Positions 1 through 64,000 of a DNA stretch of 64,000 nt are shown here, piece after piece; position 1 is the first letter of the stretch; each line of letters begins with the position of its first letter. Made by a program: the position numbers and the translations under genes. This DNA is from a virus (lineage: Duplodnaviria > Caudoviricetes). The notes beneath the pieces were generated by a model. The model saw only the letters and a list, made by a program, of their open reading frames with translations. It made no database searches and was not told where the DNA came from. The stretch lies in the IMG/VR virus record IMGVR_UViG_3300037418_000840; one strand, 5' to 3'.

Positions 1-1
1 T

Positions 2-295
2 TGGTTCAACGTGCGGACCCTCTATCAGGCGAAGAAGGTCGAAGGCGTTCATTGGGGTGCCTCGGCCTTTTTCACATTGTGGGGAATATGGAACCTCTAC
101 TATTTCCCCTCGCTAGGTCAGTGGTGCTCGTTCGCTGGCGGCTGCTCGATAGCCGCTGCGAATGCGACATGGGTAACGCTGGCCCTCTACTATGGGAAAC
201 GAAATCGTGACGTCAAAGATAATCAACACCGAGGAAGGACCGTGGGTCGAGCCGAAGCCGGTTCCCCATACGAACGGCATAGTCAGAGCTCCTGA
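2..295 (+). CDS. Membrane protein, 5'-truncated by window edge
   Basis: Frame open to the window edge; hydrophobic segments AFFTLWGIWNLYYF and WVTLALYYG. Confidence 0.6.
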   Translation, partial: WFNVRTLYQAKKVEGVHWGASAFFTLWGIWNLYYFPSLGQWCSFAGGCSIAAANATWVTLALYYGKRNRDVKDNQHRGRTVGRAEAGSPYERHSQSS

Positions 296-1070
296 ATGTG
301 AGCGAGAATGCCAATATGCTAAGGACGTGGACTGCACGGCCTATGCCTGTGCCCCGACTTGCGAATATCTGTTGAGGCGTGAGCCGCTCGAACGCGATCT
401 TGTCTTGGACCTGGGCATCACTGGTTCGAATGCGAATCCGTGGTCTTCTGCCGAAGTGGCGGCCAAGCACTATGGGCCGAAGACTTTTCCCGACGTGTTC
501 GACATCTCATTTGAACCCGACGGCAGTGTCGCCACCAAGTCTGCGTTCGACCGCCTGTACGACAGCATCAAAGAATCGATGGCGATCCCTAAGTCAATGC
601 TTTTTGAACCCACTCCTGAGTTTGGATCTTCGACCCACTCGGTGATCAATGGCTACTTGAAGGGCTTGTCCGAACGTCGGGTCATCGGCAAGACCTGGGA
701 CACAAAGTTTGCTGGTCGTTGGCGTTGTGTCGACATCACGGTCGACAAGCGCACTCGCACCTTGATCAAGAATGAGAACCGGATCGACGAAGTTGGTGTT
801 CGTGTGACCCAGATCCATAACTTCTGGTGGCATGGCCGCTATCGTCGGATCACCAAGAAGATGCCGGCCCGAATGTTCAAGCGCGCAATCGCCAGTGCCC
901 GCCAAGAGATCGGCCACGTAGTGGACGACTGGGACCTAACGGTCCAGCCTGTGGAACCCGTTCGTTACTTTGCTCTTTCATTGTTTATAGACCGCGATGG
1001 ACACGTCGATTATCGCGCGGCGTCTGAACTACAGCCACCAGACGACCGCACTGCTGGACCGAGCGCTTGA
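192..1070 (+). CDS. Hypothetical protein (292 aa)
   Basis: Long ORF in the co-oriented gene run; no recognised motif. Confidence 0.65.
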   Translation: MGNEIVTSKIINTEEGPWVEPKPVPHTNGIVRAPECERECQYAKDVDCTAYACAPTCEYLLRREPLERDLVLDLGITGSNANPWSSAEVAAKHYGPKTFPDVFDISFEPDGSVATKSAFDRLYDSIKESMAIPKSMLFEPTPEFGSSTHSVINGYLKGLSERRVIGKTWDTKFAGRWRCVDITVDKRTRTLIKNENRIDEVGVRVTQIHNFWWHGRYRRITKKMPARMFKRAIASARQEIGHVVDDWDLTVQPVEPVRYFALSLFIDRDGHVDYRAASELQPPDDRTAGPSA

Positions 1071-1117
1071 CAAGGCTGCCCATATTGCACGACTCTGTAT
1101 CCCACCGGAGATCTATA

Positions 1118-1852
1118 ATGACCAACAACGTAAATCGTGTAACCGAAGCCCTGATGACCAACATCGTTCGAGGCCAGTACAAGGACGGACTCCCTTCGCA
1201 GGAAGTCTTGGCCCTTGATTTCAACGTGAGTCGCACCGTGTTGCGTGAGGCTGTGTCACGTCTTGAATACAACGGAATCCTCGTAGTCCAGCCGAAGATC
1301 GGCACTCGTGTTCGTCCCATCGAACAATGGCAATTGATGAACACCGAGCTCTTGTCCTATGTGTTCGACCGGAAGGACATCGCTCATCGAGTCGTTTATG
1401 AGGCACTCATCGCTTGGCTTTACATTGGACCCGTGGCTGCATCTTTGGCGGCCTGTCACGGCAAACTGCCGGTGGCCCTGACCGTGCCTCATGTCACACA
1501 GGCATCGGCACACACGGCGGACTCACTAGTCGAACCCCTTCTCGACTTCCATCGCACGATCTTCAGTGCGACGAACAACATGTTCGTCAGCACTTTTGTT
1601 GGAGTCGTGGACTTGGTGATCCAGAAGCTGGTCCCCCTTCTCGACAGTGAGGACCGGCTGAACTTGTTGGACTGCCATCTTGTCCTGTCGTTGCTGCTCA
1701 GCAGTCAGTCTGAACCTTTGACCATGAACGACCTCAAGTCGGTGTACACGGATATCGTACACATATTGCGACGCGCAATGACGGACACTGCGTTCCCAAT
1801 GTCAACGCCAACTCCAGTGTCGACACCGGCTGAGCTTCATCATGACTGCTGA
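1118..1852 (+). CDS. GntR/FadR-family transcriptional regulator
   Basis: Winged HTH LPSQEVLALDFNVSRTVLREAVSRLEYNGILVVQPKIGTRV; FCD-like C-terminus (DFHRTIFSATNN); GGAG before ATG 1118. Confidence 0.88.
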   Translation: MTNNVNRVTEALMTNIVRGQYKDGLPSQEVLALDFNVSRTVLREAVSRLEYNGILVVQPKIGTRVRPIEQWQLMNTELLSYVFDRKDIAHRVVYEALIAWLYIGPVAASLAACHGKLPVALTVPHVTQASAHTADSLVEPLLDFHRTIFSATNNMFVSTFVGVVDLVIQKLVPLLDSEDRLNLLDCHLVLSLLLSSQSEPLTMNDLKSVYTDIVHILRRAMTDTAFPMSTPTPVSTPAELHHDC

Positions 1853-2072
1853 CGTAATCAATCTGAGCACCAAGCAGCCGCCCGTCCGCTACTCAGTACA
1901 CGTAGAGCACTACTACGATGGAAGCATGACCTTGTGCTTCGAAGGCATAAGTGAAGTGCCAACGCTGCGTGACAAGGAGTCACTGTTGACCGCACTGAAA
2001 GAGGCGGTGGCTATTGTCGAGAACGAAATCGCAAGACATAAGGAACAGGAAGATGGACAACGAAGTACGTGA
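1842..2072 (+). CDS. Hypothetical protein
   Basis: Overlaps the upstream stop; tight packing. Confidence 0.6.
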   Translation: MTADVINLSTKQPPVRYSVHVEHYYDGSMTLCFEGISEVPTLRDKESLLTALKEAVAIVENEIARHKEQEDGQRST

Positions 2073-2568
2073 CGAACTGATCGACCTCATGAACGATGCG
2101 AGTCGTTGGCCTAAGTCAGAGGTCGAAGCATTGACCTATCTGCTGCTTCTTCAATGGATCGAACGCGACTTCTACGCAGTGGAGCGGCCGAAGCCTAAGA
2201 TAACCGAGCGGAAGCTCTATCTAGGGCGACTGCGCAACCGTGTCGAAGCCGTTCGCCTCGAAGTGGTCAGGCGACATCCGCAGTTCGAATCGCCGAAGGA
2301 CTACACGTTGATGCTCAAGACCTGGAAAGACGTGCAGACGATTGCGGCTTCCGTAGTCCCCGGATCGAACGGCATTCACTCAGATGTAGCGCCGCCCATA
2401 CTGGCCGACGCGGTTACCGAACTGCTCGCCAATCACATGAACTTCAGTCGTGGCTACCCTGCTCTCTCGTGGGTAAAGAACGCGGCGCTGCTCAACATCA
2501 ACACCGTTGTCGCACCAAATCCTTCGGAGCCTCAAGATGGCCAAGACGAAGAAGACCCACACGCGTAA
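2053..2568 (+). CDS. Hypothetical protein
   Basis: ATG 2053 after AGGA. Confidence 0.65.
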   Translation: MDNEVRDELIDLMNDASRWPKSEVEALTYLLLLQWIERDFYAVERPKPKITERKLYLGRLRNRVEAVRLEVVRRHPQFESPKDYTLMLKTWKDVQTIAASVVPGSNGIHSDVAPPILADAVTELLANHMNFSRGYPALSWVKNAALLNINTVVAPNPSEPQDGQDEEDPHA

Positions 2569-3319
2569 CAAAGTTCAAGCCGGCCAGAAGCCCGATCCGA
2601 AAGACGGCAATGCCAAGGCTCGATACATCATGCACTACCGCATGAGCATCATGGCAGTGTTCCGGGCTATTCGTGAAGGACGCGTGTCCGAAGAAGAGCT
2701 CGATCGATTGCAGAATTTCTGTCAGTTCTCCCTCAACGCAATGCAGCGTTTGCCTATGACTGACATCCAAGGTGCTTGGCGTGATACCGAGATCTTCGGC
2801 CATATCCATGATGAAGAAGGTGCGACGTTCGTCGATCATCAGATCATCTTGGATCCAGCCAAGCAAGGACAGTCGGTGACCGCTGTCCAGTCGGAGACCA
2901 CGGCCAGCACCCCGTCTCAGCTACCGGGCCGCATCCGTGATTCGATCGACAAGTGGATCGATGAGGAATTCACTGCATACGAAAAGCTCGATGAAGTGGA
3001 GAAGGCGATGGTCCGCAACGCGGCGACTATGGCGTCTGGCCTTCAGGGTGACGTGACTCCCGATCAAATACTGGCGGGCAACACGCACAATACGACGGAG
3101 CTCTCTTTACTGCACGCTGATCTTGTGCAGACAATGCCTGCGGCCAGCACTCGTTTCACTGATGACCAGATGGAGTACAAACTATTCGGCTTCCTCTGGC
3201 ACGGTCGTAAGATTATTCTGTGCGATGACGGGATCGGTGTGTTCGTCAGTCGTTCAACAGCCCGCGAAGTGTATCGCACATACGGGCCAGCGCAATCAGC
3301 GACTGTGGTCGGTGCGTAA
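2537..3319 (+). CDS. Hypothetical protein
   Basis: GGAG before ATG 2537; 260 aa ORF. Confidence 0.7.
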   Translation: MAKTKKTHTRNKVQAGQKPDPKDGNAKARYIMHYRMSIMAVFRAIREGRVSEEELDRLQNFCQFSLNAMQRLPMTDIQGAWRDTEIFGHIHDEEGATFVDHQIILDPAKQGQSVTAVQSETTASTPSQLPGRIRDSIDKWIDEEFTAYEKLDEVEKAMVRNAATMASGLQGDVTPDQILAGNTHNTTELSLLHADLVQTMPAASTRFTDDQMEYKLFGFLWHGRKIILCDDGIGVFVSRSTAREVYRTYGPAQSATVVGA

Positions 3320-3323
3320 ATAG
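3316..3323 (+). promoter_or_regulatory. GTAAATA motif (candidate phage promoter)
   Basis: GTAAATAG at the gene end, upstream of structured RNA. Confidence 0.55.
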
Positions 3324-3442
3324 GTAGGTCGAGATAGACAGTGATCGGTCCTTTCAACTAGCAGTACGTTAAAGCAACGAATCGGGTCGCAACTCACACG
3401 CCGGGTGAGATCTGGTTTTATCCCAGATCACTGCTTGACTAA

Positions 3443-3518
3443 GATGGGGATAGTAGATCGGAGTAGACGCTCGCGCAACGCCTAGCACGAGAGAGGGGGT
3501 TCGACTCCCCACCCCATC
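3443..3518 (+). ncRNA. tRNA-like element lacking a D-stem
   Basis: GATGGGG/CCCCATC acceptor-like stem, GGGG-TTCGACT-CCCC T-arm, CTCG..CGAG middle arm with no canonical anticodon loop, no CCA. Confidence 0.55.
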
Positions 3519-3539
3519 CGATTAACCTAAGAGGTTCCT

Positions 3540-3854
3540 ATGAACATAAGTGAAGCATTTGTTGATGCCGATGCGTATCATGAAATCGGCAAGGCTATGG
3601 CAGCCTTTATTATGGAATCCGCACAGCGTCCGGGGTTCATGCGCACGTTGGAATTCCATCGAACCAATCACACGGTCGAGGAATTCACCAAGCAAGAACA
3701 GATCCAGGTCGATCGTATCAAACGGAAGCACCGTCACCTGACGTTGGTCGACGATCGCTACTTGGTACGCGCTCTCCGCCGCCAAGCCTATGCTGGTCCC
3801 AAGAGCACACGCCGTCGATACACCGCAGACCTCCGTCCGTACACTTCGGACTAA
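3540..3854 (+). CDS. Hypothetical protein
   Basis: GAGG RBS. Confidence 0.65.
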   Translation: MNISEAFVDADAYHEIGKAMAAFIMESAQRPGFMRTLEFHRTNHTVEEFTKQEQIQVDRIKRKHRHLTLVDDRYLVRALRRQAYAGPKSTRRRYTADLRPYTSD

Positions 3855-3870
3855 CCAACAGTTCACTGCC

Positions 3871-4287
3871 ATGATCCCTGTCGATCAGGAGTTCATCCAT
3901 CGGCCAGATGAAGGACAGCACGGAGATTGCTTCCGTGCTGTCCTTGCGTCGCTTATGGAGCTCCCTCTTCAAGATGTTCCCCACTTTTTGCACGACGGCT
4001 GCTCGTCCGACACGTTTCATCGCCGGATCAACGCCTTTCTCGACCAGTTCAACATGACGCTCCTGGTGTTCGACGCGTCGACGTTCAACATTAGTGCGTG
4101 GATTGACCAGTCCGGAGTCCGTGATCTGTGGCACGAAGTGTCCGGCATGACCGAACGCGGGGTTCTTCATTCATGTGTGGGCCACAATGGTCACGTGGTC
4201 CACGATCCGCATCCTAGCAAGGCTGGTCTGATCGACGTCCAGTACTACAGCCTGCTCGTATCCATCAACCCTAAAGTTCAACGGTGA
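3871..4287 (+). CDS. Hypothetical phage protein
   Basis: ORF with CFRAVLASLMELPLQDVPHF and HDPHP motifs. Confidence 0.65.
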   Translation: MIPVDQEFIHRPDEGQHGDCFRAVLASLMELPLQDVPHFLHDGCSSDTFHRRINAFLDQFNMTLLVFDASTFNISAWIDQSGVRDLWHEVSGMTERGVLHSCVGHNGHVVHDPHPSKAGLIDVQYYSLLVSINPKVQR

Positions 4288-5252
4288 CTCTCATGTTCAA
4301 TGTACTTGGCTTGGACAGCATCCATATGAATTCGGCAATGATTGGCCATCAAATATCGCTGGTCCATAACATGGAAGAAGCGAAGCCCGGCACCTTTGTC
4401 TATACGTTCATTGCCATTATGAGCGCTGGACGCTTCGGCCTCGATGGTGTGGCCGCCATCTCACATGGAGCGTCTCCCGAATTGGCGATCCATAATGTCA
4501 TCGACTACTACAAGCTGAAGAACAACAAAGAAGCACTGCTTCCGAAAGAGCTTCACGAGCTCGAAGAACACGAAGTCCAGTCCAAAGAGGCGCAGCGCCT
4601 CTTGACGTCCACGGCTCTTCCGTGGGAGACAGCCGGTACACCAAGCGCACGCCTACACTATCTGTTCGACGAGCTCGATCAACGGTTCCCTAACGCAGTT
4701 AGTCCGGTCAGCAGCGAGCCACCCGAGCCAAAGTATTTGGCGGCTATCGACAAACTCATGAAGACAGTCGACATGCTGACTGACGTGTCGGAGCAGTCTG
4801 ACGCAGATGACCTGAATACCTTTGGTCCGTGGATCGACCACGTGACTGACACTACAGCGGACGAGCCACGAGACTTGCAGACAGTCATGGGCCGTGCTCT
4901 AGAAGAGATGGTCGAAGGCTGTCTTTCGGCGGGCCTTACCTATGGAAAGATCATGGGACACGTGGCTGACGCGTGGCACAACCAATGTCTCAAGGAAAGT
5001 CGAAAGGCTGATCGCACTGTCTGGCCGTCGCAACTCCAGGACACGAGCGGATCCATCGACGAACTGGCGGGTGAGCTCGCTGACATACGACTGACCTTGG
5101 TTGACGTCATGTGGCTGGCTCGCGTCTCCGAAGCTAGGGTCCAGGCGTTGATGCATAAGAAGTATGCCAAACTCAAGGACGCGTGGTCCAACGGTCGACT
5201 CCGTATCACCGAGAGCAAGACCTTCTATCTTGTGAAGGACCACGTGAAATGA
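4284..5252 (+). CDS. Hypothetical protein, possible MazG-like NTP pyrophosphohydrolase C-terminus
   Basis: GTGA overlap; helical acidic motif DELAGELADIRLTLVD...KKYAKL. Confidence 0.5.
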   Translation: MTLMFNVLGLDSIHMNSAMIGHQISLVHNMEEAKPGTFVYTFIAIMSAGRFGLDGVAAISHGASPELAIHNVIDYYKLKNNKEALLPKELHELEEHEVQSKEAQRLLTSTALPWETAGTPSARLHYLFDELDQRFPNAVSPVSSEPPEPKYLAAIDKLMKTVDMLTDVSEQSDADDLNTFGPWIDHVTDTTADEPRDLQTVMGRALEEMVEGCLSAGLTYGKIMGHVADAWHNQCLKESRKADRTVWPSQLQDTSGSIDELAGELADIRLTLVDVMWLARVSEARVQALMHKKYAKLKDAWSNGRLRITESKTFYLVKDHVK

Positions 5253-5629
5253 ACGCCCCCACGTATTACATGCCCGTCCAGGTTGGTGACTACTACAAGT
5301 TGACGATCAACCGTTCGTTGAATCAACTGCGATGGGCATTCGACGGCCAATCAAGTAAGGGCTTAGACTACGTGGTTATCCGGGATGATCAACTGAAGTT
5401 CAGTCTTCGTTGGATGCATCCTGATGTCGACCACGTTCGGTGTACGGCCCTTGCCACGTTCGATAGTCCTTGGTCCGGTGCGTTCAACGATTACTGTCGA
5501 TTGTGTGTCGCTCGGTTCACAGTCGACGTCGAAGGACGCGAGCTCAAGCCATCAATTGTCTTCCTGGGACAGACATTCGTACCAGTTGCCAAGGTGCCCC
5601 TCACCTTAATCAAGGACATGTTCAAATGA
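5249..5629 (+). CDS. Hypothetical protein
   Basis: ATGA overlap with the upstream stop. Confidence 0.65.
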   Translation: MNAPTYYMPVQVGDYYKLTINRSLNQLRWAFDGQSSKGLDYVVIRDDQLKFSLRWMHPDVDHVRCTALATFDSPWSGAFNDYCRLCVARFTVDVEGRELKPSIVFLGQTFVPVAKVPLTLIKDMFK

Positions 5630-6606
5630 AACCCGTGTTTGCCGTACAGGTCACCAATCGTGATGACGAAGATCTTCATCAGACAGTGCGGGCCATCACC
5701 GGCGCTGGCTATGAATGGATCAACTTCGGAGTCGTTCCCTTCGAAGACTCGGTGACCAACGTCGAGGAGTTCCCAGCTGATCGTCCGGTGATCGTGTTAG
5801 GTGGGACGTTGGCACTTCGTCTTTATCAAGAGAACAAGTTGCCTCCGAACTGGTATATGTTCTATAGCTACTGGCTGTTCGATCAGCACTCGACCCAGCT
5901 GTCGCCGCTGAAGACCTACATGGTCAACGAAGATCCAGAGTTCTACACGTTCGATGACGTGCGTGACCGGGTTTTCAAGCACGACGTGTTTATCAAGCCG
6001 TCGTCAGACATGAAGGCTTTCGCAGGCACTCTGGTGTCGAAGGGTACGACACTCGAAGATCATCTTAAGACAGTGAATCACGCGCTGATCAAGCCCCATG
6101 AAATCATTATGGTGGCGTCGCCCATCCAACTCGGCTACGAATATCGTGTGTTCATTGTCAACAATAAGATCGTGGACTGTTCACAATATCGTAGTCCGCG
6201 TGGAGTCGAACATCGAGCAGTTGGGGTCGATACCGCAGTCAAGCTCAGCGAGTTCTTTGATGAGGTGAAGTCCTACATCGAGAGCACACCGCTGACCGGC
6301 ACCTACTGCATGGACGTGGCCGAGACCAAGAACGGCTATCGCATCGTCGAATTCAACTGCTTCAACTGCTGTGGCATGTACAGAGCCGATCGCGTGCTTG
6401 TCCTGAGTGAATTGGGGGGCCGTAGTCGAGGCAACGAAATGGGACTGACGTCGTACACCAAAAAGATGGTGGCCCATATAACGCTCTTCTCGATCTTGAC
6501 CATCATTGCCAAGTTTGACTCGACGCTGGCCCTCATCATTGCCTGTGTCTGGTTCTGCCCTTCTCCCAAAGCTGAAGAGACCAACAATGCCAAACGTAAA
6601 GAGTGA
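5626..6606 (+). CDS. ATP-grasp domain protein (DUF4343-like) with C-terminal hydrophobic extension
   Basis: VFIKPSSDMKAFAG, EYRVFIV, YCMDVAET...IVEFNCFNCCGMY ATP-grasp motifs; ATGA overlap. Confidence 0.75.
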   Translation: MKPVFAVQVTNRDDEDLHQTVRAITGAGYEWINFGVVPFEDSVTNVEEFPADRPVIVLGGTLALRLYQENKLPPNWYMFYSYWLFDQHSTQLSPLKTYMVNEDPEFYTFDDVRDRVFKHDVFIKPSSDMKAFAGTLVSKGTTLEDHLKTVNHALIKPHEIIMVASPIQLGYEYRVFIVNNKIVDCSQYRSPRGVEHRAVGVDTAVKLSEFFDEVKSYIESTPLTGTYCMDVAETKNGYRIVEFNCFNCCGMYRADRVLVLSELGGRSRGNEMGLTSYTKKMVAHITLFSILTIIAKFDSTLALIIACVWFCPSPKAEETNNAKRKE

Positions 6607-7138
6607 AGTTCGCCGCGCTATCAACCTTCTCAAGAAGTCTGCGCATCTGACTTCCGATGATCTCTCGGAAGAGGCACGATACAACGCCACGATGGACTCG
6701 TCCTGGAATGGCAACCATTCAGCTACTAGCAATGCTATAGCCGCCTTGCGTAAGTCGATGGTCAACGATGCGCAACAGATTCTGCGCACGGTCCACGCTG
6801 TACTACCTGATGACCTCGAGCTCGATCCGCCAGTGCCTCAGACGTTCGCCAATCAATGGGCGGCCTACGTCAAGCTGGCGAAGAAGCCACACAGCGATTA
6901 CGTGGTCAAGTCACTCGACGAATTCCGTCTCGTGTTCTTGAAGCCGACGGACTACGATGCGTTTGCCATCGACACGAAGTTCCGCGAACGACTGCGTCAA
7001 CCCTCGGTCATCGATCAGGCCAAAGGTTTCATGGGGGTCTACACAGGCCCGGACCGTGAAGATACCGAGATCTACGTCGATGTCGGCGCATCCCCCACTT
7101 TGACGCACAGTGTTGGTATCTTGAAGGACAAGGAGTGA
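6587..7138 (+). CDS. Hypothetical protein
   Basis: ORF in the co-oriented run. Confidence 0.65.
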   Translation: MPNVKSEVRRAINLLKKSAHLTSDDLSEEARYNATMDSSWNGNHSATSNAIAALRKSMVNDAQQILRTVHAVLPDDLELDPPVPQTFANQWAAYVKLAKKPHSDYVVKSLDEFRLVFLKPTDYDAFAIDTKFRERLRQPSVIDQAKGFMGVYTGPDREDTEIYVDVGASPTLTHSVGILKDKE

Positions 7139-7231
7139 TCATGAACTACTTAGATCAACATCATCCGGTGTTCATGCCGCGCGTTCAGGCAGTTGGACCT
7201 CCGTCCAACGGCGTGCGGCGGAGCACCGACT

Positions 7232-7534
7232 ATGGAACGCTTCAATCGTGCAGTTCGTCGTCATCATGTAGCACGTCTTAAGCACAAGCGTCGCAACTAT
7301 TGGGGGTGGGACCGTAGGCAGAGCACCCCGTTTGATCAAGTCCCACAAGCACCTGAGCCGATGCCGGTCGCACTTCTCGGCAAGATCGTGGCCACGCCTC
7401 AAATGTGCTCGTGTCTCGGTTGCGGAAATCAACGTCACAACACGGCTGGCTGGACACCGACGGTGCAAGAGCGCCGCTGGCTTGACCAGTATCGTGAACA
7501 ACTTGAAGAGGTAGAAGAAGATGCGAAATCTTGA
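7232..7534 (+). CDS. Small basic protein with CSCLGCGN motif
   Basis: GGAG RBS; Cys cluster. Confidence 0.65.
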   Translation: MERFNRAVRRHHVARLKHKRRNYWGWDRRQSTPFDQVPQAPEPMPVALLGKIVATPQMCSCLGCGNQRHNTAGWTPTVQERRWLDQYREQLEEVEEDAKS

Positions 7535-8051
7535 CAAGACTCGGAAGTACGAAGTATTGGACGTGACTACCACTTCGTGGGTGCCTGCTCACTGGGAGCA
7601 GCTTGACGAAGGAGACGTGGTTCGCAGTTGCGACTCAACGACTTACGATGGTCCTATGACCGAAGAGTACGTAGTGGCGCACCATCCGGCTCTCATGGTC
7701 GATGTAGTGAAGGGCCAATGTCGTAGACCAACCACCAAGTACAAGACGGTAGCCGGCGACACATTGAAAGCGTTGGCCGCCCGTCACGACGTGTCAACAC
7801 ACTTCATTCGCTACACAAACTGGATGCGTGATGAAGATGATGCGTCGCTCACAGAAGGGATCGAGCTCGAGCTTCCTGTCCCGACTCCGCGTCCGAAGTC
7901 AGAGCTAGATCTCAAGGTTGAACGTCTGCGCACAACTGCTCAAGCTATGATCGATGCCTTCGCACCCTACGTTGATCCCTCTTGGCCGTCCACCATTGAG
8001 TGGCAGAACTTCAAAGCTGCGTTGGATGCCTTTGGTACCGATCATGCGTGA
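7521..8051 (+). CDS. LysM-domain-containing protein
   Basis: YKTVAGDTLKALAARHDVSTHFIRYTN matches the LysM consensus. Confidence 0.7.
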   Translation: MRNLDKTRKYEVLDVTTTSWVPAHWEQLDEGDVVRSCDSTTYDGPMTEEYVVAHHPALMVDVVKGQCRRPTTKYKTVAGDTLKALAARHDVSTHFIRYTNWMRDEDDASLTEGIELELPVPTPRPKSELDLKVERLRTTAQAMIDAFAPYVDPSWPSTIEWQNFKAALDAFGTDHA

Positions 8052-8111
8052 GACTCGGTGATCGAATGTTGGTCCTCGTGTCTGAGAAGGCCCCAATTGT
8101 ATGAGGCAGCA

Positions 8112-8119
8112 GTAAATAG
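8112..8119 (+). promoter_or_regulatory. GTAAATA motif
   Basis: GTAAATAG 10 nt before tRNA-Thr. Confidence 0.6.
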
Positions 8120-8129
8120 GTGAGCCAGT

Positions 8130-8207
8130 GCCCCGTTAGCTCTTAATTGGCAGAGCAGCGGATTTGTAATCCGAGGGTTGGGAGTTCGAGTCTCTCACGG
8201 GGCACCA
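8130..8207 (+). tRNA. trnT: tRNA-Thr(UGU)
   Basis: Cloverleaf; loop TT-TGT-AA; encoded CCA. Confidence 0.95.
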
Positions 8208-8224
8208 TTCATCTAGAGGACATC

Positions 8225-8560
8225 ATGGCCAAGGTCAGCGTCAAAGGCACGTTTCACAAACAGGTCGAGGTCACACTCCCCGAATCGGAACTAGTCGATC
8301 ACGTGAAGGCCATCGTACGGCGACATCATAACATTCGTGAGGGCGATTTCCTTCGCGGAAACACGGTAGTCTACGATGATCCCGATCACCGACATGGTTC
8401 GATCCGAGAACTAGAACGTGGTCCAGCGTCTGAACTCCAGCTTCTCGGATTCCAGATCCTGGACTATCTTGGAAAGTTGAATCTCGTTCTCACGTCGGAA
8501 GAAAACCGGTCGATCATGGACTACGTACCGGGCCTACGCCGCCCCCAGTCCCCAATTTAA
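8225..8560 (+). CDS. Hypothetical protein
   Basis: GAGG RBS before ATG 8225. Confidence 0.7.
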   Translation: MAKVSVKGTFHKQVEVTLPESELVDHVKAIVRRHHNIREGDFLRGNTVVYDDPDHRHGSIRELERGPASELQLLGFQILDYLGKLNLVLTSEENRSIMDYVPGLRRPQSPI

Positions 8561-8576
8561 CGTTCCTGTCGTTGCA

Positions 8577-8584
8577 GTAAATAG
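8577..8584 (+). promoter_or_regulatory. GTAAATA motif
   Basis: GTAAATAG upstream of tRNA-Gly. Confidence 0.6.
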
Positions 8585-8600
8585 CACGGTAAGTCACGAA

Positions 8601-8676
8601 GCGAGCATACGTCAGTTGGTTAGACCACCGTCCTTCCAAGTCGGGAACCCGAGTTCGAATCTCGGTGCTCGCTCCA
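8601..8676 (+). tRNA. trnG: tRNA-Gly(UCC)
   Basis: Cloverleaf; loop CT-TCC-AA; CCA. Confidence 0.95.
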
Positions 8677-8695
8677 TCCTTTCCGGGAGCTTTAA

Positions 8696-8950
8696 ATGCC
8701 CATCTTGGGATCGACTCCGTGTTGCGACAATCATCTGTGTGTCTGGCTTGAGAACGAGAACGAAGTACTCGGTAAGTGGTACAAACACCAGTGCGAACAC
8801 TGTGGAACTTGGATCTTCACGCTTCTGTCGAATCTGAGTCCGGTGTCGTACACTGAGGAAGCGTTCAAGGCTGAATACGAAATCGATGAAGCAACGAAGC
8901 AGATCAAGAAGCGCGAATCATCCGAAGGACAAGTCACAAGCGTGCCGTAA
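8696..8950 (+). CDS. Small Cys-rich (Zn-binding?) protein
   Basis: PCC and CEHC motifs; GGAG RBS. Confidence 0.65.
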   Translation: MPILGSTPCCDNHLCVWLENENEVLGKWYKHQCEHCGTWIFTLLSNLSPVSYTEEAFKAEYEIDEATKQIKKRESSEGQVTSVP

Positions 8951-8954
8951 ATAC
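8947..8954 (+). promoter_or_regulatory. GTAAATA motif
   Basis: GTAAATAC inside GCCGT-AAAT-ACGGT hairpin, before tRNA-Gly. Confidence 0.6.
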
Positions 8955-8966
8955 GGTAAGCACAGC

Positions 8967-9041
8967 GCGGGCGTAGTTCAGTGGTAGAATTCTTGCTTGC
9001 CAAGCAAGAGGTCACGGGTTCGACCCCCGTCGCCCGCTCCA
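8967..9041 (+). tRNA. trnG: tRNA-Gly(GCC)
   Basis: Cloverleaf; loop TT-GCC-AA; CCA. Confidence 0.95.
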
Positions 9042-9120
9042 AGTTTCACGAACGTTCGTTCTGTCGTTTCGACTTGTAAGGTCCCCGTCTGAATTGACGA
9101 ACGTTCCCTTTGTCTTCTGT

Positions 9121-9196
9121 TCCGCTTAACGCACAACGGTGTGCGGCCGGACTGTTAATCCGTGTGAGTCAGGTTCGATTCCTGAAGGCGGAGCCA
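9121..9196 (+). tRNA. trnN: tRNA-Asn(GUU)
   Basis: Cloverleaf; loop CT-GTT-AA; CCA. Confidence 0.93.
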
Positions 9197-9222
9197 CCAA
9201 TTCCATCGTCAACGAGAACAAG

Positions 9223-9507
9223 ATGAAACTCCTCCCACTGTATGACCGAGTCCTTGTCAAGCCCCTCGACAAGAAAACCGAATCGGGTATCGTGATTGCC
9301 GGTTCGTCTGACCGAAACGATCAAGGCGAAGTCGTTGCCGTTGGTCCGGGTCCGATCCTCAACGACGGGACACAGAAGCCTCTGGCTGTCCAGGTCGGCG
9401 ACACCGTGATGTTCGTCCCTGGAACCGGTCATCCAGTGAAGATCGACGGCGAAGACATGCGTGTCTTCCCCGAGTTCGAACTCGTTGGCATCCTCCGCGA
9501 GGACTAG
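9223..9507 (+). CDS. groES: Co-chaperonin GroES
   Basis: MKLLPLYDRVLVKP...TESGIVI...GEVVAVGPG...VQVGDTVMF, 94 aa. Confidence 0.95.
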   Translation: MKLLPLYDRVLVKPLDKKTESGIVIAGSSDRNDQGEVVAVGPGPILNDGTQKPLAVQVGDTVMFVPGTGHPVKIDGEDMRVFPEFELVGILRED

Positions 9508-9509
9508 AC

Positions 9510-9947
9510 ATGAGCGGACGCCCGGTCAAGATTCTTCACCTAATGGTGGGTTCGGACAATTGGAAGCCGACACACGAGGAGTTGATTCAAGTAATTGAAT
9601 GCTTCGAATCAGCGTGCGAAGGCGGGAAGAAGTCGTTGTCTGCCGACGCAGCGGCCAAAGAAACAATGGTCGCAGTGGCAACGAATCACGAAGTGAAATC
9701 GGAAGTCCTTTCCATAACGGAAGACGATCCGATTTATGTTCTCGCCAACTTTGAATCACTTCGCGAGACAATTGCCCGTCGACTCCTCAACGAATTCTTG
9801 ATCGACTCGGCAACGCATCAACCGTTACCGCTCGATGCCTCGAAGGACACGGTGAATGGCTTCCATCTTTGCCTCAGCAATTTGAAGAAGCGAATTGAAG
9901 AACTCCTCGCAGAGGAGACGAAGGTTAGCGACAACAGACAGGCTTAA
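9510..9947 (+). CDS. Hypothetical protein
   Basis: GAGG RBS. Confidence 0.7.
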   Translation: MSGRPVKILHLMVGSDNWKPTHEELIQVIECFESACEGGKKSLSADAAAKETMVAVATNHEVKSEVLSITEDDPIYVLANFESLRETIARRLLNEFLIDSATHQPLPLDASKDTVNGFHLCLSNLKKRIEELLAEETKVSDNRQA

Positions 9948-10018
9948 CCAGATACCGAAATTTCTGGTCTGTCCTGGGTCGTCAAAACCGGGAACCGCGT
10001 CTAGACGCGACCCGGCCT

Positions 10019-10095
10019 CGGAGCGTAGCGCAGCCCGGTAGCGCATCTGATTTGGGATCAGAGGGTCGCAGGTTCGAATCCTGTCGCTCCGACCA
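10019..10095 (+). tRNA. trnP: tRNA-Pro(UGG)
   Basis: Cloverleaf; loop TT-TGG-GA; CCA. Confidence 0.95.
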
Positions 10096-10109
10096 GTTTT
10101 GTTTCACTT

Positions 10110-10271
10110 GTCCAGGATGCCAGAGTGGTTTAATGGTAGCTGAGTGGCCGAGTGGTGTGCGAGTTCCTGAAAGGAGCCGTAGTTCTAGACTGCGAGCCTT
10201 TAAACGGGGACGGCGGTGTCTCAGGCTGCCAGTCAAACACCCACGTAGGTTCGAATCCTACCCTGGACGCC
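10110..10271 (+). ncRNA. tRNA-like RNA with a large structured insert in place of the anticodon arm (nested tRNA-like element)
   Basis: GTCCAGG/CCTGGAC acceptor, CCA-GAGTGGTTTAA-TGG D-arm, GTAGG-TTCGAAT-CCTAC T-arm; insert 10138-10231 ends in GCCA. Confidence 0.65.
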
Positions 10272-10325
10272 TTATGAACGACGATTTGGTATTTGGATAA
10301 AGGGCACAAACTTGAATGCCGTGTG

Positions 10326-10430
10326 CGGCGAGAAGTGTGGTCCTCCAGCCTAGAATCGTCGTCCATAAGGCTTGACTTCTTAGGTGTGCGGGTTCGAGTC
10401 CCGATCGCTGGCCGAGACTATGGTAGACAC
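10326..10430 (+). ncRNA. tRNA-fragment element: T-arm followed by a Leu-type D-loop
   Basis: CGGG-TTCGAGT-CCCG at 10389-10403, then TGGCCGAGACTATGGTAGACAC. Confidence 0.45.
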
Positions 10431-10509
10431 AGCGGGCGGTAGCCACTCCGTCCGTGGAGCGCGCGGCCGGTGGGCCGTCCCTAAAAGACGGAACACCTAA
10501 GAGGTTAAG

Positions 10510-10716
10510 ATGAACAGTCCAAGTGCAGAGCAGGTTAGACTCTCACGAGTCCGAGCAGGTCTCACTCAGAAGCAAGCTGCTTCAGTTGTCTACGTCGGCG
10601 AACGTATGTGGCAGCGGTATGAAGCTGGGACATATGAAATGCATCCAGGACTGTGGGAACTGTTTCGTTACAAGGTCTTCCACGTTAGACCAGACCCAAT
10701 CACGGCTGGAGACTAG
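10510..10716 (+). CDS. XRE-family HTH regulator
   Basis: VRLSRVRAGLTQKQAASVVYVGERMWQRYEAG. Confidence 0.85.
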   Translation: MNSPSAEQVRLSRVRAGLTQKQAASVVYVGERMWQRYEAGTYEMHPGLWELFRYKVFHVRPDPITAGD

Positions 10717-10717
10717 C

Positions 10718-10972
10718 ATGACGACCATGAACGTACGAGACTTGATCTACGAGACTAAGGAATACGAAGGTCCTCTCAACCTTCCAGGAAAATCCATTGA
10801 ATGCCCCGAATGCAAGATTTTCTACGAGGCTAGTAAATGGAGTGCATGGGATTGCCCATGCGATTCATGCGGATCGCATCCAATCTTACTGTGTCCTGAG
10901 CGCCATACATTTGATCCGTATGGTGGAGATGACTTAGACTTGCAGGTCAAAGACGATGGCGTTGATCAGTAA
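10718..10972 (+). CDS. Zn-ribbon protein
   Basis: CPEC, CPCDSCG, CPERH; GGAG RBS. Confidence 0.7.
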   Translation: MTTMNVRDLIYETKEYEGPLNLPGKSIECPECKIFYEASKWSAWDCPCDSCGSHPILLCPERHTFDPYGGDDLDLQVKDDGVDQ

Positions 10973-11138
10973 TCGAGAATTCTTCGATCCGGAATTCTAC
11001 CGGTTCATGCAGCAAGATTTCGAGGACATACGACGCAGACGTAAGCAACTGAAAGGACGACCCGATTCTGAACAGATGGCCGTCCTTGAATGTGAGCGTC
11101 AGTTCGAAGCCTTCTACAAGAAGTTCCTCGATTTGTAG
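10956..11138 (+). CDS. Hypothetical protein
   Basis: Overlaps the upstream gene and ends just before tRNA-Ser. Confidence 0.55.
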   Translation: MALISNREFFDPEFYRFMQQDFEDIRRRRKQLKGRPDSEQMAVLECERQFEAFYKKFLDL

Positions 11139-11142
11139 ATTT

Positions 11143-11230
11143 GGAAATGTGGCTGAGTGGGTTAAGGCAGCGGCGTGCTAAGCCGTCGAGTCGCGAGGCT
11201 CCGTTGGTTCGAATCCAACCATTTCCGCCA
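11143..11230 (+). tRNA. trnS: tRNA-Ser(GCU)
   Basis: Long variable arm; loop GT-GCT-AA; GCCA end. Confidence 0.93.
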
Positions 11231-11234
11231 AGTA

Positions 11235-11324
11235 GTTCGTCTCTGAGGCGTTGGGTCAGCACCAACCGGCTCTCTCGTGGATACGAGGGGGCTGTGGTCT
11301 AGCGGTAAGGGCGCAGGGACGAAC
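11235..11324 (+). ncRNA. Circularly permuted tRNA-like RNA (YrlA-like topology)
   Basis: 11-bp closing stem, AGGC variable loop, 5-bp/7-nt T-like arm, 12-bp closed acceptor-like hairpin, TGGTCTAGCGGTAAGGGC D-arm. Confidence 0.7.
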
Positions 11325-11333
11325 GCTCGTTGA

Positions 11334-11421
11334 GGAAGCGTGGCTGAGTGGGTTAAGGCAGCGGTCTTGAAAACCGTCGTCGGGAAACCGGCCGTGAGTT
11401 CGAATCTCACCGCTTCCGCCA
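11334..11421 (+). tRNA. trnS: tRNA-Ser(UGA)
   Basis: Long variable arm; loop CT-TGA-AA; GCCA. Confidence 0.95.
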
Positions 11422-11492
11422 TTGTCGCAGTCTTCGTGTCACGCGTGGATAACAGGCATCCTGTGCTTGCCAAGTCGGACACGGAAATTCAC

Positions 11493-11560
11493 GGACCACT
11501 AACTCAGTGGTAGAGCGCCTCGTTAGAGGTTGGTCACGGGTTCGATTCCCGTGTGGTCCG
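11493..11560 (+). ncRNA. tRNA-like element with shrunken anticodon loop
   Basis: GGACCAC/GTGGTCC acceptor, CTCAGTGGTAGAG D-arm, ACGGG-TTCGATT-CCCGT T-arm; anticodon arm CCTC-GTTA-GAGG; no CCA. Confidence 0.65.
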
Positions 11561-11583
11561 TGTCACCGATTCAAGATGGTGTA

Positions 11584-11591
11584 GTAAATAC
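11584..11591 (+). promoter_or_regulatory. GTAAATA motif
   Basis: GTAAATAC in TAGT-AAAT-ACTA hairpin before tRNA-Tyr. Confidence 0.6.
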
Positions 11592-11603
11592 TAAGGTAAC
11601 GTC

Positions 11604-11689
11604 GGACGTGTAGTGTAAGTGGTCAAAACCAGTGGACTGTAAATCCGCCGCCTCGTGCTTCGTAGGTTCGAATCCTACCGCGTCCACCA
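11604..11689 (+). tRNA. trnY: tRNA-Tyr(GUA)
   Basis: Loop CT-GTA-AA; variable arm; CCA. Confidence 0.95.
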
Positions 11690-11705
11690 CTTCCTTAGAC
11701 TAGTT

Positions 11706-11825
11706 AGAAATCTTAGATGCGGCCGTATCTCAATGGTAGAGACCCGGATTGTGATTCCGGTTACGTGAGTTCGATTCTCACCGGTCGCCCCATAGGCCAC
11801 GAAGGCGGTCGCATCTAAGATTTCT
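11706..11825. repeat. 19-bp inverted repeat enclosing tRNA-His
   Basis: AGAAATCTTAGATGCGGCC (11706-11724) vs GGTCGCATCTAAGATTTCT (11807-11825), with one G-U pair. Confidence 0.9.
11719..11792 (+). tRNA. trnH: tRNA-His(GUG)
   Basis: Loop TT-GTG-AT; C73-CCA; no encoded G-1. Confidence 0.93.
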
Positions 11826-11827
11826 GT

Positions 11828-11904
11828 AGCGGGATAGAGCAGCTAGGTAGCTCGTCGGGCTCATAATCCGAAGGTCGGAGGTTCAAATCCTTCTCCCGCA
11901 ACCA
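11828..11904 (+). tRNA. trnfM: Initiator tRNA-fMet(CAU)
   Basis: 1:72 mismatch (A:A), GGG in the anticodon stem, loop CT-CAT-AA, CCA. Confidence 0.9.
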
Positions 11905-11912
11905 CCGTGTTG

Positions 11913-12038
11913 TGATCGCACTAAGGTCGTAGGAATGGACTAATCATCCGGACCCCAATTTCCATGGCCGCGCAGTAACCTCGTTACTGAGCCGTCTGGT
12001 GGTGTAGACCTGTCGGGAACGTGTTCCCGACGCGATCA
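11913..12038 (+). ncRNA. Candidate structured spacer RNA
   Basis: TGATCGC/GCGATCA closing stem enclosing hairpins CAGTAAC-CTC-GTTACTG and GTCGGGAAC-GT-GTTCCCGAC. Confidence 0.4.
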
Positions 12039-12066
12039 GCCTTTAGCTGTAGATTGTGAGGTCTTC

Positions 12067-12258
12067 ATGGACGCTCAACAGTACAAAAGCGCTATAGACG
12101 CGCTCCAGGACGGACCTCAATTGGTGCCTCGTACAGTAATCTACGACGGAGTTCTTTACGAACGTCGTCCTACGATAAGTGTGTGCTGGACCCCGAATGA
12201 TGGTTGGTCTGTCAAAGAGTACGACAAGATCGAGACTCAAAGTTTGAAGGCGTCATAG
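12067..12258 (+). CDS. Hypothetical protein; stop codon lies inside tRNA-Asp
   Basis: GAGG RBS; 63 aa. Confidence 0.6.
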   Translation: MDAQQYKSAIDALQDGPQLVPRTVIYDGVLYERRPTISVCWTPNDGWSVKEYDKIETQSLKAS

Positions 12259-12325
12259 AACAATTGGTTAGTTCACCGGCCTGTCACGCCGGAGGTTACG
12301 GGTTCGAGTCCCGTTGACGTCGCCA
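12249..12325 (+). tRNA. trnD: tRNA-Asp(GUC)
   Basis: Loop CT-GTC-AC; GCCA. Confidence 0.95.
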
Positions 12326-12384
12326 GTTAAACGGCGCGCGAATGGACATGCCAGTCCATGGTTTGAAACTTCGCTCGGCGTTTC

Positions 12385-12472
12385 GGGTGAGTAGTTCAGT
12401 GGTTAGAACACGGGCGACGCCTTCTCCGGTAGAAATCGCCTGAGGTCGTAGGTTCGAATCCTATCTCACCCA
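12385..12472 (+). ncRNA. tRNA-like element (Val-type acceptor) with anticodon arm extended by 15 nt
   Basis: GGGTGAG/CTCACCC acceptor, GTTC/GAAC D-stem, GTAGG-TTCGAAT-CCTAT T-arm; 22 nt between CGGGC and GCCTG; no CCA. Confidence 0.7.
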
Positions 12473-12563
12473 TCTTGTTTCAATGGGACAGCATTCTGAT
12501 TGGTCAGCCATCGGCGTCTGTGTTGACGCAACGTGCGGACACAAGAGGAGTGCGGTCCCGCCC

Positions 12564-12641
12564 GGGACCGTAGCTCAACGGATTTAGAGTAGTGGCCTAC
12601 GAAGCCATTGGTTGGGGGTTCGAATCCCTCCGGTCCCACCA
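12564..12641 (+). tRNA. trnR: tRNA-Arg(ACG)
   Basis: Loop CT-ACG-AA; CCA. Confidence 0.95.
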
Positions 12642-12653
12642 TTCATGCAGTAC

Positions 12654-12730
12654 AGTGGGGTAGCTCAGACGGTTAGAGCGTTCGCTTGATAAGCGAGAGG
12701 TCGGAGGTTCGACTCCTCTCCTCACTACCA
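12654..12730 (+). tRNA. trnI: tRNA-Ile(GAU)
   Basis: Loop TT-GAT-AA; CCA. Confidence 0.95.
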
Positions 12731-12738
12731 AGAAGTCC

Positions 12739-12814
12739 GGACAGGTAACTCAGTTGGTAGAGTGCTAGACTGAAAATCTAGTGGTCGCTGGTTCGATTCC
12801 AGTCCTGTCCACCA
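12739..12814 (+). tRNA. trnF: tRNA-Phe(GAA)
   Basis: Loop CT-GAA-AA; CCA. Confidence 0.95.
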
Positions 12815-12834
12815 AGTTGTTTCAGTACCGTGTA

Positions 12835-12842
12835 GTAAATAG
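12835..12842 (+). promoter_or_regulatory. GTAAATA motif
   Basis: GTAAATAG 11 nt before tRNA-Gln. Confidence 0.6.
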
Positions 12843-12853
12843 GTTGTGTCTGT

Positions 12854-12932
12854 TGGGGGTTAGCCAAGTCCGGTCCAAGGCAGTTGGTTTTGATCCAACC
12901 ATTCACAGGTTCGAATCCTGTACCCCCTGCCA
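12854..12932 (+). tRNA. trnQ: tRNA-Gln(UUG)
   Basis: Loop TT-TTG-AT; GCCA. Confidence 0.93.
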
Positions 12933-12943
12933 CTCACTCCTGT

Positions 12944-13018
12944 GTGTGATTCGTCTAGCGGTTAGGACACTGCCCTTTCACGGCGGTAACACGAGTTCGA
13001 ATCTCGTATCGCACGCCA
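12944..13018 (+). tRNA. trnE: tRNA-Glu(UUC)
   Basis: Loop CT-TTC-AC; GCCA. Confidence 0.95.
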
Positions 13019-13042
13019 TTCATTGATTCATCGTTTCATGCA

Positions 13043-13118
13043 GGGGCTTTAGTTCAGCTGGTAGAACAGCGGTCTCCAAAGCCGCGTGTCGGGAGTTCGA
13101 GTCTCTCAGGCCCCGCCA
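13043..13118 (+). tRNA. trnW: tRNA-Trp(CCA)
   Basis: Loop CT-CCA-AA; GCCA. Confidence 0.95.
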
Positions 13119-13128
13119 CCGTTTTTAT

Positions 13129-13190
13129 AGGGCGTCCCAGTCGTAGTAGTGTCGAACCCCCGTCGGCGCTGCTCGGGGACGCCCTCTTTT
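13129..13190 (+). terminator. Long hairpin with T-tract after tRNA-Trp
   Basis: AGGGCGTCCC/GGGACGCCCT stem plus an inner 8-bp stem, followed by CTTTT. Confidence 0.55.
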
Positions 13191-13209
13191 ATACCCATAG
13201 AGGTTCCAA

Positions 13210-13524
13210 ATGTCCGCCCAAGACGTGAACGTGCGTGAAGTGCCCGGCAACATCTCGATCCCTGACCTGAGTGATTATCATGGAACAGTCGCTGAACTGG
13301 AGCTCAGGGTAAATGCGCTAGCTCACGTATATGGTGGCGACTCAATCATCTCGTTCGACGCCGGACACAACAACATCGAAGCAGTGCTCGTAACTCGGGC
13401 CAGTATCGACGCTCACACGAAGGCCGTTCAAACCAAGGCCGAACGTCGCTCGTCCAAGAGGCGCGAGAAGCTGCAACGGCGCATCGCCGAACTTCAACAG
13501 GAACTGGAAGACCTCCATGACTGA
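13210..13524 (+). CDS. Hypothetical protein with C-terminal coiled coil
   Basis: GAGG RBS. Confidence 0.7.
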   Translation: MSAQDVNVREVPGNISIPDLSDYHGTVAELELRVNALAHVYGGDSIISFDAGHNNIEAVLVTRASIDAHTKAVQTKAERRSSKRREKLQRRIAELQQELEDLHD

Positions 13525-13717
13525 TGAAGTCTTGGTGTTAGAGGCGGCACTAAAGGCTCTGACCCGTAGATTCGACGAATTCGTGGGTCAGTGCATGGAC
13601 GATGCGGGAAAGCCGCGTGCGCCGTCGCCGAAGGCACTGGCCCAGGCTCGTGCCTGCCTTCCGCCTGAAACCACAAAGAACGGATACGCGTCTAAGTTCA
13701 AACCGGCGGCGATGTGA
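13517..13717 (+). CDS. Hypothetical protein; stop codon lies inside tRNA-Cys
   Basis: Overlaps the upstream stop. Confidence 0.65.
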   Translation: MTDEVLVLEAALKALTRRFDEFVGQCMDDAGKPRAPSPKALAQARACLPPETTKNGYASKFKPAAM

Positions 13718-13784
13718 CTGAGTGGTCTAAGGTCCGGGTCTGCAAAACCTTGGTTCGTGGGTTCGAATCCCACCATCGCCTCCA
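13708..13784 (+). tRNA. trnC: tRNA-Cys(GCA)
   Basis: Loop CT-GCA-AA; U73-CCA. Confidence 0.92.
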
Positions 13785-13792
13785 TACGTTGT

Positions 13793-13868
13793 GGGCCGTT
13801 AGCTCATTGGTCAAGAGCCGTGGACTCATAATCCACTGGTGACGGTTCGATTCCGTCACGGCCCACCA
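13793..13868 (+). tRNA. tRNA(CAU), Ile2 or elongator Met
   Basis: Loop CT-CAT-AA; paired 1:72; CCA; body resembles Ile2-type tRNAs. Confidence 0.9.
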
Positions 13869-13885
13869 TTCATTAAGGATCTAGC

Positions 13886-14104
13886 ATGTCTAACAACACG
13901 TTGCAAAGATCGCAATCAGCAATCAAGACACTGAGCGAAACCGTACAGCGTGCTTATGCTCACGCTAGGTCACTGGGCTACACAGGATCATCGCTTGAGT
14001 ACGCGATGCTGATCCTACCGGAGGACACGCTTGTTACGGACAACACTGGATACTCGGGCACGCTGCGAGACACTCCTTCGATTAGTGAACTGTTGAACAT
14101 CTAG
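13886..14104 (+). CDS. Hypothetical protein
   Basis: AAGGA RBS. Confidence 0.6.
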   Translation: MSNNTLQRSQSAIKTLSETVQRAYAHARSLGYTGSSLEYAMLILPEDTLVTDNTGYSGTLRDTPSISELLNI

Positions 14105-14205
14105 TTTTGAGCAGCACCAAGTCCTGCACGAGCGCAGGCGATTGACAGCGGTCAACGGTGAAGCCCGCGCGTTGCGAAGTCACCGGATACACAAAGGAGG
14201 CTATC

Positions 14206-14220
14206 ATGCGTACACATTAG
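14206..14220 (+). promoter_or_regulatory. Four-codon uORF (MRTH*) with strong RBS
   Basis: AAAGGAGG 14193-14200; stop codon within CATTAG-GTGAT-CTAATG hairpin next to the downstream RBS. Confidence 0.55.
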
Positions 14221-14241
14221 GTGATCTAATGGAGGACCAGC

Positions 14242-14415
14242 ATGAAAGCAAAACGTTTCGCTCATCGAGTTCCCAACCTCGGTCCCGGTGGTTGGCGCTG
14301 TCCCTGCTGTGGCCCATCGCCACGTCATCGTCGTAAGACGCGTCAGCAGCAGCGGCGTATCTTCAGCCGATTGATCGATAAGATCGAACGCCTGGAGGCC
14401 AGCGAGGAACTCTGA
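14242..14415 (+). CDS. Small basic protein with GPGGWRCPCC motif (57 aa, below the ORF-track cut-off)
   Basis: GGAGG RBS; translated by hand. Confidence 0.7.
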   Translation: MKAKRFAHRVPNLGPGGWRCPCCGPSPRHRRKTRQQQRRIFSRLIDKIERLEASEEL

Positions 14416-14442
14416 TCGAGTGAACCAGACAAGGAGTCCTAA

Positions 14443-14601
14443 GTGTCGACCAAGCGTGATCGTCTTTTGTCAGGTCTGTTCTTTGGCCTGTTGACTGCTG
14501 TTGGTCTTGCCCTCGTAGTCTTCCTTTCGATGGTCAATATCCTTCGTTGGGAAGATTGTCGCGCGCACTACAGCTTCAGCTACTGCTTGTTCATGCGTTA
14601 G
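14443..14601 (+). CDS. Small membrane protein (52 aa)
   Basis: AAGGAG RBS, GTG start, TM segment LLSGLFFGLLTAVGLALVVFLSMV. Confidence 0.65.
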   Translation: MSTKRDRLLSGLFFGLLTAVGLALVVFLSMVNILRWEDCRAHYSFSYCLFMR

Positions 14602-14738
14602 GACCCGATCGATATTGGGCACGGGACTGTGTGTTACCCTACTTGGCCGTCGCAATGCTGCCCGTGGCGCGACGAGAAGTGCCGGTTCTTTAAATGATCG
14701 GAAGTTAGAATGTTCTAGTATCCGCCTCGCCTCGTCGA

Positions 14739-14777
14739 GCGCGGCGGCGTCGCCCTTCGGGTTCGTCGCCGCCGCGC
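14739..14777. repeat. GC-rich perfect 11-bp inverted repeat with inner TTCG loop
   Basis: GCGCGGCGGCG / CGCCGCCGCGC. Confidence 0.85.
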
Positions 14778-14980
14778 CACAGCCGCTAGTCTCGCGTAGT
14801 GCGTCGTCGACGCGCTCAGTCACAACGACAGCGGCATCCAGGCATTTCGGCAGCGGCCGACCCGGCGGACCTAGCGTCTAGCCTCCTGCGCGGACCCCGC
14901 CGTCGCAGGGGAGTGGACGTTATCTAGTTGCATCAATCATTAGGTGTATAGACGTATAGACAACCAAGACGGGTACCATC

Positions 14981-15814
14981 ATGGCACGACTCCCACGGCT
15001 CTACATTCCTGGTCAGGCACAGTACGTCATCCTGCAAACGATAGACGAACGTCCCGCATTCGTGAACGATTCCGACTACGAATTCTTCCTCGAATGTGTT
15101 CGAGACGCTGTGCCGGTGGCAGACATAGCAATTCATGCGTATGCTCTTCTGCCAAACGCCGTTCATATGATGGTCACACCTTCGACTGAGACGTGTCTGC
15201 CGCTATTCATGCAGACTGTAGGTCGTCGTTACGTGGCGCGTTTCAATCGCGAACACGGTCGGAGAGGCACCATCTGGGCAGGTCGTTATCGTGCGACGGC
15301 CATCGAGGGATCTTCGTGGGGTATCTTCGCCTATCAGTACATCGACAAGCTAGTGCCTCGTTCCGAGGCCACAGCCTTGAAGTCGACCCTTGGTCTTCAC
15401 ATAGGGATCGAAGGATCAACGTTCGTAGTTCATCGTCCAGAATATTGGGCGCTTGGAAATACGCCGTTCGATCGTCAACACGTATATCGCCTTATGTGCG
15501 ATCAGGAACTCGATCCGACTCGCATCGAACTGCTGATCGATGCGGCTACACGCGGCTGGGCTCTTGGTAGTCCTGAGTATCTAGCCTGGGCCGCCACGGT
15601 CGCCAATCGTCGAATCGGCAAGATGAAGCGCGGTCGCCCACGCAAAGATGGAACTCCGCGACAAGTTGACGTTCGTACAGTAGCGAAATCCAACGCTCCG
15701 GCTGTGTCAACGGTTAATCCGTCAACAACAGAGCAAGCACCCCGCGTTTTGAGCGTTCCAACTGTGTGGCCCACTTTCCCTTCTCTCCATGGACAATCAA
15801 ATGACGATCAGTAA
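14981..15814 (+). CDS. RAYT/Y1 transposase homolog with degenerate HUH motif
   Basis: MARLPRL, IHAYALLPNAVHMM (NHxH changed to NAxH), GTIWAGRYRA, YWALGNTPF, KRGRPRK. Confidence 0.8.
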   Translation: MARLPRLYIPGQAQYVILQTIDERPAFVNDSDYEFFLECVRDAVPVADIAIHAYALLPNAVHMMVTPSTETCLPLFMQTVGRRYVARFNREHGRRGTIWAGRYRATAIEGSSWGIFAYQYIDKLVPRSEATALKSTLGLHIGIEGSTFVVHRPEYWALGNTPFDRQHVYRLMCDQELDPTRIELLIDAATRGWALGSPEYLAWAATVANRRIGKMKRGRPRKDGTPRQVDVRTVAKSNAPAVSTVNPSTTEQAPRVLSVPTVWPTFPSLHGQSNDDQ

Positions 15815-16142
15815 AGACGAAGCCGAATTCGAACTTGAGGTTCAGAATCGTGGACTCAACGCACCGCGACTGACCCCCGAAGCGATCGACGCCATGATCG
15901 TAGGCGAGAAGTATTTCGTCGACGAAACGTTCGTCATCTGCGTTCTTACGTTGCAAAACGGTCACAAGGTTGTGGGGACCAGCCGTCCGGTTTCCGACGC
16001 CAACTTCCGAGAAGATCTCGGTCGTGCCAATGCCCGCAAGAAGGCACGAGAAGATATCTGGGAACTCGCCGGCTACGGATTGCGATTGCAGTTGCAGCAC
16101 GCCAAAGAAGTGGACGCGTTGATCGCACGTGGTCCGCGTTGA
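15789..16142 (+). CDS. Phage gp49/Sf6 gp66-family protein
   Basis: APRLTPEAID...ICVLTLQNGHKVVGTS...NFREDLGRANAR...IWELAGY. Confidence 0.8.
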   Translation: MDNQMTISKDEAEFELEVQNRGLNAPRLTPEAIDAMIVGEKYFVDETFVICVLTLQNGHKVVGTSRPVSDANFREDLGRANARKKAREDIWELAGYGLRLQLQHAKEVDALIARGPR

Positions 16143-16152
16143 TCGCACGTGG
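16115..16152 (+). repeat. 18-bp direct repeat with 20-nt period
   Basis: CGCGTTGATCGCACGTGG twice. Confidence 0.9.
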
Positions 16153-16182
16153 CCCTGGCGGCTAACGACCCCTGTTCAAGTA

Positions 16183-16190
16183 GTAAATAG
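16183..16190 (+). promoter_or_regulatory. GTAAATA motif
   Basis: Intergenic GTAAATAG. Confidence 0.55.
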
Positions 16191-16192
16191 TG

Positions 16193-16228
16193 AGCGCCAC
16201 GCCCGTTTGGGTCTGGCGCTTTCTTTTT
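16193..16228 (+). terminator. Rho-independent terminator-like hairpin
   Basis: AGCGCCA/TGGCGCT followed by TTCTTTTT. Confidence 0.65.
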
Positions 16229-16250
16229 GACTTTCCTTGAGAGGTCGTAC

Positions 16251-17360
16251 ATGGGTTGGACTGATAAGGTGTACAAGACACGTGACGAAGAGTTCGTCGA
16301 CGAACTCTCCCTTCTGTACGAAATCATCGCAAAGACGGAGGATCCCGCTGCGAAGTCGATCCTTCATCGAATCAGCAGCCGCATCACTCGATTGAAGATG
16401 CGCTACGCACGAACGACACCGGGCCGTCGTGCTGATCCGCGTGACGATCTTACAATGCCCGAAGGATTTCTTCCCAATGAAGATGGAACATTCCGTGGTG
16501 TTCCTCCGTGGGCGATGCGTGAAGCAAACATGCTGTGCGCATCATTGACCGGCAATCGTTCCTATGACGTGCCTCTTGTTGGCGAAACATTGGCCGACGT
16601 GTTTGACGCACGCATGAACGAAATCCTCAACAGCGTGCGCGAATCGTTGACCGGCGTCTTCGTCGAGCAACGCAAAGAACGAATGGTGACCCACGAGCAG
16701 CTGAACACGCCGCTCGACGCAGCGGCTCGTCTTCAATCAGGTGAGTTCAACACCAAGAAATTTGTCGACGAATTCAAGGCTGCGGCACGCCCTACGAAGG
16801 GTCTTAACTTCCCATGTCCGATCTGCAACGGCGTCGAAGGTTGTGATCACTCGGTGCCAGAACGTCTACGTGCCGTAGTCCAACTCGAAGTATCTGCCGA
16901 AGTGGCTGACAAGATCAAAGACGGACGGCTTCCTGAGGTCAGCATCGGTGCCGTAGTCAGTAATGAGGCCGATCCGCATAAGCAAGATGCGAAACGCCTG
17001 TCATCTGATGACAAAGACCTGCTAGGTTTCTTCCTGTCGGTCAAAGACGTGAACATGCTTCAAGTTGGAACTGTTCTGAAGACGATTGACCAGGCGAAGA
17101 CTGCGCATCACACGGACATCAAGCTACGGATCGACGGCGCTGACTACTTCCAAGAAGGCGACTGGGTCAAACATCTGAAACCCGTGCGTACTGATCGAGC
17201 GATGGCCGACGAAGCTACACTGGCGTTTCTCAAGCGATCATCCAAATTGCCTGACGATTTGGAGGTCGATTGGACTGCCACTCGTTCGTATCGATTCTCT
17301 GAATGGCGAACGCACGTAGTCAACGCCATTTCGGTCTTTTTGGGAGTAACCAAGCGATGA
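16251..17360 (+). CDS. Hypothetical multidomain protein (CPICNG...CDH motif)
   Basis: GAGG RBS; 369 aa. Confidence 0.7.
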   Translation: MGWTDKVYKTRDEEFVDELSLLYEIIAKTEDPAAKSILHRISSRITRLKMRYARTTPGRRADPRDDLTMPEGFLPNEDGTFRGVPPWAMREANMLCASLTGNRSYDVPLVGETLADVFDARMNEILNSVRESLTGVFVEQRKERMVTHEQLNTPLDAAARLQSGEFNTKKFVDEFKAAARPTKGLNFPCPICNGVEGCDHSVPERLRAVVQLEVSAEVADKIKDGRLPEVSIGAVVSNEADPHKQDAKRLSSDDKDLLGFFLSVKDVNMLQVGTVLKTIDQAKTAHHTDIKLRIDGADYFQEGDWVKHLKPVRTDRAMADEATLAFLKRSSKLPDDLEVDWTATRSYRFSEWRTHVVNAISVFLGVTKR

Positions 17361-17554
17361 CCTTCGAAACCACAAAGGCTGATGAAGCCCTTCGCGAAGC
17401 CAAGCAGCATATCGATACGGCGATCAAGCTCATGTCTGGTATCGTCGTCGATCAAGTACCGGGGACCAGCAACTGGACTTCGGTGTACCGCAGTCGTATC
17501 CGGAACGGCATGAACAAGCTGATTGACGTCCGGGAAGAGCTCAACAACCCCTGA
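17357..17554 (+). CDS. Hypothetical protein
   Basis: ATGA overlap. Confidence 0.65.
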   Translation: MTFETTKADEALREAKQHIDTAIKLMSGIVVDQVPGTSNWTSVYRSRIRNGMNKLIDVREELNNP

Positions 17555-17565
17555 GGAACTGACAA

Positions 17566-17871
17566 ATGGCATTTACCGCAAAATTCAAGAAGTTCGTGGC
17601 CCTACTCGCCGTGACGGGTGGCGTATGCTACGGAGTCTACTACATGAAGACTCACAAGAAGCCGATCGACGCCGAAGCGCAGACGGCGACAGCATCCCAA
17701 GCGGACACGGCGGCGCAATCGGTGGTTCCTACACCATCGCCAGTTCCCCAATCGTCAGCCGTGCATGAGGCTGAGCCGGCTCCTACACAATCGACACCGG
17801 TGCAGCAGTCCCAGAGTGATCCGTCGCAAGATCGTGGAATGAAGTTCTTGCTCGACCAGGGAAAGAAGTGA
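17566..17871 (+). CDS. N-terminally membrane-anchored protein with P/Q/S/T-rich tail
   Basis: GAGG RBS; KKFVALLAVTGGVCYGVYY. Confidence 0.75.
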   Translation: MAFTAKFKKFVALLAVTGGVCYGVYYMKTHKKPIDAEAQTATASQADTAAQSVVPTPSPVPQSSAVHEAEPAPTQSTPVQQSQSDPSQDRGMKFLLDQGKK

Positions 17872-18518
17872 TGGCTACCCTGTACCAACACATGACGGCC
17901 CACGCACGAATCATCGACTATGCGGCCCAGCGCAGGCACGAAATCGACAAGCAGATCGAACAGCTCAAGCTGGAACGCGAGATGTTCGACGAGGTAAGTC
18001 GCGTCTATTCGTCGATGGTGTGCCCCACTTGCAATGGGCAAGGCAACATCATGAAGGCGATCGATGGTTGCGAATGCGACGGGCCGCGCCAACACGTCTG
18101 TCCATCGTGTAATGGTTGCCGCACCCGAACGGCTTTCGATGCGCTCAAGTCCAATCCCAGCATGAAGGAATTCCTGAAGGACGTAGTGGGTGTTGTCGAA
18201 GCCACGTCTTACGAGAAATTATGTCTATGGAGTGAATGGACTACGGAAAAGAAGAAGTCCTGGATTCAAGGCTCCAGTGGCTACCTGCCGACTATCGGTA
18301 AGCTAGATGGCCGCCCAATAGTACTGAGTTTACTGATTCACATAGTGGACGGCTATCCAATCCTTTTCATGGAGCCTACCAGTCAAGTGATAGACCACAA
18401 GATGGTCGAAGACTGGTTAAAACTTCATCTGCCAAAGACAGCCTTTCAGTCGAATGGTGAGTACGTCAACAAGGTTGACGCGATGAATTTCCACAACGTT
18501 TTTCCTTCAAGGGGTTGA
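17868..18518 (+). CDS. Hypothetical protein with DnaJ-like CxxCxGxG zinc motifs
   Basis: CPTCNGQG, CPSCNGC. Confidence 0.7.
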   Translation: MMATLYQHMTAHARIIDYAAQRRHEIDKQIEQLKLEREMFDEVSRVYSSMVCPTCNGQGNIMKAIDGCECDGPRQHVCPSCNGCRTRTAFDALKSNPSMKEFLKDVVGVVEATSYEKLCLWSEWTTEKKKSWIQGSSGYLPTIGKLDGRPIVLSLLIHIVDGYPILFMEPTSQVIDHKMVEDWLKLHLPKTAFQSNGEYVNKVDAMNFHNVFPSRG

Positions 18519-18521
18519 ACA

Positions 18522-19436
18522 ATGAATTTCACATTCTGCTGGGGTAAGCGTTTCACACAGGCCGCGTTCATAGCATGGATGGCTCACACGTCAGCGATCG
18601 CGGCACCTGTCGGCATCGCATCGGGCCAGCCTTCTGGTACGAACTATCCGATGGCGGCTGACATTGCGCGCGTGTGCTCGACTCCGCAGTCGCCGATTCA
18701 CAACGTTGTTAGCGACGGTTCGCTCGACAATCTCGCCAAGGTCTACGGCGATAAGAACGTCCAGTACGGTATCGTCCAGACCGATGCCCTGATGTACCAA
18801 CAGGGTGTCGATCCGAAGATGATGGACCGCATTCAAATGGTATTTCCCTTCTTCTCGTCGGAGATCCATTTGATTGTCCGTGCGAATTCGTCCATCCAGT
18901 CCTTGAACGATTTGGCAGGCAAACGCGTGGACGAAGACGTGGAGGGCAGTGGTTCTTGGGTCAGTGTCCAGGTCATCAAGTCATTGACCAGTCTACATTG
19001 GAACGCGGTCAACATGCAGCAGGCTGACGGCCTTCGCGCAGTTGAATCGGGTGCGGTCGACGCTATGTTCGTCAACGCGGGCCGCCCGATCAGCATGTTG
19101 ACCAGCGCGTCAGGTGTCCGCCTCGTATCGATCAGCAATCCGAAGCTCGACGCGTTTGGCCTCTATACGAGATCGGTGATTCCGAGCGGCAGCTATCCGT
19201 TTCAGACACAGTCGATCACCACGTACAAGACGGGTAACGTCCTGGTCACATACGCGTTCAAGAATCAGTATCAGAAGGAGATCGGCGAGCTCGTGTCGTG
19301 TGTGATGCACAAACTACCTGAGCTCCAACAGACGGGGCACCAGAAGTGGAAGAACGTGGACCCGACGGATATCGAACGCATCAAGTGGCAAGTGCATCCG
19401 GCAGCATTGGCAGCCATCAGACGAGGATCCAAATGA
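18522..19436 (+). CDS. TAXI-family TRAP solute-binding protein
   Basis: Signal-peptide-like N-terminus; IASGQPSGTNYPMA, SDGSLDNL, YGIVQTDAL, SEIHLIVRANSSIQSLNDLAGKRV, GSGS. Confidence 0.85.
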   Translation: MNFTFCWGKRFTQAAFIAWMAHTSAIAAPVGIASGQPSGTNYPMAADIARVCSTPQSPIHNVVSDGSLDNLAKVYGDKNVQYGIVQTDALMYQQGVDPKMMDRIQMVFPFFSSEIHLIVRANSSIQSLNDLAGKRVDEDVEGSGSWVSVQVIKSLTSLHWNAVNMQQADGLRAVESGAVDAMFVNAGRPISMLTSASGVRLVSISNPKLDAFGLYTRSVIPSGSYPFQTQSITTYKTGNVLVTYAFKNQYQKEIGELVSCVMHKLPELQQTGHQKWKNVDPTDIERIKWQVHPAALAAIRRGSK

Positions 19437-19663
19437 GACAACGCCTGACGTACACAGCGCATGACCGTCGCGAGTACGATCAGGTGTCTCGTGCAGTGTC
19501 CAAACTTGTGTCCCAGACACTTAGCAAGGAACCGGCCAAGCTCTTGCTCGGCCCCTGCATTGCCCTCGTCAATGTGAAGGTTGTCAACGTAGTCCTTGAC
19601 CACACGATGCTGACCCTCACTCTCGAATTCGTCGAAACCCCTGTCATTCACAATGGGAGCTAA
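19433..19663 (+). CDS. Hypothetical protein
   Basis: ATGA overlap. Confidence 0.55.
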   Translation: MRQRLTYTAHDRREYDQVSRAVSKLVSQTLSKEPAKLLLGPCIALVNVKVVNVVLDHTMLTLTLEFVETPVIHNGS

Positions 19664-19759
19664 CATGGGTCCTGCCATGATTCTGTTCAACATCCTTGCC
19701 GGGATAATTCGCACCATCCTGGCCCCGTTCTTTGGTGTATTTCCTGTCTAGGTGAAGCC

Positions 19760-20077
19760 ATGGAACCTAAGATCGTAGCCGCTAAGGAAAAGGTACGACG
19801 GGCTGAAGCTGAACTACGAAGCATCATACGTGAGACGGTTCTGGCCTGTGCTCACCCGCAGATAGCTGACGATGACGGTAGTCCTCCGATGCGCATCTGC
19901 CTGAACTGTGGCCTTACCGACGAAGGGTGGGGCTGCGGTTTCCAGCGACTGACCAATGATCCGAAGTTCGTCGGCCGTATATCCCATGATGAACTGCTCA
20001 AGCTTCGTACTGTGTCAATCTGGCAGCGGAACTATGGGACACCGCTGACCGAACAGATCGATCGCTTTCCCTTCTAG
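19760..20077 (+). CDS. Hypothetical protein (CAH, CLNCG, GWGC)
   Basis: ORF in the co-oriented run. Confidence 0.65.
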   Translation: MEPKIVAAKEKVRRAEAELRSIIRETVLACAHPQIADDDGSPPMRICLNCGLTDEGWGCGFQRLTNDPKFVGRISHDELLKLRTVSIWQRNYGTPLTEQIDRFPF

Positions 20078-20085
20078 GGTAGCCA

Positions 20086-20093
20086 GTAAATAG
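20086..20093 (+). promoter_or_regulatory. GTAAATA motif
   Basis: In the loop of GTAGCC/GGCTGC hairpin upstream of ppiB. Confidence 0.6.
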
Positions 20094-20150
20094 GCTGCGA
20101 CAGTAATCCGGCGGGATCTAAATTAGGCCGCCATCTTTAACAGGATCATC

Positions 20151-20651
20151 ATGACTAAAGTGAAGCTGGAAACCACGTCTGGTGCCATCGTTCTCGAACT
20201 GAACGACAAGGAATCGCCGAAGACCGTGGAGAACTTTCTCAACTACGTCAAGCGGGGCCATTATGACAACACACTGTTTCATCGTGCCATCCTTGGGTTC
20301 GTCATTCAGGGCGGCGGCTTCGAGCCGGGCATGGTCCAGAAGCAAACCAACTCCGCGATCCACAACGAAGCCAACAACGGGCTCAAGAACAAGAAGTTCA
20401 CTGTGGCGATGGCCCGAACGAATGATCCACATTCGGCCACGGCGCAGTTCTTCATCAATCTGAACGACAACGATTACCTGGACTTCAATGGGGAATGGCC
20501 GAGTGGCTGGGGCTACGCCGTGTTTGGCCGTGTTGTTGAAGGTGAAGACGTGGTGGAAGCGATCGGTCGATGCAAGACTGGCAGCCGTGGGTTTCATCAA
20601 GATGTTCCGGTCGACGACGTCGTAATCACCAAGGCTTCAGTCGTGGCCTAG
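20151..20651 (+). CDS. ppiB: Cyclophilin-type peptidyl-prolyl isomerase
   Basis: [40 protein letters not shown]. Confidence 0.95.
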
Positions 20652-20677
20652 TCTACAGACCGACTCCGTGTCTACTA

Positions 20678-20685
20678 GTAAATAG
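20678..20685 (+). promoter_or_regulatory. GTAAATA motif
   Basis: In CTACT-AGTAAAT-AGTAG hairpin. Confidence 0.6.
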
Positions 20686-20880
20686 TAGGCACGGTGGTAG
20701 TGTGATTCTAGTCCATTCCTCTACGTCAAGCGCTCTGTCGTATGAAGTCCGCTCGCGTTCACGGCGCGGGGCACCACGGGGCGCGATGCGCACTTCGGTG
20801 CAAGGGTTTGACGTCTGACCTCTCACATTGCGTATCATCTGGAGCATTTCCAAGTTTGGCTCCAGAGTATGGCAGAGTGC

Positions 20881-20909
20881 TTGACGTAGGGGTTGCAAAT
20901 GAATAGACT
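20881..20909 (+). promoter_or_regulatory. Sigma70-like promoter
   Basis: TTGACG-17 nt-TAGACT. Confidence 0.5.
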
Positions 20910-20917
20910 GAATTTAA

Positions 20918-20950
20918 GGGAGCGTAGGCCAGTAGGTCGCGCTCCCTTTT
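20918..20950 (+). terminator. Terminator-like hairpin
   Basis: GGGAGCG/CGCTCCC followed by TTTT. Confidence 0.6.
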
Positions 20951-20995
20951 TCGTATTGTAGACGGAACGCCGTGTTCCATTAACCTAGAGAGGGA

Positions 20996-21736
20996 ATGAT
21001 GTCTGACCTAGTTCTTGCCCCGTTGTCCGTTTATCAAAAGTCGCTTGCTCTCCGCACTATGAGTGCCTGGGCCTTCTATTACATCGTCGGCGATGCATTG
21101 ATCAACCAGAAACCGTTGTCAACAGTTCGTATGGGTGACGGTGAACGGATGCTCATTAACGAGTGCAAGCAACATCAGGCATTTGACGGTGGTCATTCGC
21201 TAATCGAGTTGTTTGATGAAGCGAAGCGGAAGAACATGGGGATCAACGGCATTACCCATAACGAACTGTACCGTCGTCTCCAACGGGCTGGTAACGAATG
21301 CACGTACTTCTGCCCGTCGGTATCTGGTCTGACTCAGAGTGGATACGCGCTACACCAATTCTTTGCCTATCGTGATACCTATGTCGACAACTTCTTCGTC
21401 AACATTTGGGACACTGCGTCAAAGATCGCGCTCTACCGCGCGGCCGGCAAGATCCTGCTCATCCACCGCAATGCAGAAACTGCGGACGCATTACAGATCA
21501 ACTGTCGCCGACATCTAGGCGTCGACGTGTCCTTTATTCAGATGGACGACTGGCGACAATCCGAACGCGTGGTCGAACGCGCGTGCGCGTCGGATGCCCG
21601 ACTCGTTCTCTTTGCAGCAGGACCCGCATCGAAATACATCTCGGCCGACATCGTGAACAACAGTAACAAGGTGGCACTCGATCTCGGGAACACCACCGAT
21701 CAGTGGACGCTAGCTGACTTGAACAGCCCTCGCTAG
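20996..21736 (+). CDS. GT-D-fold (DUF1792-like) glycosyltransferase
   Basis: LSTVRMGDGE motif; LVLFAAGPASK; ALDLGN. Confidence 0.6.
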   Translation: MMSDLVLAPLSVYQKSLALRTMSAWAFYYIVGDALINQKPLSTVRMGDGERMLINECKQHQAFDGGHSLIELFDEAKRKNMGINGITHNELYRRLQRAGNECTYFCPSVSGLTQSGYALHQFFAYRDTYVDNFFVNIWDTASKIALYRAAGKILLIHRNAETADALQINCRRHLGVDVSFIQMDDWRQSERVVERACASDARLVLFAAGPASKYISADIVNNSNKVALDLGNTTDQWTLADLNSPR

Positions 21737-21792
21737 ACCGCGACCTGCGTCTAAATCAATCATGTAGTCTATCTTAGATTCTGGAGCATTGA

Positions 21793-22896
21793 ATGTTTCC
21801 CCTTCCGCGTGTGTTGTTTGTTCTCAAGCATATAGAGGACCCATATGGAGGATACGGCTGTGAGCCAGTTGGTCCTCCTCCAGGCCAGCCGGCCAAAAAG
21901 CCGATGTCGAGCGGTCTCTATAATAGCGCTCGCCTAGTGGCCGACATGCTTAGTCGACGCGACGTAGAGACTAAGGTCGTAACCGTAGCTGACAATTCGG
22001 AGATCCACCGTGAGCTCGTAGCCTTTGGCGCTCACGTTGTGGTCATCGAAGGTTTCTGGGTTGTGCCCGATAAGTTCGATGAACTTCGTGCTGTGTGTCC
22101 CAACGTCACGTTCGTGGTCCGCAATCACTCCGAGACTCCGTTCCTGGCCTCAGATGGTATTGCCTTTGACTGGCTCCTGCGATATGCGTCGAAACCCAAC
22201 GTTGTCGTAGCCTCGAACTCACAGCACATGCACGACGATACGCGGGCTCTCGTCGCCCAAGCGTTTCCTCAGTGGTCTGCGCTAGAACTCAACCAACGCG
22301 TGGCCTTGCTTCCGAATTACTACCCGACGGATGGTGAACACGCTTCGTGGAAGCTCAGCAATGAGTTTCTGGACATTGGGTGCTTCGGTGCCATTCGTCC
22401 TCTCAAGAACCACATGACGCAGGCTGTGGCGGCATTGCGTATGGCCGCCAAGATGGGGAAGAGCCTTCGATTCCATATCAACGCGCGTATCGAATCTGTT
22501 GCCACTGATCCCATCTTGAAGAATCTGGTCCGCCTCTTCTCTCACTATCCGAAGCACGAGCTTGTGTGCCATCCATGGGTAGACCATGCGGCCTTCCGTG
22601 ATCTGCTGAAACAGATGGACGTGGTGACTCAGGTGTCGTTCAGTGAAACGTTCAACATCGTTGCTGCTGACGCGGTGGTCCTTGGCGTGGCGACCATCAC
22701 TTCGAGTGAGGTCACGTGGGCCAGCCGTTGTTTTTATGCTGACCCAACGGATTCACTGAACATCGCAGAGATGATGGAGAAAGCACACTACCTCAAGCGT
22801 AAGGCTGGAGTGTTCAATCCAAGTCTTCGCGGTCTTCGTCATTATAACAAAGATTCGGCCCACAACTGGATAACCTTCTTGCGCCAACACGGGTAA
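21793..22896 (+). CDS. GT-B (GT4-like) glycosyltransferase
   Basis: DIGCFGAIRPLKN; QVSFSETFNIVAADA acceptor/donor loop. Confidence 0.8.
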   Translation: MFPLPRVLFVLKHIEDPYGGYGCEPVGPPPGQPAKKPMSSGLYNSARLVADMLSRRDVETKVVTVADNSEIHRELVAFGAHVVVIEGFWVVPDKFDELRAVCPNVTFVVRNHSETPFLASDGIAFDWLLRYASKPNVVVASNSQHMHDDTRALVAQAFPQWSALELNQRVALLPNYYPTDGEHASWKLSNEFLDIGCFGAIRPLKNHMTQAVAALRMAAKMGKSLRFHINARIESVATDPILKNLVRLFSHYPKHELVCHPWVDHAAFRDLLKQMDVVTQVSFSETFNIVAADAVVLGVATITSSEVTWASRCFYADPTDSLNIAEMMEKAHYLKRKAGVFNPSLRGLRHYNKDSAHNWITFLRQHG

Positions 22897-22902
22897 GCCT
22901 CG

Positions 22903-22945
22903 GGGTCCTCACTGCGTAAATAGACGGGTGAGGACCCTTTCTTTT
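22903..22945 (+). terminator. Terminator hairpin whose loop carries a GTAAATA motif
   Basis: GGGTCCTCAC/GTGAGGACCC stem, loop TGCGTAAATAGACGG (motif at 22916-22923), then TTTCTTTT. Confidence 0.7.
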
Positions 22946-22954
22946 GGAGCACCT

Positions 22955-23416
22955 ATGAATCTCGTTCCTCGTAAGTCACGCGATCTAGTCGTGTCCGATG
23001 CGGCCGACACGCCCGAGCCAAGCCGAGAACTGAGCTTACGACTTGGTTCTAACGACTATCAGGTAGAGATCGTGCGTCGTGGAACTTTCTACGAAGGCTA
23101 CGTGTCCCAACTCCAGCCGGGTGATGCGTTTCAGTTCATGGAAGGACCCGGCAAGGGCCGTTGGTTTGGGGTCATCAATCCGATCAAGATGCTGCCCGGC
23201 CTTCACACTCGTTATGGAGAGGAACCACCGCCGATCTTTCAATTCGATGGATTAGAGATCATGCAGGCAGCACCTACGATCGAACGTCGTGCGCAAGCAC
23301 CAGCACTTCCGGCACCGGATGTTGACGACACGAAGCGATTGCCGACCACAAAGCGTCCAGCATTGCCTGCCCCAGGAGACATAGATGACGTGGACTTTAC
23401 AGAAGAAGATCTATAG
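22955..23416 (+). CDS. Hypothetical protein with Pro-rich C-terminus
   Basis: GGAG RBS. Confidence 0.7.
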   Translation: MNLVPRKSRDLVVSDAADTPEPSRELSLRLGSNDYQVEIVRRGTFYEGYVSQLQPGDAFQFMEGPGKGRWFGVINPIKMLPGLHTRYGEEPPPIFQFDGLEIMQAAPTIERRAQAPALPAPDVDDTKRLPTTKRPALPAPGDIDDVDFTEEDL

Positions 23417-23870
23417 GCCGACAGGTGAACGTTATTCCTACGATCTGGCTACGCCAACGATCACGGGCTTCTTTGGCGACAATCGAGTCCTGAGCAACTT
23501 CTATCCACGAGAGCTCGTATTATACAACATACCGTTCAAGACAGCCGAACACGCGTATGTATGGCACAAGTCTAATGACCTTGCTTTTCGACGCATGGTC
23601 CTGGCCGCACGATCTCCCGTAGAAGCCAAACGCATAGGTCGTAAGGTTCAGCTACGTGCTGATTGGGAACAGGTCAAACTCCAGACGATGCGCATCGTTC
23701 TGGACGCCAAGTTTCGAGACCCTCAGCTACGCGATTTCCTGTTGAACACCGGTTTCCGTTATCTCGAAGAGCTCAACACGTGGGACGATCGTTATTGGGG
23801 CGTATGTGGAGGCCTTGGCAAGAACCATCTTGGACGCCAACTGATGGTCGTCAGGGAAAGCTACCGATAA
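23385..23870 (+). CDS. NADAR (YbiA-like) ADP-ribosylhydrolase family protein
   Basis: LSNFYP, TAEHAY, AKRIGRKV.LRADWE, LLNTG...E.NTWDDRYWGV, GKNHLG. Confidence 0.9.
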   Translation: MTWTLQKKIYRPTGERYSYDLATPTITGFFGDNRVLSNFYPRELVLYNIPFKTAEHAYVWHKSNDLAFRRMVLAARSPVEAKRIGRKVQLRADWEQVKLQTMRIVLDAKFRDPQLRDFLLNTGFRYLEELNTWDDRYWGVCGGLGKNHLGRQLMVVRESYR

Positions 23871-23904
23871 ATTTGATGGTAAACGCCCTTACTATGAGGA
23901 CCCT

Positions 23905-24909
23905 ATGAGCGCCATCACTTTGCGGGCTGCCACACGTCTCCACGCGCTTGAAACAAGCGAATGGTGGGACAACCTGCCTGTTGACCAGAAGAAGCAGTAT
24001 CTCGAAGAACATCCGCACAGCAAATATGCGGACCAGACACTACACGAACACGAAGAACGCAAGGCCAAGGAAGGTCACAGTGAAGAACGGCCAGCTACGG
24101 CCATGACTCCTGGAAGTCCACAACGTCGCAAGATGGCCGAAGGGATTCGCAAGCATGCGCCAACCATCGCGAAGACGTTGCACCACACGTTTCCGAGGAT
24201 CAGTAGTGCAGTGTCGGCCCTTCATCATCTGGCGACAGGCAAACCACTGGACCACAAGCACAAAGAAGTTCTGCACGAATTGGGTGGCATTGCGCTGAAG
24301 ACCGCGGTGAGCAGCGCCCTAGGTCCTCACGCAGCAAAAGCGGTTGGTCAGGTGAGTGTGACCGCCGTTGCATACGGGATCGAGAAGTTCAAAGAACACA
24401 AAGAAAAGAAGAAGGGTGGTGACGATCTGGAGACCTTTGTCGAAGCAGTAGCTGACGGGGTCGAACACGCAGAAGTCGCTAAGGTGCCCAAGGAACACGC
24501 ACAGCCTAAATCTTCGTACCGATCGGCCATCGGCCAGCATATCAAGAAGAGCGCCAGTCACATTGTATCAGTGATTGACCGCTCGTTCAAGGACATCAAA
24601 CCGGCATCCCAGGGCTTAGCCGCGTTCGTTCAGCGCAAGCCGATGACCGATGAACAGCAGCACGCAATGAAGAACCTCGGGAAATTCGCGCTCGCTACCT
24701 CGATCGCCACATTACCGGGTGGACTGGCCGCACACTTGGCCGCAGGAGCCGGTGCCGCAGCGCTAACCCATGCCTACAAAGTAATCCGCTCCCATGAGGG
24801 CCACGGGTCGCTGGTCCATCGACTTGTGGAAGCTATTGGAGAGGGTCTGGAAGATGCAATCATCGAAGAAGGAGGCGGTGGTGAAGGACATCACGGCGGT
24901 CACGGATGA
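23905..24909 (+). CDS. His-rich protein with internal duplication and hydrophobic hairpins (possibly virion-associated)
   Basis: WWDNLPVDQKKQYLEEHPHSKYA motif; two similar ~140-aa halves. Confidence 0.7.
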   Translation: MSAITLRAATRLHALETSEWWDNLPVDQKKQYLEEHPHSKYADQTLHEHEERKAKEGHSEERPATAMTPGSPQRRKMAEGIRKHAPTIAKTLHHTFPRISSAVSALHHLATGKPLDHKHKEVLHELGGIALKTAVSSALGPHAAKAVGQVSVTAVAYGIEKFKEHKEKKKGGDDLETFVEAVADGVEHAEVAKVPKEHAQPKSSYRSAIGQHIKKSASHIVSVIDRSFKDIKPASQGLAAFVQRKPMTDEQQHAMKNLGKFALATSIATLPGGLAAHLAAGAGAAALTHAYKVIRSHEGHGSLVHRLVEAIGEGLEDAIIEEGGGGEGHHGGHG

Positions 24910-24945
24910 CGGCCTTCATTTGAGTTTTTATACATAGGTGGTCTG

Positions 24946-25488
24946 ATGAGCGCTTCTCACCAAGAAGTTGATGAAATCATTATCCTCGTTGATCTTGAGG
25001 ATCCAATGACTTACGACACCGAGTTCCAGAATCGTATCCAATACGGAGGCTTCGTAAAGGATTGGTCGGAATTCACTGCTGATACTCGCGAAACCATTCG
25101 CAAGAATCAAGACGATGACGAGCTTACGAACAGCAAGTTCTTCATCGAGGTCTACACTGACCGACTTGCTGACTTTGTGCAGGCGGTCCTCTGTAACCAT
25201 GATTGGCAGCGTGCCCTCATCTTCCGCGAAGAGCGTGTGATAGGCCCAGATCTTGACGAAGCTGCTGAGATGAGTGGCTCTGATCTGGAGGAATCCTGTA
25301 CGATTCACCATTACTACGAGCTACAGACCATAGCCCGTATGCCGTTTGCCAGCCTCGACATCGATGAAGAAGACGAGGAAGACGAAGACGCTGACAGCGA
25401 AGAGGAGGAAGAAGTCGATACCAAGATGGCGGCGGAGTTCGACAAGTATCCGTCACTCTTTGTCTGTCGGAACAAGACTGTGCACTGA
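24946..25488 (+). CDS. Acidic hypothetical protein
   Basis: 180 aa; D/E-rich C-terminus. Confidence 0.7.
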   Translation: MSASHQEVDEIIILVDLEDPMTYDTEFQNRIQYGGFVKDWSEFTADTRETIRKNQDDDELTNSKFFIEVYTDRLADFVQAVLCNHDWQRALIFREERVIGPDLDEAAEMSGSDLEESCTIHHYYELQTIARMPFASLDIDEEDEEDEDADSEEEEEVDTKMAAEFDKYPSLFVCRNKTVH

Positions 25489-25495
25489 CCGTGCC

Positions 25496-25503
25496 GTAAA
25501 TAG
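25496..25503 (+). promoter_or_regulatory. GTAAATA motif
   Basis: Intergenic, upstream of the helicase. Confidence 0.6.
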
Positions 25504-25533
25504 AGGGCCTAAGGGAATCCTGGGCTCATACCA

Positions 25534-27270
25534 ATGCAAACATCCCGCATTCGCAACGCCGTTCGTGCGTTGTGTCGAGAAGCCTCTGCTCGGCTTCGGC
25601 TCCAACCTATGGAGCTCTTACGCTTGCAGCGCGCAACGACTGTTACGCAGTTCATCGCCTGCTGCTTGCATCTTGAAGTGGAACGGTCAAAGAACAACCC
25701 CTTGCGTAAAGCCATTCGTGGTCTGAAGCGCAAGGGGTCGTTGCCCGTTTTCCAAAATGCTAATGATCCCCGTTGGTCCCTGCTGTACTTTATGATTCAG
25801 GACTTGCTACGCAACGACACAGCCAAGTTCTTTGACACACCGTCCGACGTCCAGACGGTAGGCAATCCATTGGAAGACCCACTTCAAGCATCTGAGTGGG
25901 TGGATCCCTTCAGTATAGATGCGATGATTGAGGGTGCCGCACCTAAGCCTATGGCTGCCCCGATTGATAGCGAAGATGACGAACACGATGCTGAACCTCT
26001 CGTCGATCACCTAGCTTTATTCGGAACCCTACCTCCTACGCGCGTGCATGTGCCGGCTGAACGGCCGTCAATCAACTGGAATACTCAGCAGGATCGCGCG
26101 TTCAAGGCCGTTTTTACATGGCTCAAAAGCTCAAATCGTAAGCCAGTGTTCCGTCTCTTTGGTTATGCCGGGACGGGCAAGACGACGATGGCCAAGGAGA
26201 TCGCGTGGAACGTTGAGCACGGTGAAAGCGGTCTCTCGGCTGGCGATGTTATGTTCGCAGCCTTCACCGGTAAAGCCGCGTCGGTCCTCCGGTCAAAGGG
26301 ATGCCTTGGAGCACAGACAATCCACAGCTTGATCTACCGTCCGCTTATCGACCCGGTGACCGGTGTCTTGATTGGGACAAAGATCAATGACGAGTCACCA
26401 CTCAAATACGCGAAGCTGCTGATCGTCGACGAAGTGTCTATGGTCAACGAAGAGATGGCCCGCGACCTCATGTCGTTTGGTGTTCCTATTCTGGTTCTTG
26501 GCGACCCCGGACAGTTGGATCCTATCAAGGGCGAGGGCTATTTCACTCAGGCTCGACCCGATGTTATGCTGACCAAGGTCGAACGTCAAGCCGCCGAGAG
26601 CCCAATCATCTGGCTAGCGACCCGTGTACGTCTGAAGAAGAGCTTGAGCGTTGGCAACTATGGCACGTCACGAGTCACACGCAAGGACATCACTGATACG
26701 CACATCGAGTGGGCGGACATGATACTGACGGGCATGCGCAACACACGCGCGGCCTATAACAGACGTGTTCGTCGTGTCAATGGTTTGTACGACATTGACA
26801 CACAGTTCCCGGTCAAAGGCGACACCTTAATGTGCTTAAGGAACAACAAGAACAACGGGTTGCTCAACGGAACACTGTGGACCGCGTCTCAGCCAGAGCT
26901 CAAGACTATCCAACGCCTGAAGGACTTCAAGCGGCCGCTCCTAGGATACGAACCGACCAATATCGAGGGTCTGCATTTCCGTGCACGATCCAACGATATC
27001 TTCGATGCTGACGGACAACCTCTCATAGTCAATACGGTGTGCTCGACCCATCATTTCGATGAATCGTTGCCAGAGCCTAATTGGCGTGAGATTGCGGGCA
27101 CCGACGAATGGGGGTTTGGCTACGCGTCAACGACACACAAAGCTCAGGGCAGTCAGTGGGCGAAAGGTATCGTCATTGATGAGTCGTTCGTTTTCAGTGA
27201 TCAGGCAGAGAAACATCTGTACACGGCTATCACCCGTTTTGCCGACGCGGTGCGTATCAAGCGTTCCTAG
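25534..27270 (+). CDS. SF1B (RecD/Dda-like) DNA helicase
   Basis: GYAGTGKTT, AAFTGKAA, IVDEVSMV, GDPGQL, RQAAES, THKAQGSQW, LYTAITR. Confidence 0.92.
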   Translation: MQTSRIRNAVRALCREASARLRLQPMELLRLQRATTVTQFIACCLHLEVERSKNNPLRKAIRGLKRKGSLPVFQNANDPRWSLLYFMIQDLLRNDTAKFFDTPSDVQTVGNPLEDPLQASEWVDPFSIDAMIEGAAPKPMAAPIDSEDDEHDAEPLVDHLALFGTLPPTRVHVPAERPSINWNTQQDRAFKAVFTWLKSSNRKPVFRLFGYAGTGKTTMAKEIAWNVEHGESGLSAGDVMFAAFTGKAASVLRSKGCLGAQTIHSLIYRPLIDPVTGVLIGTKINDESPLKYAKLLIVDEVSMVNEEMARDLMSFGVPILVLGDPGQLDPIKGEGYFTQARPDVMLTKVERQAAESPIIWLATRVRLKKSLSVGNYGTSRVTRKDITDTHIEWADMILTGMRNTRAAYNRRVRRVNGLYDIDTQFPVKGDTLMCLRNNKNNGLLNGTLWTASQPELKTIQRLKDFKRPLLGYEPTNIEGLHFRARSNDIFDADGQPLIVNTVCSTHHFDESLPEPNWREIAGTDEWGFGYASTTHKAQGSQWAKGIVIDESFVFSDQAEKHLYTAITRFADAVRIKRS

Positions 27271-27279
27271 GAGAACACG

Positions 27280-27633
27280 ATGGACAGCAAAAGTTGGATT
27301 GGAGTCGATTTCGACGGCACCCTCGCTCACTATGATCGATGGCGCGGACCTACCCATTTAGGCAAGCCCATTCCTAAGATGGTCAAGCTCGTACAGCAGA
27401 TGCTTGCCAAGGGCAAGACGGTCAAAATCTTTACGTCTCGTGTTGCTGAGGGAGAGGGCCGTGATCCTGAACTGAGTCGGCGTCTTATCGGTGATTGGAC
27501 CGAGAAGCATGTTGGTCAGCGCCTTGAAGTGACCAACATCAAGGACCCTCACATGATCGAATGCTATGACGATCGAGCCATCCAGGTGTTGACCAATACT
27601 GGTCGACGCGTTGTCTTAAAGAACAAGGAGTGA
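27280..27633 (+). CDS. HAD-superfamily phosphatase-like protein
   Basis: WIGVDFDGTLA, FTSR, YDDRA. Confidence 0.8.
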   Translation: MDSKSWIGVDFDGTLAHYDRWRGPTHLGKPIPKMVKLVQQMLAKGKTVKIFTSRVAEGEGRDPELSRRLIGDWTEKHVGQRLEVTNIKDPHMIECYDDRAIQVLTNTGRRVVLKNKE

Positions 27634-28454
27634 CCATGCTTAACGAAACGTACGAACTCGTACCGAGTGAGGAAGGACTGGCTTTGTTCAGGGCTATAGT
27701 GCCTGATGCTGACTTCTATCTGCGAGTGGCCCACACGGGTACGCATCATCTGAATCCATATCACAATCTTACGCATGAGCTCGCTACGTGCTATTGGGCC
27801 TATTCGTGTTATGTGAACAGTCATTCGGATTCACGTTCAGTGCCGTTGACTTCGGATATCTCGACAGAAGCTCGTGTTATTCTGATAGCCTCGCTGTTCC
27901 ACGATCACAATCATAGTGGTGGCCGCCTGACCGACGATCAGAACGTGAAACGAGCTCAGCATTTTGTACACTACACCATAGGTCAGGAGCGAGTGACATC
28001 CGATATGGGTGGATTTGGCTTCTCAACTCTTAAAGATGCGATCTCGTGCACGCGATTTGTCGACGGCCGTTTTCCTGAAGAGCCTACTTCGTTGGAAGCC
28101 AAGTGTCTGCGAGATGCTGACTTGATGAGCATCTACTCGAACGAGGGCCGTCACCTGCTGCTCGGCCTACTCCAAGAGCTTGGCTGGACTCGTGATACTT
28201 TGGCTGACGTGGCAATCATTATGGAACGACAGACCAAATTCCTGACCGAAGCCAAGATGTACACGTCGTTCGGCACATTCATGAAGGACCATTATCTGAA
28301 GGACGCGCTTGATGCCTTTGCGTACTTACTTCGGTCGCAGTTGAAGACCGACAGTCGACCGTGGCCCACGCCGGGTCTCATAATGACCAACGCAGGTGCC
28401 AAGATGATGGCCGACGCGGCAAGCGCTGCGTCCAACCCTCAAGACGGTAAATAA
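27630..28454 (+). CDS. HD-domain phosphohydrolase
   Basis: PYHNLTH, LFHDHNH, RDADLM. Confidence 0.78.
   Translation: MTMLNETYELVPSEEGLALFRAIVPDADFYLRVAHTGTHHLNPYHNLTHELATCYWAYSCYVNSHSDSRSVPLTSDISTEARVILIASLFHDHNHSGGRLTDDQNVKRAQHFVHYTIGQERVTSDMGGFGFSTLKDAISCTRFVDGRFPEEPTSLEAKCLRDADLMSIYSNEGRHLLLGLLQELGWTRDTLADVAIIMERQTKFLTEAKMYTSFGTFMKDHYLKDALDAFAYLLRSQLKTDSRPWPTPGLIMTNAGAKMMADAASAASNPQDGK
28447..28454 (+). promoter_or_regulatory. GTAAATA motif
   Basis: GTAAATAA immediately upstream of the DNA polymerase RBS. Confidence 0.55.
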
Positions 28455-28478
28455 GGGGGCTACCCTTAAGAGGTTCAT

Positions 28479-31400
28479 ATGCTTGACGCTGTCTTTCAAT
28501 TCGATCCCGAGCACGAAGTGTTCGAGAAACGCGAGCCCTACAAGCTCGTGCTCAAACGCTGTAGTGATTGGCAGCGGGCCGGTCGCCGTGTGATGATCAT
28601 CATGCAGACGGTGGACGCCCGTGACCTCACCGCTGGTGAGATCATGGGTGACAAGGGCACCGATCAGGTGGTCCAGAACGCGATACGGTATAGTCGTAAG
28701 ATCGCTGGCCGCTATGCTAAGAAGGGGGTTCCCGCCGCATCCTACGCGGTGGTCAACTTCAATGCGGCCAAGCACTTACATCTGGCGAAGATACAGCGCC
28801 GTGAGATGGAGCAGGTGTTCGCATGGCGTATTCGGAAGATGATCGCCAAGCTGAAGCCCACTCATATACTGGTCAGTGGCGACGAAGCAATGCACGCTCT
28901 GTTCCCAAAGATCGACCACCCACAGTTCAAGCGTGGATGGATCCACACCATGAAGTCCAAGGCGGGACCTATCAAGGTTACGAACACCCTGGACTTCTAT
29001 CGTTTGCTGGAAAAAGATGGGGCTAAGGCCAATCTCCTTGGCTTCTGGTGTCGTCACTTGGCATGGCTCATGCTGGGGGCCAACCCGCATGATCTGTCAC
29101 ATATCAAGGCGGAGCCCCGCTACATCAATACGATCGAGAAGTTCGATATGCTGATGCGCCGCTTTGATGCGGCTGAACGCGTCGCGGTCGATACCGAAAC
29201 GAAAAATCTGTCGGTCTTGCACAACAAGATCTACACGATGCAGTTCTGTATGAACCAGAATGAGAGTGCAGGCTACGTTCTGCCCATTGACCATCCACTG
29301 GCCCATTGGAAAAAGAGCGAACGCCTGTACATCAAACGTGAGCTACGGAAACGCTATTCGGCCAAGAAGGGGCCGATGCTCATAACCTTCAACGGCATGT
29401 TCGATCTGCGGATCATACGCCAACAGTTGAAGATCCCCTTCATGTGGCTCAAGGTGTGGGAGATTACGTTCGGTGAGCATGATCTGGACGAGAACTACAC
29501 GGCGCTCAATAGCGTGTGCTTCATGGAGGACACTCAGCTAGGTGGCCCTTCTAAGTTCGGTGGCCTGCGCCCCATCTACTGTTCGTACGGCAACGACTTC
29601 TACATGACGGCCGAATTCGGTAAGGAAGACCGAAACACGTCAGGAACTGTCCAGCCGAACAACCGTGGGTTCCTCATGTACGGTGCGACTGACGTCGTGT
29701 CGATCATGCACATATACCACGAGCAGATTCGTCGTGCGTCCTATATGTCGATTGGGGACCACAACTATAAGCCGTTCTTTGTCCGTCACATGATCAACCA
29801 GATGTCGGACGCGGCTCATCAGTTGTCGCACATGGCTCAGGACGGATCGTTAGTCGATCGTCCATACGTACGGTCTCTGCTTGGGTCTGAGTCACCTCTG
29901 CGTGTAGAATTGAAGAAGGCTCTAGGCGCGCTGTCGATTCACAAGGAAGTGAAGCAGGCCAACGCTGAACTCCTCCAGGAATCTGGATTCAAAGCCAAGT
30001 CGCTATTTGCCCGTCGCGGTCAAGCCAGGACCACGGCTAGTTGGACCTTCAACTTCAACAAGACCGAGCACAAGCGTAAGCTCTTCTTCGATGTTCTTGG
30101 ACTGGAAGCTGTGACCCAGACAAAGAAGGGGGCTGATGCCATCGACAAGAAGTTCATTGCCCATCACAAGGATCGGAACAAGATCGTTAGCCTTTATGGT
30201 GAATACCAACAGGCGACCAAACTCCTGTCCACCTATGTGAAGGGTTGGTACAAGAAGCTGACGTCCAAGCTTGACGAAGCCACGGATTCGTTCTTGCGTG
30301 CATCGTATGGTATTGTTGATACCGGGCGTCTTAAGTCGTACGATCCGAACCTTCAGCAGATCCCATCACGTGGTCGCTTGGTGAAGATCATCAAGAGTAT
30401 GTTCCCGGCACCACGGGGCAAGTTATTGATCCGCTTCGACTATTCGGCACACGAAGTCCGTATCTGGTCGATCGTCAGTGGAGACAAGGTGCTGGCCGAA
30501 TCGTTCCGAGCCGGCCAGAAGCTAAGACAGGCGTTCATCAAGGATCCCTCTGACGAGAACCGCAAGGCCATCAAAGAGAAGGGCGACATTCACATCTTGA
30601 ACGTCTTGCGCTTCTTTGGCAAGCTGGTGGACAAGGACCATCCGCTGCGTGACGCGGTTAAAAAGGTTGTGTTCGGGGTCCTGTATGGTAAGGGTGCAGA
30701 GACGCTTGGTATCGACACGAAGGAAGGCGATCTGACTGCGTTGAAATCCAAGATTGGTGCCCTGTATGAAGAGTCACTGGTGACCAAGGACAATCGACGT
30801 CTTGTCGAAATCAACAAGGCTTTGGAGGAACTGGATTTCAAGCTGACGAAGCTAATGGACGAAGACCGCACGGACTACGCTCAGGACATCGTCAACAAGA
30901 TGTTCCAAGAGTTCAAGGCTGGCGCGCGCTGGACCGAGAAGATGCAACGCATGGCCGAACAAGAGTTCCAGGTCTATGCACCGAATGGTCGTATCCGTCA
31001 CTTGTTTGCCGCGATGACGGGTGATCGCAAGATCGTTGCCCGTCAGGTTCGTCGTGGATCGAATGCGCCAGTTCAGGGCTTTGCCTCGGAGATCGGCATC
31101 AAGGCAGCGCATCGAATCATGGACACGTACTACCGCAACTTGAAGATCTTCAAGCAGAAGCTGGGGATCAACAAGTCGGATTGGGACATGCGAGTGCTGT
31201 TCAACCGTCAGGTCCACGATGCACTGTACTACAGCGTGCCTTACGAGATGGTGGTGCCCTTCATCCATATCCTGCTTCACGAAGCTACGTATGGTGTGAC
31301 CCAAGCCTACCAGAAGGAGTTCAACATCAAGTTCACCGTCGAGCCCGAGATCGAAATGGAATTCGGTATGCGCGACGACAAGAGCCGGAAGTGGGACTTC

Positions 31401-31706
31401 GCAATGCCTAGTGCGATCAACATAATCAAGCAGGCAGTTGCTGATGGTGACGAGCTTGGCCTTCTCGATGGCTCACAGTCGGAAGTCTTGGCCAAGATCT
31501 TCAAGCCGTGGCGTTCCAAGTCTATGCGTGCATCACTGCAAGACCAATGGCCGTTGCTTGGCGTCCGTAACCTAGATCGTCAGATTGCTGACGCAGTGAA
31601 AGACTGCACGAAACCGTACGTCAAGCCTGAAGAGCCGCCGAAAGAAGCCCAGAAGGCAGCGACGCCGGATGTGAAAGCTAAGGCCAAAATCAAGGAGACC
31701 GCCTGA
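28479..31706 (+). CDS. polA: Family A DNA polymerase with 3'-5' exonuclease and N-terminal UDG-like domain
   Basis: Exo motifs AVDTET, FNGMFDL, YGATDV; polymerase motifs FDYSAHEVR, RDAVKKVVFGVLYG, QVHDAL. Confidence 0.95.
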   Translation: MLDAVFQFDPEHEVFEKREPYKLVLKRCSDWQRAGRRVMIIMQTVDARDLTAGEIMGDKGTDQVVQNAIRYSRKIAGRYAKKGVPAASYAVVNFNAAKHLHLAKIQRREMEQVFAWRIRKMIAKLKPTHILVSGDEAMHALFPKIDHPQFKRGWIHTMKSKAGPIKVTNTLDFYRLLEKDGAKANLLGFWCRHLAWLMLGANPHDLSHIKAEPRYINTIEKFDMLMRRFDAAERVAVDTETKNLSVLHNKIYTMQFCMNQNESAGYVLPIDHPLAHWKKSERLYIKRELRKRYSAKKGPMLITFNGMFDLRIIRQQLKIPFMWLKVWEITFGEHDLDENYTALNSVCFMEDTQLGGPSKFGGLRPIYCSYGNDFYMTAEFGKEDRNTSGTVQPNNRGFLMYGATDVVSIMHIYHEQIRRASYMSIGDHNYKPFFVRHMINQMSDAAHQLSHMAQDGSLVDRPYVRSLLGSESPLRVELKKALGALSIHKEVKQANAELLQESGFKAKSLFARRGQARTTASWTFNFNKTEHKRKLFFDVLGLEAVTQTKKGADAIDKKFIAHHKDRNKIVSLYGEYQQATKLLSTYVKGWYKKLTSKLDEATDSFLRASYGIVDTGRLKSYDPNLQQIPSRGRLVKIIKSMFPAPRGKLLIRFDYSAHEVRIWSIVSGDKVLAESFRAGQKLRQAFIKDPSDENRKAIKEKGDIHILNVLRFFGKLVDKDHPLRDAVKKVVFGVLYGKGAETLGIDTKEGDLTALKSKIGALYEESLVTKDNRRLVEINKALEELDFKLTKLMDEDRTDYAQDIVNKMFQEFKAGARWTEKMQRMAEQEFQVYAPNGRIRHLFAAMTGDRKIVARQVRRGSNAPVQGFASEIGIKAAHRIMDTYYRNLKIFKQKLGINKSDWDMRVLFNRQVHDALYYSVPYEMVVPFIHILLHEATYGVTQAYQKEFNIKFTVEPEIEMEFGMRDDKSRKWDFAMPSAINIIKQAVADGDELGLLDGSQSEVLAKIFKPWRSKSMRASLQDQWPLLGVRNLDRQIADAVKDCTKPYVKPEEPPKEAQKAATPDVKAKAKIKETA

Positions 31707-31993
31707 TGGTCATGCTGTTGCAGTGTCGTCAAGATCGTATGTCCCATCGGCCTGAGGTGTGTCAAACCATTCTCGTATCCTATGTGACGGCCCTCACCCT
31801 GCCTGAGGCGCTACGGCGTCTCAGACAGTGGGAGACGGCGCACGATCAGCTCAAGAACGGCTGTCGTGTTTTCAACTACCTACTGATGGTGTCTAATCTC
31901 GGGGCCTTAACCATCAGCATCGAAGAGTTCGCATCATTATCTCGGGCGTCGTACATCGAAACGCTGCCACAGACATCTGAAGAATTCGAATAA
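31706..31993 (+). CDS. Hypothetical protein
   Basis: TGATG overlap with the polymerase stop. Confidence 0.55.
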   Translation: MVMLLQCRQDRMSHRPEVCQTILVSYVTALTLPEALRRLRQWETAHDQLKNGCRVFNYLLMVSNLGALTISIEEFASLSRASYIETLPQTSEEFE

Positions 31994-32008
31994 GGAGCAA
32001 GCCACACA

Positions 32009-32389
32009 ATGCAGGATAGTCCGCGTTTCATCATTGATTTGGTGGCGGACCTCGAATGGCAAATCTTTGATGTCGAAGCGCAGGGCACTCCGACTGTCTA
32101 TTTGATGTATGTGATACCGGTCGCGTGCCCACCTTTCAACTATCAATTGATCTTGACGGTTTTCGATGGTGCGGCCGCCGCGGAAACCACAGTGCCTGAA
32201 CTGCACGATGAACTGTGGTCGGTCCATTTTTATTCTGGTTCCGGCCCAGAGCAGTTCATGGACGAAGTATTCGACGTGATGTTCAATTACCTCGAAGACA
32301 TCGCTCATCCACTGGAATTTGCGCTCGCATTTGGCGGGCTTGTCAAGAACAAAAGAGTAGTCAGCGCCCGGATGTCTGACACTCATTAG
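32009..32389 (+). CDS. Acidic hypothetical protein
   Basis: AAGGAG RBS. Confidence 0.7.
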   Translation: MQDSPRFIIDLVADLEWQIFDVEAQGTPTVYLMYVIPVACPPFNYQLILTVFDGAAAAETTVPELHDELWSVHFYSGSGPEQFMDEVFDVMFNYLEDIAHPLEFALAFGGLVKNKRVVSARMSDTH

Positions 32390-32417
32390 CAGTATCCAAA
32401 CCCATCGAGGTTCCTAC

Positions 32418-33212
32418 ATGTCCACCGAAGAGCTCTCACATGTCTATGGGTCGCTCGTAATCTCTGCTCAGAGTTCGGTCGATCCATTACCAGTCTTTAG
32501 TCACCCGAAGACTCGAACGGGCGACCACTCCGGGACTACCAATCACAGTCGCTTGTTCAACACTGTGTTCTGGACGCTGGTCATTGGTCCTGATTCTGCT
32601 ACCGACGTGGTAGCCCTTCCACAACGTGGTAAGTATTTGACAGTCGACACAGTCAGTGATTCTGGTGATCTGAGCGATTGTGTGAATCAAGAACTCGCTA
32701 AGCGGTTGTCTGTTATTGACGTGCAGTTCCGCGGTGGTCGTCAGTTGTACAAGGTCTATCACATGATGAACGATGTGAAACTTGCACTTGACGCTGAATT
32801 CGTCACCGTGATCAACAACGAAGCTGAGCACTCGTCGTTCAACATCCTGAGCACTGGCTTTTTGGTCGAGCTCTATGGTATATACGATGTAGTAAATAAC
32901 TCAGTTCAGCTTGCGTGGTCGACTGACGAAGACTTTGTGGCGCGCTGCCGTAAGGTCGATCCCACGCGGTATGTCTTCTATCGGTATCCACCCGTGCTTG
33001 ACCGACCGCTGTTCATCTACACCCAGTACCTAGTATCGAAGTGGTGGAAGTGGTCACGAATGTACAATGGACGAGACGGATTACTTCGCGCCTTCAACGC
33101 GCTGGAAGTCTTCCTCTACAAAGATCCAACAATAATGATAGACGCGCGCAACGCCGTAACTGCGAACGTCACCGTAACTGAGCCAACCAATAGTGATTCT
33201 GATGTGAGTTAG
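32418..33212 (+). CDS. Hypothetical protein (possible Ntn-hydrolase-like fold)
   Basis: GAGG RBS; 264 aa. Confidence 0.65.
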   Translation: MSTEELSHVYGSLVISAQSSVDPLPVFSHPKTRTGDHSGTTNHSRLFNTVFWTLVIGPDSATDVVALPQRGKYLTVDTVSDSGDLSDCVNQELAKRLSVIDVQFRGGRQLYKVYHMMNDVKLALDAEFVTVINNEAEHSSFNILSTGFLVELYGIYDVVNNSVQLAWSTDEDFVARCRKVDPTRYVFYRYPPVLDRPLFIYTQYLVSKWWKWSRMYNGRDGLLRAFNALEVFLYKDPTIMIDARNAVTANVTVTEPTNSDSDVS

Positions 33213-33214
33213 TT

Positions 33215-34237
33215 ATGAACGATCCACTCTTGCGAGCAAATCGATCTGATTTCATTCGGAATCAGTTGGCGATGTTCTCCGGAGTAAAGCGTGAACAAGG
33301 CAATCGTCTGTTCATACTGTGCCCATTCCACTCAGAGAAAACTCCCAGCGGAAAGATTGACCGCAAGACTGGTCACTTCTGGTGCTTCGGATGCGGAGCC
33401 AACGTTAGCTGGGACGATCTCGCGACGAAAATTGGGTTACAGCCGTTCAAACGGGGGAAGCCGAAGGAAGAAGAGTCCATGAATCTCTTCATGGACAAAG
33501 CACTAGGCGCACTAACTGAGGACGCGCGTTACGAGCGGGGACGCTTCAAGTTCTGGCCTATACCGAAGGGTAAGCGCTGGCGTACGATCCCCACCGAAAC
33601 GTTGATCAAGCTCGGTGGTCGTATGTGTTTCAAGTGGAGCGAAGAATATCAGCGATGGGGAAAGACCAAGTTCATCTACTTGCCCGTAAAGATCAACGGT
33701 GAGAAGCACGGGTATTTCCTCGCCCGTCTAAAGAAGCATCCTGATTACCCGTCGTACATGCAGGCCAAGGCTGTTGGCGAAAGTCATTGGGTATTGACTC
33801 ATGGCCTCTGGCCGTTCGACATGGCGATCAAGCTAATGCGTCGCCTTGGATCGGACACCGTTGTATTGGTCGAAGGTCAGCGTGATGCCCTACGTTTGAT
33901 CCTTAGTGGAATTCCTGCCATCTGTATCTTTGGCACGCAATCGTGGTCTGATTCAAAGGCCAAGCTATTGGAAATTGCTGGAGTTCGTCAAGTGATCTTA
34001 CTGATGGACGGCGATTGTGCCGGACGCGAAGCTACGATAAAGATCGCGCCCAAAGCTCGTCGTCTCCTGAAAGTCAAGGTCCTCAAACTATGGAGCATGC
34101 CCGGCAGCCCGTGGCTTGATTTCGCGAAGTATCGCGAGCCGAGTAAGATGGCGAAAAAACGTGGGGTCTCTTTGTGGGACCCTGGGAACATGCCACAAAC
34201 TATCGTGGACAAAATCAAAGCGAAGTACTTTTCTTAG
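33215..34237 (+). CDS. dnaG: DnaG-type primase (Zn finger plus TOPRIM)
   Basis: CPFHSEKTPS...CFGCG; LVEGQRDAL; LLMDGDCAG. Confidence 0.9.
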   Translation: MNDPLLRANRSDFIRNQLAMFSGVKREQGNRLFILCPFHSEKTPSGKIDRKTGHFWCFGCGANVSWDDLATKIGLQPFKRGKPKEEESMNLFMDKALGALTEDARYERGRFKFWPIPKGKRWRTIPTETLIKLGGRMCFKWSEEYQRWGKTKFIYLPVKINGEKHGYFLARLKKHPDYPSYMQAKAVGESHWVLTHGLWPFDMAIKLMRRLGSDTVVLVEGQRDALRLILSGIPAICIFGTQSWSDSKAKLLEIAGVRQVILLMDGDCAGREATIKIAPKARRLLKVKVLKLWSMPGSPWLDFAKYREPSKMAKKRGVSLWDPGNMPQTIVDKIKAKYFS

Positions 34238-34250
34238 TAGGGGTCACATC

Positions 34251-35015
34251 ATGGCAATTCTCCTTCGTCCACTTATCAAGTACGGACTCATCGCTCTTGC
34301 TGTGCTGGCCGTCTTGTTCGGCACCTACATGATGGGCCGGTCCAATGGTCACACGGCTGGTTATCAGGAAGCGTGGGCCAAGCAGCAGACAACCATTCAA
34401 GCGATGGTCGACAAGGAGAACGCACAGACCAGTGCGCAAAACGCCAAGATTTCGAAGCTGGAGCAAACTTCGTCACAGGTTACACAAGCGGCCGAAGTGC
34501 AGACTCAACAGCAGATCGTGACTGTGACGAAGGTGGTCACCAAGTACGTACACGACAATCCGAAAGTAGCCGCTTCATGTGGATGGGATCCGGCAACTGT
34601 TCAGGCTATCAACGGAGTGTTGGATAGTCAGAATCAATCGACAACCATCCAGAGTTCAACCAAACAAACCACACACGGAGTCCAAAATGAAGTCCAGCCT
34701 CGTATCGTCCGTACTCATTTGCTTGTCGCTCCTGCTCTTCGGCTGCGCCACGCCTCCGGCTCCAGCACCGCTGCCCATCGTTCAACCGAAACAACAAGTG
34801 AACATCGATCCCAGAGCGTTGCGCAAGTGTCCGCCGCTGCCTCAACTGGCAGTAGCGTCTTACAGTCAGGCGCAGTCTTTGAATATCATAGCGGTGTACG
34901 CGACCCTGTACGGAGAGTGTCAGCGTCGGATGTCCAACTTGTCGGACCTGACGTCGGACGCCTTCAATCTGACTCATCAAGTGGATCCGGCACCACTACC
35001 TCAACTCACGCCTGA
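34251..35015 (+). CDS. Putative inner-membrane spanin (Rz-like)
   Basis: N-terminal TM helix, Q/A-rich coiled coil, VTVTKVVTKYV...C motif. Confidence 0.7.
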   Translation: MAILLRPLIKYGLIALAVLAVLFGTYMMGRSNGHTAGYQEAWAKQQTTIQAMVDKENAQTSAQNAKISKLEQTSSQVTQAAEVQTQQQIVTVTKVVTKYVHDNPKVAASCGWDPATVQAINGVLDSQNQSTTIQSSTKQTTHGVQNEVQPRIVRTHLLVAPALRLRHASGSSTAAHRSTETTSEHRSQSVAQVSAAASTGSSVLQSGAVFEYHSGVRDPVRRVSASDVQLVGPDVGRLQSDSSSGSGTTTSTHA

Positions 35016-35061
35016 CGTCAAGCCCGACGAATATCTGAACTCCTTGCCACTTAGTAAATAA
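34687..35061 (+). CDS. Putative outer-membrane spanin lipoprotein (Rz1-like)
   Basis: Signal peptide with lipobox LFG-C, Pro-rich linker, two further Cys; overlaps the i-spanin in another frame. Confidence 0.78.
   Translation: MKSSLVSSVLICLSLLLFGCATPPAPAPLPIVQPKQQVNIDPRALRKCPPLPQLAVASYSQAQSLNIIAVYATLYGECQRRMSNLSDLTSDAFNLTHQVDPAPLPQLTPDVKPDEYLNSLPLSK
35054..35061 (+). promoter_or_regulatory. GTAAATA motif
   Basis: In ACTTA-GTAAA-TAAGT hairpin. Confidence 0.55.
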
Positions 35062-35119
35062 GTAGGCAACCGCCAAGTCGGTCGGTCGATCTCCCAACCA
35101 ACCTAGGATCCACTTTCAA

Positions 35120-36202
35120 ATGAGCAAGAACGAAGAACTCGATGTAACCGATTTCTTGACCGAAGGCAGCGTTTGGCAGCGTAAGAAAGGCAAGCGCAAG
35201 GGCCAAGAAGTGAAACTGCTTCATCTCACCAACTTGCCGCTGATCGAAACGGCCGCAGCCGAAGAGCATCCGGTGCGCGTCGTCTACGCCAACGAGAAGG
35301 GCGACGTACACGACCGCACGGTCGACGACTTCTGCGAAGTCTACCGTTTCCATCATGTGGACGGTAAGCTCGAGGCGCGTCTCAATGCGTTGTTGGCCTT
35401 TGACGAGCCGGAAGACGACGAGGAAGAGGAAGACGAGGAAGAAGACGACGGCGATTCGGATGGCAGCGACGCGATCGATGCTGCGTTCGGTGGCGCGACC
35501 TTGCCAACCGCATCGGCCCAAGAAGTCACAGCAAAGCGTGGCACGTTCGCGGACACGTTGCTCGACGACCTGAGCCGCAACGAGCCGGCACATTCGAACC
35601 TCGACCTCAAGTTCGTGCTTTCGGATATCGATGGATACGCGAAGCCCGCACTCACGTCGGCTGATCTCGAGCAAGCCCTCGTCAGCTACGTGCAAGAACC
35701 CGCGTGGTCGCATGGACTGTTGGCCCACCGACTGGTCTTCTGTCTCAACGACAAGGTAACGATCGCGTCATTGCGTGAAGTGTTCGAACCTTCGGGCGCA
35801 ATCGATACGGTCGCATCGTTCAGCGGCGTGGTCGCTGGTGAAGAGATCGAAGTTCCGTGGACCACCTGGATCGGCGTCTTCCCGGAAGTGTTCCATGGTG
35901 CGCACTACGCTGCGGTCCACGTCGGAACCGAATACGTGGCGAACATCGCCGGAGCCGAAGATGAAACGCCGGAAGAAGACGACGCGACGGATGCTACGCC
36001 TGCAAGTTCGGCAACGACCGAAGCAAGCCCGACGCCTGCGGAACCGGTCGCTGTTCAGCAGCCGGAGGCGGTCAGCGCAGCGCCGGAACCCGTCGTGGTG
36101 CCTAATGCGCCCGCGCCGACTGTTGCTCAATCGCCGGTCCCGGTCCCGGCTCAGGCTGAAGTTGCACCTGCTGCGCCAGCGGCTCCAAGCGTGACGCAGT
36201 AA
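35120..36202 (+). CDS. Acidic protein with Pro/Ala-rich disordered tail
   Basis: 360 aa ORF with strong GC3 bias. Confidence 0.8.
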   Translation: MSKNEELDVTDFLTEGSVWQRKKGKRKGQEVKLLHLTNLPLIETAAAEEHPVRVVYANEKGDVHDRTVDDFCEVYRFHHVDGKLEARLNALLAFDEPEDDEEEEDEEEDDGDSDGSDAIDAAFGGATLPTASAQEVTAKRGTFADTLLDDLSRNEPAHSNLDLKFVLSDIDGYAKPALTSADLEQALVSYVQEPAWSHGLLAHRLVFCLNDKVTIASLREVFEPSGAIDTVASFSGVVAGEEIEVPWTTWIGVFPEVFHGAHYAAVHVGTEYVANIAGAEDETPEEDDATDATPASSATTEASPTPAEPVAVQQPEAVSAAPEPVVVPNAPAPTVAQSPVPVPAQAEVAPAAPAAPSVTQ

Positions 36203-36222
36203 CAAGAAGACGTTCTACGAAG

Positions 36223-36257
36223 ACCCGACCTGGAATTCCCTTCTCGGTCGGGTTTTT
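36223..36257 (+). terminator. Rho-independent terminator
   Basis: ACCCGACC/GGTCGGGT followed by TTTT. Confidence 0.75.
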
Positions 36258-36297
36258 GTGGATTCATACACGAAATTCTACCTTAGACGGAAATAGA

Positions 36298-37332
36298 ATG
36301 AGCCTCAAGATCTCAGCCGGGGACTACGGCATAGCGAAGATGGGTGCCGAAGACGGAAAGGGTAAGACCTTTCTGTTCAAGGCTACTGCGGTTCACAACG
36401 GAATCGTGACTGGTATCCTAACCAAAGACTCGCACATACGGCGGGATCGTGAGCCTATCGAAGTCCGCACCAAAGACCTGTTGGCGGTTCTGGGTGACGA
36501 TCCGTTTCCAGGAAAGAGTTTCGGCTGCGATACGTCCATGATCTATCGTGGCCGCAAGACTCATGACGTCTGGGGTCCAATCTATTGGTTCTACAAGCCC
36601 GAAAAAGAAACGGGGCGTGCTGTAATGGCGGCCTTCGATAAGACGGCTAAGGTCATCACGCGACATGGGTTGGACTTCGCAATCGATCCGTCGACTTGCG
36701 TGTGGGAGATCGTGGTCTTCAACGGCGAGAAGTATGCTGGCATGTACAAACCCTCGCGGAACCCGGACAAGGTTCCACATCGGTTTCATATTCGCCCCGA
36801 GATCATGCAGGCACCAGAATACCCGTATGTGATCTACCATGAATTCGGTCACCATATCCACAATGGGTTTGTCACCAGTCGGAAGCTGAACGCTGCGTGG
36901 GTCAGGCTTTACAATACGAGCATTCGCGTCAAGTCCATACCCAAGGACAAGTCGTTGGAACTGTTGGACGGCCTTCTCTCGTCGCCAGAAAATCGGCCGT
37001 CGGACTATAAGTCCAATTTGAGTGAAGACGACGAATTGGTCTACAAGCTGATTCTCAGGCATATCAGCCGTGACTACAGTTTGTCGCCACGCGAGCTCGA
37101 CTTGCTGTTCGAGGCCGAGTACTATGACGACATCCGCAATGTGTGGCCCACACGCGGTGTCTCGCGCAAGGACTTGGCACCAATCGTCACCGAGTACGCG
37201 ACCAAGAACGTCAAGGAACTGTTCGCCGAAGCCTTCGCCTTCCATATGGTGGGCAAGAAGCTGCCCAAGGACGTGCAGGCCCTGCTCGAGAAATCGTTGT
37301 CATACGCCAAGGCTAATCATGAGAAGAGGTAA
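36298..37332 (+). CDS. Zincin-like metallopeptidase (HExxH)
   Basis: IYHEFGHHIH...YATKNVKELFAEAFAFH. Confidence 0.72.
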   Translation: MSLKISAGDYGIAKMGAEDGKGKTFLFKATAVHNGIVTGILTKDSHIRRDREPIEVRTKDLLAVLGDDPFPGKSFGCDTSMIYRGRKTHDVWGPIYWFYKPEKETGRAVMAAFDKTAKVITRHGLDFAIDPSTCVWEIVVFNGEKYAGMYKPSRNPDKVPHRFHIRPEIMQAPEYPYVIYHEFGHHIHNGFVTSRKLNAAWVRLYNTSIRVKSIPKDKSLELLDGLLSSPENRPSDYKSNLSEDDELVYKLILRHISRDYSLSPRELDLLFEAEYYDDIRNVWPTRGVSRKDLAPIVTEYATKNVKELFAEAFAFHMVGKKLPKDVQALLEKSLSYAKANHEKR

Positions 37333-37334
37333 TC

Positions 37335-37574
37335 ATGCGCGAAATTGTTCCTGGAGTGTGGTCGACAGTTCCACACGGAGGTACAGTGCTCCTAGAGAAA
37401 GGCGATATTGTACCTCTGAAGAAGTCCACGGCCACCAGCCTGTCTGAGGAAGATATGAAGTATATCTTCTCAGCACCAACAGTGGAAGAGGGCGCGCGAC
37501 GTATGTGTGAGATAGAAGATCGAATTTGGTTGGAATTGGTTTTATCTGCGATAGCACCGGATGAATCCAAATGA
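37335..37574 (+). CDS. Hypothetical protein
   Basis: GAGG RBS. Confidence 0.6.
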   Translation: MREIVPGVWSTVPHGGTVLLEKGDIVPLKKSTATSLSEEDMKYIFSAPTVEEGARRMCEIEDRIWLELVLSAIAPDESK

Positions 37575-37756
37575 AGATGCCGCCCCTACGCAAGCCCGGG
37601 ACCCTTAGGGCGATCGACGCGCTCTACATAGAAGCTGCTCCAGATGATGAGCAACGCCAACAGCGAATACGGGACGTCAACGAACGTCTTGCACTTGAAC
37701 TCTACTTCAATACCACGGATCTGCAATGTATAGAATCGATGCTCAGGGACGAGTGA
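37571..37756 (+). CDS. Hypothetical protein
   Basis: ATGA overlap. Confidence 0.55.
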   Translation: MKMPPLRKPGTLRAIDALYIEAAPDDEQRQQRIRDVNERLALELYFNTTDLQCIESMLRDE

Positions 37757-38031
37757 TCGTTGACTATTGGCCGCCCTTCCGTCGTGCAGTAGAAGCGGCT
37801 ATGAAAGACCTCAAGATCGAGATGGAGCCCGGAGGCGTTCCACAGAATGTGTGGAACATAGGGGTCGCCACTGCAGTCCAATATCTGGAGCAGCAGCGGC
37901 CTAAGTGTTTCGAGTGTACAGTCCCACTCCACGGCAATGACATTCGATGTCTCGACTGTCGCATGGTCTTTTGTCCCGGATGCGCTGCCCGCCATTTCTG
38001 GCCCAATGGGAGGCCCGAGAATGTTCGTTAG
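37753..38031 (+). CDS. Zn-finger hypothetical protein
   Basis: GTGA overlap; CFEC, CLDC, CPGC..H (B-box-like). Confidence 0.65.
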   Translation: MIVDYWPPFRRAVEAAMKDLKIEMEPGGVPQNVWNIGVATAVQYLEQQRPKCFECTVPLHGNDIRCLDCRMVFCPGCAARHFWPNGRPENVR

Positions 38032-38254
38032 CTCGCCTACATACCTGACGTGCCCGCGCTGCTACGTGATAATTCAGGTGTCGGGCTGCTCTCATTCGTG
38101 TACGTCTACCGCTGGATACTTCAATCAGGTGACGACGGCCACTCTATCAATTCCTACGTCGCCGCGTAATAGAGAGGGCACCGGTCGGCCTAAGAACAAG
38201 CCCTACTATCGCGCGTTCGAGAAACAGCGTCCGCCAAAGAGGATCCGAAAGTAA
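38021..38254 (+). CDS. Small Cys-rich protein
   Basis: CPRC...CSHSC; GGAGG RBS. Confidence 0.55.
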   Translation: MFVSSPTYLTCPRCYVIIQVSGCSHSCTSTAGYFNQVTTATLSIPTSPRNREGTGRPKNKPYYRAFEKQRPPKRIRK

Positions 38255-38454
38255 TGCCTACCATTACCCATGAAGATCTTGAGAGTGATGATCCTTTCAC
38301 GATCGACTTTATGGAGCAAATCCTGGTCGAAGAGGATCGCCGTTTCTTTGAATCGTTACCCGATGTCATTGCGGCGGCCGCGCGCCGTCGTCGTCTGAAG
38401 GCCAATCGCCGCAAGAAGCAGGCTCGTGCTCGCACTGGACGGAGAACCAAATGA
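38254..38454 (+). CDS. Hypothetical protein with basic tail
   Basis: TAATG overlap. Confidence 0.6.
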   Translation: MPTITHEDLESDDPFTIDFMEQILVEEDRRFFESLPDVIAAAARRRRLKANRRKKQARARTGRRTK

Positions 38455-38831
38455 AGTTACTGACCAAGCCCGGCACTGCGACTGAAACAGTGACCATAGG
38501 TGGGACTACGACTGAAACAGTGACCAGAGTCAATATCCTAGGACTCCTAGGTGGTGGCCCCTTGTTTGTCCGAAAAGAAGTAGTCCGGCACTCACCTTCG
38601 TATAGTTTTGCTGGACGAACGACAGTTTCTCCAGTGGTTATCGATTTTGAGAACAGTGAGATCCCGGTTGTAGAACCACCTTCCTCGTGGTCGTCTGAGT
38701 ATCGGAATACTGTCGACTATGACTTGGACTTCGATGGTGTAGTCTATCGTCTGATCAACGTGATACCAATCGAATCGCTAGATCAGAATATCTGGCGCTG
38801 TTCGATCGACCGTTTCGAGATCAATCCATGA
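38451..38831 (+). CDS. Hypothetical protein
   Basis: ATGA overlap; in-frame 18-bp repeat (TETVT twice). Confidence 0.6.
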   Translation: MKLLTKPGTATETVTIGGTTTETVTRVNILGLLGGGPLFVRKEVVRHSPSYSFAGRTTVSPVVIDFENSEIPVVEPPSSWSSEYRNTVDYDLDFDGVVYRLINVIPIESLDQNIWRCSIDRFEINP

Positions 38832-39220
38832 AGCAACACTACAGAGCGAAAGATTTCCCGTTGGATCAGCCGCGATCAAACTTCACCACGATAGCCGACT
38901 TCATGTCGGCTGTTGTTGATGTTCCGCACGTATTGATCGACCGGCTGACCTATGCGTGTCTGGCCAACGAATTCGAGACGGTGCAGGATCATGTACGACT
39001 GGCGTCGTCACGTGCGCGCCAGTGTGGATTCCTGTGCTACTTGGGACCGGCCCTGATCTTCACTGATGCATTCCTAGCGCCAGAGCAGCGTTGGATCAAC
39101 CAAGAACCTTGGGACGATAACGGGCGACCGCAGTACATCAAGGTCGCTGTGCCCAAACCTTTCATCCCATTCACGGAGGTCTGTACCCATGACAACCCTG
39201 GAATCCAAATTCATCGATAA
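38828..39220 (+). CDS. Hypothetical protein
   Basis: ATGA overlap. Confidence 0.6.
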   Translation: MKQHYRAKDFPLDQPRSNFTTIADFMSAVVDVPHVLIDRLTYACLANEFETVQDHVRLASSRARQCGFLCYLGPALIFTDAFLAPEQRWINQEPWDDNGRPQYIKVAVPKPFIPFTEVCTHDNPGIQIHR

Positions 39221-39455
39221 GCTGGAACGCTTCGCCAACGACGGGCGCACCGTCTGTGTCAACTCAGAGATCCTCAAGGGGCTCATCAGTTACGTTCGGC
39301 TCCTGGAGAAAGTCTCCTGGCATGCCGATGAAGCAAGTCCGATCGTGGCGCAGACTTGTCCAGGCAAAAGTCAGTCACTCAACGACAAGATTGCACAAGC
39401 CATTGCAGAAGCCAAGCACGTAAATAACCTGTGTACCACTTTCCTTAAGGATTGA
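39189..39455 (+). CDS. Hypothetical protein
   Basis: Gene-run packing. Confidence 0.6.
   Translation: MTTLESKFIDKLERFANDGRTVCVNSEILKGLISYVRLLEKVSWHADEASPIVAQTCPGKSQSLNDKIAQAIAEAKHVNNLCTTFLKD
39420..39427 (+). promoter_or_regulatory. GTAAATA motif
   Basis: GTAAATAA 31 nt upstream of the modification operon. Confidence 0.5.
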
Positions 39456-39458
39456 ACT

Positions 39459-40178
39459 ATGATCGACCATCCGTGCCCCGAAACACGTTCACGCGTGCTC
39501 CTCATCCAAGGTTTGCCCGGTTCCGGGAAGACGACGTTGGCCCGTCACATCAAAGAGCGCCTCAATGCAGTCCACATCAACGCGGACTGGGCACGCACGA
39601 CCATCACGTCACACTTGGGTTTCAAGTTCGAGGACCGCGTGAAACAGGCAACGGCGCTTGGTCAGATGGCACGATTGATCCAGGACAACGGCCAGTGGGT
39701 GATCGTCGACTTCGTATGCCCATTGCCTCAAACGCGTCACGCCTTCATGTATCACTTCCTCAAGCGCAGTGACGTATTCAGCGTATGGATGGACACCATC
39801 AAAGAGGGTCGCTTCGAAGATACGAACAAGATGTACAAGAAGCCGGCCGAGGATGCATATGACTATCGGGTCTTGAACTATCTCGATGATGACATGTTCA
39901 ACCGCGTGGCTGACGAGATCGTGACCCAAGTGACGGCAGGCCACGCCACGTTCTACATCCGCTACAACACGCTGTCCGACGGCAAGTCCAAGCAGTGGCG
40001 TGTGATCCGGGCCTTGACCGGCGAAGAAACGCTGTGTGATTCATTCGATCTTCGCGGCCATATGGTTCCCGCGATGACCATCGAACACGACGTGCGCAAA
40101 TGGAATGTGGGAGTCACTGGCTTCGGCGCCTTCCTTACCAAAGAAGACGGCACAGTCCAATTCGTTCTCAAGTATTGA
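39459..40178 (+). CDS. Adenylylsulfate (APS) kinase-like P-loop protein with C-terminal extension
   Basis: GLPGSGKTTLA, HINADWAR, EDRVKQ, IVDFVCP, RFEDTNKMYKKP. Confidence 0.75.
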   Translation: MIDHPCPETRSRVLLIQGLPGSGKTTLARHIKERLNAVHINADWARTTITSHLGFKFEDRVKQATALGQMARLIQDNGQWVIVDFVCPLPQTRHAFMYHFLKRSDVFSVWMDTIKEGRFEDTNKMYKKPAEDAYDYRVLNYLDDDMFNRVADEIVTQVTAGHATFYIRYNTLSDGKSKQWRVIRALTGEETLCDSFDLRGHMVPAMTIEHDVRKWNVGVTGFGAFLTKEDGTVQFVLKY

Positions 40179-40185
40179 GGCCCTC

Positions 40186-41310
40186 ATGCTAGGTTATGAT
40201 TTGATCGTTGTCGGCGCTGGTATGACGGGTGCTACCTTCGCGCGTGTAAAGGCCGAGCAGTACCATGCGCGGGTGCTGGTCATCGATCAGCGTCGTCATA
40301 TCGGCGGCAACTGTTACGACCGCTATGAGCGTGGCTTTGGTTTGGTCCACATGTATGGTCCTCATCTATTCCATACGAATAGTGAGAAGATTGTGAACTT
40401 CCTTTCGCGATTCACTGACTGGGTGCCGTACGAGCATCGTGTCCAGGTCGAGGTTCATGGCGAACGCCACCCCATGCCGGTCAACATGGAAACCATTGAG
40501 CGCCTGTTCCCTTCTCACATCGCGGACTCGATGCTCGCCACCTTGACTGAAGTCTGTAACGTGGGTGACACCTTGTCGCTCATGGAGCTTAAACAGATGA
40601 CCGAGCAGTTCAGCAATCTGGTGCCGCTGTACCAGATCGTATTCGAGAAGATCTTCCGACCGTATTCAGAGAAGCAGTGGGGGACGTCGATCGACCGCGT
40701 GGACGAAACGGTTTTGAAGCGAGTGCCTTTACGTCTCAGCTACGACAGCCGCTACTTCACTGATCGGTTCCAAGCTCTTCCTGGGGAAGGTTATACTGAG
40801 ATGTTCAGCAACATGCTGGATCATCCGAATATCCATGTAATGACCGGCACTCCTTGGTCAGCTATCGAGCGCTTCTGGTCACCGCAGGATACACAGGTCT
40901 TCTGGACTGGATCAATCGACCAACTGCTGGACTACAAGTTCGGCCCACTGCCCTACAGATCACTGACTTTCAGTCATGTGTCAGGCCCTGCACTCCCCGT
41001 AGGGACTGTCAACATGCCGATGGACGTACACTATACGCGGGTCACTGACCAGTCGTTCATCAATACGCATCCAGTGCGAGACACGCATCTGCTGACCTAC
41101 GAAACGCCGATGGACTACGATCACACGAATCCTGATCACGTGCCGTACTATCCAGTGGCTGCGGGCAAACACCGATACGAACAGTACGTGGCAGAAGCCG
41201 AGGCTGGCGATCTGCCATATATCTTTGGTGGCCGACTTGGGTCCTTCCAGTATTTGAATATGGACCAAGCGTGTGCTCAGGCCCTCAACCTCGCAGGATA
41301 TAAAGAATGA
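40186..41310 (+). CDS. glf: UDP-galactopyranose mutase
   Basis: YDLIVVGAGMTGA, IGGNCYD, YGPHLFHTN, YFTDRFQALP, PYYPV, GRLGSFQYLNMDQ. Confidence 0.93.
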   Translation: MLGYDLIVVGAGMTGATFARVKAEQYHARVLVIDQRRHIGGNCYDRYERGFGLVHMYGPHLFHTNSEKIVNFLSRFTDWVPYEHRVQVEVHGERHPMPVNMETIERLFPSHIADSMLATLTEVCNVGDTLSLMELKQMTEQFSNLVPLYQIVFEKIFRPYSEKQWGTSIDRVDETVLKRVPLRLSYDSRYFTDRFQALPGEGYTEMFSNMLDHPNIHVMTGTPWSAIERFWSPQDTQVFWTGSIDQLLDYKFGPLPYRSLTFSHVSGPALPVGTVNMPMDVHYTRVTDQSFINTHPVRDTHLLTYETPMDYDHTNPDHVPYYPVAAGKHRYEQYVAEAEAGDLPYIFGGRLGSFQYLNMDQACAQALNLAGYKE

Positions 41311-42086
41311 TCATCAGTCAGCGTTCCAAGTTCGTCTTCATTCATAATCCCAAGGTGGCAGGCACGTCGATCCGCACGGCCATCGGAGACCGTCACGACT
41401 GGTCAACTCATTTCTGGCATCAGGGCTGGTCCGAAGAGGCGCAGCGAGTTGTCGACTTGGCGCACATACCCTATCGTGATCTGCCCGACGATGTTAAGAG
41501 CATTATCAGTCAGTCGTTTACCTTCGGCTTCGTCCGCGATCCGATGTCTCGCTTCTGGGCGTCGCTTGCTGAATTCCGTCGTCAGCATGCAGATTGGGAA
41601 GAACTGGCCAGAATGCCGGCCGAAGGCTTACTGAATCACGTGTTGACCCCGGCTGCCATTCGTCACGACTGGCGATTCACCCACTTCTGTCCACAACACG
41701 CGTTCTTCTACGATGGGCGAAAGTGCGTGGCCGACTTCGTGGGACACCACGAAACATTTGCTCGTGATTGGGCACGCATCCAAGTGATGATCGGCACTGA
41801 TTTCAAACCGTTGGACAATGCCCGCCATCGTGGGACCACTGATGATGAGCCGTTGACCAAGCAGGGGTTCGCTAAGTTCCTCAATCTATACGCGATGGAC
41901 TACGCGCTGTTTGGCTACGATATCCCGGCAGAGCCCAACTTGGATGACGGATATCCTGAGTCAACGCATTGGTCCCGTGTCGAATCCATCCATACGCCAT
42001 ACTTACAGGTCAATGCGGAGCTTGAAGCGCTGATGACCGAAGGGGAGCGTGCGGCCTATAAACAGAAGCTCAAATCCACGCTATGA
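41307..42086 (+). CDS. Sulfotransferase family 2 protein
   Basis: 5'-PSB motif FIHNPKVAGTSI and 3'-PB motif FVRDPMSRFWAS; HFCPQ. Confidence 0.85.
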   Translation: MIISQRSKFVFIHNPKVAGTSIRTAIGDRHDWSTHFWHQGWSEEAQRVVDLAHIPYRDLPDDVKSIISQSFTFGFVRDPMSRFWASLAEFRRQHADWEELARMPAEGLLNHVLTPAAIRHDWRFTHFCPQHAFFYDGRKCVADFVGHHETFARDWARIQVMIGTDFKPLDNARHRGTTDDEPLTKQGFAKFLNLYAMDYALFGYDIPAEPNLDDGYPESTHWSRVESIHTPYLQVNAELEALMTEGERAAYKQKLKSTL

Positions 42087-43399
42087 AGATCCTGTTCACA
42101 CTGTTCGAAATCCAAGACTTCGGTGGCATAGCCGCCGATCTTGTATTCAAGAAGAAAGGTCTCGAGGAAGCAGGGCACGAAGTGGACATCGTGTATCTCC
42201 GCCATTCGGACAAGCCCAACTACGTGCGACGCGTGGTCGGTGCCGGTCGTCAGGGTAATTACGACATCGGCGGCGGGATCACGGTCAATACCCTGTCCGG
42301 CTTCTACGGGGTTCCTGTCATGTCCTATGCGTCCAAGCGACTGATGCGCAAATGGTGGGCCTTCGCCGATCGCTATGACATGGTGATCCACGAAATCCCG
42401 GGACCAAATCCTGCGAAGACTGGGGCTATCGATGTTAAGGGCTACTGGCGACAGGTGTACGATGTCGAGACACCGCAGATTATCTCAGCCCATGACGCGC
42501 ATTTCCGTGACATGTATCCACACCTGATCGAAGTAGCTGACAAGGTACGTGGTATCTCATGCACGAATCCGGCCGGCTATGTGGCCCTCGAATGGTTCCC
42601 GGGTCCACGCGCGTTTATCGGTGCGCCGCATCCAGTCCTCAACTGGAAGAAGCTCCCCGCATGGGAGGACCGTGACCCGAATGCCGTATGTGCCCACGTA
42701 TGGAAAGCGTGGAAGCACATGGATCAGGCAGTACGCAGTGCCCGTTATCTTGAAGACGCGAACCTGATCATGGCCGGTGATGGGATCGAACGTCGCTACA
42801 TGACTTCGGTCGATAAGTGCAAGCCCAAGTACAAGGGTGTATGGGCACGAGCCGAGCGGGCAGGCATGGACTACAAGGGGATGTTGACCCCGAGTCAGCT
42901 GTCGAAGGTGTATCGCAACGCCAGAGTCATGGTCGATTGCAGTTGGAGCGCCAAGTTCGCGAAGCTGAACAATCACTTCAACCGGTCTATCATCGAGGGG
43001 TACAACCATGGATGCGTCCCAATATGTGTCGACATCAACATGGCTGAACCCGGTATGCAGGTCCAGATGTTCCAGAAGGGGAAGACTCACTTCGAGATAG
43101 CGCACGATGCGACACCGCGTCAACTCGCTGAACTGATTGATCATGTGGTGAACCTGCCACCAGAGAAGGCTGCGGCGATGGTCAAGCGTGGCCGTCGCAT
43201 CCTCCTCGACTACTTCGACTATCGCAAGACCAGTCTCGAGTATATCAAGCTTGCGAAGGGAAAGGCAGCCGGCGTCTATCCGAAGCTCGAAGTAGGGAAG
43301 ACCAACAAGACGATCAAGCGTAATGTCGAGCGCTTCATGACCAAGGTCGATCGTCAGATTGCCAAGCGTGATCGCAAAGCCGCTGAGCAGGAGGAATGA
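42083..43399 (+). CDS. GT-B glycosyltransferase
   Basis: QDFGGI N-terminal loop, WKAWKH, NRSIIEGYNHGCVPI; ATGA overlap. Confidence 0.78.
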   Translation: MKILFTLFEIQDFGGIAADLVFKKKGLEEAGHEVDIVYLRHSDKPNYVRRVVGAGRQGNYDIGGGITVNTLSGFYGVPVMSYASKRLMRKWWAFADRYDMVIHEIPGPNPAKTGAIDVKGYWRQVYDVETPQIISAHDAHFRDMYPHLIEVADKVRGISCTNPAGYVALEWFPGPRAFIGAPHPVLNWKKLPAWEDRDPNAVCAHVWKAWKHMDQAVRSARYLEDANLIMAGDGIERRYMTSVDKCKPKYKGVWARAERAGMDYKGMLTPSQLSKVYRNARVMVDCSWSAKFAKLNNHFNRSIIEGYNHGCVPICVDINMAEPGMQVQMFQKGKTHFEIAHDATPRQLAELIDHVVNLPPEKAAAMVKRGRRILLDYFDYRKTSLEYIKLAKGKAAGVYPKLEVGKTNKTIKRNVERFMTKVDRQIAKRDRKAAEQEE

Positions 43400-43743
43400 T
43401 GAAGGACTATTTCAGTCCCCTTGGTGTTAAATACGAGGCGTCCAATCATCAAGTGTGGCCCTCGCTTCCTATCTGTCAGTATCTCGTTGGCACTCCCTGG
43501 AATGATACGGCACTGGCTGCCGTTTCATCAACACGCCCGTCGTCGATCCGTGTTGTGCGTCACGACGGGGAGATCAAGGACAATGGCAGCATGTGGCGAG
43601 TTACGGTTTTTCTCGACCACCTAGGCTTAATCTCCAACGTTGAACAGGAAGTAGTGGTCGATGCGCCTGAAGGTGTAGTAAACGGCCATGAGTTCTGTCG
43701 CCGTCTCGAAAAATATCCACACTGGCCCGCTGATTCGTTCTAG
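43396..43743 (+). CDS. Hypothetical protein (weak I78 peptidase-inhibitor resemblance)
   Basis: IRVVRHDG...WRVTVFLDHLGLISNV. Confidence 0.55.
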   Translation: MMKDYFSPLGVKYEASNHQVWPSLPICQYLVGTPWNDTALAAVSSTRPSSIRVVRHDGEIKDNGSMWRVTVFLDHLGLISNVEQEVVVDAPEGVVNGHEFCRRLEKYPHWPADSF

Positions 43744-43746
43744 GAG

Positions 43747-44196
43747 TTGATCATGGGATTCGAAGTCGTTCATCATGGAAAAGATTCACCAGAAGAAGTG
43801 CGACGCAAGCGTATCGCCAATCACATGTCGTATTGCACGCACTATCGACCGAAGGGGCTGAGCATCGCCACCGCTTGTCAAGTCGGATGCAATGCGCTGA
43901 AGGGTCCCTGTATCGACGGTCATACGCTACCAGACGTGCTGGACCGGTGCCCCAAGTGGGAACGCCGTTCACTGGCCGAAGCCGAAGCACGGGCAGACGA
44001 GCTCGAACGTGCGTTCGATCGCATGGAGAAGGTGGCACCTGTCATCAATGAATGGCGGTCCAAGCCCCCGATCGGAAAGGACGGAACTGTCGATTGCCCG
44101 ATATGTGGTGGCCAACTGTTCCTCAGCCAATCGGCGCGCAACGGTCACGTGAGTGCCAAGTGTACGACCGCAGGCTGTGTGTCGTTCATCGAGTAA
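43747..44196 (+). CDS. Cys-rich hypothetical protein
   Basis: CTHY, CPKW, CPICGG...CTTAGC. Confidence 0.7.
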   Translation: MIMGFEVVHHGKDSPEEVRRKRIANHMSYCTHYRPKGLSIATACQVGCNALKGPCIDGHTLPDVLDRCPKWERRSLAEAEARADELERAFDRMEKVAPVINEWRSKPPIGKDGTVDCPICGGQLFLSQSARNGHVSAKCTTAGCVSFIE

Positions 44197-44227
44197 CGGC
44201 CGTTACGATTAACATCGGAGACTCTAT

Positions 44228-44530
44228 ATGCTACCCGCATTCTTTACTCGCATCCAGACGCTGTTGACTACGGGCCAACCCAAAAACTATGCTGGCAGCG
44301 ACATGGCGAAAGCTGATTGGGCTGCGCTTGGACGTACGATTGAAATCCTCGACAACGCAAACAGGTTGCCGACAGGTTGGAAACCTGCGCCTCCCCTCAT
44401 GACGCATCAAATGCATCAGGCCATGCAAAATGCGATAGACAGTGGACAACCAGTCTGGCCAGCCATCCTGAACGTGATGCCGAACCCGCCGGCCGATGGA
44501 CGTACGCTGACCGTCAACGACACAGTCTAA
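44228..44530 (+). CDS. Hypothetical protein
   Basis: GGAG RBS. Confidence 0.65.
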   Translation: MLPAFFTRIQTLLTTGQPKNYAGSDMAKADWAALGRTIEILDNANRLPTGWKPAPPLMTHQMHQAMQNAIDSGQPVWPAILNVMPNPPADGRTLTVNDTV

Positions 44531-44534
44531 CCAA

Positions 44535-44852
44535 GTGTGTGACGGATATCACCCGCTCGTAGTCAACTGCCGGACCGATGATTACGATGAGTACATCGGA
44601 CGTCCTGGTCCGTGGGGCAATCCTTTCATAGTGGGTACGCACGGGACACGCAAGCAAGTGTGCGCCTTCCACCGTAAATGGATTGATGGATTAATACGCG
44701 GTCCTAACGGGGAACGACCTCCATCCAAGAAAGAGATCAGGCGCAAACTCAAAGGCAAGCGTCTAGGATGTTGGTGTAAGCCAAAGGAATGCCACGGTCT
44801 TTACTTGGCTCATATCGCCAATCGAAAGCAAACGAAGGGGCTTTTCAGATGA
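44535..44852 (+). CDS. DUF4326 domain protein
   Basis: YIGRPGPWGNPF...LKGKRLGCWCKPKECHG. Confidence 0.88.
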   Translation: MCDGYHPLVVNCRTDDYDEYIGRPGPWGNPFIVGTHGTRKQVCAFHRKWIDGLIRGPNGERPPSKKEIRRKLKGKRLGCWCKPKECHGLYLAHIANRKQTKGLFR

Positions 44853-45793
44853 GGTACTTCGTCCTCTCATACAATCGGCCCGACCTGCAGATTACTCTGC
44901 AGTCAATGCCACCCGACCTCCTCAGCCAGATCGAGTTGATGGTGGTCCCAAAAGAATACAAGCAGTACAAACGTGGATGGTATGCGTCGAAGGTCAAGGC
45001 CATCCACACGTGGCCTGACTACGTGGACTGTGTACCGAAGAAACGCCACTGGATCGCCCAGAATGCGAAGGACGACTACATCTTGATCGATGACGACGTG
45101 AATCTCTACGTCTGGTCGCGTAAGCGCGACAAGTTCGTTCGTGCACTGGATTTGCCTAAGCGCTTTGCCTACGAATTCATGGAGGGGCTACCTTCACAAT
45201 TCGAGACCTACGCGTCAGTTGCTGCGGCCAACAAGTTCATGGCTGACCCGTTCGTTCGTCAACACGGTCTAGTCAAGGACGACAGTGTGGGCTTCGTCAT
45301 GTCTGGATTCGCGAAGGGCACGACTAAGAAGGTGCAGATGGGTTGTACCTTTGTCTACACAGACATAGACCTGCCTCTCCAAGTGTTCCAGGAACACAAG
45401 ACCTCGTGTATCTACTATGGTCTGTGCTACAACCATTCGGGAGTCAAGGCTCTTCAGAATACGGGAACCTCGACCTACAGATCAGACTTCCTCAAGCTGG
45501 ATTCAGCGATCCGTATGGCTGTCCTCTATCAAGGGATCATCACCGGAGCCAAATGGAATAACAACAAGGGCGGTGGGGTTACGCTCCAGAAGTGGTTCAA
45601 TCGAGTAAAGACCGGGGTCACTGCCGCCCATGTAAATAAGACACAGGAATGGTTACGTACCATCTGTGCTGAGCACGGCCTCCGTTCGTGTCCGGACTTC
45701 TATCGCTACGATATGGAGACACCGAAAGACTACATCTTTCAGAAGTACGAAGAGCTCTGGGAAGAGAAGCTAATCAAAAGGAAACGTCGATGA
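44849..45793 (+). CDS. GT-A fold TET-associated-type (TAGT/JGT-like) glycosyltransferase
   Basis: VLSYNRP N-terminus, PKKRHWI, ILIDDD (DxD motif), TDIDLPL. Confidence 0.7.
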   Translation: MRYFVLSYNRPDLQITLQSMPPDLLSQIELMVVPKEYKQYKRGWYASKVKAIHTWPDYVDCVPKKRHWIAQNAKDDYILIDDDVNLYVWSRKRDKFVRALDLPKRFAYEFMEGLPSQFETYASVAAANKFMADPFVRQHGLVKDDSVGFVMSGFAKGTTKKVQMGCTFVYTDIDLPLQVFQEHKTSCIYYGLCYNHSGVKALQNTGTSTYRSDFLKLDSAIRMAVLYQGIITGAKWNNNKGGGVTLQKWFNRVKTGVTAAHVNKTQEWLRTICAEHGLRSCPDFYRYDMETPKDYIFQKYEELWEEKLIKRKRR

Positions 45794-46278
45794 ATATTCG
45801 ATTGACCACCATGTGTCCCGACCCGTTCAACCGGTATCCACAGTTGTTCGACATCTGGCCGGAACCTTACCTTACGTCAGCGGTCGAGGCTACGAATGAG
45901 GACTGGGGTGATGGCAGCGTCTTCTTCATAGAAGCCGATCATCAAGTGGTCGGCATCACCGGCTTGTTCTTCGAAGAGGAAGACAAGGAGAACGCGTTCC
46001 TTCGTTGGACGGGTGTCATTCCGTGCATGCGTCGTCGTGGGATTACTAGTTACATAGTCGATCTCATGGCGCTGATGGCTGTCAACCTGTGCAAGCGCAC
46101 CGGTTACCTAATCGAACTCGTTCCCTACAACGATTACGGTCACTTCGAGAGCGGTGCCTACCCGTTCTTCACGGACCTTGGATTCAAACAACTATCTGGC
46201 ATCAAGCACGAACAGACCGATTGGCAGGTTCGTGTTATGGGCCTTGCTCTCGAGAAATACAGGACAAAGAATGCCTAA
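45790..46278 (+). CDS. GNAT acetyltransferase
   Basis: VVGITGL...LRWTGVIPCMRRRGI (motif A), FFTDLGF. Confidence 0.8.
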   Translation: MNIRLTTMCPDPFNRYPQLFDIWPEPYLTSAVEATNEDWGDGSVFFIEADHQVVGITGLFFEEEDKENAFLRWTGVIPCMRRRGITSYIVDLMALMAVNLCKRTGYLIELVPYNDYGHFESGAYPFFTDLGFKQLSGIKHEQTDWQVRVMGLALEKYRTKNA

Positions 46279-47260
46279 GCTAAAATCTCAAAAGGGACAG
46301 CAGTCCCTATTCGATGGCGAAGCGCCGTATCTGTTTGCGCCCAACGAACAGAACAGTCCGGAATCGATGGCCAAGTTCTGGATCGAGCGCCACAAGATCT
46401 ATTTGAAGCGCTTTCACCTGAAGGCCAAGGCTCCGTGGACTACCGATCCCGTGCTTTCCAACTACCGATTCTGCAACATCTATCGTGAGCTCGATACGGT
46501 CAGCAAGTGGATCATCGAGAAAGTGATCGAGCCCTATGCCAAGAACGACAATCTGTGGTTCATGCTCGCCATGTCGCGGATCATCAACTGGCCGGACACT
46601 TTGCAGGCTATCATGGACGCTGGCGCATGGCCCGAGCGTCGTTGGGACCCTGATGCGGTCTACGCAGTGATGAACGACATAAGGGCACAGAAACGCAAGG
46701 TCATCACTGGAGCCTACATCATCAACTCGGTGTTCCCCAAGGGGGTGAATCCGCCGGATCGCAGCAAGAATTACTACATCCCGTTCTACGGACTTGACCC
46801 TCTGTGGAAAGACCGCCAGTCCCTTCGCGATGCTTTCCGTGATAATCAAGCCGAGGCTGTCGACACACTGCGCCAGTATCAAGGATGGGGTGCCTTCATG
46901 GCCTATCAAGTGATCGTCGATTTGACCTACAGCAGACGATGGCTTGGCCGGGCATCGGACATCGAGACGTTCACCAGTCCAGGACCGGGGACCACGCGCG
47001 GTATGAACCGCCTTTTGTTCGGTGGCCGTAAGCCCCAACTCAGGGCTGACCAGTTGAATGAGCCGATGATCAAGGCACGAGCCGAGGTCAATGCGGCAGC
47101 GCGCGCCGTTGTGCCCGCTAAGTGGTGGACTGACGATTTCAAGACTGGGTTCACAAATCTGTCGGCAGCCAATTTCAGTAACCTGTGCTGCGAGTACGAC
47201 AAATATTGTCGTGTGATCAGCGGTGAAGGAGAGCCCCGTGCCGGATACAAAGCCCGATGA
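46271..47260 (+). CDS. aGPT-Pplase1 / 5-hmdU DNA kinase helical-domain family protein
   Basis: PWTTDPVLSNYRFCNIYRELD, NWPDTL, GWGAFMAYQ..DL.YS, PGPGTTRG, LCCEYDKY. Confidence 0.85.
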   Translation: MPKLKSQKGQQSLFDGEAPYLFAPNEQNSPESMAKFWIERHKIYLKRFHLKAKAPWTTDPVLSNYRFCNIYRELDTVSKWIIEKVIEPYAKNDNLWFMLAMSRIINWPDTLQAIMDAGAWPERRWDPDAVYAVMNDIRAQKRKVITGAYIINSVFPKGVNPPDRSKNYYIPFYGLDPLWKDRQSLRDAFRDNQAEAVDTLRQYQGWGAFMAYQVIVDLTYSRRWLGRASDIETFTSPGPGTTRGMNRLLFGGRKPQLRADQLNEPMIKARAEVNAAARAVVPAKWWTDDFKTGFTNLSAANFSNLCCEYDKYCRVISGEGEPRAGYKAR

Positions 47261-47627
47261 TGGACGACGCAAGTCCAAGATCGGTATCGAGATGAGCCCC
47301 GAACTACGCGACGTAGCCAACCGGTTGATGGTCCGTCTCGATACCGATTCAATCCATGAAGTAGTGCGCCGTGCTCTGTATTACTACGAACGCGCTCTCA
47401 ACAAGAACGCGCCGCCTCCGGTTAAGACAAAGCTCCATGACTTCGTTGTCCACTTGTATGAGAAGGAAGACGGTAGCTATGACATCGTAGGTCACCGCCA
47501 CTGCGGTAATGGCGGCGATGCCCTGTACGGGAACAAGCCCAACGAAGAAGATGCACGGGCTGAGGTTAAGAGTCGTTTCCCTTTTGAACATGAGGTAGTA
47601 GTTCACCCACTAAAGCCTCGTGCGTAA
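47238..47627 (+). CDS. Protein with ribbon-helix-helix-like N-terminus
   Basis: IGIEMSPELRDVANRL...SIHEVVRRAL; GAAGGAG RBS. Confidence 0.6.
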   Translation: MPDTKPDDGRRKSKIGIEMSPELRDVANRLMVRLDTDSIHEVVRRALYYYERALNKNAPPPVKTKLHDFVVHLYEKEDGSYDIVGHRHCGNGGDALYGNKPNEEDARAEVKSRFPFEHEVVVHPLKPRA

Positions 47628-47631
47628 ATAG
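47624..47631 (+). promoter_or_regulatory. GTAAATA motif
   Basis: In the loop of GCCTC/GAGGC hairpin, upstream of the TS homolog. Confidence 0.6.
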
Positions 47632-47661
47632 AGGCCGTTGTCAACCATCACGTACCTTACC

Positions 47662-48813
47662 ATGAAAGTCATCTACGCAAACAATCCTGATCACGGACTG
47701 GAGACGGCCCTACGGTCCATCATCCACGAGGGTGCCACGTGCGATAGTCGCAATGGGCCGGTCCTTCGTTTCCGCACGCCAGTCACTTCGGTGTATAACA
47801 CGCCGCGCCATCGTGTGTCGTTCAACAAGGTGCGTGATGCCAATCCGTTCCTTCACTTGATGGAAAGCTTGTGGATGCTAGCCGGTCGCAACGACGTTGA
47901 GTTCGCGGCCTACTATGCCAAGCAGATGCTCCAGTACACCGACGACGGAAAGACCCTCAACGGTGCCTATGGCTATCGCTGGCGCAAGCACTTCGGCTAC
48001 GATCAGCTGGAAGCAGTGATCGAAGAACTCAAGAAGACCAAGGGCAACAGCCGGCGTTGCGTGATCCAAATGTGGGACGCCAGCCGCGATTTCTATCCAG
48101 GCGAAGATTCCTGGGCAGTCAAGCGAGAGTCCGATCTTCTGAACCAAACGTCGAAGGACCTGCCGTGCAACACGGCCCTCATGTTCGATGCCCAACTCGG
48201 CCATCTCGACATGACGGTCGTCAACCGCAGTAACGACACGATCTGGGGCTGCTACGGGGCGAACGCTGTGCACTTCTCGTTCCTCCTGGAATACATGGCG
48301 GATCGGATCGGCATCCCGGTCGGAACCTACTACCAAGTGTCGAACAATCTTCACGCGTATCTGGAGTTCGATATCACGAAGCGGTTCATCGCGTGGGATC
48401 AACAGACGCAGCACGCAACCATCGACGACGATGCGTTTCAGCCGGAGCCGGATTTTGGTATCGCGACTCCCTACACTGCGCATCTGATTCATTCCATGGC
48501 CTTGAACGCCGGGATCACCGGGTGGGACGACGAGCTCCATCATCTGGTCGACAACTACAGGACCACCGAGTATTCACGGTACTCCATTGCCTTCTTCGAT
48601 CTGGTCGCGGCCCCCATGTGTGCGGCCTACAACTGCTACAAGAGCAACGGCCCGGAGGCCGGTCTCGCCGTACTCAGTACGGCAAACGAGAAGTACAAAC
48701 GCACGCTGTCCATCGACGTGGCAAACGATTGGATCCTAGCCGGTGCTCGTTGGCTCCGTCGTCGGCCGTCCATCAATCGCGGCCTGAGCCAGCCCACCGA
48801 CTTTGGTCTGTAA
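47662..48813 (+). CDS. Thymidylate synthase homolog, likely dUMP hydroxymethylase
   Basis: SRNG, ANPF, GAYGYRW, DLPCN (catalytic Cys), NRSND.IWG.YGAN (Asn in the dUMP-specificity position), NLHAY. Confidence 0.85.
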   Translation: MKVIYANNPDHGLETALRSIIHEGATCDSRNGPVLRFRTPVTSVYNTPRHRVSFNKVRDANPFLHLMESLWMLAGRNDVEFAAYYAKQMLQYTDDGKTLNGAYGYRWRKHFGYDQLEAVIEELKKTKGNSRRCVIQMWDASRDFYPGEDSWAVKRESDLLNQTSKDLPCNTALMFDAQLGHLDMTVVNRSNDTIWGCYGANAVHFSFLLEYMADRIGIPVGTYYQVSNNLHAYLEFDITKRFIAWDQQTQHATIDDDAFQPEPDFGIATPYTAHLIHSMALNAGITGWDDELHHLVDNYRTTEYSRYSIAFFDLVAAPMCAAYNCYKSNGPEAGLAVLSTANEKYKRTLSIDVANDWILAGARWLRRRPSINRGLSQPTDFGL

Positions 48814-48841
48814 GTCAATCCATCTACAAGCGAGGACCCTC

Positions 48842-49303
48842 ATGAGCAATCCGAATGACCGTCAGGTAGGCGGCACCTACTATCGATCGAAGTACCAACA
48901 CTGGGATATGGCGACCGACACGCTGATGCGCCATCTGGAAGGCGCGGCCTCGAAATACCTGTCGCGCTTCGGCAATAAACCCGGTGAACCGGCATCCAAA
49001 GACCTGGAGAAAGCCGGCCACTACATCGAAAAGCTGATCGATCAGGCGCGACACAACGTCAACTTCGAACCCCTGGCCGTGATCCAGAATCGTATGGGCG
49101 TCGTGCCCGATACCTACGTCAATTGGTTTGTCGAGGGTCTGTCGGGACCTCCGGCTGGTGAAGAGAACGTGTCGGTCTTGCGCATTCTTGCCAGCTGGAA
49201 TTCGTTCAGCGAGCTCGAAGACGCACTGGCCGTAGTCAACAAGCTGAAATCGCACCACGTTGCTATCGAACAAGAGCACGCGGCGTCCAAAGGGATGGAC
49301 TAA
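48842..49303 (+). CDS. DUF3310 (SaV-like) protein, putative nucleotide kinase
   Basis: RQVGGTYY...QHWD...KYLSR...DLEKAGHYIEKL. Confidence 0.8.
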   Translation: MSNPNDRQVGGTYYRSKYQHWDMATDTLMRHLEGAASKYLSRFGNKPGEPASKDLEKAGHYIEKLIDQARHNVNFEPLAVIQNRMGVVPDTYVNWFVEGLSGPPAGEENVSVLRILASWNSFSELEDALAVVNKLKSHHVAIEQEHAASKGMD

Positions 49304-49304
49304 C

Positions 49305-49790
49305 ATGGATTTGGGACCGACTCCTAACCAGAAGATCGTGGTCTGTGACATCGACGGATGCCTCATCGATTCGAGTCATCGCACTGGCCTCTATTTCTCT
49401 GGTGATCATGCAGGTTACTTTGCAGCATCGAAAGACGATAAGGTGATCCCTCAGGGTCAGCACGTGTACCGTGCGTTCTACGACGTGCCGGGTGTACTTC
49501 AACTGTTCGTCACAAGCCGTGGCGACTGGGGAACCTATCGAGAAGTGACCCTTGGTCAACTGCGGGACTTCGTCGGTCCCAAGATCGCTGATCATCAGCT
49601 GTTGATGCGGCCCAAGGGTGTTCAGGGCCTGGACGTGATGTCGGACGAAGTGTACAAGGCGTGGGCTGTGGAGAACGCAGGCTATTCTCTGGCAGATGTC
49701 TGGATGGCTTTCGATGATCGCGAATGCGTTGTCGAAATGTGGCGACGTAGGGGTGTCGTCTGCTACCATACGCAGCCCGGCTTGTACTGA
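49305..49790 (+). CDS. HAD phosphatase (T4 PNK 3'-phosphatase-like)
   Basis: CDIDGCL, FVTSR, LLMRP, AFDDRE.VV.MWRR.G. Confidence 0.88.
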   Translation: MDLGPTPNQKIVVCDIDGCLIDSSHRTGLYFSGDHAGYFAASKDDKVIPQGQHVYRAFYDVPGVLQLFVTSRGDWGTYREVTLGQLRDFVGPKIADHQLLMRPKGVQGLDVMSDEVYKAWAVENAGYSLADVWMAFDDRECVVEMWRRRGVVCYHTQPGLY

Positions 49791-49800
49791 GGTTACGCTT

Positions 49801-50331
49801 ATGGATAGCAAGCAATTAGTCAAGGACCGTGTGGATCAGGTGATGGCCGCAACGGCTCCGCTCTTCAAGGTGCCCCGTAGTCGCTTACTTGAGTCAGTCG
49901 CTCGTGGATACGGGTTCAACACATTCGCCGCCGCATGTGCAATGACTAGCGGCAATCAGTTTGATACTGACGCGTTCCATCGTCGGTACTCGGAACTCGA
50001 GAACCAGCGTCAAGCGTGCGCCGTTGCTGCCGTTGTTATGGGTTATACGTTGGACCTTCAGTTCACCCCACTGGGACCTGACACTGGAGCGACGGTCATC
50101 TATCAAGTGGAGGCCACTGCCAAGGGTCCTCGTCAGTTGCCTGCTGTCCTTGAATTCTATCTGCCGAAGAAGATACCATCGCGGTTCGTCAGCGATATGG
50201 GCTTCGGTGAAGAGGGTTCCGAGTTCGGGTTCTTACGCCGTGGCTCCTGGCAGGGTCAGTACTACGCGGTCAACAATCTGAAATGGGGTCGTGCTAGTTT
50301 AGCGCGGGCCATTTTCTCAGCACTGTATTGA
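49801..50331 (+). CDS. Hypothetical protein
   Basis: GAGG RBS. Confidence 0.65.
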   Translation: MDSKQLVKDRVDQVMAATAPLFKVPRSRLLESVARGYGFNTFAAACAMTSGNQFDTDAFHRRYSELENQRQACAVAAVVMGYTLDLQFTPLGPDTGATVIYQVEATAKGPRQLPAVLEFYLPKKIPSRFVSDMGFGEEGSEFGFLRRGSWQGQYYAVNNLKWGRASLARAIFSALY

Positions 50332-50341
50332 GGAGCATCAA

Positions 50342-50710
50342 ATGAATGAAGATCAAGACAAGAGTTTGGGTGCCCGTGTCCAACGCGCTCTGAACCGTGT
50401 CGCCAAATGGCGTACTGTCTATGTATCCTGGCAGTTGGGGACCAGAATCAAGGGCGATCCTGAAGCCGCCGCAGTGCGTGATGCGGCAGAACAACGCATT
50501 ATGCAACGTGTCGAACTATCGGCACTCGCGTCGCTTCTCATTAAGAAGGGCGTGTTCACTATCGACGAGTTCAACGAAGAACTGATTATCGAAGCGGCGG
50601 CTCTTGAGAAGGCGTTGGAGCGCCGGTTCCCCGGCTTTAAAGCCCAGGACAACGGCATGGACGTCAACTTGGCGCTCGCTCGCGATACGATGCATGGATG
50701 GCTGCCCTGA
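50342..50710 (+). CDS. Hypothetical phage protein
   Basis: GAGGAG RBS. Confidence 0.75.
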   Translation: MNEDQDKSLGARVQRALNRVAKWRTVYVSWQLGTRIKGDPEAAAVRDAAEQRIMQRVELSALASLLIKKGVFTIDEFNEELIIEAAALEKALERRFPGFKAQDNGMDVNLALARDTMHGWLP

Positions 50711-50744
50711 GCCTCAATAGCGAATTTGATGGCCAAGGAGGTGT

Positions 50745-51173
50745 ATGATGCTCAATATCCATCAAATCGTTAAGAAGGCCAATCGTCTTCGCCAGGAAGG
50801 TGCCCATTACGTACGAATCACCGACTTGAAGAAGGGGTACGACGCGCGCGGTCGCGGCTTTGTCGCCAGCGCCTCGTTCTCTACGCACTTGATTGGGGAA
50901 GACGGTCGCCCTGTTCCAAATCCACACCCTCACAAGTATGTGACGGTCATCACCTTCCTTGACGCGAAGCTCAACGTCAAGGTTAGCTGCTCGTGTGCCG
51001 ACTTCCTTTATCGTTGGGAGGTCGCACTCCATAACAAGGGAGCGGCTGACATCGAATACTCAAATGGCGCATTCCCGACGATGACCAACCCGTCGGGTAA
51101 GCATGCGACGTGTAAGCATCTGATCGCGTTGTACAACCGCATCAAGAACAAGCTGCCTCCACCCAAGTACTGA
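50745..51173 (+). CDS. SWIM zinc-finger protein
   Basis: VSCSCADFLYRWE...TCKHLIA; AAGGAGG RBS. Confidence 0.8.
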   Translation: MMLNIHQIVKKANRLRQEGAHYVRITDLKKGYDARGRGFVASASFSTHLIGEDGRPVPNPHPHKYVTVITFLDAKLNVKVSCSCADFLYRWEVALHNKGAADIEYSNGAFPTMTNPSGKHATCKHLIALYNRIKNKLPPPKY

Positions 51174-51230
51174 TCAGGAGATTTAAATGTTGGAGTCCGT
51201 GAATCGTGTTACCGAGGGAAAGGTCTAGCA

Positions 51231-52205
51231 ATGTCCAAGTCTTATCAGCACAGCAAGACCTTTGATAGCCTGAAGGGCATCAAAGAGCAAGTGGATGGAA
51301 ACTACACGAGTCTCCAGTATTTGCATACGCTGGACATGTTCCTTTGGAACGCATTGACCCCCATCCAGAGCGAATGTCCGTCGTTGTTCAACAACTACAT
51401 GGCGAAGATCACCGCCCATCAGTCGATCAAGTCGAGTACCAAGTTCTCGTCTGACGACCGGTCGATGCTCCCGGTCCATCTGTTTAACATGGTGACCACC
51501 GAGGATCACAAGAAGGCGTATGAGAGTGCGCGTGCCATGTTCATTAATCGTGGCCTGCTCTTTGGCTTTATCGCCATGTTTCTCAAGCGAATGGCTACCT
51601 ACGAGCAACTCCATTCGCCGCTCCTCAAGATGAATCCGGTTAAGCGTGCGACGGCTATCCATCGAATCGAGCGTGATGTCGGTCTTCGCAGTGGGGGCGT
51701 GCTCTACGCTGCGCTTCAGCAGGTGCATCACTGGTATGAGAAAGCTCTGTGGTGGCGCGGGGTCATCCTCGAGAAGTACACGCGACGTGCCTTGGGTGAA
51801 GCTCAACGCACGTACAAGGACTACAACCATTACGTCGAGCTCGATGACGTAGTGCAGATCTTCCTCATGGTGACCGAGCGCGCGATCAACCGTTGTGACG
51901 CCCGCCAAGGTGTGTTGACTACCTTCATCGAGAACTGGTTCAAGTCGGCACGCAGCGCGGTCGCCAATCTGGCTAAGGGCCAGACGGACGCTTCGATCGA
52001 GCAGCTGATCGAAGAGCACGGCGATGCAGCGTCGGACATTGTGGGCTTCACTGTGCCAGACACTAGTGAGGAGACACTCCAGCATATTGCGTTCTTGGCT
52101 AAGAGGTTGGACAAGTTTGGTTACGTTCGGTCCACGCTTGGCATCCCTGAGTTCGTGACTCGTGACCAACGATCCGTACTCGAATCCTTTGTGTTGGAGG
52201 CCTAG
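51231..52205 (+). CDS. Sigma-70-like RNA polymerase sigma factor
   Basis: Region-2-like RGVILEKYTRRALGEAQRTY...ELDDVVQIFLMVTERAINRCDARQGVLTTFIENWF; region-3-like ASIEQL. Confidence 0.68.
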   Translation: MSKSYQHSKTFDSLKGIKEQVDGNYTSLQYLHTLDMFLWNALTPIQSECPSLFNNYMAKITAHQSIKSSTKFSSDDRSMLPVHLFNMVTTEDHKKAYESARAMFINRGLLFGFIAMFLKRMATYEQLHSPLLKMNPVKRATAIHRIERDVGLRSGGVLYAALQQVHHWYEKALWWRGVILEKYTRRALGEAQRTYKDYNHYVELDDVVQIFLMVTERAINRCDARQGVLTTFIENWFKSARSAVANLAKGQTDASIEQLIEEHGDAASDIVGFTVPDTSEETLQHIAFLAKRLDKFGYVRSTLGIPEFVTRDQRSVLESFVLEA

Positions 52206-52206
52206 T

Positions 52207-52584
52207 ATGACACGTGAGAGTCGAGCATTCAACAAAGAGGCAAGCCTCGAACTGTCGTTGGCGGCCACCAAGTCATTGATCTCCAATTATGCCATGCGTG
52301 CCCGACACGCTGAAGAGACGGCAAGCCGGTTGATGAGCGAACGCTTGTCTACCGATCAAGTACAACAATTAGGGTCGGTCATCGCGGCTCAAATGGAACA
52401 GCGCGCTAACGAGCGAGCGGTCCAGCAACAGGCGCTTCTACAGTCCACCCTAATTGTATTGAACTCGGCCTTGCAAGGCGACGAGGAAAGTCTGCGCACC
52501 CTAGTAAATACCACAGTGCAGCAGTTGACAATGGCCCTGTCTCACATGAACGGTGGACAGGCAGGCAAACGCAATCAAGGATAG
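52207..52584 (+). CDS. Helical hypothetical protein
   Basis: GGAGG RBS. Confidence 0.65.
   Translation: MTRESRAFNKEASLELSLAATKSLISNYAMRARHAEETASRLMSERLSTDQVQQLGSVIAAQMEQRANERAVQQQALLQSTLIVLNSALQGDEESLRTLVNTTVQQLTMALSHMNGGQAGKRNQG
52504..52511 (+). promoter_or_regulatory. GTAAATA motif
   Basis: GTAAATAC 76 nt upstream of the SSB-like gene. Confidence 0.5.
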
Positions 52585-52587
52585 TCG

Positions 52588-54162
52588 ATGGCCCGACAAC
52601 AAGGTACAGACTTCGATGAAGTCCAGACCGGTGGGGGCGGTGGTCGTAACAAGAAGAAGGTTACGGACATCATCACACCGTTCAAGTTCCCGGAGAAGAA
52701 GTGGGTGGTGCTGCGACCCATTGGCCCGATCCACAGCTACTCAACGTACTGGATCAAGGCCAAGAAGCGGGACGGCAAGCCCACCAAGTTCCCGACCGAC
52801 AGCCCGTCGTTCGACCCGTCAACGCAGAAGTTCGACAGCACGAAGTACGATCCGTGGTACGAGCTCTACGTTGCCGAGAAGGATGTCGACAAGGATGATC
52901 AGCATGTGCAGATCAACCGTCGCTGGTGGTGCAACATGCTGTTCATCAACGCACTGAAGCAGAAGCCTCGGCGTCCTCCGAAGCCTACGGCTGCAGAACG
53001 CAAGTCTGGATTCAAGGACAAGGACAGCGACACGTGGACACCCTGGGTCCCAGTCGGTTTGCCGAAAGGCGCTGTCGAGAAGATCAAGGACCTGACGGGC
53101 CTCAACACCCGCGAGTCCAAGAAAACCGGGGAGACCGTCGCATACCCGGTGTCACACCCGAAGTACGGCCGCACTGTTCGGATCATGTTCGATCCGGATA
53201 AGAGCCCGGCCGAGCAGTACCAAGTTCAGATCGGCGATCCTCGGCCGTTGACAGAGGAAGAGTTGGAGTATCTCCGCTGGGATACTTCCGATTTGGCAGA
53301 TCCGGAAACGGATCCTAAGGTGATTCGTTCCGATTACGAAGGATGGGCAAAACGTATGGGCATCAAGACCGGCAAGAAGCGCAAGCACGACGTCGAAGAC
53401 ATGGACGACGAGGATCTCGACGATGACGAAACCCTCGACGACGAGGACGAAGACGACGAGGACGAAGCGCCCCGTCGTGGCAAGGGCAAGAAGAAGCCCG
53501 CTGCCAAGAAGCCGGTGAAGGGCAAGCGTCGTGCGTCGGATGATGACGAGGACGAAGACGACGAAGACGAGGACGATGAAGACGACGACCTCGACGACGA
53601 AGATGAAGACGAGGACGACGAACCGCCACGTCGCGGCAAGGCCAAAGCCAAGAAGGCTCCTGCCAAGAAGCGCCGCGCATCGGACGACGATGACGACGAA
53701 GATGAAGACGAGGATGATGAAGACGAAGACGACGACCTCGACGAAGACGACGAGGACGAGGATGATGAACCTCCGCGTCGTGGCAAGGGCAAGAAAGCTC
53801 CGGTGAAGGGCAAGGCCAAGGCCAAGGGCAAACGCGTCGAAGAAGACGACGAGGACGATGAAGACGACGACCTCGACGACGAAGATGAAGACGAGGACGA
53901 AGACGACGAGGACGACGAGCCTCCGCGTCGTGGCAAGGCCAAAGCAAAGGCCAAGGCCGCGCCCAAGAAGGGCAAGCGTGCAGTCGACGAAGACGAGGAC
54001 GATGAAGACGACGACCTCGACGACGAAGATGAAGACGAGGACGAAGACGACGAAGACGAGGACGATGAACCGCCCCGTCGTGGTCGTAAGCCGGCTGCCA
54101 AGAAGGCACCTGCGAAGAAAGTCGCGGCCAAGAAGGCTCCTGCCAAGAAGGGTCGTCGCTGA
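52588..54162 (+). CDS. Putative ssDNA-binding protein (gp32-like core) with long acidic/basic block tail
   Basis: VVLRPIG, RRWWCNML, HPKYGRTVRIMF core; directly upstream of recA; tail of about 255 aa. Confidence 0.6.
   Translation: MARQQGTDFDEVQTGGGGGRNKKKVTDIITPFKFPEKKWVVLRPIGPIHSYSTYWIKAKKRDGKPTKFPTDSPSFDPSTQKFDSTKYDPWYELYVAEKDVDKDDQHVQINRRWWCNMLFINALKQKPRRPPKPTAAERKSGFKDKDSDTWTPWVPVGLPKGAVEKIKDLTGLNTRESKKTGETVAYPVSHPKYGRTVRIMFDPDKSPAEQYQVQIGDPRPLTEEELEYLRWDTSDLADPETDPKVIRSDYEGWAKRMGIKTGKKRKHDVEDMDDEDLDDDETLDDEDEDDEDEAPRRGKGKKKPAAKKPVKGKRRASDDDEDEDDEDEDDEDDDLDDEDEDEDDEPPRRGKAKAKKAPAKKRRASDDDDDEDEDEDDEDEDDDLDEDDEDEDDEPPRRGKGKKAPVKGKAKAKGKRVEEDDEDDEDDDLDDEDEDEDEDDEDDEPPRRGKAKAKAKAAPKKGKRAVDEDEDDEDDDLDDEDEDEDEDDEDEDDEPPRRGRKPAAKKAPAKKVAAKKAPAKKGRR
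53389..54159 (+). repeat. Low-complexity coding repeat: poly-D/E blocks alternating with PRRGK-rich blocks
   Basis: Repeated GACGACGACCTCGACGACGAAGATGAAGACGAGGACGA and CCGCGTCGTGGCAAGG units. Confidence 0.9.
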
Positions 54163-54202
54163 TCTGCAGTCGTAGCACCATGTAGTTCATCGTGAGCAGC
54201 AC

Positions 54203-54238
54203 GGGCCAGCCTGGACGCAAGTTCACGCTGGCTCTTTT
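54203..54238 (+). terminator. Terminator-like hairpin after the SSB-like gene
   Basis: GGGCCAGC/GCTGGCTC stem, inner GCAA tetraloop, TTTT. Confidence 0.65.
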
Positions 54239-54263
54239 CATTTCTACTTCCTCTAGGAATACG

Positions 54264-55808
54264 ATGGCAACCAAACCCAAGACAGCCGTGCGTAAAGCCG
54301 CTCCCGCGAAAAAGACAGCGGTTGCGAAATCGGCGAAGAAGGGACGTGGCCGATTCGTGGACGAGGCTATAGAGCAGGAGATCGGTAGTGGCGCACCTGC
54401 GAAGTTTGACGTGCGTGCGCTCTATCGGGCTACTGTCGATGAAGTGGCGAAACGCCAAAACTTCGACAGTGACCTCTTGGAGGATATGCCTCCAATGTCG
54501 ACAGGCCTCCTTGCCCTTGACCTGATCCATGGTGGCGGGATCCGTCCCGCATGGTACACGCACTACGGGCCGGAACAAAGCGCGAAGACCACCGGAGCAT
54601 TGACCATCATGGCCGCAGCAATCCGGGCTGCGGTGCCTATCATCGGCTTCAAGGACTACGAAGGTTCGACGAAGAACTCGAAGCCTTACGTGGGCAACAT
54701 CTTACGGACATGCGGTGTCAAGGTATCGATCAAGGACGTGTTCGGTCGTCGTGATCCTACGACAGGCAAGTGGGTTGTTGAACCGACTGTTCGTTATCGC
54801 AGTGAAACCGTTGGGGAGAAATTCTTCGACTATCTGGCGGATCTGCTGCGCAAACTACCCGACAAGAAGAAGGTCAACAATCAATGGTGGCTGGTCTACG
54901 AACGGACCAAGATCAACATGGCGAAGGTCGGTCAGTACGCCGACAAAGCTATGGCTCGCAAGTACGGTGAAGGTTTGTGGCTTCCTGCGCCAGACGGCGG
55001 TCTCCAAGCCTTGATTCTTGTCGATTCGTATCCGGGTATGAACCCGACATCCAACGATGACGACGATTCGGACAACAGTCTCGCACTCCAAGCACGGATG
55101 TTCTCCAAGCACATTCCGCGTGTGAAGGGTCGACTTGCTAGCAAGATGGTGGCCGTCATCGGCATCAATCAGCTACGCAAGATTCCTATGGCGCGCTACG
55201 GCCCAACCGAAGACGAACCGTGCGGTCAAGCACTGAAGTTCAATTCGGACTCTCGTCTACGCTGGTATCCGCGCGTCGTTCCTTCCGCTCCTCTGTGGTG
55301 TAAGGAGAACAAGGAAGATCGTCTGGAACACGAGCTCTCAGTCGAATCCGACGGGACGGACCGCTATCGCTACATCCATGTCAAGGCCACAAAGAACAAG
55401 ATGTGGACGCCGGGCCGCGAGGGCTGGCTTCGTATCTGGGTCGAAGACGCGGCAGGCGAAGCTCGTGGGTTCGACCCGATGTTCGATACCATGTTCTACT
55501 TGCGACAGACTGGTCAGCTCGTGGCCAAGGATCGTAAGAAGATGTTGCTCAAGCTCAAGGGTCTGGGTGAATCGAAGAAACCGTTGTCTTGGATGGACTT
55601 CAAGGCATGGATTCTTGGGGACAAAGCAACCAAGATCGAGATGAGCAAGAAGGCTGGCTTCAAGCCGATGGACCTGCGTGCCTTCTGTTTCCGTCAAATG
55701 GCAAACGGTGTCGGTGAGGAACTCTACGTGGCGAAGCGTAACGCCATGAAGAAGGCCAAGGGCGAAGACGACGATGCTGACGATGGTGACAGCAAAGACG
55801 ACGAGTGA
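54264..55808 (+). CDS. recA: RecA/UvsX recombinase
   Basis: MSTGLLALD, YGPEQSAKTT, LVDS, ALQARMFS, INQLR, GQALKFNSDSRL. Confidence 0.9.
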   Translation: MATKPKTAVRKAAPAKKTAVAKSAKKGRGRFVDEAIEQEIGSGAPAKFDVRALYRATVDEVAKRQNFDSDLLEDMPPMSTGLLALDLIHGGGIRPAWYTHYGPEQSAKTTGALTIMAAAIRAAVPIIGFKDYEGSTKNSKPYVGNILRTCGVKVSIKDVFGRRDPTTGKWVVEPTVRYRSETVGEKFFDYLADLLRKLPDKKKVNNQWWLVYERTKINMAKVGQYADKAMARKYGEGLWLPAPDGGLQALILVDSYPGMNPTSNDDDDSDNSLALQARMFSKHIPRVKGRLASKMVAVIGINQLRKIPMARYGPTEDEPCGQALKFNSDSRLRWYPRVVPSAPLWCKENKEDRLEHELSVESDGTDRYRYIHVKATKNKMWTPGREGWLRIWVEDAAGEARGFDPMFDTMFYLRQTGQLVAKDRKKMLLKLKGLGESKKPLSWMDFKAWILGDKATKIEMSKKAGFKPMDLRAFCFRQMANGVGEELYVAKRNAMKKAKGEDDDADDGDSKDDE

Positions 55809-55820
55809 CCAATGATGTAC

Positions 55821-55847
55821 GGGGATCCCAGAGCGGGATCCCCATTT
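55821..55847 (+). terminator. Hairpin after recA
   Basis: GGGGATCCC-AGAGC-GGGATCCCC followed by ATTT. Confidence 0.55.
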
Positions 55848-55864
55848 GCGCTTAAGGAGCAGCA

Positions 55865-56320
55865 ATGGATCGATCAGGATACGATAGCGATGTCCGTGAC
55901 TATGGCAATATGTTGCGTGAACGCCTGCTTGCGGTCGATATCGAAGTCGCGTTCGTAGACCGTGGCCTACGCGCTGTGTATCGCAGTCGGAGCCCTTATC
56001 ACCAACGGACTAAGATTCATGCACCACCACTTTCTATCGCCCAGGGAACGACCACCGACGAGCTAGTGAACAATGTATTCGCGCATCTAAACAAGATGTA
56101 CTCCGAGTACAACGGATTGCTCATCAAGGAAGATCTCAAGTCACACGTGGTGATCAACAACCTGACGTTCTTTGGCTATTACGACGATGCACCACTGCAC
56201 TTTGTTCTCACGTATCAGGCGACTGTTATACATGTGAGCGAGCAGGTTGAACTGTCCACCAGGATAAAGAACGATGAATCCAAAGTCCAAGATCAAATCC
56301 CAGCCACGGTCACGGCCTAG
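55865..56320 (+). CDS. Hypothetical protein
   Basis: AAGGAG RBS. Confidence 0.7.
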   Translation: MDRSGYDSDVRDYGNMLRERLLAVDIEVAFVDRGLRAVYRSRSPYHQRTKIHAPPLSIAQGTTTDELVNNVFAHLNKMYSEYNGLLIKEDLKSHVVINNLTFFGYYDDAPLHFVLTYQATVIHVSEQVELSTRIKNDESKVQDQIPATVTA

Positions 56321-57116
56321 CGCTAAGATCAATCTGTCCACTCGGCAGGAAGAGCAGAACGCCGATGATTTGTTTTCGGCACTGACTGTCATGGGTGCGT
56401 CAATCCCTAAGGATGAAGTACGGACGCCCCTCAATCCAGCTGACAAGGCACGTCTGCGCAAATCAGCAAAGACCAAGCTCACACAGAAACAGAAGTCTGT
56501 AGTTGCCCAGCTGAAGAAGCCTAAGCTACCACAGCTTCCGTCACCCGATCTCGTCCCGAAGAAAAAGATCAAGCGACGGCCAGTAGTGTCGGAACGTAGG
56601 TCAGAACGTAGGTCGGAATTCTTCTTCCGGCTTAGTGAGAGTTTCCAGCAAGAATTAGATCGGCGTCGTAAGGCTCTGGCAAAGAAACGAGTCAACCCGG
56701 CACTTGTGTTACTCGATCAGGAAGTAGAAGAACGCAAGAAGGTATACGAACAAGAGCTTCCTGAGGGTCTTCAGGCCAATATCGAACGTGTCCGCGAATT
56801 CATACTGACCGAAGTGGCTCCCCTTATGATGGCTGTCCAAGCAGGAACCAAGCAGGCTCAGGAAGTGATACAGCGCACACTGAACACCGCGATCGACGAA
56901 CGTCCATTAGTGCAATTTGAACTCATGACGCAATCTGCGGGCCGTATGCGAATGGCTAAGTTCATCACTAAGTATATGGGACTCGATGAGTCCGTTGCTG
57001 AAGAGCTCTTGGCCACGGTCGCTCCTAAGAAAGAGATGATGATCTTCCATCCAGGAATGGTGGACGAAGGTCGTCGTCAGAAAAAGGAGAAGCCCGCACC
57101 CACACCGAAGGAGTAA
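56274..57116 (+). CDS. Basic helical protein, candidate terminase small subunit
   Basis: Directly upstream of terL; positional inference only. Confidence 0.5.
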   Translation: MNPKSKIKSQPRSRPSAKINLSTRQEEQNADDLFSALTVMGASIPKDEVRTPLNPADKARLRKSAKTKLTQKQKSVVAQLKKPKLPQLPSPDLVPKKKIKRRPVVSERRSERRSEFFFRLSESFQQELDRRRKALAKKRVNPALVLLDQEVEERKKVYEQELPEGLQANIERVREFILTEVAPLMMAVQAGTKQAQEVIQRTLNTAIDERPLVQFELMTQSAGRMRMAKFITKYMGLDESVAEELLATVAPKKEMMIFHPGMVDEGRRQKKEKPAPTPKE

Positions 57117-57119
57117 CTT

Positions 57120-59375
57120 ATGGGTGCCCGCGATGGATTCAACGCGGTCGAAGACGCGACCAAGCGGTTGATGGACGCGCAAGCTGACGTGTTTCTGAAG
57201 GGCCTTCTGTCGGACTCGGAGATGGACGCTATTCAAAAGCGTCGCGAGAAGAAGGCCCTGATGAAGGCCAAGAAGCTCGGTAAGAAGGTAAGGATTCGAG
57301 AAGTTAAGCCCGATGAGTATTTGATTAAGGGCGGCGGTGTCGAATTCGATGCCGATGGTGACCGGATCCTGCGTGTCGATGACTTCGATATCCTGGCTTA
57401 CATGCAGGATGCTGAAGATCCCGCCACGGGCACCATTCGTGACCTGAAGATCGACACGCGTGATCTAGCGCACGCCAAGAACTACTACGACTTCACGGTC
57501 AACATCATGGGCAAGGACAAGGGGAAGTTCAGTATCCCCTGGGCACGCCAGATGTGGATCGGTCTTATTCTGTTCGGTGAGGTCTGTCCGTGTTGTTCGC
57601 ATCCCAAGGTCTTCGACATTCACAACATCCCGAAAGACCTGGACGTAGACCGGCTACTCAAACGCATGGTCCTTCTGGAGTACGGGATTTGCCCGAAGTG
57701 CAAACGCCATAAGTGGGACCTGATTAAGAATCACGGACTAAACCATTACCGTCAGTTGGTGAACGTCCTCGGTCAGCGGAGTGGCAAGTCGTCGTCGGCA
57801 GCCGGCTACTTCGGATACATGGCCCACCGCTATCTCATGTTCCCGAACTTGGCCGAACTCGTTCCGGATATGATGCAAGCATCGACACAGCTTACGTGTA
57901 CGATGGTGAGCCTGAACTTCAACAAGGCAGTCGGTGTTCTGTGGACTCCCTTCAAGAAGATGATCGACAACAGTTCTTGGTTCCAGGAGTACTTCAAAGT
58001 CCTCGATCATGCGAACACGAAGGGTCATAGGCACGAACTGTATCAGAACAGCACGTATTACCTGACGTTCCAGCACAAGAACCTTCGCTTCTATCCTTCT
58101 GGACCTAATTCGACAACCCTGCGGGGTGATACGCGGATCGGTGCGGGCCTCGACGAACTTGGGCTCTTCCCATTGCCCAAGGGGAACGACGAGGAAGACG
58201 AACAGAGTGAACGCGCAAATGCGGACGAGGCCCACAAGTCTCTGACCAACAGCTTGCTCACGGTGCAGAAAGCGACAACCAAGTTGCTGCAGTCAGGATT
58301 CAGTGCGGCTCCGCCTGCTGTGATGCTCAATGTGTCTTCGCCGTATTCCTTGCGCGACAAGGTGATGCGTCTTCTGAAAGAATCTCGTACTGACGTTGGC
58401 TCCAAGTACATACTTGGTATCAATCTGCCAACGTGGGAAATGCATCCTGCGATGTCTCGTGACGATCCTGAAATCGTGATGGCCTACAACTCCAATCCTG
58501 AAAAGGCGGAGCGTGACTTTGGGGCCAATCCGCCTACAGTTCACTCACGATACATGCCGTTGTCGATCATCAAGCGCGAGTTGTTCACTGGTGGTCAGAA
58601 CAGCCATCTCTTCACGTATCAATACGATCGCGCAGGTGAACTCTATGGCAAACTCCAGCGTAATCGCAGTACGCGTTGGCCCGCTCTGGTGACCATCGAC
58701 GCAGGTGTGGTCAATAACTCGTTCACTTTGTGCGGAGGTCACTACGATTTCGATTCGGGGAAGAGTGTATTGACCACGGTCATCGAGTGTATGCCGCATG
58801 ATGGACTTCGTATCAACCATAACATGATGTACCAGCACGTGATCCTTCCACTGCTGAAAGAGTTGAACGCAGTGGCCCTGCTTGCTGACCAGTGGCAATC
58901 GGTTGACATTCTGAACCGTGCGATCGATGATATGGGGAAGAATCCATTGCAGAAGCCTCGGTGCTTGGCCCGTCAATACAGTCCACGTCGCAAGGATTTC
59001 GATGCAGTTACGTCGATGATCGGCCAACAGAACATCGTTCTCCCCAACATCAAGGAGGACGAGTGGGATCTTGTGATGGACGGTCGTGTGGAGAACTATC
59101 GGAACGACATGTTCGGCAAGCCTATAGCTCACTTGTTGCTCCAGTTCACTACGGTCAAGGACGTTGGGCCGGAGCGTTGTCCGGAGAAGGGTGACGATTT
59201 CACAGACGACATCTATAGATCATTTGCATTGTGGGCGTCGAAGCTCCACGATAAGTCTGTGATGGATCGTCTGCGTGAAGCGAAAGACTGGGTGTACGAC
59301 GGAAGCGGCAGGAAGAACCCGACACCAATGTTCGTCAGTCGCGGTGGAATGGGTGGCTTCAGAGGACTACGGTGA
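57120..59375 (+). CDS. terL: Terminase large subunit
   Basis: Walker A GQRSGKSS, Walker B AGLDELG, NVSSP coupling motif, nuclease VTIDAG...TDD. Confidence 0.85.
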   Translation: MGARDGFNAVEDATKRLMDAQADVFLKGLLSDSEMDAIQKRREKKALMKAKKLGKKVRIREVKPDEYLIKGGGVEFDADGDRILRVDDFDILAYMQDAEDPATGTIRDLKIDTRDLAHAKNYYDFTVNIMGKDKGKFSIPWARQMWIGLILFGEVCPCCSHPKVFDIHNIPKDLDVDRLLKRMVLLEYGICPKCKRHKWDLIKNHGLNHYRQLVNVLGQRSGKSSSAAGYFGYMAHRYLMFPNLAELVPDMMQASTQLTCTMVSLNFNKAVGVLWTPFKKMIDNSSWFQEYFKVLDHANTKGHRHELYQNSTYYLTFQHKNLRFYPSGPNSTTLRGDTRIGAGLDELGLFPLPKGNDEEDEQSERANADEAHKSLTNSLLTVQKATTKLLQSGFSAAPPAVMLNVSSPYSLRDKVMRLLKESRTDVGSKYILGINLPTWEMHPAMSRDDPEIVMAYNSNPEKAERDFGANPPTVHSRYMPLSIIKRELFTGGQNSHLFTYQYDRAGELYGKLQRNRSTRWPALVTIDAGVVNNSFTLCGGHYDFDSGKSVLTTVIECMPHDGLRINHNMMYQHVILPLLKELNAVALLADQWQSVDILNRAIDDMGKNPLQKPRCLARQYSPRRKDFDAVTSMIGQQNIVLPNIKEDEWDLVMDGRVENYRNDMFGKPIAHLLLQFTTVKDVGPERCPEKGDDFTDDIYRSFALWASKLHDKSVMDRLREAKDWVYDGSGRKNPTPMFVSRGGMGGFRGLR

Positions 59376-59382
59376 AATAGCC

Positions 59383-59420
59383 AAAGGCGCACAAACCCCA
59401 ATTTGTGCGCCTTTCTTTTT
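59383..59420 (+). terminator. Rho-independent terminator
   Basis: 13-bp stem AAAGGCGCACAAA/TTTGTGCGCCTTT followed by CTTTT. Confidence 0.8.
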
Positions 59421-59472
59421 GACTTAACGTCAGTCGTGGCCGCAATTTTACAGGCATAAGGAGTGTCCTATC

Positions 59473-60078
59473 ATGCCAAAAAGAAAACGCGGCGCGCGGC
59501 CCAATGCAGAATACACGCTCCCACCGTGTGTCCTGCAACCTGATACCATTCGGGTGTTGACCCTTGACCCTGGAAGTCGAAATGCTGGCATCGCCTGCGT
59601 TGCGACAAAGAAGCAGCGAGTTAAGGTAGTCGCCAATTCCATCATCACGAATCCTATCAACGATCTCACGCAGTTCGGCCCACTACGGGATACTTACGTT
59701 GCGGAGATCGATCGTTGGATCACGACATTTAAACCCAACGGTATCATCGCCGAGCGGTTCCAGACACGCGGAATTGGAGGCCCACTGATCGAACAAGTGT
59801 CGATCATGTTGGGTATCATCGCTGGACGCTATCCGCACATTCCGATCAAGCTCATCACGGCGGCTACGTGGAAGAATGATTTCCATCGTAACCATGACTG
59901 TACGCTCGACGATCTGTATCGTTTGACGTTGACTACACCACACCAGTTGGACGCCTGTTTCATCGGCATCTACGGCTTGGAGGTAGGGACTGGTCAGACC
60001 ATGCATTACGATCCGCGTGATATTGTGAGTCAGGCAGAAGACACGTCCCTCGTACGATTGATCAACAAGAGGCGATAA
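59473..60078 (+). CDS. ruvC: RuvC-like Holliday junction resolvase
   Basis: VLTLDPGSRNAG, IAERF, HQLDA. Confidence 0.85.
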   Translation: MPKRKRGARPNAEYTLPPCVLQPDTIRVLTLDPGSRNAGIACVATKKQRVKVVANSIITNPINDLTQFGPLRDTYVAEIDRWITTFKPNGIIAERFQTRGIGGPLIEQVSIMLGIIAGRYPHIPIKLITAATWKNDFHRNHDCTLDDLYRLTLTTPHQLDACFIGIYGLEVGTGQTMHYDPRDIVSQAEDTSLVRLINKRR

Positions 60079-60080
60079 TC

Positions 60081-60419
60081 ATGTTGAAGTTCCCGAAAGC
60101 ATACATCGAAGCAAGCGCAACTACGACCGAGCGTCGTCAGAAACTGGAAGCGAAGACAACCAAGCTTCGCGGTACCTCGTCACCAGTGGTGATGCTGGAC
60201 GACGCTGGATTTGTCCCACATAAGACAACGGCCCGCATCGATATGAGCGCTGAAGTGGCCGGCGCTGGCCTGTGTCCTGAATGCCGGAAGCCCATGGAAG
60301 CCAGCCATGCGAACGACATTCCAGTCCTTCGCTGTCTCGACTGCCGCATCGCCATTCCGACGCCGGACGCCCCGGAAGTGGTAGCCTCTAACCCGACCGC
60401 AACAGGTCAGACCAACTGA
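60081..60419 (+). CDS. Zn-ribbon protein
   Basis: CPEC...CLDC; GAGG RBS. Confidence 0.7.
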   Translation: MLKFPKAYIEASATTTERRQKLEAKTTKLRGTSSPVVMLDDAGFVPHKTTARIDMSAEVAGAGLCPECRKPMEASHANDIPVLRCLDCRIAIPTPDAPEVVASNPTATGQTN

Positions 60420-60429
60420 GGTCTCTTCC

Positions 60430-61305
60430 ATGAAGACAGCACAAAAGGCAACGAAAGAGCGCCGGGTGCCAGTCGATATGTCGTTCAATATTGGCGGTGA
60501 TGATCGCCCGCGCAAACGCACGAGTGACATCGACTCTCCCACCCGCAAGAAAAAGAAGAACACGGAAGGCTCCAGTCGAAAGGTTGGACTCGAAAGCGAT
60601 CTTGACGATGCCCGATTTGTCGACGATCGTCCTCGGCCACCGAAACCCAAGAAGGGCAAGAAGCGAAGCGCCGAAACAGTTGAGCATCTTCGCCCCTTGA
60701 AGAAGGCAAAGAAAGCTAGTAGTGCTCCGTCAGCGCCAGGAACTGCGTTGGTTCTGACCGCTGCCCCTTTGAAGAAACGTATGTCTCGTCTGTCAAAGCA
60801 GGCGCAGGAATCGATTCTGGGGCAAGACGCTGAAGACATTCAGCAGATGTTGGAGAACGACCAGACTGATCAGGCATTACGCTACATCAACAAGCGGCTA
60901 CTCCAGGCATGCGTCGATATGATCGCTCAGATCGAGACGGGCATTCGTGAGAGTAATGGCCGCTATGGCGTTCACTCATTCAACGGTCTAATCACCTCGA
61001 TTCGTGAGTTGATGATCGACCTCCAGGCAACGCAGGACCGTGGTGCCATTGGCGAAACCTTGACAAAAGACATCATTCAACCTTCATACCGAGATATCGG
61101 TTTGGAGGTGATGAAAGAGTACTCGCTAATCCTCGACGATGCTAAGACCTTGGCTGACAACGTAGCAGACAGTCCCCGGTCGAAGCAAGAGGCGCTAACT
61201 GAGTTTCGTCAGCGCCAAGTCGAGAGCCGAACCCGCATAGGGCAGTATTTGCAGAACAGCTTTTTCACTGTTCGAGATGATCTGATCGGGGCACTTCAAC
61301 GCTAA
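60430..61305 (+). CDS. Hypothetical protein with basic disordered N-terminus and helical C-terminus
   Basis: GAGG RBS. Confidence 0.75.
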   Translation: MKTAQKATKERRVPVDMSFNIGGDDRPRKRTSDIDSPTRKKKKNTEGSSRKVGLESDLDDARFVDDRPRPPKPKKGKKRSAETVEHLRPLKKAKKASSAPSAPGTALVLTAAPLKKRMSRLSKQAQESILGQDAEDIQQMLENDQTDQALRYINKRLLQACVDMIAQIETGIRESNGRYGVHSFNGLITSIRELMIDLQATQDRGAIGETLTKDIIQPSYRDIGLEVMKEYSLILDDAKTLADNVADSPRSKQEALTEFRQRQVESRTRIGQYLQNSFFTVRDDLIGALQR

Positions 61306-61318
61306 CGGAGCTCTCAAA

Positions 61319-61462
61319 ATGAATGAGGTTGGTAATGTGATCGCACTTGGAATCTGCGTGTTTGGTCTTGCAGAGTTCGCTAATGAATTGTCAGAATTCG
61401 TGATGCGCAAAAGCCACGAGTATTGGACGCGTCAACTAACTCGGCGGAGGCTCAGCCGCTGA
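61319..61462 (+). CDS. Small membrane protein (47 aa)
   Basis: GGAG RBS; VIALGICVFGLA; TGATG coupling to the next gene. Confidence 0.55.
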   Translation: MNEVGNVIALGICVFGLAEFANELSEFVMRKSHEYWTRQLTRRRLSR

Positions 61463-61935
61463 TGGACGCGCAGCGCATTAAGGATGCGGTCATCTCGTAT
61501 TTCAGACGCAAGTGTATGGCGGTCAACGCCGAAGTCGGGCTTTGTCAGGGTGGGCGTTTGCGGGCCGACGTGCTTGCCCTAGCCATGTATGGAGACGTGA
61601 CGATCGTAGAAGTCAAATCCAGCGTAGCTGATTTCAGAGCGGATAAGAAGTGGCGATCGTATCTAGACTTCTGCAACAAGATGTATTTCGCGTTTACTCC
61701 CGCAGTATACGAAAAAGTCAAAGACGATATCCCGAAAGGCATTGGCATCATGTTGGTGTCTAACTTCGAGGATTCACTTGGGCGATCACGGGCGTCTCTC
61801 AAAGTGAAGAAGCCTGCTTATCGTCAAGAATTCGATGCCGATACCAACATCAACCTGATCATTCGGTTGGCCTTTCGAAATGCCGACTGTAGTGGATTTG
61901 GACGCGCGCGTCGTCGACGTCGCAGCCGTAGATAA
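61462..61935 (+). CDS. MmcB-like PD-(D/E)XK endonuclease
   Basis: RADVLAL...IVEVKSSVADFRADKKW..YLDFCNKMYFA; GGAGG RBS favours ATG 61462. Confidence 0.85.
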   Translation: MDAQRIKDAVISYFRRKCMAVNAEVGLCQGGRLRADVLALAMYGDVTIVEVKSSVADFRADKKWRSYLDFCNKMYFAFTPAVYEKVKDDIPKGIGIMLVSNFEDSLGRSRASLKVKKPAYRQEFDADTNINLIIRLAFRNADCSGFGRARRRRRSRR

Positions 61936-61944
61936 GGACACACG

Positions 61945-63906
61945 ATGTTCACAAAGAATCGCATCCTCGGAGTCAATGGTCGCTCCATAAACGTAGACCA
62001 TGCGGCAGCAAAAGCCGCGAACGTCGCGCAGTATGTGGGCCGTGATTACCAGGGCCGCGACAAGCATAAAGTGTCGGCATCCATGTCAATGGGAGCCCTC
62101 GGTGGTGGCCCATCGTTGTCAGTCAACGGGTTCTGGCAATCGAACTACCAGTATTACATGACGGGCATTATCCCGGCTGATCCGCATCTGATCGACACCT
62201 CCACGCTTGCCCTGTTCTATCGTGACATCTACATGTTCGATAATACGGCCGGCTCTGCCGTAGACATTCTGTCGACCTTCGGCTTTAGTGACTGGGAACT
62301 GCGTGGCTTGGAGACCGAAGAACTGAAGTTCTTTGAGGACGCACTACAACGTCTTCAAATGCAGTCGATGATGCCGTTGATCAGCGTCGCTCACTTGACG
62401 GACGGCTTCTTCTGCGGCAGCCTGGTTTTTGATCCGCGGGACAAGCAGTTCATTACTACAATGCTTCACGACGCGTTGTCTTGTGCGGTTATTCCATCAC
62501 CGTTCTTCACGATGGATCCGACAGTCAACGTTCGTGTCGGGCAGGCAACACAGCAGTTCATGCACGATACTAGCGACTACGCCCGCAAGTTCATGCGGAC
62601 GATGCCGCAGAAGTTTATCGAGATGTTGAAGTCTGGGGCCTTCACTCTCGATCCGTTGACCACCATGTTTGTTCCGCGTCGGTCTACAACTGATCGAGCC
62701 TATACGTCGTACCTGCACCGCATCCTCCCGATGTATCTCATCGAGAAGACGCTGTTCCGCGGCACACTGGTCGAGGCCCAACGTCGTCAACGGGCAATGA
62801 CTCATGTGACAGCAGGCGATGACGTCTGGACGCCGACCACTGAAGAGCTGAACCAGTTTGTGAACACGTTCCAAGCTGCTGAGTACGATCCTCTGGGCGG
62901 CTGGGTTGCCACACGGAGCGCAGTTCAGGCTACGGATATCCGTCCAGGAGGTGACTTCTGGAAGTGGACGGACATGGCCGACATCTTGGTTGCGTACAAG
63001 CTGCGAGCCCTTGGCATCAGCGAATCGTTCCTGTCGGGAGACGCATCTTATGCTTCAGCAGAAAGTGCGTACTCCACGTTCTTGGAAAGCCAGAACGCAT
63101 ATCGTAGCGACCTGACGAACCGAATCTTCTATACGAAGCTCTTCCCGTTGATCGCCATCGTCAACAATCTGTACAAGGAAAAGACAGGACCGCGCGCCCG
63201 TCACGGTGAAATCCTGGAATTCTTGTACAACAATAACAGTCGGGCCAATCTCAAGATGCCCGAGCTCCACTGGCACAAGGAGCTCGAAGCCAAGGGCGAA
63301 GAGAACATGTCCGAACTGCTGGAGCAGGCAAGTTCCAAGGGTGTGCCGATCCCGCTCAAGATGTGGATGGCTGCTGCTAAGATCGATCCCGAATCGTTGC
63401 TTCGTGACCTGGAGGAAGACTCGGTGCTCCGTAAGAAGCTCGAGCGCTATACTGGCAAGGACACGAGCCACGAAGGCGAGGACGACTACAACGTCGGCGA
63501 GTTCGATGATGACGGTGACTTCGATGATATCCGCCCAGGCGCACAGGGTGACAGCGGTGTGTCACCACGGGAAGAGCAAGCGCGTCTGCGTCAACGTGTC
63601 GAGGGTTTCACTTCTCAACCGTTCCACAGCATGATTCGCAACCCACGAGTCCCGCTCTTGGCTCGTGAATTTGATAGCGAAAACTCGGATGCTATTCAGT
63701 TGACGAAGACGGGCAAACTGAAGTACGTGCCCGAAGTGGTACAGGCACAACGTCGTCGCGATGCGAATAGCACGATCATGAAGATTGCACGTTCAGTCGA
63801 TCGTGATCCGAATTACCGCGAACAGTTGAAGCGTCGCAACATCGAGAAGCTCGGGCGGTCAACTCTTGCGGGAGTACCACGACTGACAGGGCCAAAGAAG
63901 CGTTAA
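61945..63906 (+). CDS. Probable portal protein
   Basis: 653 aa, largely helical, near terL; KLRALGISESFLSGDASYASA segment resembles portal cores; assignment partly positional. Confidence 0.6.
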   Translation: MFTKNRILGVNGRSINVDHAAAKAANVAQYVGRDYQGRDKHKVSASMSMGALGGGPSLSVNGFWQSNYQYYMTGIIPADPHLIDTSTLALFYRDIYMFDNTAGSAVDILSTFGFSDWELRGLETEELKFFEDALQRLQMQSMMPLISVAHLTDGFFCGSLVFDPRDKQFITTMLHDALSCAVIPSPFFTMDPTVNVRVGQATQQFMHDTSDYARKFMRTMPQKFIEMLKSGAFTLDPLTTMFVPRRSTTDRAYTSYLHRILPMYLIEKTLFRGTLVEAQRRQRAMTHVTAGDDVWTPTTEELNQFVNTFQAAEYDPLGGWVATRSAVQATDIRPGGDFWKWTDMADILVAYKLRALGISESFLSGDASYASAESAYSTFLESQNAYRSDLTNRIFYTKLFPLIAIVNNLYKEKTGPRARHGEILEFLYNNNSRANLKMPELHWHKELEAKGEENMSELLEQASSKGVPIPLKMWMAAAKIDPESLLRDLEEDSVLRKKLERYTGKDTSHEGEDDYNVGEFDDDGDFDDIRPGAQGDSGVSPREEQARLRQRVEGFTSQPFHSMIRNPRVPLLAREFDSENSDAIQLTKTGKLKYVPEVVQAQRRRDANSTIMKIARSVDRDPNYREQLKRRNIEKLGRSTLAGVPRLTGPKKR

Positions 63907-63915
63907 GGAGAGATC

Positions 63916-64000
63916 ATGTATAGCTTTCTCGTCGCTAAGACGACGCCAGTCGAAGCTCTAATCAAGCCGGAATCGAATTACGATTTCTTCGTCTACAAGG
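63916..64000 (+). CDS. 5' part of an ORF truncated by the window end
   Basis: AAGGAG RBS; MYSFLVAKTTPVE... Confidence 0.55.
   Translation, partial: MYSFLVAKTTPVEALIKPESNYDFFVYK

What the first reader, a model, noticed from the sequence alone, without database searches (positions are those of the whole stretch)
8130..13868. Canonical tRNA set lacks Ala, Val, Leu and Lys while aberrant tRNA-like RNAs with similar identity features sit in the cluster
Seen: 19 canonical tRNAs (Thr, Gly x2, Asn, Pro, Ser x2, Tyr, His, fMet, Asp, Arg, Ile, Phe, Gln, Glu, Trp, Cys, CAU), none for Ala, Val, Leu or Lys. Five elements keep tRNA T-arm and/or D-arm signatures but have no normal anticodon loop or usable terminal CCA: 10110 and 10326 (Leu/Ser-type D-loops), 11235 (GGGGCTG with G3-U70, the Ala identity), 11493 (TGGTC variable region as in Lys-type tRNAs) and 12385 (GGGTGAG, A73, Val-like). 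Inference: a family of tRNA mimics or decoys, for example against anticodon nucleases, synthetases, RelA or RNA-repair factors, rather than decayed pseudogenes, because the stems are intact.
Basis: partly seen in the sequence, partly recalled or inferred. Interest (0 to 1): 0.78.

Follow-up and report, generated by a model that had tools for sequence, protein, structure and literature searches.

The report
Non-decoding tRNA look-alikes in jumbo phage
A soil jumbo phage related to Ralstonia phage phiRSL1 carries 19 normal tRNA genes plus several tRNA-shaped RNAs that cannot read codons, and the same three odd designs recur in related and unrelated large phages, so they look like working RNAs of unknown job rather than dead genes.

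Summary
The observation largely holds. ARAGORN and Rfam find 19 canonical tRNAs, all at 8130-13868, and none for Ala, Val, Leu or Lys in about 190 kb of a roughly 232-kb genome. About 41 kb was not read as DNA. Four of the five aberrant elements are real tRNA-like RNAs. The "10326" element is instead part of two structured domains in front of an HTH gene.

The main new result is comparative. The designs fall into three recurrent classes:
- **Oversized:** a tRNA frame with 18-75 nt in place of the anticodon loop (E1, E5).
- **Mini-loop:** a 3-4 nt loop where the anticodon loop should be (E4).
- **Permuted:** T arm, then a closed acceptor, then D arm, the YrlA order (E3).

All three classes occur in cultured phage phiRSL1. 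BCSR5 has an oversized one, BcepSauron a mini-loop one, and uncultured relatives oversized and permuted ones. Oversized and permuted examples also occur in unrelated phage contigs. Stems differ between these copies yet all still pair.

Between strains the elements differ by 0-0.4%, against about 1.5% for ORFs. This argues against decayed pseudogenes and against spliced tRNAs.

The proposed link to the four missing amino acids is not supported. A decoy function is untested. No Rsr, RtcB, Rnl2 or CCA-adding enzyme gene was found. Other first-stage notes on this same genome had already flagged these elements.

The parts
8130..13868 (+). tRNA cluster. It holds 19 canonical tRNAs (Thr, Gly x2, Asn, Pro, Ser x2, Tyr, His, initiator Met, Asp, Arg, Ile, Phe, Gln, Glu, Trp, Cys, CAU), interleaved with small ORFs (including a GroES homologue at 9214-9507) and the aberrant elements.
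   Evidence: ARAGORN; Rfam tRNA model; Cpn10 hit. The scan shows NCCA for the 17 canonical tRNAs it recovers; Gln and fMet were read from the sequence.
10110..10269 (+). E1, an oversized ('giant') tRNA-like RNA. It has a 7-bp acceptor (GTCCAGG/CCTGGAC), a class-II type D arm (motif CAGAGTGGTTTAATG), a canonical T arm (GTAGG-TTCGAAT-CCTAC) and discriminator G, with no CCA. About 107 nt lie between the D and T arms. Within that, about 75 nt are enclosed by a CTGAG/CTCAG helix where the anticodon loop would be.
   Evidence: Fold z = -2.7. No Rfam hit at E <= 10. Homologues with the same D-loop motif and length occur in BCSR5, G006/G007, G008 and 14 metagenome contigs.
10269..10371 (+). Domain A, a 103-nt rod-like hairpin directly behind E1.
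   Evidence: z = -7.1, 0 of 200 shuffles fold as well. Its 18-nt terminal arms are self-complementary. Identical in the strain variants.
10372..10508 (+). It is a four-way junction with a T-loop hairpin (GCGGG-TTCGAGT-CCCGA, 10389-10405). Its roughly 15-bp closing helix pairs with the AAGAGG ribosome-binding site of the HTH gene that starts at 10510.
   Evidence: MFE structures and z = -3.8; sequence. No differences in the strain variants.
11235..11324 (+). E3, a circularly permuted tRNA-like RNA. In order it has: one strand of an 11-bp closing helix (GTTCGTCTCTG, pairing with CAGGGACGAAC at the far end); a T-like arm (GTTGG-GTCAGCA-CCAAC); an acceptor stem closed by a loop (11 bp; inner 7 bp GGGGCTG/CGGCTCT with G3-U70); TG; a D arm (GTCT-AGCGGTAA-GGGC); and the other strand of the closing helix.
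   Evidence: Sequence. z = -4.6. The only strict permuted hit in the 172-kb record besides one internal to tRNA-Gly, against about 2 per shuffled genome. Same topology in phiRSL1, G007 and five other phage contigs.
11493..11560 (+). E4, a tRNA body whose anticodon arm is reduced to a 4-bp stem (CCTC/GAGG) with a GTTA tetraloop. Acceptor, D arm, TGGTC variable region and T arm are canonical. Discriminator G, no CCA.
   Evidence: Rfam tRNA 43 bits; fold z = -2.6. Analogues are phiRSL1 (69 nt, loop GACG, ARAGORN 'tRNA-??? (ac)') and BcepSauron (69 nt, 3-nt loop, GCCA end).
12385..12472 (+). E5, a tRNA body with an enlarged anticodon arm: a 7-bp stem (CGGGCGA/TCGCCTG) around an 18-nt loop. Discriminator A, no CCA.
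   Evidence: Rfam tRNA 58.3 bits. ARAGORN forces 'Gly-gcc' or, in intron mode, 'Ser-aga' with an 11-nt intron. Strain variants carry G>A at 12428 in the loop and T>C at 12464, which turns a G-U pair of the T stem into G-C.
3339..3519 (+). An AGTAAATA-like motif (3316-3322) is followed by a long hairpin (3339-3435) and then a 77-nt tRNA-like element (3443-3519). That element has acceptor GATGGGG/CCCCATC, T loop TTCGACT and no CCA, and sits just before the ribosome-binding site of the ORF at 3540.
   Evidence: Sequence. Best Rfam match is tRNA-Sec, 20 bits, E 0.1. Folds are weak, z = -1.3 and -1.5. No difference inside either element in strain L047; its nearest changes are at 3331 and 3538.
8111..12841 (+). 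Promoter-like AGTAAATA motifs at 8111, 8576, 11583 and 12834 (plus CGTAAATA near 8947). They divide the cluster into tRNA/ORF transcription units that contain the mimics.
   Evidence: 10 matches in the window, all on the + strand, against 0.47 expected. The same motif precedes the mimic arrays of phiRSL1, G001 and G007.

Best explanation
The aberrant elements are maintained, non-decoding tRNA-shaped RNAs. They belong to three architectural classes that recur in phiRSL1-like jumbo phages, and two of the classes also occur in unrelated phage contigs.
- **Oversized:** a domain of 18-75 nt replaces the anticodon loop.
- **Mini-loop:** the anticodon loop is cut down to 3-4 nt.
- **Permuted:** the order is T arm, closed acceptor, D arm, as in YrlA, with the RNA ends forming the helix where the anticodon stem would be.

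**Shown.** Each keeps the acceptor/T-arm helix and the D-loop/T-loop elbow, and each has lost a usable anticodon loop.

**Inferred.**
- They are transcribed inside the tRNA/ORF units that begin at AGTAAATA motifs.
- The standard-topology ones are cut out by RNase P and by RNase Z. RNase Z prefers substrates without CCA.
- They then act through the tRNA shape by binding tRNA-recognising proteins of host or phage, as mimics, sponges or adaptors. The oversized class may also present an extra structured domain.

The absence of Ala, Val, Leu and Lys tRNAs is most likely incidental and not linked to the mimics.
For: **Integrity in this phage**
- E1, E4 and E5 have 7/7 acceptor and 5/5 T-stem pairs, canonical T loops and GG-containing D loops.
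- E3 folds with z = -4.6.

**Recurrence in cultured relatives**
- phiRSL1 carries a 124-nt oversized element, a 69-nt mini-loop element and two permuted elements in tandem.
- BCSR5 has a 158-nt element with the same D-loop motif as E1.
- BcepSauron has a 69-nt mini-loop element.

**Recurrence in uncultured relatives**
- G001 is complete, has 0 canonical tRNAs and 3 mimics.
- G007 is complete, shares 57% TerL identity, and has oversized elements and two permuted ones.

**Enrichment over chance**
- Permuted pattern: 8 of 42 hits in IMG/VR have 7/7 closing-acceptor pairs and all others have 5 or fewer. About 0.04 were expected.
- Giant pattern: 14 of 80 metagenome hits have a 7/7 acceptor plus a 5/5 T stem. 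About 0.4 were expected.

**Covariation**
- The acceptor differs completely between the phiRSL1 and G007 copies of the second permuted element (CCGCCGT/ACGGCGG against CTCACCT/AGGTGAG), while the T and D arms are identical.
- In the seven-member subfamily around the unrelated 326-kb phage G008, 23 of 44 pairs show two-sided changes, including pairs in the inserted domain. That domain also holds invariant single-stranded motifs.

**Purifying selection between strains**
- 0 differences in 627 nt, and 2 in 540 nt, inside the elements. ORFs differ by 1.46% and 1.63%.
- One of the two changes restores a Watson-Crick pair.

**Other**
- The Rfam YrlA model matches the permuted relatives over its full length at 31-41 bits, E from 1e-5 to 1e-2.
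- Classes co-occur: metagenome contig L192 has two YrlA-like hits, a giant element and a 106-nt tRNA hit side by side.
Against: - No expression or processing data exist. RNA-library contigs cover the region at the same depth as the ORFs and could be DNA carry-over.
- No partner protein is identified. No TROVE/Rsr gene is present in this record or in five complete relatives. No RtcB, Rnl2-type ligase or CCA-adding enzyme gene was found in the 172 kb.
- The inserted domain of E1 cannot be aligned with those of BCSR5 or G007. In this lineage it may therefore be unconstrained.
- E3 itself gets no Rfam hit. My own covariance model cannot separate permuted elements from adjacent tRNA pairs.
- Members were collected by requiring paired stems, so the '100% paired' figures are partly circular.
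- Lack of CCA is not universal: G001-B, a G007 element and the BcepSauron element end in CCA.
Confidence: 0.55

Rival explanations
1. They are cis-acting processing and regulatory modules, not trans-acting mimics. The tRNA shape would only recruit RNase P and RNase Z to cut the polycistronic tRNA/ORF transcripts at set points (tRNA punctuation). This would release and stabilise neighbouring mRNAs or RNAs. Domain B additionally gates the ribosome-binding site of the HTH gene.
For: - Conservation falls exactly on what RNase P and RNase Z read (acceptor/T helix and elbow), while the anticodon region varies freely.
- The three standard-topology mimics lack CCA, which is an anti-determinant for RNase Z (established knowledge), whereas all 19 true tRNAs encode it.
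- Several elements sit directly before a ribosome-binding site. These are the one at 3443-3519 before the ORF at 3540, E1 with domains A and B before the HTH gene, and the phiRSL1 124-nt element before ORF268.
- The closing helix of domain B covers AAGAGG.
Against: - E3, E4 and E5 lie between tRNA genes with no ORF to release.
- The acceptor helix of the permuted class is closed and continuous (11 bp or more), which is a poor RNase P substrate.
- The G008-like subfamily conserves sequence and structure inside the inserted domain, which a pure cutting signal would not need.
- phiRSL1 and G007 express two permuted elements as a separate unit. In G007 it ends at a terminator-like hairpin.
Confidence: 0.22
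2. They are specifically decoys or inhibitors of host anti-phage systems that target tRNA. Candidates are anticodon nucleases such as PrrC, RloC and PARIS AriB, VapC-type toxins, and enzymes that modify the acceptor end.
For: - The mimics keep the tRNA body but have no cleavable anticodon loop.
- Jumbo phages are known to invest in countering attacks on tRNA (PMC7824862).
- The genome's missing arc encodes an RlaP nucleotidyltransferase, a family tied to RNA repair.
- Mimic content varies strongly between related phages, as counter-defence genes often do.
Against: - There is no direct evidence of any kind.
- Anticodon nucleases mostly read the anticodon loop, which is exactly what these RNAs lack.
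- No defence-related partner gene lies next to the elements.
- The host is unknown.
Confidence: 0.12
3. They are decaying tRNA pseudogenes or neutral remnants of a once complete tRNA set. The lost Ala, Val, Leu and Lys genes would be among them.
For: - E4 could arise from a normal tRNA by a single 5-nt deletion in the anticodon loop plus loss of CCA.
- The acceptor of E5 resembles tRNA-Val and that of E3 resembles tRNA-Ala (from memory of E. coli sequences, not tested).
- The inserted domain of E1 is not alignable with its homologues.
- Strains differ by large indels inside the cluster.
Against: - Every stem of the tRNA frame is intact.
- The same architectures recur, with different stem sequences that all still pair, across phages sharing only about 57% TerL identity and in unrelated phages.
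- Substitution density is 0-0.4% against about 1.5% in ORFs and 0.5-0.8% in other intergenic DNA.
- G001 keeps three mimics but no true tRNA.
Confidence: 0.07
4. They are real tRNAs interrupted by small introns, like the 'enigmatic introns' of Lak megaphages. After splicing they would supply the missing Ala, Val, Leu and Lys.
For: - ARAGORN in intron mode proposes Glu-ctc with a 77-nt intron for E1 and Ser-aga with an 11-nt intron for E5.
- Oversized phage tRNA genes have been reported as intron-bearing (bioRxiv 10.1101/356790).
- E1 contains a hairpin with a 7-nt loop UUCUAGA, that is U33 followed by CUA.
Against: - No cut within the E1 loop can produce a 7-nt loop with U33 (checked by hand on the sequence).
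- ARAGORN's isotypes are neither the missing ones nor compatible with the bodies (a class-II body called Glu, a class-I body called Ser).
- No group I or other ribozyme family matches.
- No RtcB or Rnl2-type ligase gene was found in the 172 kb.
- E4 has a deletion rather than an insertion, and E3 is permuted.
- TAG is used as an ordinary stop codon here, for example in the GroES and HTH genes, so an amber suppressor is not needed.
Confidence: 0.04

Closest known systems
YrlA, the bacterial and phage Y RNA-like tRNA mimic (Rfam RF02553; Chen et al. 2014, PMC4201824)
   Same: The order is T stem-loop, acceptor-like stem-loop, then D stem-loop, with the RNA ends forming a long helix. The conserved T-loop and D-loop residues allow an elbow to form. 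YrlA has been reported in phages. The Rfam model aligns over its full length to the phiRSL1 P-II, L100, L101 and L109 relatives, and over part of it to L130, at 31-41 bits.
   Different: All scores are below the gathering score of 69, and E3 gets no hit. No Ro60/Rsr (TROVE) gene is present in this record or in five complete relatives, whereas YrlA is defined by lying next to rsr. The GNCGAAN0-1G Ro-binding motif is not on the 5' strand. In E3 a match (GACGAACG) lies on the 3' strand and is not conserved in relatives. The T loop of E3 is GUCAGCA rather than UUCGAAU.
Oversized 'pseudo-tRNAs' with 'enigmatic introns' in Lak megaphages (Devoto et al., bioRxiv 10.1101/356790)
   Same: Both are tRNA genes much longer than normal, sitting inside large phage tRNA clusters. 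The insert lies in the anticodon region, is highly conserved between strains, and sometimes itself looks tRNA-like. The function is unknown.
   Different: In the Lak phages the inserts were treated as introns, with an isotype and anticodon assigned by eukaryote-mode tRNAscan. Here no excision restores a canonical anticodon loop. The oversized members with the class-II D-arm motif (E1 and its homologues) lack CCA. In one subfamily the insert is a covarying structured domain.
Two-piece (permuted) tmRNA of alpha- and beta-proteobacteria
   Same: The gene order is permuted, with T arm and 3' acceptor strand upstream of the 5' acceptor strand. The 5' acceptor strand of E3 is GGGGCUG with G3-U70. 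The beta_tmRNA model gives weak hits (23-25 bits) on the permuted elements.
   Different: There is no tag reading frame, no pseudoknots and no CCA. ARAGORN finds no tmRNA. G3-U70 is present in only 2 of 8 permuted members.
Stable RNAs C and D (species 1 and 2) of the phage T4 tRNA cluster (from my own knowledge, not checked here)
   Same: They are small stable RNAs of unknown function, encoded among phage tRNA genes and co-processed with them.
   Different: No sequence or structural relation was tested. My one literature search for them failed on a formatting limit.
tRNA-like processing elements (mascRNA of MALAT1, MHV68 tRNA-miRNA units) and the engineered 'tRNA scaffold' for RNA expression (PMC3753655 appeared)
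   Same: A tRNA frame is used for RNase P/Z processing and stability without any decoding. The engineered scaffold replaces the anticodon arm with a cargo RNA, which is the design of E1.
   Different: These are eukaryotic, viral or artificial systems. There is no evidence that the phage elements are processed in this way.

Membership tests
Canonical tRNA (Rfam RF00005) | 7-bp acceptor stem, 5-bp T stem with a 7-nt T loop, and a D arm with GG | tested here: met
   E1, E4 and E5 have 7/7 and 5/5 pairs, T loops TTCGAAT or TTCGATT, and GG in the D loop. E3 has the same parts in permuted order.
Canonical tRNA (Rfam RF00005) | 5-bp anticodon stem with a 7-nt loop, U33 and an anticodon | tested here: not met
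   E4 has a 4-nt loop, E5 an 18-nt loop, and E1 about 75 nt inside the stem. E3 has no loop, because the RNA ends lie there.
Canonical tRNA (Rfam RF00005) | Score at or above the gathering score of 29 bits | tested here: inconclusive
   E4 scores 43 bits and E5 58.3 bits, which pass. E1, E3 and the 10326 region get no hit even at E <= 10.
Canonical tRNA (Rfam RF00005) | 3' CCA end, either encoded or added | tested here: not met
   CCA is not encoded in E1 (GCCT), E4 (GTGT) or E5 (ATCT), while all 19 true tRNAs encode it. Addition after transcription cannot be tested here.
YrlA / Y RNA-like (RF02553) | Order of T arm, acceptor-like stem-loop, D arm, closed by a helix formed by the RNA ends | tested here: met
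   E3 at 11235-11324. Relatives.
YrlA / Y RNA-like (RF02553) | Covariance-model score at or above the gathering score of 69 bits | tested here: not met
   E3 gets no hit. Permuted relatives score 31-41 bits.
YrlA / Y RNA-like (RF02553) | Encoded next to a Ro60/Rsr (TROVE) gene | tested here: not met
   PF05731 is absent from this record and from G001, G007, phiRSL1, BCSR5 and BcepSauron. The positive controls were detected. The 60-kb arc missing from this genome was not searched.
YrlA / Y RNA-like (RF02553) | Ro-binding motif GNCGAAN0-1G in the 5' strand of the terminal helix | tested here: inconclusive
   It is absent from the 5' strand of E3. GACGAACG lies on the 3' strand. G007 P-II has GTCGAAAG upstream, but phiRSL1 has CCTGAAAG at the same place.
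Intron-bearing tRNA (group I or protein-spliced) | Removing the insert restores a 5-bp stem and a 7-nt loop with U33 | tested here: not met
   This is impossible for E1, checked by hand on the sequence. For E5 it works only with a non-canonical 32/33 junction that gives Ser-aga on a class-I body.
Intron-bearing tRNA (group I or protein-spliced) | A recognisable ribozyme core or splicing enzymes | tested here: not met
   No intron or ribozyme family matches in the elements. No RtcB or Rnl2 gene was found in the 172 kb.
tmRNA | tRNA-like domain plus a tag reading frame and pseudoknots | tested here: not met
   ARAGORN finds none. Rfam gives only 23-25-bit partial beta_tmRNA hits, and only on relatives.
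Neutral tRNA pseudogene | Stem-breaking changes, no conservation in relatives, and a neutral substitution rate | tested here: not met
   Stems are intact. The architectures recur across lineages. Differences are 0-0.37%, against about 1.5% in ORFs.

The most novel reading that the evidence does not exclude
Large phages of several lineages share a modular toolkit of tRNA-shaped RNAs that has no Rfam family. One part is a widespread CCA-less 'giant' class, in which a class-II tRNA frame presents a structured domain of about 65-75 nt that could be a new aptamer, ribozyme or protein-recruiting module. The other part is a set of Rsr-independent Y-RNA-like permuted tRNAs. Together they would be used to hijack or blunt host machinery that reads tRNA shape. 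phiRSL1, BCSR5 and BcepSauron would be ready laboratory models.
Probability: 0.3. Interest if true: 0.85.

Novelty: new variant of a known kind. Interest (0 to 1): 0.66.

Why it matters
Phage tRNA clusters are usually read only as codon supplements or as spares against anticodon nucleases. Here a sizeable share of the 'tRNA' genes in a whole phage lineage cannot decode at all, yet they are conserved.

The permuted class extends Y-RNA-like tRNA mimicry to phages that have no Ro60 partner gene. That raises the question of what these RNAs bind.

The giant class is widespread in environmental phage contigs and has no Rfam family. In one subfamily it carries a covarying domain with invariant motifs, so it is a candidate for a new functional RNA.

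The same classes occur in cultured phages (phiRSL1 on Ralstonia, BCSR5 and BcepSauron on Burkholderia), so the question can be tested directly by northern blot, tRNA sequencing, pull-down and deletion.

Practically, annotation pipelines mislabel these elements. ARAGORN calls E5 'tRNA-Gly' and calls other elements 'tRNA-???'.

Tried and rejected
**Close relatives.** I looked for relatives carrying the same cluster. Megablast against phage records found only single tRNAs. Protein-anchored scans of viral contigs with two cluster ORFs found nothing useful. A 5.8-billion-protein search with the ORF at 10718-10969 found only itself. Only strains about 1% different could be fetched.

**Read laying.** I laid RNA-library and DNA contigs on 8000-14100.
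- The RNA-library contigs cover ORFs and tRNA genes alike, so they do not show transcription.
- The many 'joints' are assembly joins through conserved tRNA parts. No contig joined across the insert of E1 or E5.
- No RNA holder was listed for the phiRSL1 elements.

**Missing arc.** I walked the arc by exact-protein look-ups. Only 18.5 kb came with DNA.

**Isotype by similarity.** The results were inconsistent.

**Antisense targets.** I searched the phage genome for targets of the inserted domains. Only chance-level matches of 10-13 nt appeared, E >= 0.17.

**My covariance model.** Model R1 for the permuted class scores adjacent tRNA pairs as high as true members. The YrlA paper warns of the same artefact. 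It therefore says nothing about whether E3 belongs.

**Alignment.** MAFFT misplaces the divergent T arm of E3.

**Ideas rejected**
- Archaeal-type introns: no U33 can be restored and no splicing enzymes were found.
- Amber suppressor from the CUA hairpin of E1: TAG is an ordinary stop codon here.
- attP-type tRNA fragments: both acceptor strands are present.
- Selenocysteine or allo-tRNA for 3443-3519: 20 bits, with an A-A mismatch at the eighth pair.

**Failed call.** One literature search failed on a term-length rule.

Full report
**What the window is.** The window lies in an IMG/VR virus record of 171,762 bp with 54% G+C. CheckV rates it 72% complete.
- The large terminase is 57% identical to that of Ralstonia phage phiRSL1. 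It is 52-57% identical to those of Burkholderia phages BcepSauron and BCSR5.
- Near-identical DNA occurs in rhizosphere, root and soil runs from 12 studies.
- The longest contig carrying a cluster protein is 231,605 bp.
- Placing an SBP-LysM gene on both sides shows that G000 lacks a 59.8-kb arc.

**Checking the observation.**
- ARAGORN finds 20 genes, all at 8130-13868. Nothing else turns up in the record, with or without intron mode. Rfam agrees.
- One ARAGORN call, 12385-12472 as an 88-nt 'Gly-gcc', is the aberrant E5. That leaves 19 canonical tRNAs for 16 amino acids, with none for Ala, Val, Leu or Lys.
- I read 18.5 kb of the missing arc as DNA and it holds no tRNA. For about 21 kb more I saw only dense gene lists. 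About 20 kb was not seen.
- A strict scan recovers 17 of the true tRNAs plus E1, E4 and E5. Gln and fMet fail its 7/7 acceptor test; the initiator has the usual C1-A72 mismatch.
- All 19 true tRNAs encode NCCA and none of the three mimics does.
- E3 is a 90-nt structure with z = -4.6.
The first is a 103-nt rod (z = -7.1). The second is a 137-nt four-way junction (z = -3.8). The junction contains the T-loop hairpin, and its closing helix pairs with the ribosome-binding site of the HTH gene.

**Anatomy.**
- *E1* is a class-II-type tRNA frame. A CTGAG/CTCAG helix in the anticodon-stem position encloses about 75 nt.
- *E5* has a 7-bp stem around an 18-nt loop.
- *E4* has a 4-bp stem and a GUUA tetraloop.
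- *E3* is permuted. It runs closing helix, T-like arm, loop-closed acceptor (inner 7 bp GGGGCUG/CGGCUCU), D arm (loop AGCGGUAA), closing helix.
- All four keep U8-type linkers, a GG-containing D loop and a T loop able to form the elbow.
- A further tRNA-like element lies at 3443-3519. It follows a hairpin and an AGTAAATA-like motif.
- AGTAAATA occurs 10 times in the window, always on the + strand, against 0.47 expected. It heads the units that contain the mimics.

**Relatives.**
- Phages with 67-72% TerL identity have only 0-2 canonical tRNAs.
- G001 (complete, 217 kb) has no canonical tRNA. It carries three aberrant tRNA-like elements in tandem behind the same promoter-like motif.
- phiRSL1 carries four such elements:
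  - a 124-nt tRNA frame with about 67 nt in place of the anticodon loop;
  - a 69-nt body with a 5-bp stem and a GACG loop, which ARAGORN calls 'tRNA-??? (ac)';
  - two permuted elements in tandem after an AGTAAATA motif.
- BcepSauron has a 69-nt body with a 3-nt loop.
- BCSR5 has a 158-nt element with the same D-loop motif as E1 (CAGAGNGGNTTAATG) and almost the same length.
- G007 (complete, 245 kb, TerL 57%) has a similar tRNA cluster that includes a GroES gene. It also has a 158-nt giant element, other oversized elements, and the same pair of permuted elements as phiRSL1.
- Between phiRSL1 and G007 the second permuted element keeps identical T and D arms, while its acceptor is entirely different yet fully paired. 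The long acceptor helix of the first permuted element shows several two-sided changes.

**Beyond the lineage.**
- *Giant class.* A pattern built from the E1 D loop and T loop found true members in a 326-kb AT-rich phage (G008) in which no match to this terminase was found. It also found 14 of 80 metagenome hits with 7/7 acceptor and 5/5 T-stem pairs, where about 0.4 were expected. None of these ends in CCA.
- *G008-like subfamily.* Seven members give a consensus fold in which 23 of 44 pairs show two-sided changes. These include pairs inside the inserted domain, which also has invariant single-stranded motifs. No Rfam family matches that domain.
- *Permuted class.* A pattern for this class gave 42 hits. 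Eight of them (six distinct) have 7/7 closing pairs and the rest have 5 or fewer.
- *YrlA model.* The Rfam YrlA model matches these at 31-41 bits, below its threshold of 69.
- *Co-occurrence.* One metagenome contig holds two YrlA-like hits, a giant element and a 106-nt tRNA hit side by side.

**Selection within the species.**
- Two strain variants differ from the window by 1.46% and 1.63% in ORFs and by 0.5-0.8% in other intergenic DNA. Inside the elements the differences are 0 of 627 nt and 2 of 540 nt.
- By my Poisson arithmetic these give P of about 1e-4 and 7e-3 against the ORF rate.
- One of the two changes turns a G-U pair in the E5 T stem into G-C. The other lies in the E5 loop.
- The strains also differ by a 115-nt non-tRNA hairpin inserted between tRNA-Ile and tRNA-Phe, and by loss of 11911-12053.

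**What it most likely is.**
- Shown: three recurrent, structurally intact, slowly evolving classes of tRNA-shaped RNA without a usable anticodon loop.
- Inferred: they are co-transcribed with the tRNAs. The standard-topology ones are released by RNase P and RNase Z, since lack of CCA favours RNase Z. They work through the tRNA shape by binding tRNA-recognising proteins.
- The permuted class works like YrlA in topology but fails the membership tests. It scores below the gathering threshold, and no Rsr gene is present in six genomes.
- The YrlA paper shows that such modules are modified by tRNA enzymes. A member with a 7-bp acceptor is cut by RNase P and receives CCA (PMC4201824). This makes the processing inference reasonable but unproven here.

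**Rivals.**
- *Cis-acting processing or 'punctuation' role.* It fits the conservation pattern and the elements that sit before ribosome-binding sites. It does not fit E3-E5, which lie between tRNA genes, or the conserved inserted domain of the G008-like subfamily.
- *Decoy against tRNA-targeting defence.* It remains possible but has no evidence either way.
- *Pseudogenes.* These are disfavoured by stem integrity, recurrence and low divergence.
- *Intron-bearing tRNAs.* These are disfavoured for three reasons. No excision restores U33 in E1. ARAGORN's intron solutions give implausible isotypes. No ribozyme or ligase was found.

**The missing amino acids.**
- Mimics occur in relatives with 0, 2 or 10 canonical tRNAs. 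BcepSauron combines a mini-loop mimic with canonical tRNA-Leu.
- G3-U70 is not conserved in the permuted class.
- BLAST gives no consistent isotype.
- I therefore read the gap as incidental.

**Comparison with the literature.**
- Oversized 'pseudo-tRNAs' with 'enigmatic introns' were noted in Lak megaphages.
- A jumbo-phage survey discusses tRNAs, RlaP and Ro/TROVE with a tRNA-like partner.
- I found no paper describing these three classes together, or the CCA-less giant class. My searches were limited to open-access text.

**Verdict.** It is a new variant of a known kind (tRNA mimics of the YrlA type and oversized phage tRNA genes), and it can be tested in cultured phages.

Noticed in passing
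window 8111, 8576, 11583, 12834, 16182, 20085, 20677, 32891, 35053, 52503: AGTAAATA occurs 10 times, always on the + strand, against 0.47 expected. It lies in intergenic positions ahead of tRNA or ORF units. The same motif precedes the mimic arrays in phiRSL1, G001 and G007, so it is probably a lineage-specific promoter element.
   Followed up: partly
L015:3654-3770 (between tRNA-Ile and tRNA-Phe; window 12731/12738): Most strain variants carry a 115-nt insertion that folds into a long hairpin and is not tRNA-like. The same strains lack window 11911-12053, a 143-nt non-coding stretch after the initiator tRNA.
   Followed up: partly
window 9121-9196: tRNA-Asn(GUU) scores only 28.9 bits with the Rfam tRNA model, just under threshold. 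Its D arm appears to have a long stem and a 4-nt loop (CGCACA-ACGG-TGTGCG), which is reminiscent of tRNA-Sec D arms.
   Followed up: no
window 10269-10371: A 103-nt near-perfect rod hairpin (z = -7.1) lies directly behind E1 and in front of the ribosome-binding-site-sequestering domain of the HTH gene. It could be an RNase III site or a regulatory RNA.
   Followed up: partly
L015:1-1140 and L047 (window 8601-8676): Logan contig L015 joins the phage at tRNA-Pro to a high-G+C bacterial gene, which is an assembly chimera through a shared tRNA 3' half. In L047 the tRNA-Gly(UCC) differs at about 20 positions, so it is either a chimera or a replaced allele.
   Followed up: no
L051:2214-3068 (missing arc of the same genome): An RlaP-family nucleotidyltransferase (PF10127), a family linked to RNA-ligase repair systems, is encoded about 6 kb beyond the left end of the record. 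An NAD-dependent DNA ligase and an acyl-carrier-like protein lie further on (L055).
   Followed up: no
alignment A2 (L082, L162, L180, L187, L195, L203, L205): The giant tRNA-like subfamily of AT-rich large phages has invariant single-stranded motifs inside its inserted domain (for example AUGAUUG, AUCUUUUGCUC, GAGAAGCAAAUAUCGAAAGGG). It also has a covarying hairpin with a GUGAAC loop, and no Rfam family matches it. It is a candidate new structured RNA.
   Followed up: partly
L193:511-586: A type II hammerhead ribozyme hit (40.9 bits, above its threshold of 37) lies on the same small metagenome contig as a giant tRNA-like element, about 1.6 kb from it.
   Followed up: no
window 9214-9507 and L095 (G007): A GroES (Cpn10) homologue sits inside the tRNA cluster in this phage and also in the 57%-TerL relative G007. 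This suggests a conserved tRNA/chaperonin expression unit.
   Followed up: no
window 14981-15814: A 277-aa protein with a weak IS200-like Y1 transposase (HUH) hit lies 1.1 kb downstream of the cluster and is conserved in the strain variants.
   Followed up: no

What the first reader, a model, noticed from the sequence alone, without database searches (positions are those of the whole stretch)
11235..11324. Circularly permuted tRNA fold opened at the anticodon
Seen, 5' to 3': GTTCGTCTCTG (pairs with CAGGGACGAAC, 11 bp) - AGGC - GTTGG/GTCAGCA/CCAAC (T-arm geometry, degenerate loop) - 12-bp hairpin CGGCTCTCTCGT-GGAT-ACGAGGGGGCTG (closed acceptor) - TG GTCT AGCGGTAA GGGC G (D-arm with GG). This is a complete tRNA elbow with the acceptor end closed and the anticodon loop replaced by the termini. 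Established: bacterial YrlA Y-RNAs and permuted tRNA genes have this topology. The acceptor carries GGGGCTG with G3-U70, and GACGAACG on the 3' strand resembles the GNCGAAN(0-1)G Y-RNA motif, although on the opposite strand from expected. No Ro60/Rsr gene is in this window. Flanking tRNA-Ser processing would release it.
Basis: partly seen in the sequence, partly recalled or inferred. Interest (0 to 1): 0.75.

Follow-up and report, generated by a model that had tools for sequence, protein, structure and literature searches.

The report
Back-to-front sealed tRNA look-alike in phage
Between two serine tRNA genes, an uncultured giant soil phage encodes a 90-base RNA built like a tRNA with its arms in permuted order, its amino-acid end sealed and no anticodon; it has the shape of the tRNA-like head of bacterial Y RNAs, but no Ro-type partner gene and no relative were found, so its job is unknown.

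Summary
Window 11235-11324 (+) reads as: closing helix (11 bp), 4-nt variable loop, T arm, 12-bp capped acceptor hairpin, UG, D arm, G, closing helix. All 32 pairs are standard or G-U.

When I rejoin it in normal tRNA order with a dummy anticodon loop, ARAGORN calls it a tRNA; 0 of 2000 shuffled controls pass. It is therefore a tRNA-derived, circularly permuted, acceptor-closed, anticodon-less RNA.

This is the architecture of the tRNA-like domain of YrlA and of the RNAs beside "Ro-like" (DUF2828/DUF7788) genes in Felix O1 and three other phages that I checked.

Family membership is not shown:
- Rfam YrlA gives no hit.
- A model built from five Ro-like-linked heads aligns it in register but scores only 8.1 bits.
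- GNCGAAN(0-1)G is on the wrong strand.
- No TROVE, DUF2828 or DUF7788 gene is in the 172-kb record (72% complete) or in five relatives.

No homologue was found anywhere, so there is no covariation. Expression is unproven.

Most likely it is a non-decoding tRNA mimic, freed by processing of the flanking tRNAs, that binds a protein recognising tRNA shape. This scan has found similar RNAs in other phages, usually with a partner gene.

The parts
11143..11230 (+). tRNA-Ser(GCU) with encoded CCA. Its 3' end lies 4 nt before the element.
   Evidence: ARAGORN; Rfam tRNA 54.6 bits
11231..11234 (+). 5' spacer AGUA. AGU can pair with GCU at 11325-11327, leaving A11234 bulged and extending the closing helix to 14 bp.
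   Evidence: MFE structure
11235..11245 (+). Closing helix P1, 5' strand. The inner 5 nt correspond to the 3' strand of a tRNA anticodon stem.
   Evidence: pair probabilities 0.95-1.0
11246..11249 (+). Variable loop AGGC (A44, G45, G46, C48). C48 can form the Levitt pair with G15.
   Evidence: read from the sequence; ARAGORN drawing of the re-joined form
11250..11266 (+). T arm: 5-bp stem with G53-C61 and a 7-nt loop GUCAGCA (U55, C56, A57 kept; G54 and G58 atypical).
   Evidence: aligned in register to the T arms of five phage YrlA-like heads
11267..11294 (+). Closed acceptor hairpin: 12 bp capped by GGAU. The 7 bp next to the junction equal acceptor positions 1-7/66-72 (G1-U72, G2-C71, G3-U70, G4-C69, C5-G68, U6-G67, G7-C66).
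   Evidence: pair probabilities 0.87-1.0
11295..11296 (+). Linker UG (positions 8 and 9; U8 conserved).
   Evidence: the same UG or UA linker is present in the Felix O1, Whirlwind, Klebsiella-phage and phiN3 heads
11297..11312 (+). D arm: 4-bp stem and an 8-nt loop AGCGGUAA (A14, G15, G18, G19, A21).
11313..11313 (+). G at position 26.
11314..11324 (+). Closing helix P1, 3' strand. It carries GACGAACG, which fits GNCGAAN(0-1)G but lies on the strand opposite to YrlA's.
   Evidence: motif definition from PMC4201824
11325..11333 (+). 3' spacer GCUCGUUGA, ending where RNase P would cut to make the 5' end of tRNA-Ser(UGA).
   Evidence: the cut itself is inferred
11334..11421 (+). tRNA-Ser(UGA) with encoded CCA.
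   Evidence: ARAGORN; Rfam tRNA 58.8 bits

Best explanation
The element is a tRNA-derived RNA gene whose parts are circularly permuted. The acceptor helix is sealed into a 12-bp hairpin, and the two strands of the former anticodon stem are extended into an 11-14-bp terminal helix with no anticodon loop. It therefore cannot decode and, as made, cannot be aminoacylated.

It occupies one slot in a co-oriented array of about 20 tRNA genes. It is most likely transcribed with them and released as a stable RNA of about 95-103 nt by the enzymes that mature its neighbours. RNase P would cut at the 5' end of tRNA-Ser(UGA). Endo- and exonucleases would trim behind the CCA of tRNA-Ser(GCU) and nibble the 3' overhang back to the terminal helix.

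Its likely job is molecular mimicry. It would present a tRNA elbow and body to a protein that recognises tRNA shape, as adaptor or decoy, like the tRNA-like head of YrlA-type Y RNAs, while staying immune to enzymes that act on anticodon loops or free 3' ends. The partner is not identified.

Shown: the sequence anatomy, the strand specificity, the tRNA-grade geometry, and the shared architecture with YrlA-type heads. Inferred: transcription, processing, stability and protein binding.
For: - Exact anatomy with tRNA linker lengths 4/0/2/1 and 32 of 32 pairs standard or G-U.
- Strong, strand-specific folding: z -4.1 on + against -1.7 on -.
- ARAGORN accepts the re-joined form as a tRNA; 0 of 2000 shuffled controls pass.
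- The tertiary-contact nucleotides U8, A14, G15-C48, G18, G19, A21, G26, G53-C61, U55 and C56 are all present (read against the positions listed in 10.1101/312249).
- The two long helices run 5 and 6 perfect pairs beyond the tRNA boundaries. A mere junction of broken tRNA genes would not give this.
- Spacing to the neighbours (4 and 9 nt) is like the 8-12-nt spacers between other tRNAs of the array.
- MAFFT and a covariance model place it in register with heads next to Ro-like genes in Felix O1, mycobacteriophage Whirlwind, Klebsiella phage phi1_175008 and Sinorhizobium phage phiN3.
- The same array holds other non-decoding tRNA bodies, for example 11493-11562 with a 4-nt loop in place of the anticodon loop, which points to a theme rather than an accident.
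- The element is identical in assemblies from several rhizosphere and soil runs, including a strain with 7 differences in the 1.2 kb around it, all of them upstream.
Against: - It is a singleton. I found no homologue in five IMG/VR relatives, five cultured phages, the phage and plasmid collections, or pattern scans of viral, metagenome and genome collections. There is therefore no covariation support.
- The T loop lacks the U54-A58 pair that defines T loops.
- Thermodynamic prediction prefers a rod in which the T and D regions pair with each other; the T and D hairpins have under 1% ensemble probability. Real tRNAs of the cluster show similar gaps.
- No transcript ends or abundance data exist. 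Contigs from RNA libraries cover it only at the same flat depth as the neighbouring genes.
- No partner protein was found.
Confidence: 0.5

Rival explanations
1. It is a true Y RNA of the YrlA type that works with a Ro60-type ring protein. That protein would be encoded either in the roughly 50 kb of the phage genome not seen here or by the host (Rsr). The terminal helix with its bulged A and the GACGAACG strand would be the protein-binding site, and the tRNA-like head would recruit an effector.
For: - Every described RNA with this architecture is linked to a Ro-type protein: YrlA within 4 kb of rsr in 254 bacteria and 22 phages (PMC4201824), and Bas63 gp130 directly upstream of tRNA genes (10.1101/2024.10.10.617714).
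- I confirmed the same pairing in Felix O1 and sub-threshold YrlA hits next to DUF2828 genes in three other phages.
- The record is only 72% complete.
Against: - No TROVE, DUF2828 or DUF7788 match in the 172-kb record or in five relatives, two of them 97-100% complete, while the Felix O1 control rings.
- A gene list reaching about 9 kb past the record's end shows no gene of that size or family.
- No ORF of 150 aa or more lies within 3 kb on either side.
- Rfam YrlA gives no hit at E<=10.
- The motif is on the 3' strand, whereas Ro60 contacts mainly the 5' strand (PMC4201824).
- With tRNAs 4 and 9 nt away there is no room for the long bulged stem of YrlA or of the Felix O1 RNA.
Confidence: 0.15
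2. It is a functionless by-product of rearrangement in a fast-evolving tRNA array: the 3' half of one tRNA copy and the 5' half of the next copy, left after deletions, still folding because the halves are complementary.
For: - The array is lineage-specific: relatives carry only 2-6 tRNAs.
- The element has no homologue anywhere.
- Its T loop is degenerate at positions 54 and 58.
- Tandem tRNA junctions do mimic this order, as shown by the YrlA and R2 model hits on real junctions.
Against: - The hairpin and the closing helix extend 5 and 6 perfect pairs beyond the tRNA boundaries. My estimate of the chance for 11 extra pairs is about (6/16)^11, or 2e-5.
- There is no CCA remnant after position 73, although all canonical tRNAs here encode CCA.
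- No stem carries a mismatch.
- No tRNA of the array resembles either half; the best local alignment scores are 12 of 31 and 10 of 34.
Confidence: 0.15
3. It is a structured spacer whose role lies in the helices, not in tRNA mimicry. For example, it could keep the two nearly identical tRNA-Ser precursors from mispairing, or guide or slow nuclease processing of the polycistronic transcript.
For: - It lies exactly between two tRNA-Ser genes whose first 31 nt are nearly the same.
- The two long helices dominate the predicted ensemble.
Against: A spacer hairpin does not need tRNA linker lengths, a D loop with A14/G18/G19/A21, a Levitt pair or a G53-C61 T stem. ARAGORN accepts the re-joined form, against 0 of 2000 controls.
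Confidence: 0.1
4. It is a two-piece tRNA-like molecule in waiting. RNase P would cut at G1 inside the hairpin, the 3' tail would be trimmed and given CCA as reported for Mycobacterium smegmatis YrlA, and the G3-U70 acceptor (GGGGCU, like tRNA-Ala and tmRNA) would be charged or bound by alanyl-tRNA synthetase.
For: [quoted passage not shown]
- The acceptor has G2-C71, G3-U70 and G4-C69.
- The array has no tRNA-Ala.
- From my own knowledge: AlaRS needs only the acceptor helix.
Against: - The helix continues 5 pairs past position 1/72 with no single-stranded leader. The paper ascribes cleavage to a 7-bp stem closed by a loop and saw none in YrlAs with other stems.
- Position 73 is C, not A, and 1-72 is G-U.
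- There is no CCA.
- G3-U70 is one of three G-U pairs in the hairpin.
Confidence: 0.05

Closest known systems
YrlA (Y RNA-like A; Rfam RF02553; Chen et al. 2014, PMC4201824; structure in Wang et al. 2018, 10.1101/312249)
   Same: - Same order of parts: terminal helix, variable region, T arm, loop-capped acceptor-like stem, two-nucleotide linker, D arm, terminal helix.
- No anticodon loop and no free CCA.
- Levitt pair, U8, A14, G18/G19, U55/C56 present.
- Acceptor-like stem length varies between species in YrlA too.
   Different: - No Rfam hit.
- No rsr/TROVE gene nearby or in the record.
- The GNCGAAN(0-1)G motif is on the 3' strand, not the 5' strand.
- The T loop lacks U54 and A58.
- The terminal helix is short (11-14 bp) and continuous, not the long bulged Ro-binding stem.
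- It is embedded between tRNA genes of a phiRSL1-like jumbo phage.
Permuted tRNA-like RNAs beside 'Ro-like RNA binding protein' genes (Pfam DUF2828 + DUF7788) in phages: Felix O1 ORF42 with the RNA at NC_005282 about 24577-24710; Bas63 gp130 (10.1101/2024.10.10.617714)
   Same: - Located inside a phage tRNA array.
- T arm abuts a capped acceptor-like hairpin, followed by UG and a 4-bp D stem with a GG loop.
   Different: - The Felix O1 RNA has a canonical UUCGAUU T loop, a 7-bp acceptor-like stem, an extra variable hairpin and a long outer helix whose sequence recurs several times in the array.
- It lies about 1.1 kb downstream of the Ro-like gene.
- Here there is no such gene.
- A model built from five such heads gives only 8.1 bits.
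Circularly permuted tRNA genes of the red alga Cyanidioschyzon merolae
   Same: The 3' half of the tRNA is encoded upstream of the 5' half, and the acceptor strands are joined by a short linker.
   Different: - Those genes keep all anticodon-loop nucleotides and are matured through a circular intermediate cut at bulge-helix-bulge motifs into normal decoding tRNAs.
- Here the loop nucleotides are absent, no such motif exists, and the acceptor is a continuous 12-bp helix.
Stable 'species 1' and 'species 2' RNAs (rnaC, rnaD) of the phage T4 tRNA cluster (from my own knowledge)
   Same: Non-decoding structured small RNAs encoded within a phage tRNA array and released by tRNA-processing enzymes. 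Their function is still unknown.
   Different: As far as I recall they are not permuted tRNAs and they carry a tRNA-like 3' end. No sequence comparison was made here.
Two-piece (permuted) tmRNA (Rfam RF04321)
   Same: Permuted gene order, and a GGGGCU acceptor strand with G3-U70.
   Different: - No tag reading frame and no pseudoknots.
- A full D arm is present.
- Neither ARAGORN nor Rfam detects a tmRNA.

Membership tests
YrlA (Rfam RF02553) | Scores at or above the curated covariance-model threshold (69 bits) | tested here: not met
   There is no YrlA match at E<=10 when only 161 nt around the element are searched. The model's only hits in the window are junctions of adjacent real tRNAs at 23-24 bits.
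YrlA (Rfam RF02553) | Encoded within about 4 kb of, and on the same strand as, an Rsr/Ro60 (TROVE) gene | tested here: not met
   PF05731 has no match in the 172-kb record or in five relatives, while controls ring. No ORF of 150 aa or more lies within 3 kb. Caveat: the record is 72% complete.
YrlA (Rfam RF02553) | GNCGAAN(0-1)G motif near the 5' end (5' strand of the terminal helix) | tested here: not met
   The 5' strand reads GUUCGUCUCUG. The motif-like GACGAACG is on the 3' strand.
YrlA (Rfam RF02553) | Order T arm, loop-capped acceptor-like stem, D arm, closed by pairing of the 5' and 3' ends | tested here: met
   It also aligns in register to the consensus of phage heads.
YrlA (Rfam RF02553) | Conserved tertiary-contact nucleotides in the D loop, T loop, last variable-loop pyrimidine, linker dinucleotide and Levitt pair | tested here: inconclusive
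   Present: U8, A14, G15-C48, G18, G19, A21, C48, G53-C61, U55, C56. Absent: U54 and A58 (both G). The linker is UG instead of UA (against 10.1101/312249).
Phage Ro-like (DUF2828/DUF7788)-linked YrlA-like RNAs | A DUF2828/DUF7788 gene in the same genome, usually within a few kb | tested here: not met
   PF11443 and PF25043 give no match in the record or in five relatives. Felix O1, run as positive control, gives 69 and 150 bits. tblastn with Felix O1 ORF42 finds nothing.
Phage Ro-like (DUF2828/DUF7788)-linked YrlA-like RNAs | Significant score against a covariance model built from such heads, without the element itself | tested here: not met
   Model R2 (five heads) aligns the element end to end in the right register. 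The score is 8.1 bits: E 0.0026 in 111 nt, but not listed at E<=10 in the 64-kb window. The model is not discriminating, because real tRNA junctions score 13-43 bits.
DUF7873-linked permuted tRNA-like RNAs (known only from earlier notes of this scan) | A DUF7873 gene of about 245 aa directly upstream | tested here: inconclusive
   No ORF of that size lies within 3 kb. Of 28 ORFs of the window and the adjoining end of the record scanned against Pfam, 8 were scanned at E<=10 and the others at E<=0.01; none matched it. I did not have the accession, so I could not run a genome-wide search.
Permuted (decoding) tRNA gene | Anticodon-loop nucleotides recoverable by joining the termini, and a bulge-helix-bulge or other excision signal | tested here: not met
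   The terminal helix is continuous for 11 bp, then a 1-nt bulge and 3 bp. There are no loop nucleotides and no pair of 3-nt bulges.
tRNA (Rfam RF00005) or tmRNA | Detected as such in its native order | tested here: not met
   ARAGORN and Rfam find nothing at 11231-11333. There is no tmRNA in the record.

The most novel reading that the evidence does not exclude
The element is a Ro-independent, minimal 'sealed tRNA'. It would be one of a set of anticodon-less tRNA bodies in this array (also 11493-11562, 12385-12472, 10110-10271). The phage would make them to soak up or misdirect a host factor that recognises tRNA shape, for example a tRNA-directed defence nuclease or another tRNA-binding enzyme. 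With neither an anticodon loop nor a free 3' end, the decoy itself could not be destroyed.
Probability: 0.2. Interest if true: 0.75.

Novelty: new variant of a known kind. Interest (0 to 1): 0.45.

Why it matters
Phage tRNA arrays are usually read as codon supplements or as replacements for tRNAs cut by host defences. A sealed, anticodon-less tRNA look-alike occupying a tRNA slot, in a phage with no detectable Ro-type gene, would show that the YrlA-type head can work without Ro, or with a host Ro.

The array holds at least one more anticodon-less tRNA body (11493-11562) and several tRNA-like elements with a remodelled anticodon region. Together they would point to RNA mimicry as a separate use of these arrays.

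The element is short and self-contained, which makes it a convenient bait for finding the still unknown partner of the tRNA-like domain of Y RNAs. The claim is limited for now: it is a single sequence without relatives or expression data.

Tried and rejected
**Homologue searches, all empty or chance**
- Exact 31-, 25-, 19- and 18-nt words in viral contigs and genomes.
- blastn against phages and plasmids.
- A single-sequence covariance model (R1) on five IMG/VR relatives and on phiRSL1, BcepSauron, BCSR5, Motura and XacN1.
- A loop-only pattern (22 fixed bases) in viral, metagenome and genome collections. It gave 0, 2 and 2 matches, and none of the matches scores with R1.
- A weak R1 hit in relative G002 (12 bits) lies inside a coding frame.

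**Neighbouring proteins**
- The 149-aa frame upstream has no relative in viral contigs.
- In the protein collection its only match is the 84-aa gene called inside it, 100% identical and from this same phage.
- All copies of the element fetched that way are identical.

**Sequencing runs**
- Contigs of two RNA libraries from roots cover the element together with neighbouring genes at flat depth. This does not show transcription, ends or abundance.
- A DNA run from 2017 left the element uncovered.

**Partner genes**
- RtcB (PF01139) and Rnl2-type RNA ligase (PF09414) are not in the record.
- Walking beyond the record's end stopped after one step, because the only contig offered came without DNA.

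**Other**
- The promoter and terminator scan gave no more sites than shuffled sequence.
- No tRNA of the array looks like a parent of either half.

Full report
**Where it lies**

The window is part of a 171,762-base IMG/VR virus record that CheckV estimates to be 72% complete. Its DNA polymerase is 58% identical to those of Ralstonia phage phiRSL1 and Burkholderia phage BcepSauron, and 66-71% identical to four uncultured viral contigs. It is therefore a phiRSL1-like jumbo phage.

All 20 tRNA genes that ARAGORN finds in the record sit in one co-oriented array at window 8130-13868. The relatives have only 2-6 tRNAs each, so the array is a lineage-specific acquisition.

The element fills the 103-nt gap between tRNA-Ser(GCU), which ends with CCA at 11230, and tRNA-Ser(UGA), which starts at 11334.

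**Check of the observation**

There are four helices:
- a closing helix of 11 bp, extendable to 14 bp with one bulged A;
- a 5-bp stem with a 7-nt loop;
- a 12-bp hairpin capped by GGAU;
- a 4-bp stem with an 8-nt loop.

All 32 pairs are Watson-Crick or G-U. The single-stranded linkers are 4, 0, 2 and 1 nt long. These are the tRNA values for the variable loop, the T/acceptor junction, positions 8-9 and position 26.

The + strand folds at -49.4 kcal/mol (z -4.1). The - strand reaches only -28.6 (z -1.7), because six G-U pairs turn into C-A. The structure is thus specific to the strand on which all the tRNAs are encoded.

Is the tRNA likeness more than an impression? I re-joined the halves in normal order with a dummy anticodon loop and CCA. 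ARAGORN called a 75-nt tRNA at default settings, with the element's own T loop. None of 2000 constructs with shuffled halves was called.

Numbered as a tRNA, it has U8, A14, G15 paired to C48 (Levitt pair), G18, G19, A21, G26, G53-C61, U55, C56 and A57. These are the contacts that hold the elbow in tRNA and in the crystal structure of the Salmonella YrlA domain (10.1101/312249).

Two cautions apply:
- Positions 54 and 58 are both G, where T loops have a U-A reverse-Hoogsteen pair.
- RNAfold prefers a rod in which the T and D regions pair with each other. The tRNA-like fold is 4.0 kcal/mol higher, and the T and D hairpins have under 1% ensemble probability.

The second point is weak evidence. 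For the 20 real tRNAs of the same array the cloverleaf is not the minimum-energy fold in 13 cases. The gap has a median of 2.15 kcal/mol and is 4 or more in 6 cases.

**What it is not**

- It is not a junction of two adjacent tRNAs, which is the known false positive for this architecture (PMC4201824). The flanking tRNAs are complete and only 4 and 9 nt away, and the closing helix pairs with itself.
- It is not a decodable permuted tRNA gene. The closing helix is continuous, there are no anticodon-loop nucleotides to recover, and there is no bulge-helix-bulge motif.
- It is not a tmRNA.
- It is probably not a simple remnant. The hairpin and the closing helix run 5 and 6 perfect pairs past the tRNA boundaries. 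There is no CCA after position 73, although every canonical tRNA here encodes CCA. No tRNA of the array resembles either half.

**Comparison with YrlA**

Chen et al. (PMC4201824) define YrlA RNAs by four features:
- a 5' GNCGAAN(0-1)G motif;
- T, acceptor-like (AS) and D stem-loops in that order;
- a position within 4 kb of rsr on the same strand;
- an Infernal model.

[quoted passage not shown] The element has that order and closure. It fails the other tests:
- Rfam RF02553 gives no match at E<=10 in a 161-nt search. In the window the model finds only real tRNA junctions at 23-24 bits.
- The motif-like GACGAACG lies on the 3' strand.
- TROVE is absent from the record and from five relatives, two of them 97-100% complete.

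**Comparison with phage "Ro-like" systems**

Earlier notes of this scan led me to a second group: permuted tRNA-like RNAs in phage tRNA arrays next to a Ro60-fold protein. I checked this myself.

- Felix O1 ORF42 lies directly upstream of its tRNA array and carries Pfam DUF2828 and DUF7788.
- tblastn finds relatives in 710 phage records. Some mycobacteriophage copies are annotated "Ro-like RNA binding protein".
- A preprint reports that the Bas63 homologue gp130 counters the Ppl defence, and speculates that some neighbouring "tRNA genes" are Y RNAs (10.1101/2024.10.10.617714).
- About 1.1 kb downstream of ORF42, Felix O1 has a T arm, a 7-bp capped hairpin, UG and a D arm inside a long outer helix.
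- Sub-threshold YrlA hits (34-38 bits) lie next to the DUF2828 genes of Whirlwind, Klebsiella phage phi1_175008 and phiN3.
- In a plain MAFFT alignment the present element lines up with these heads arm for arm.
- The five heads alone show compensatory changes in 9 of 14 pairs.

The link stops at architecture. A covariance model built from the five heads, without the element, aligns it end to end in register. The score is only 8.1 bits, and the element is not listed in a whole-window search. That model is dominated by canonical T- and D-loop sequence and scores real tRNA junctions at 13-43 bits, so it is a poor judge.

DUF2828 and DUF7788 are absent from the record and the five relatives, while the Felix O1 control gives 69 and 150 bits. 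tblastn with ORF42 is empty. A gene list reaching about 9 kb beyond the record's end shows only small genes and a NUDIX protein. The larger ORFs of the surrounding 25 kb and of the last 7.8 kb of the record match unrelated families or none. RtcB and Rnl2-type ligase are also absent. About 50 kb of the genome remains unseen.

**Conservation and expression**

I found no homologue by any route (listed under Tried and rejected), so the structure has no covariation support.

The same phage occurs in assemblies from several rhizosphere, root and soil runs. All fetched copies of the element are identical.

One strain, seen in two RNA libraries and one DNA run, differs at 7 positions between 10634 and 11096 and at none between 11097 and 11680. 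At that density, an unchanged 90 nt is expected more often than not, so this says little.

The RNA-library contigs cover the element together with the neighbouring ORFs at flat depth and cannot show a transcript.

In those runs, bins over several real tRNAs reach depths of hundreds to thousands because other organisms' tRNAs match. The element's bins stay at phage depth. Nothing at 85% identity or more to the element is therefore common in those communities.

**How it most likely works**

Shown: a tRNA-grade, permuted, sealed, anticodon-less fold on the tRNA strand, occupying a tRNA slot.

Inferred: it is co-transcribed with the array and set free by the maturation of its neighbours. RNase P would cut at 11333/11334. 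Trimming would follow behind the CCA at 11230, and exonucleases would stop at the terminal helix. The product would be a compact RNA of about 95-103 nt.

With no anticodon loop and no free 3' end, the accessible tRNA features are the elbow and the two coaxial stacks. I therefore favour a mimic that binds a protein recognising tRNA shape (confidence 0.5).

The array also holds other non-decoding tRNA bodies. The clearest is 11493-11562: a normal D arm, T arm and 7-bp acceptor, but a 4-nt loop in place of the anticodon loop and no CCA. This makes a decoy theme plausible but unproven.

The rivals, in order of my odds:
- a true Y RNA with a partner not yet seen (0.15);
- a remnant of array rearrangement (0.15);
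- a structured spacer (0.10);
- a two-piece Ala-type acceptor after RNase P cleavage (0.05).

**Verdict**

It is a new variant of a known kind, namely a YrlA-type tRNA-like head without the recognised Ro-binding module or partner gene, in a phage lineage where none was known.

Interest is moderate. The shape is striking and the anatomy secure, but it is a single sequence with no relatives, no expression data and no partner. This scan has already met the same architecture many times in other phages, usually with a partner gene.

Noticed in passing
window 11493-11562 (+): A tRNA body with a normal 7-bp acceptor (extendable to 10 bp by flanking CAC/GUG), D arm, variable loop and T arm. A 5-bp stem capped by the 4-nt loop GUUA stands where the anticodon loop should be, and there is no CCA. 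Rfam tRNA scores 43 bits; ARAGORN does not call it.
   Followed up: partly
window 12385-12472 (+): An 88-nt tRNA-like gene that ARAGORN calls tRNA-Gly(GCC) and Rfam scores at 58 bits. It has an anticodon arm lengthened by about 15 nt and no encoded CCA. The anticodon call is doubtful.
   Followed up: no
window 10110-10271 (+): A roughly 160-nt element with a perfect 7-bp acceptor, a class II-type D region and a canonical T arm, but about 100 nt between them. No detector calls it. Folding z is only -1.7.
   Followed up: partly
window 10381-10499 (+): A four-way-junction RNA closed by a 7-bp helix (UAGGUGU/ACACCUA). Its first hairpin carries a canonical T loop (UUCGAGU). A long branched hairpin and a 5-bp/7-nt hairpin follow. 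The 233-nt region 10268-10500 folds with z -4.3. The order of parts recalls the element studied here, but the last hairpin has no D-loop features.
   Followed up: partly
window 3320-3519 (+): A roughly 115-nt hairpin-type structure directly followed by a tRNA-like element (7-bp acceptor and T arm, poor D region, no CCA), 4.6 kb upstream of the array and right after an unannotated 270-aa ORF. There are no Rfam hits at E<=1, and folding z is -0.7.
   Followed up: partly
L007 1495-1572 and 1722-1835 (- strand; relative G002, a complete 217.6-kb viral contig): The relative's only two Rfam tRNA hits both have oversized anticodon regions: 17 nt and 50 nt where the model expects 11 and 9. Remodelled anticodon arms may therefore be a trait of this phage lineage.
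   Followed up: no
window 14981-15814 (+) and 16227-18518 (+): An IS200-like Y1 transposase gene (PF01797, E 1e-5) lies just downstream of the tRNA array. It is followed by ORFs of which one has a weak Cas12f1-like TNB-domain hit (E 0.004). This may be an IS200/IS605-type element.
   Followed up: no
window 11911-12053 and 11037-11096: Strain variation in public runs. Contigs of an RNA library and of a soil DNA run join 11910 to 12054, skipping 143 nt of the spacer after tRNA-Met. Six of seven single-base differences cluster within 60 nt of the small ORF 10956-11138.
   Followed up: no
window 5470-6606 (+), 1067-1852 (+): An R2K-clade ATP-grasp protein (PF18299/PF14243, E 1e-18) and a GntR-family regulator lie upstream of the tRNA array. 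The gene table of locus L013 also lists a Cpn10-like gene at about window 9223-9507, inside the array.
   Followed up: no
L030 367-440, 535-600, 990-1065, 1077-1207 (Felix O1, NC_005282 about 23866-24706): Four units in the Felix O1 tRNA array begin with CAGAAGACC and end with GGTCTGG. Only the last encloses the permuted tRNA-like head. They look like a family of Y-like RNAs sharing one stem.
   Followed up: partly
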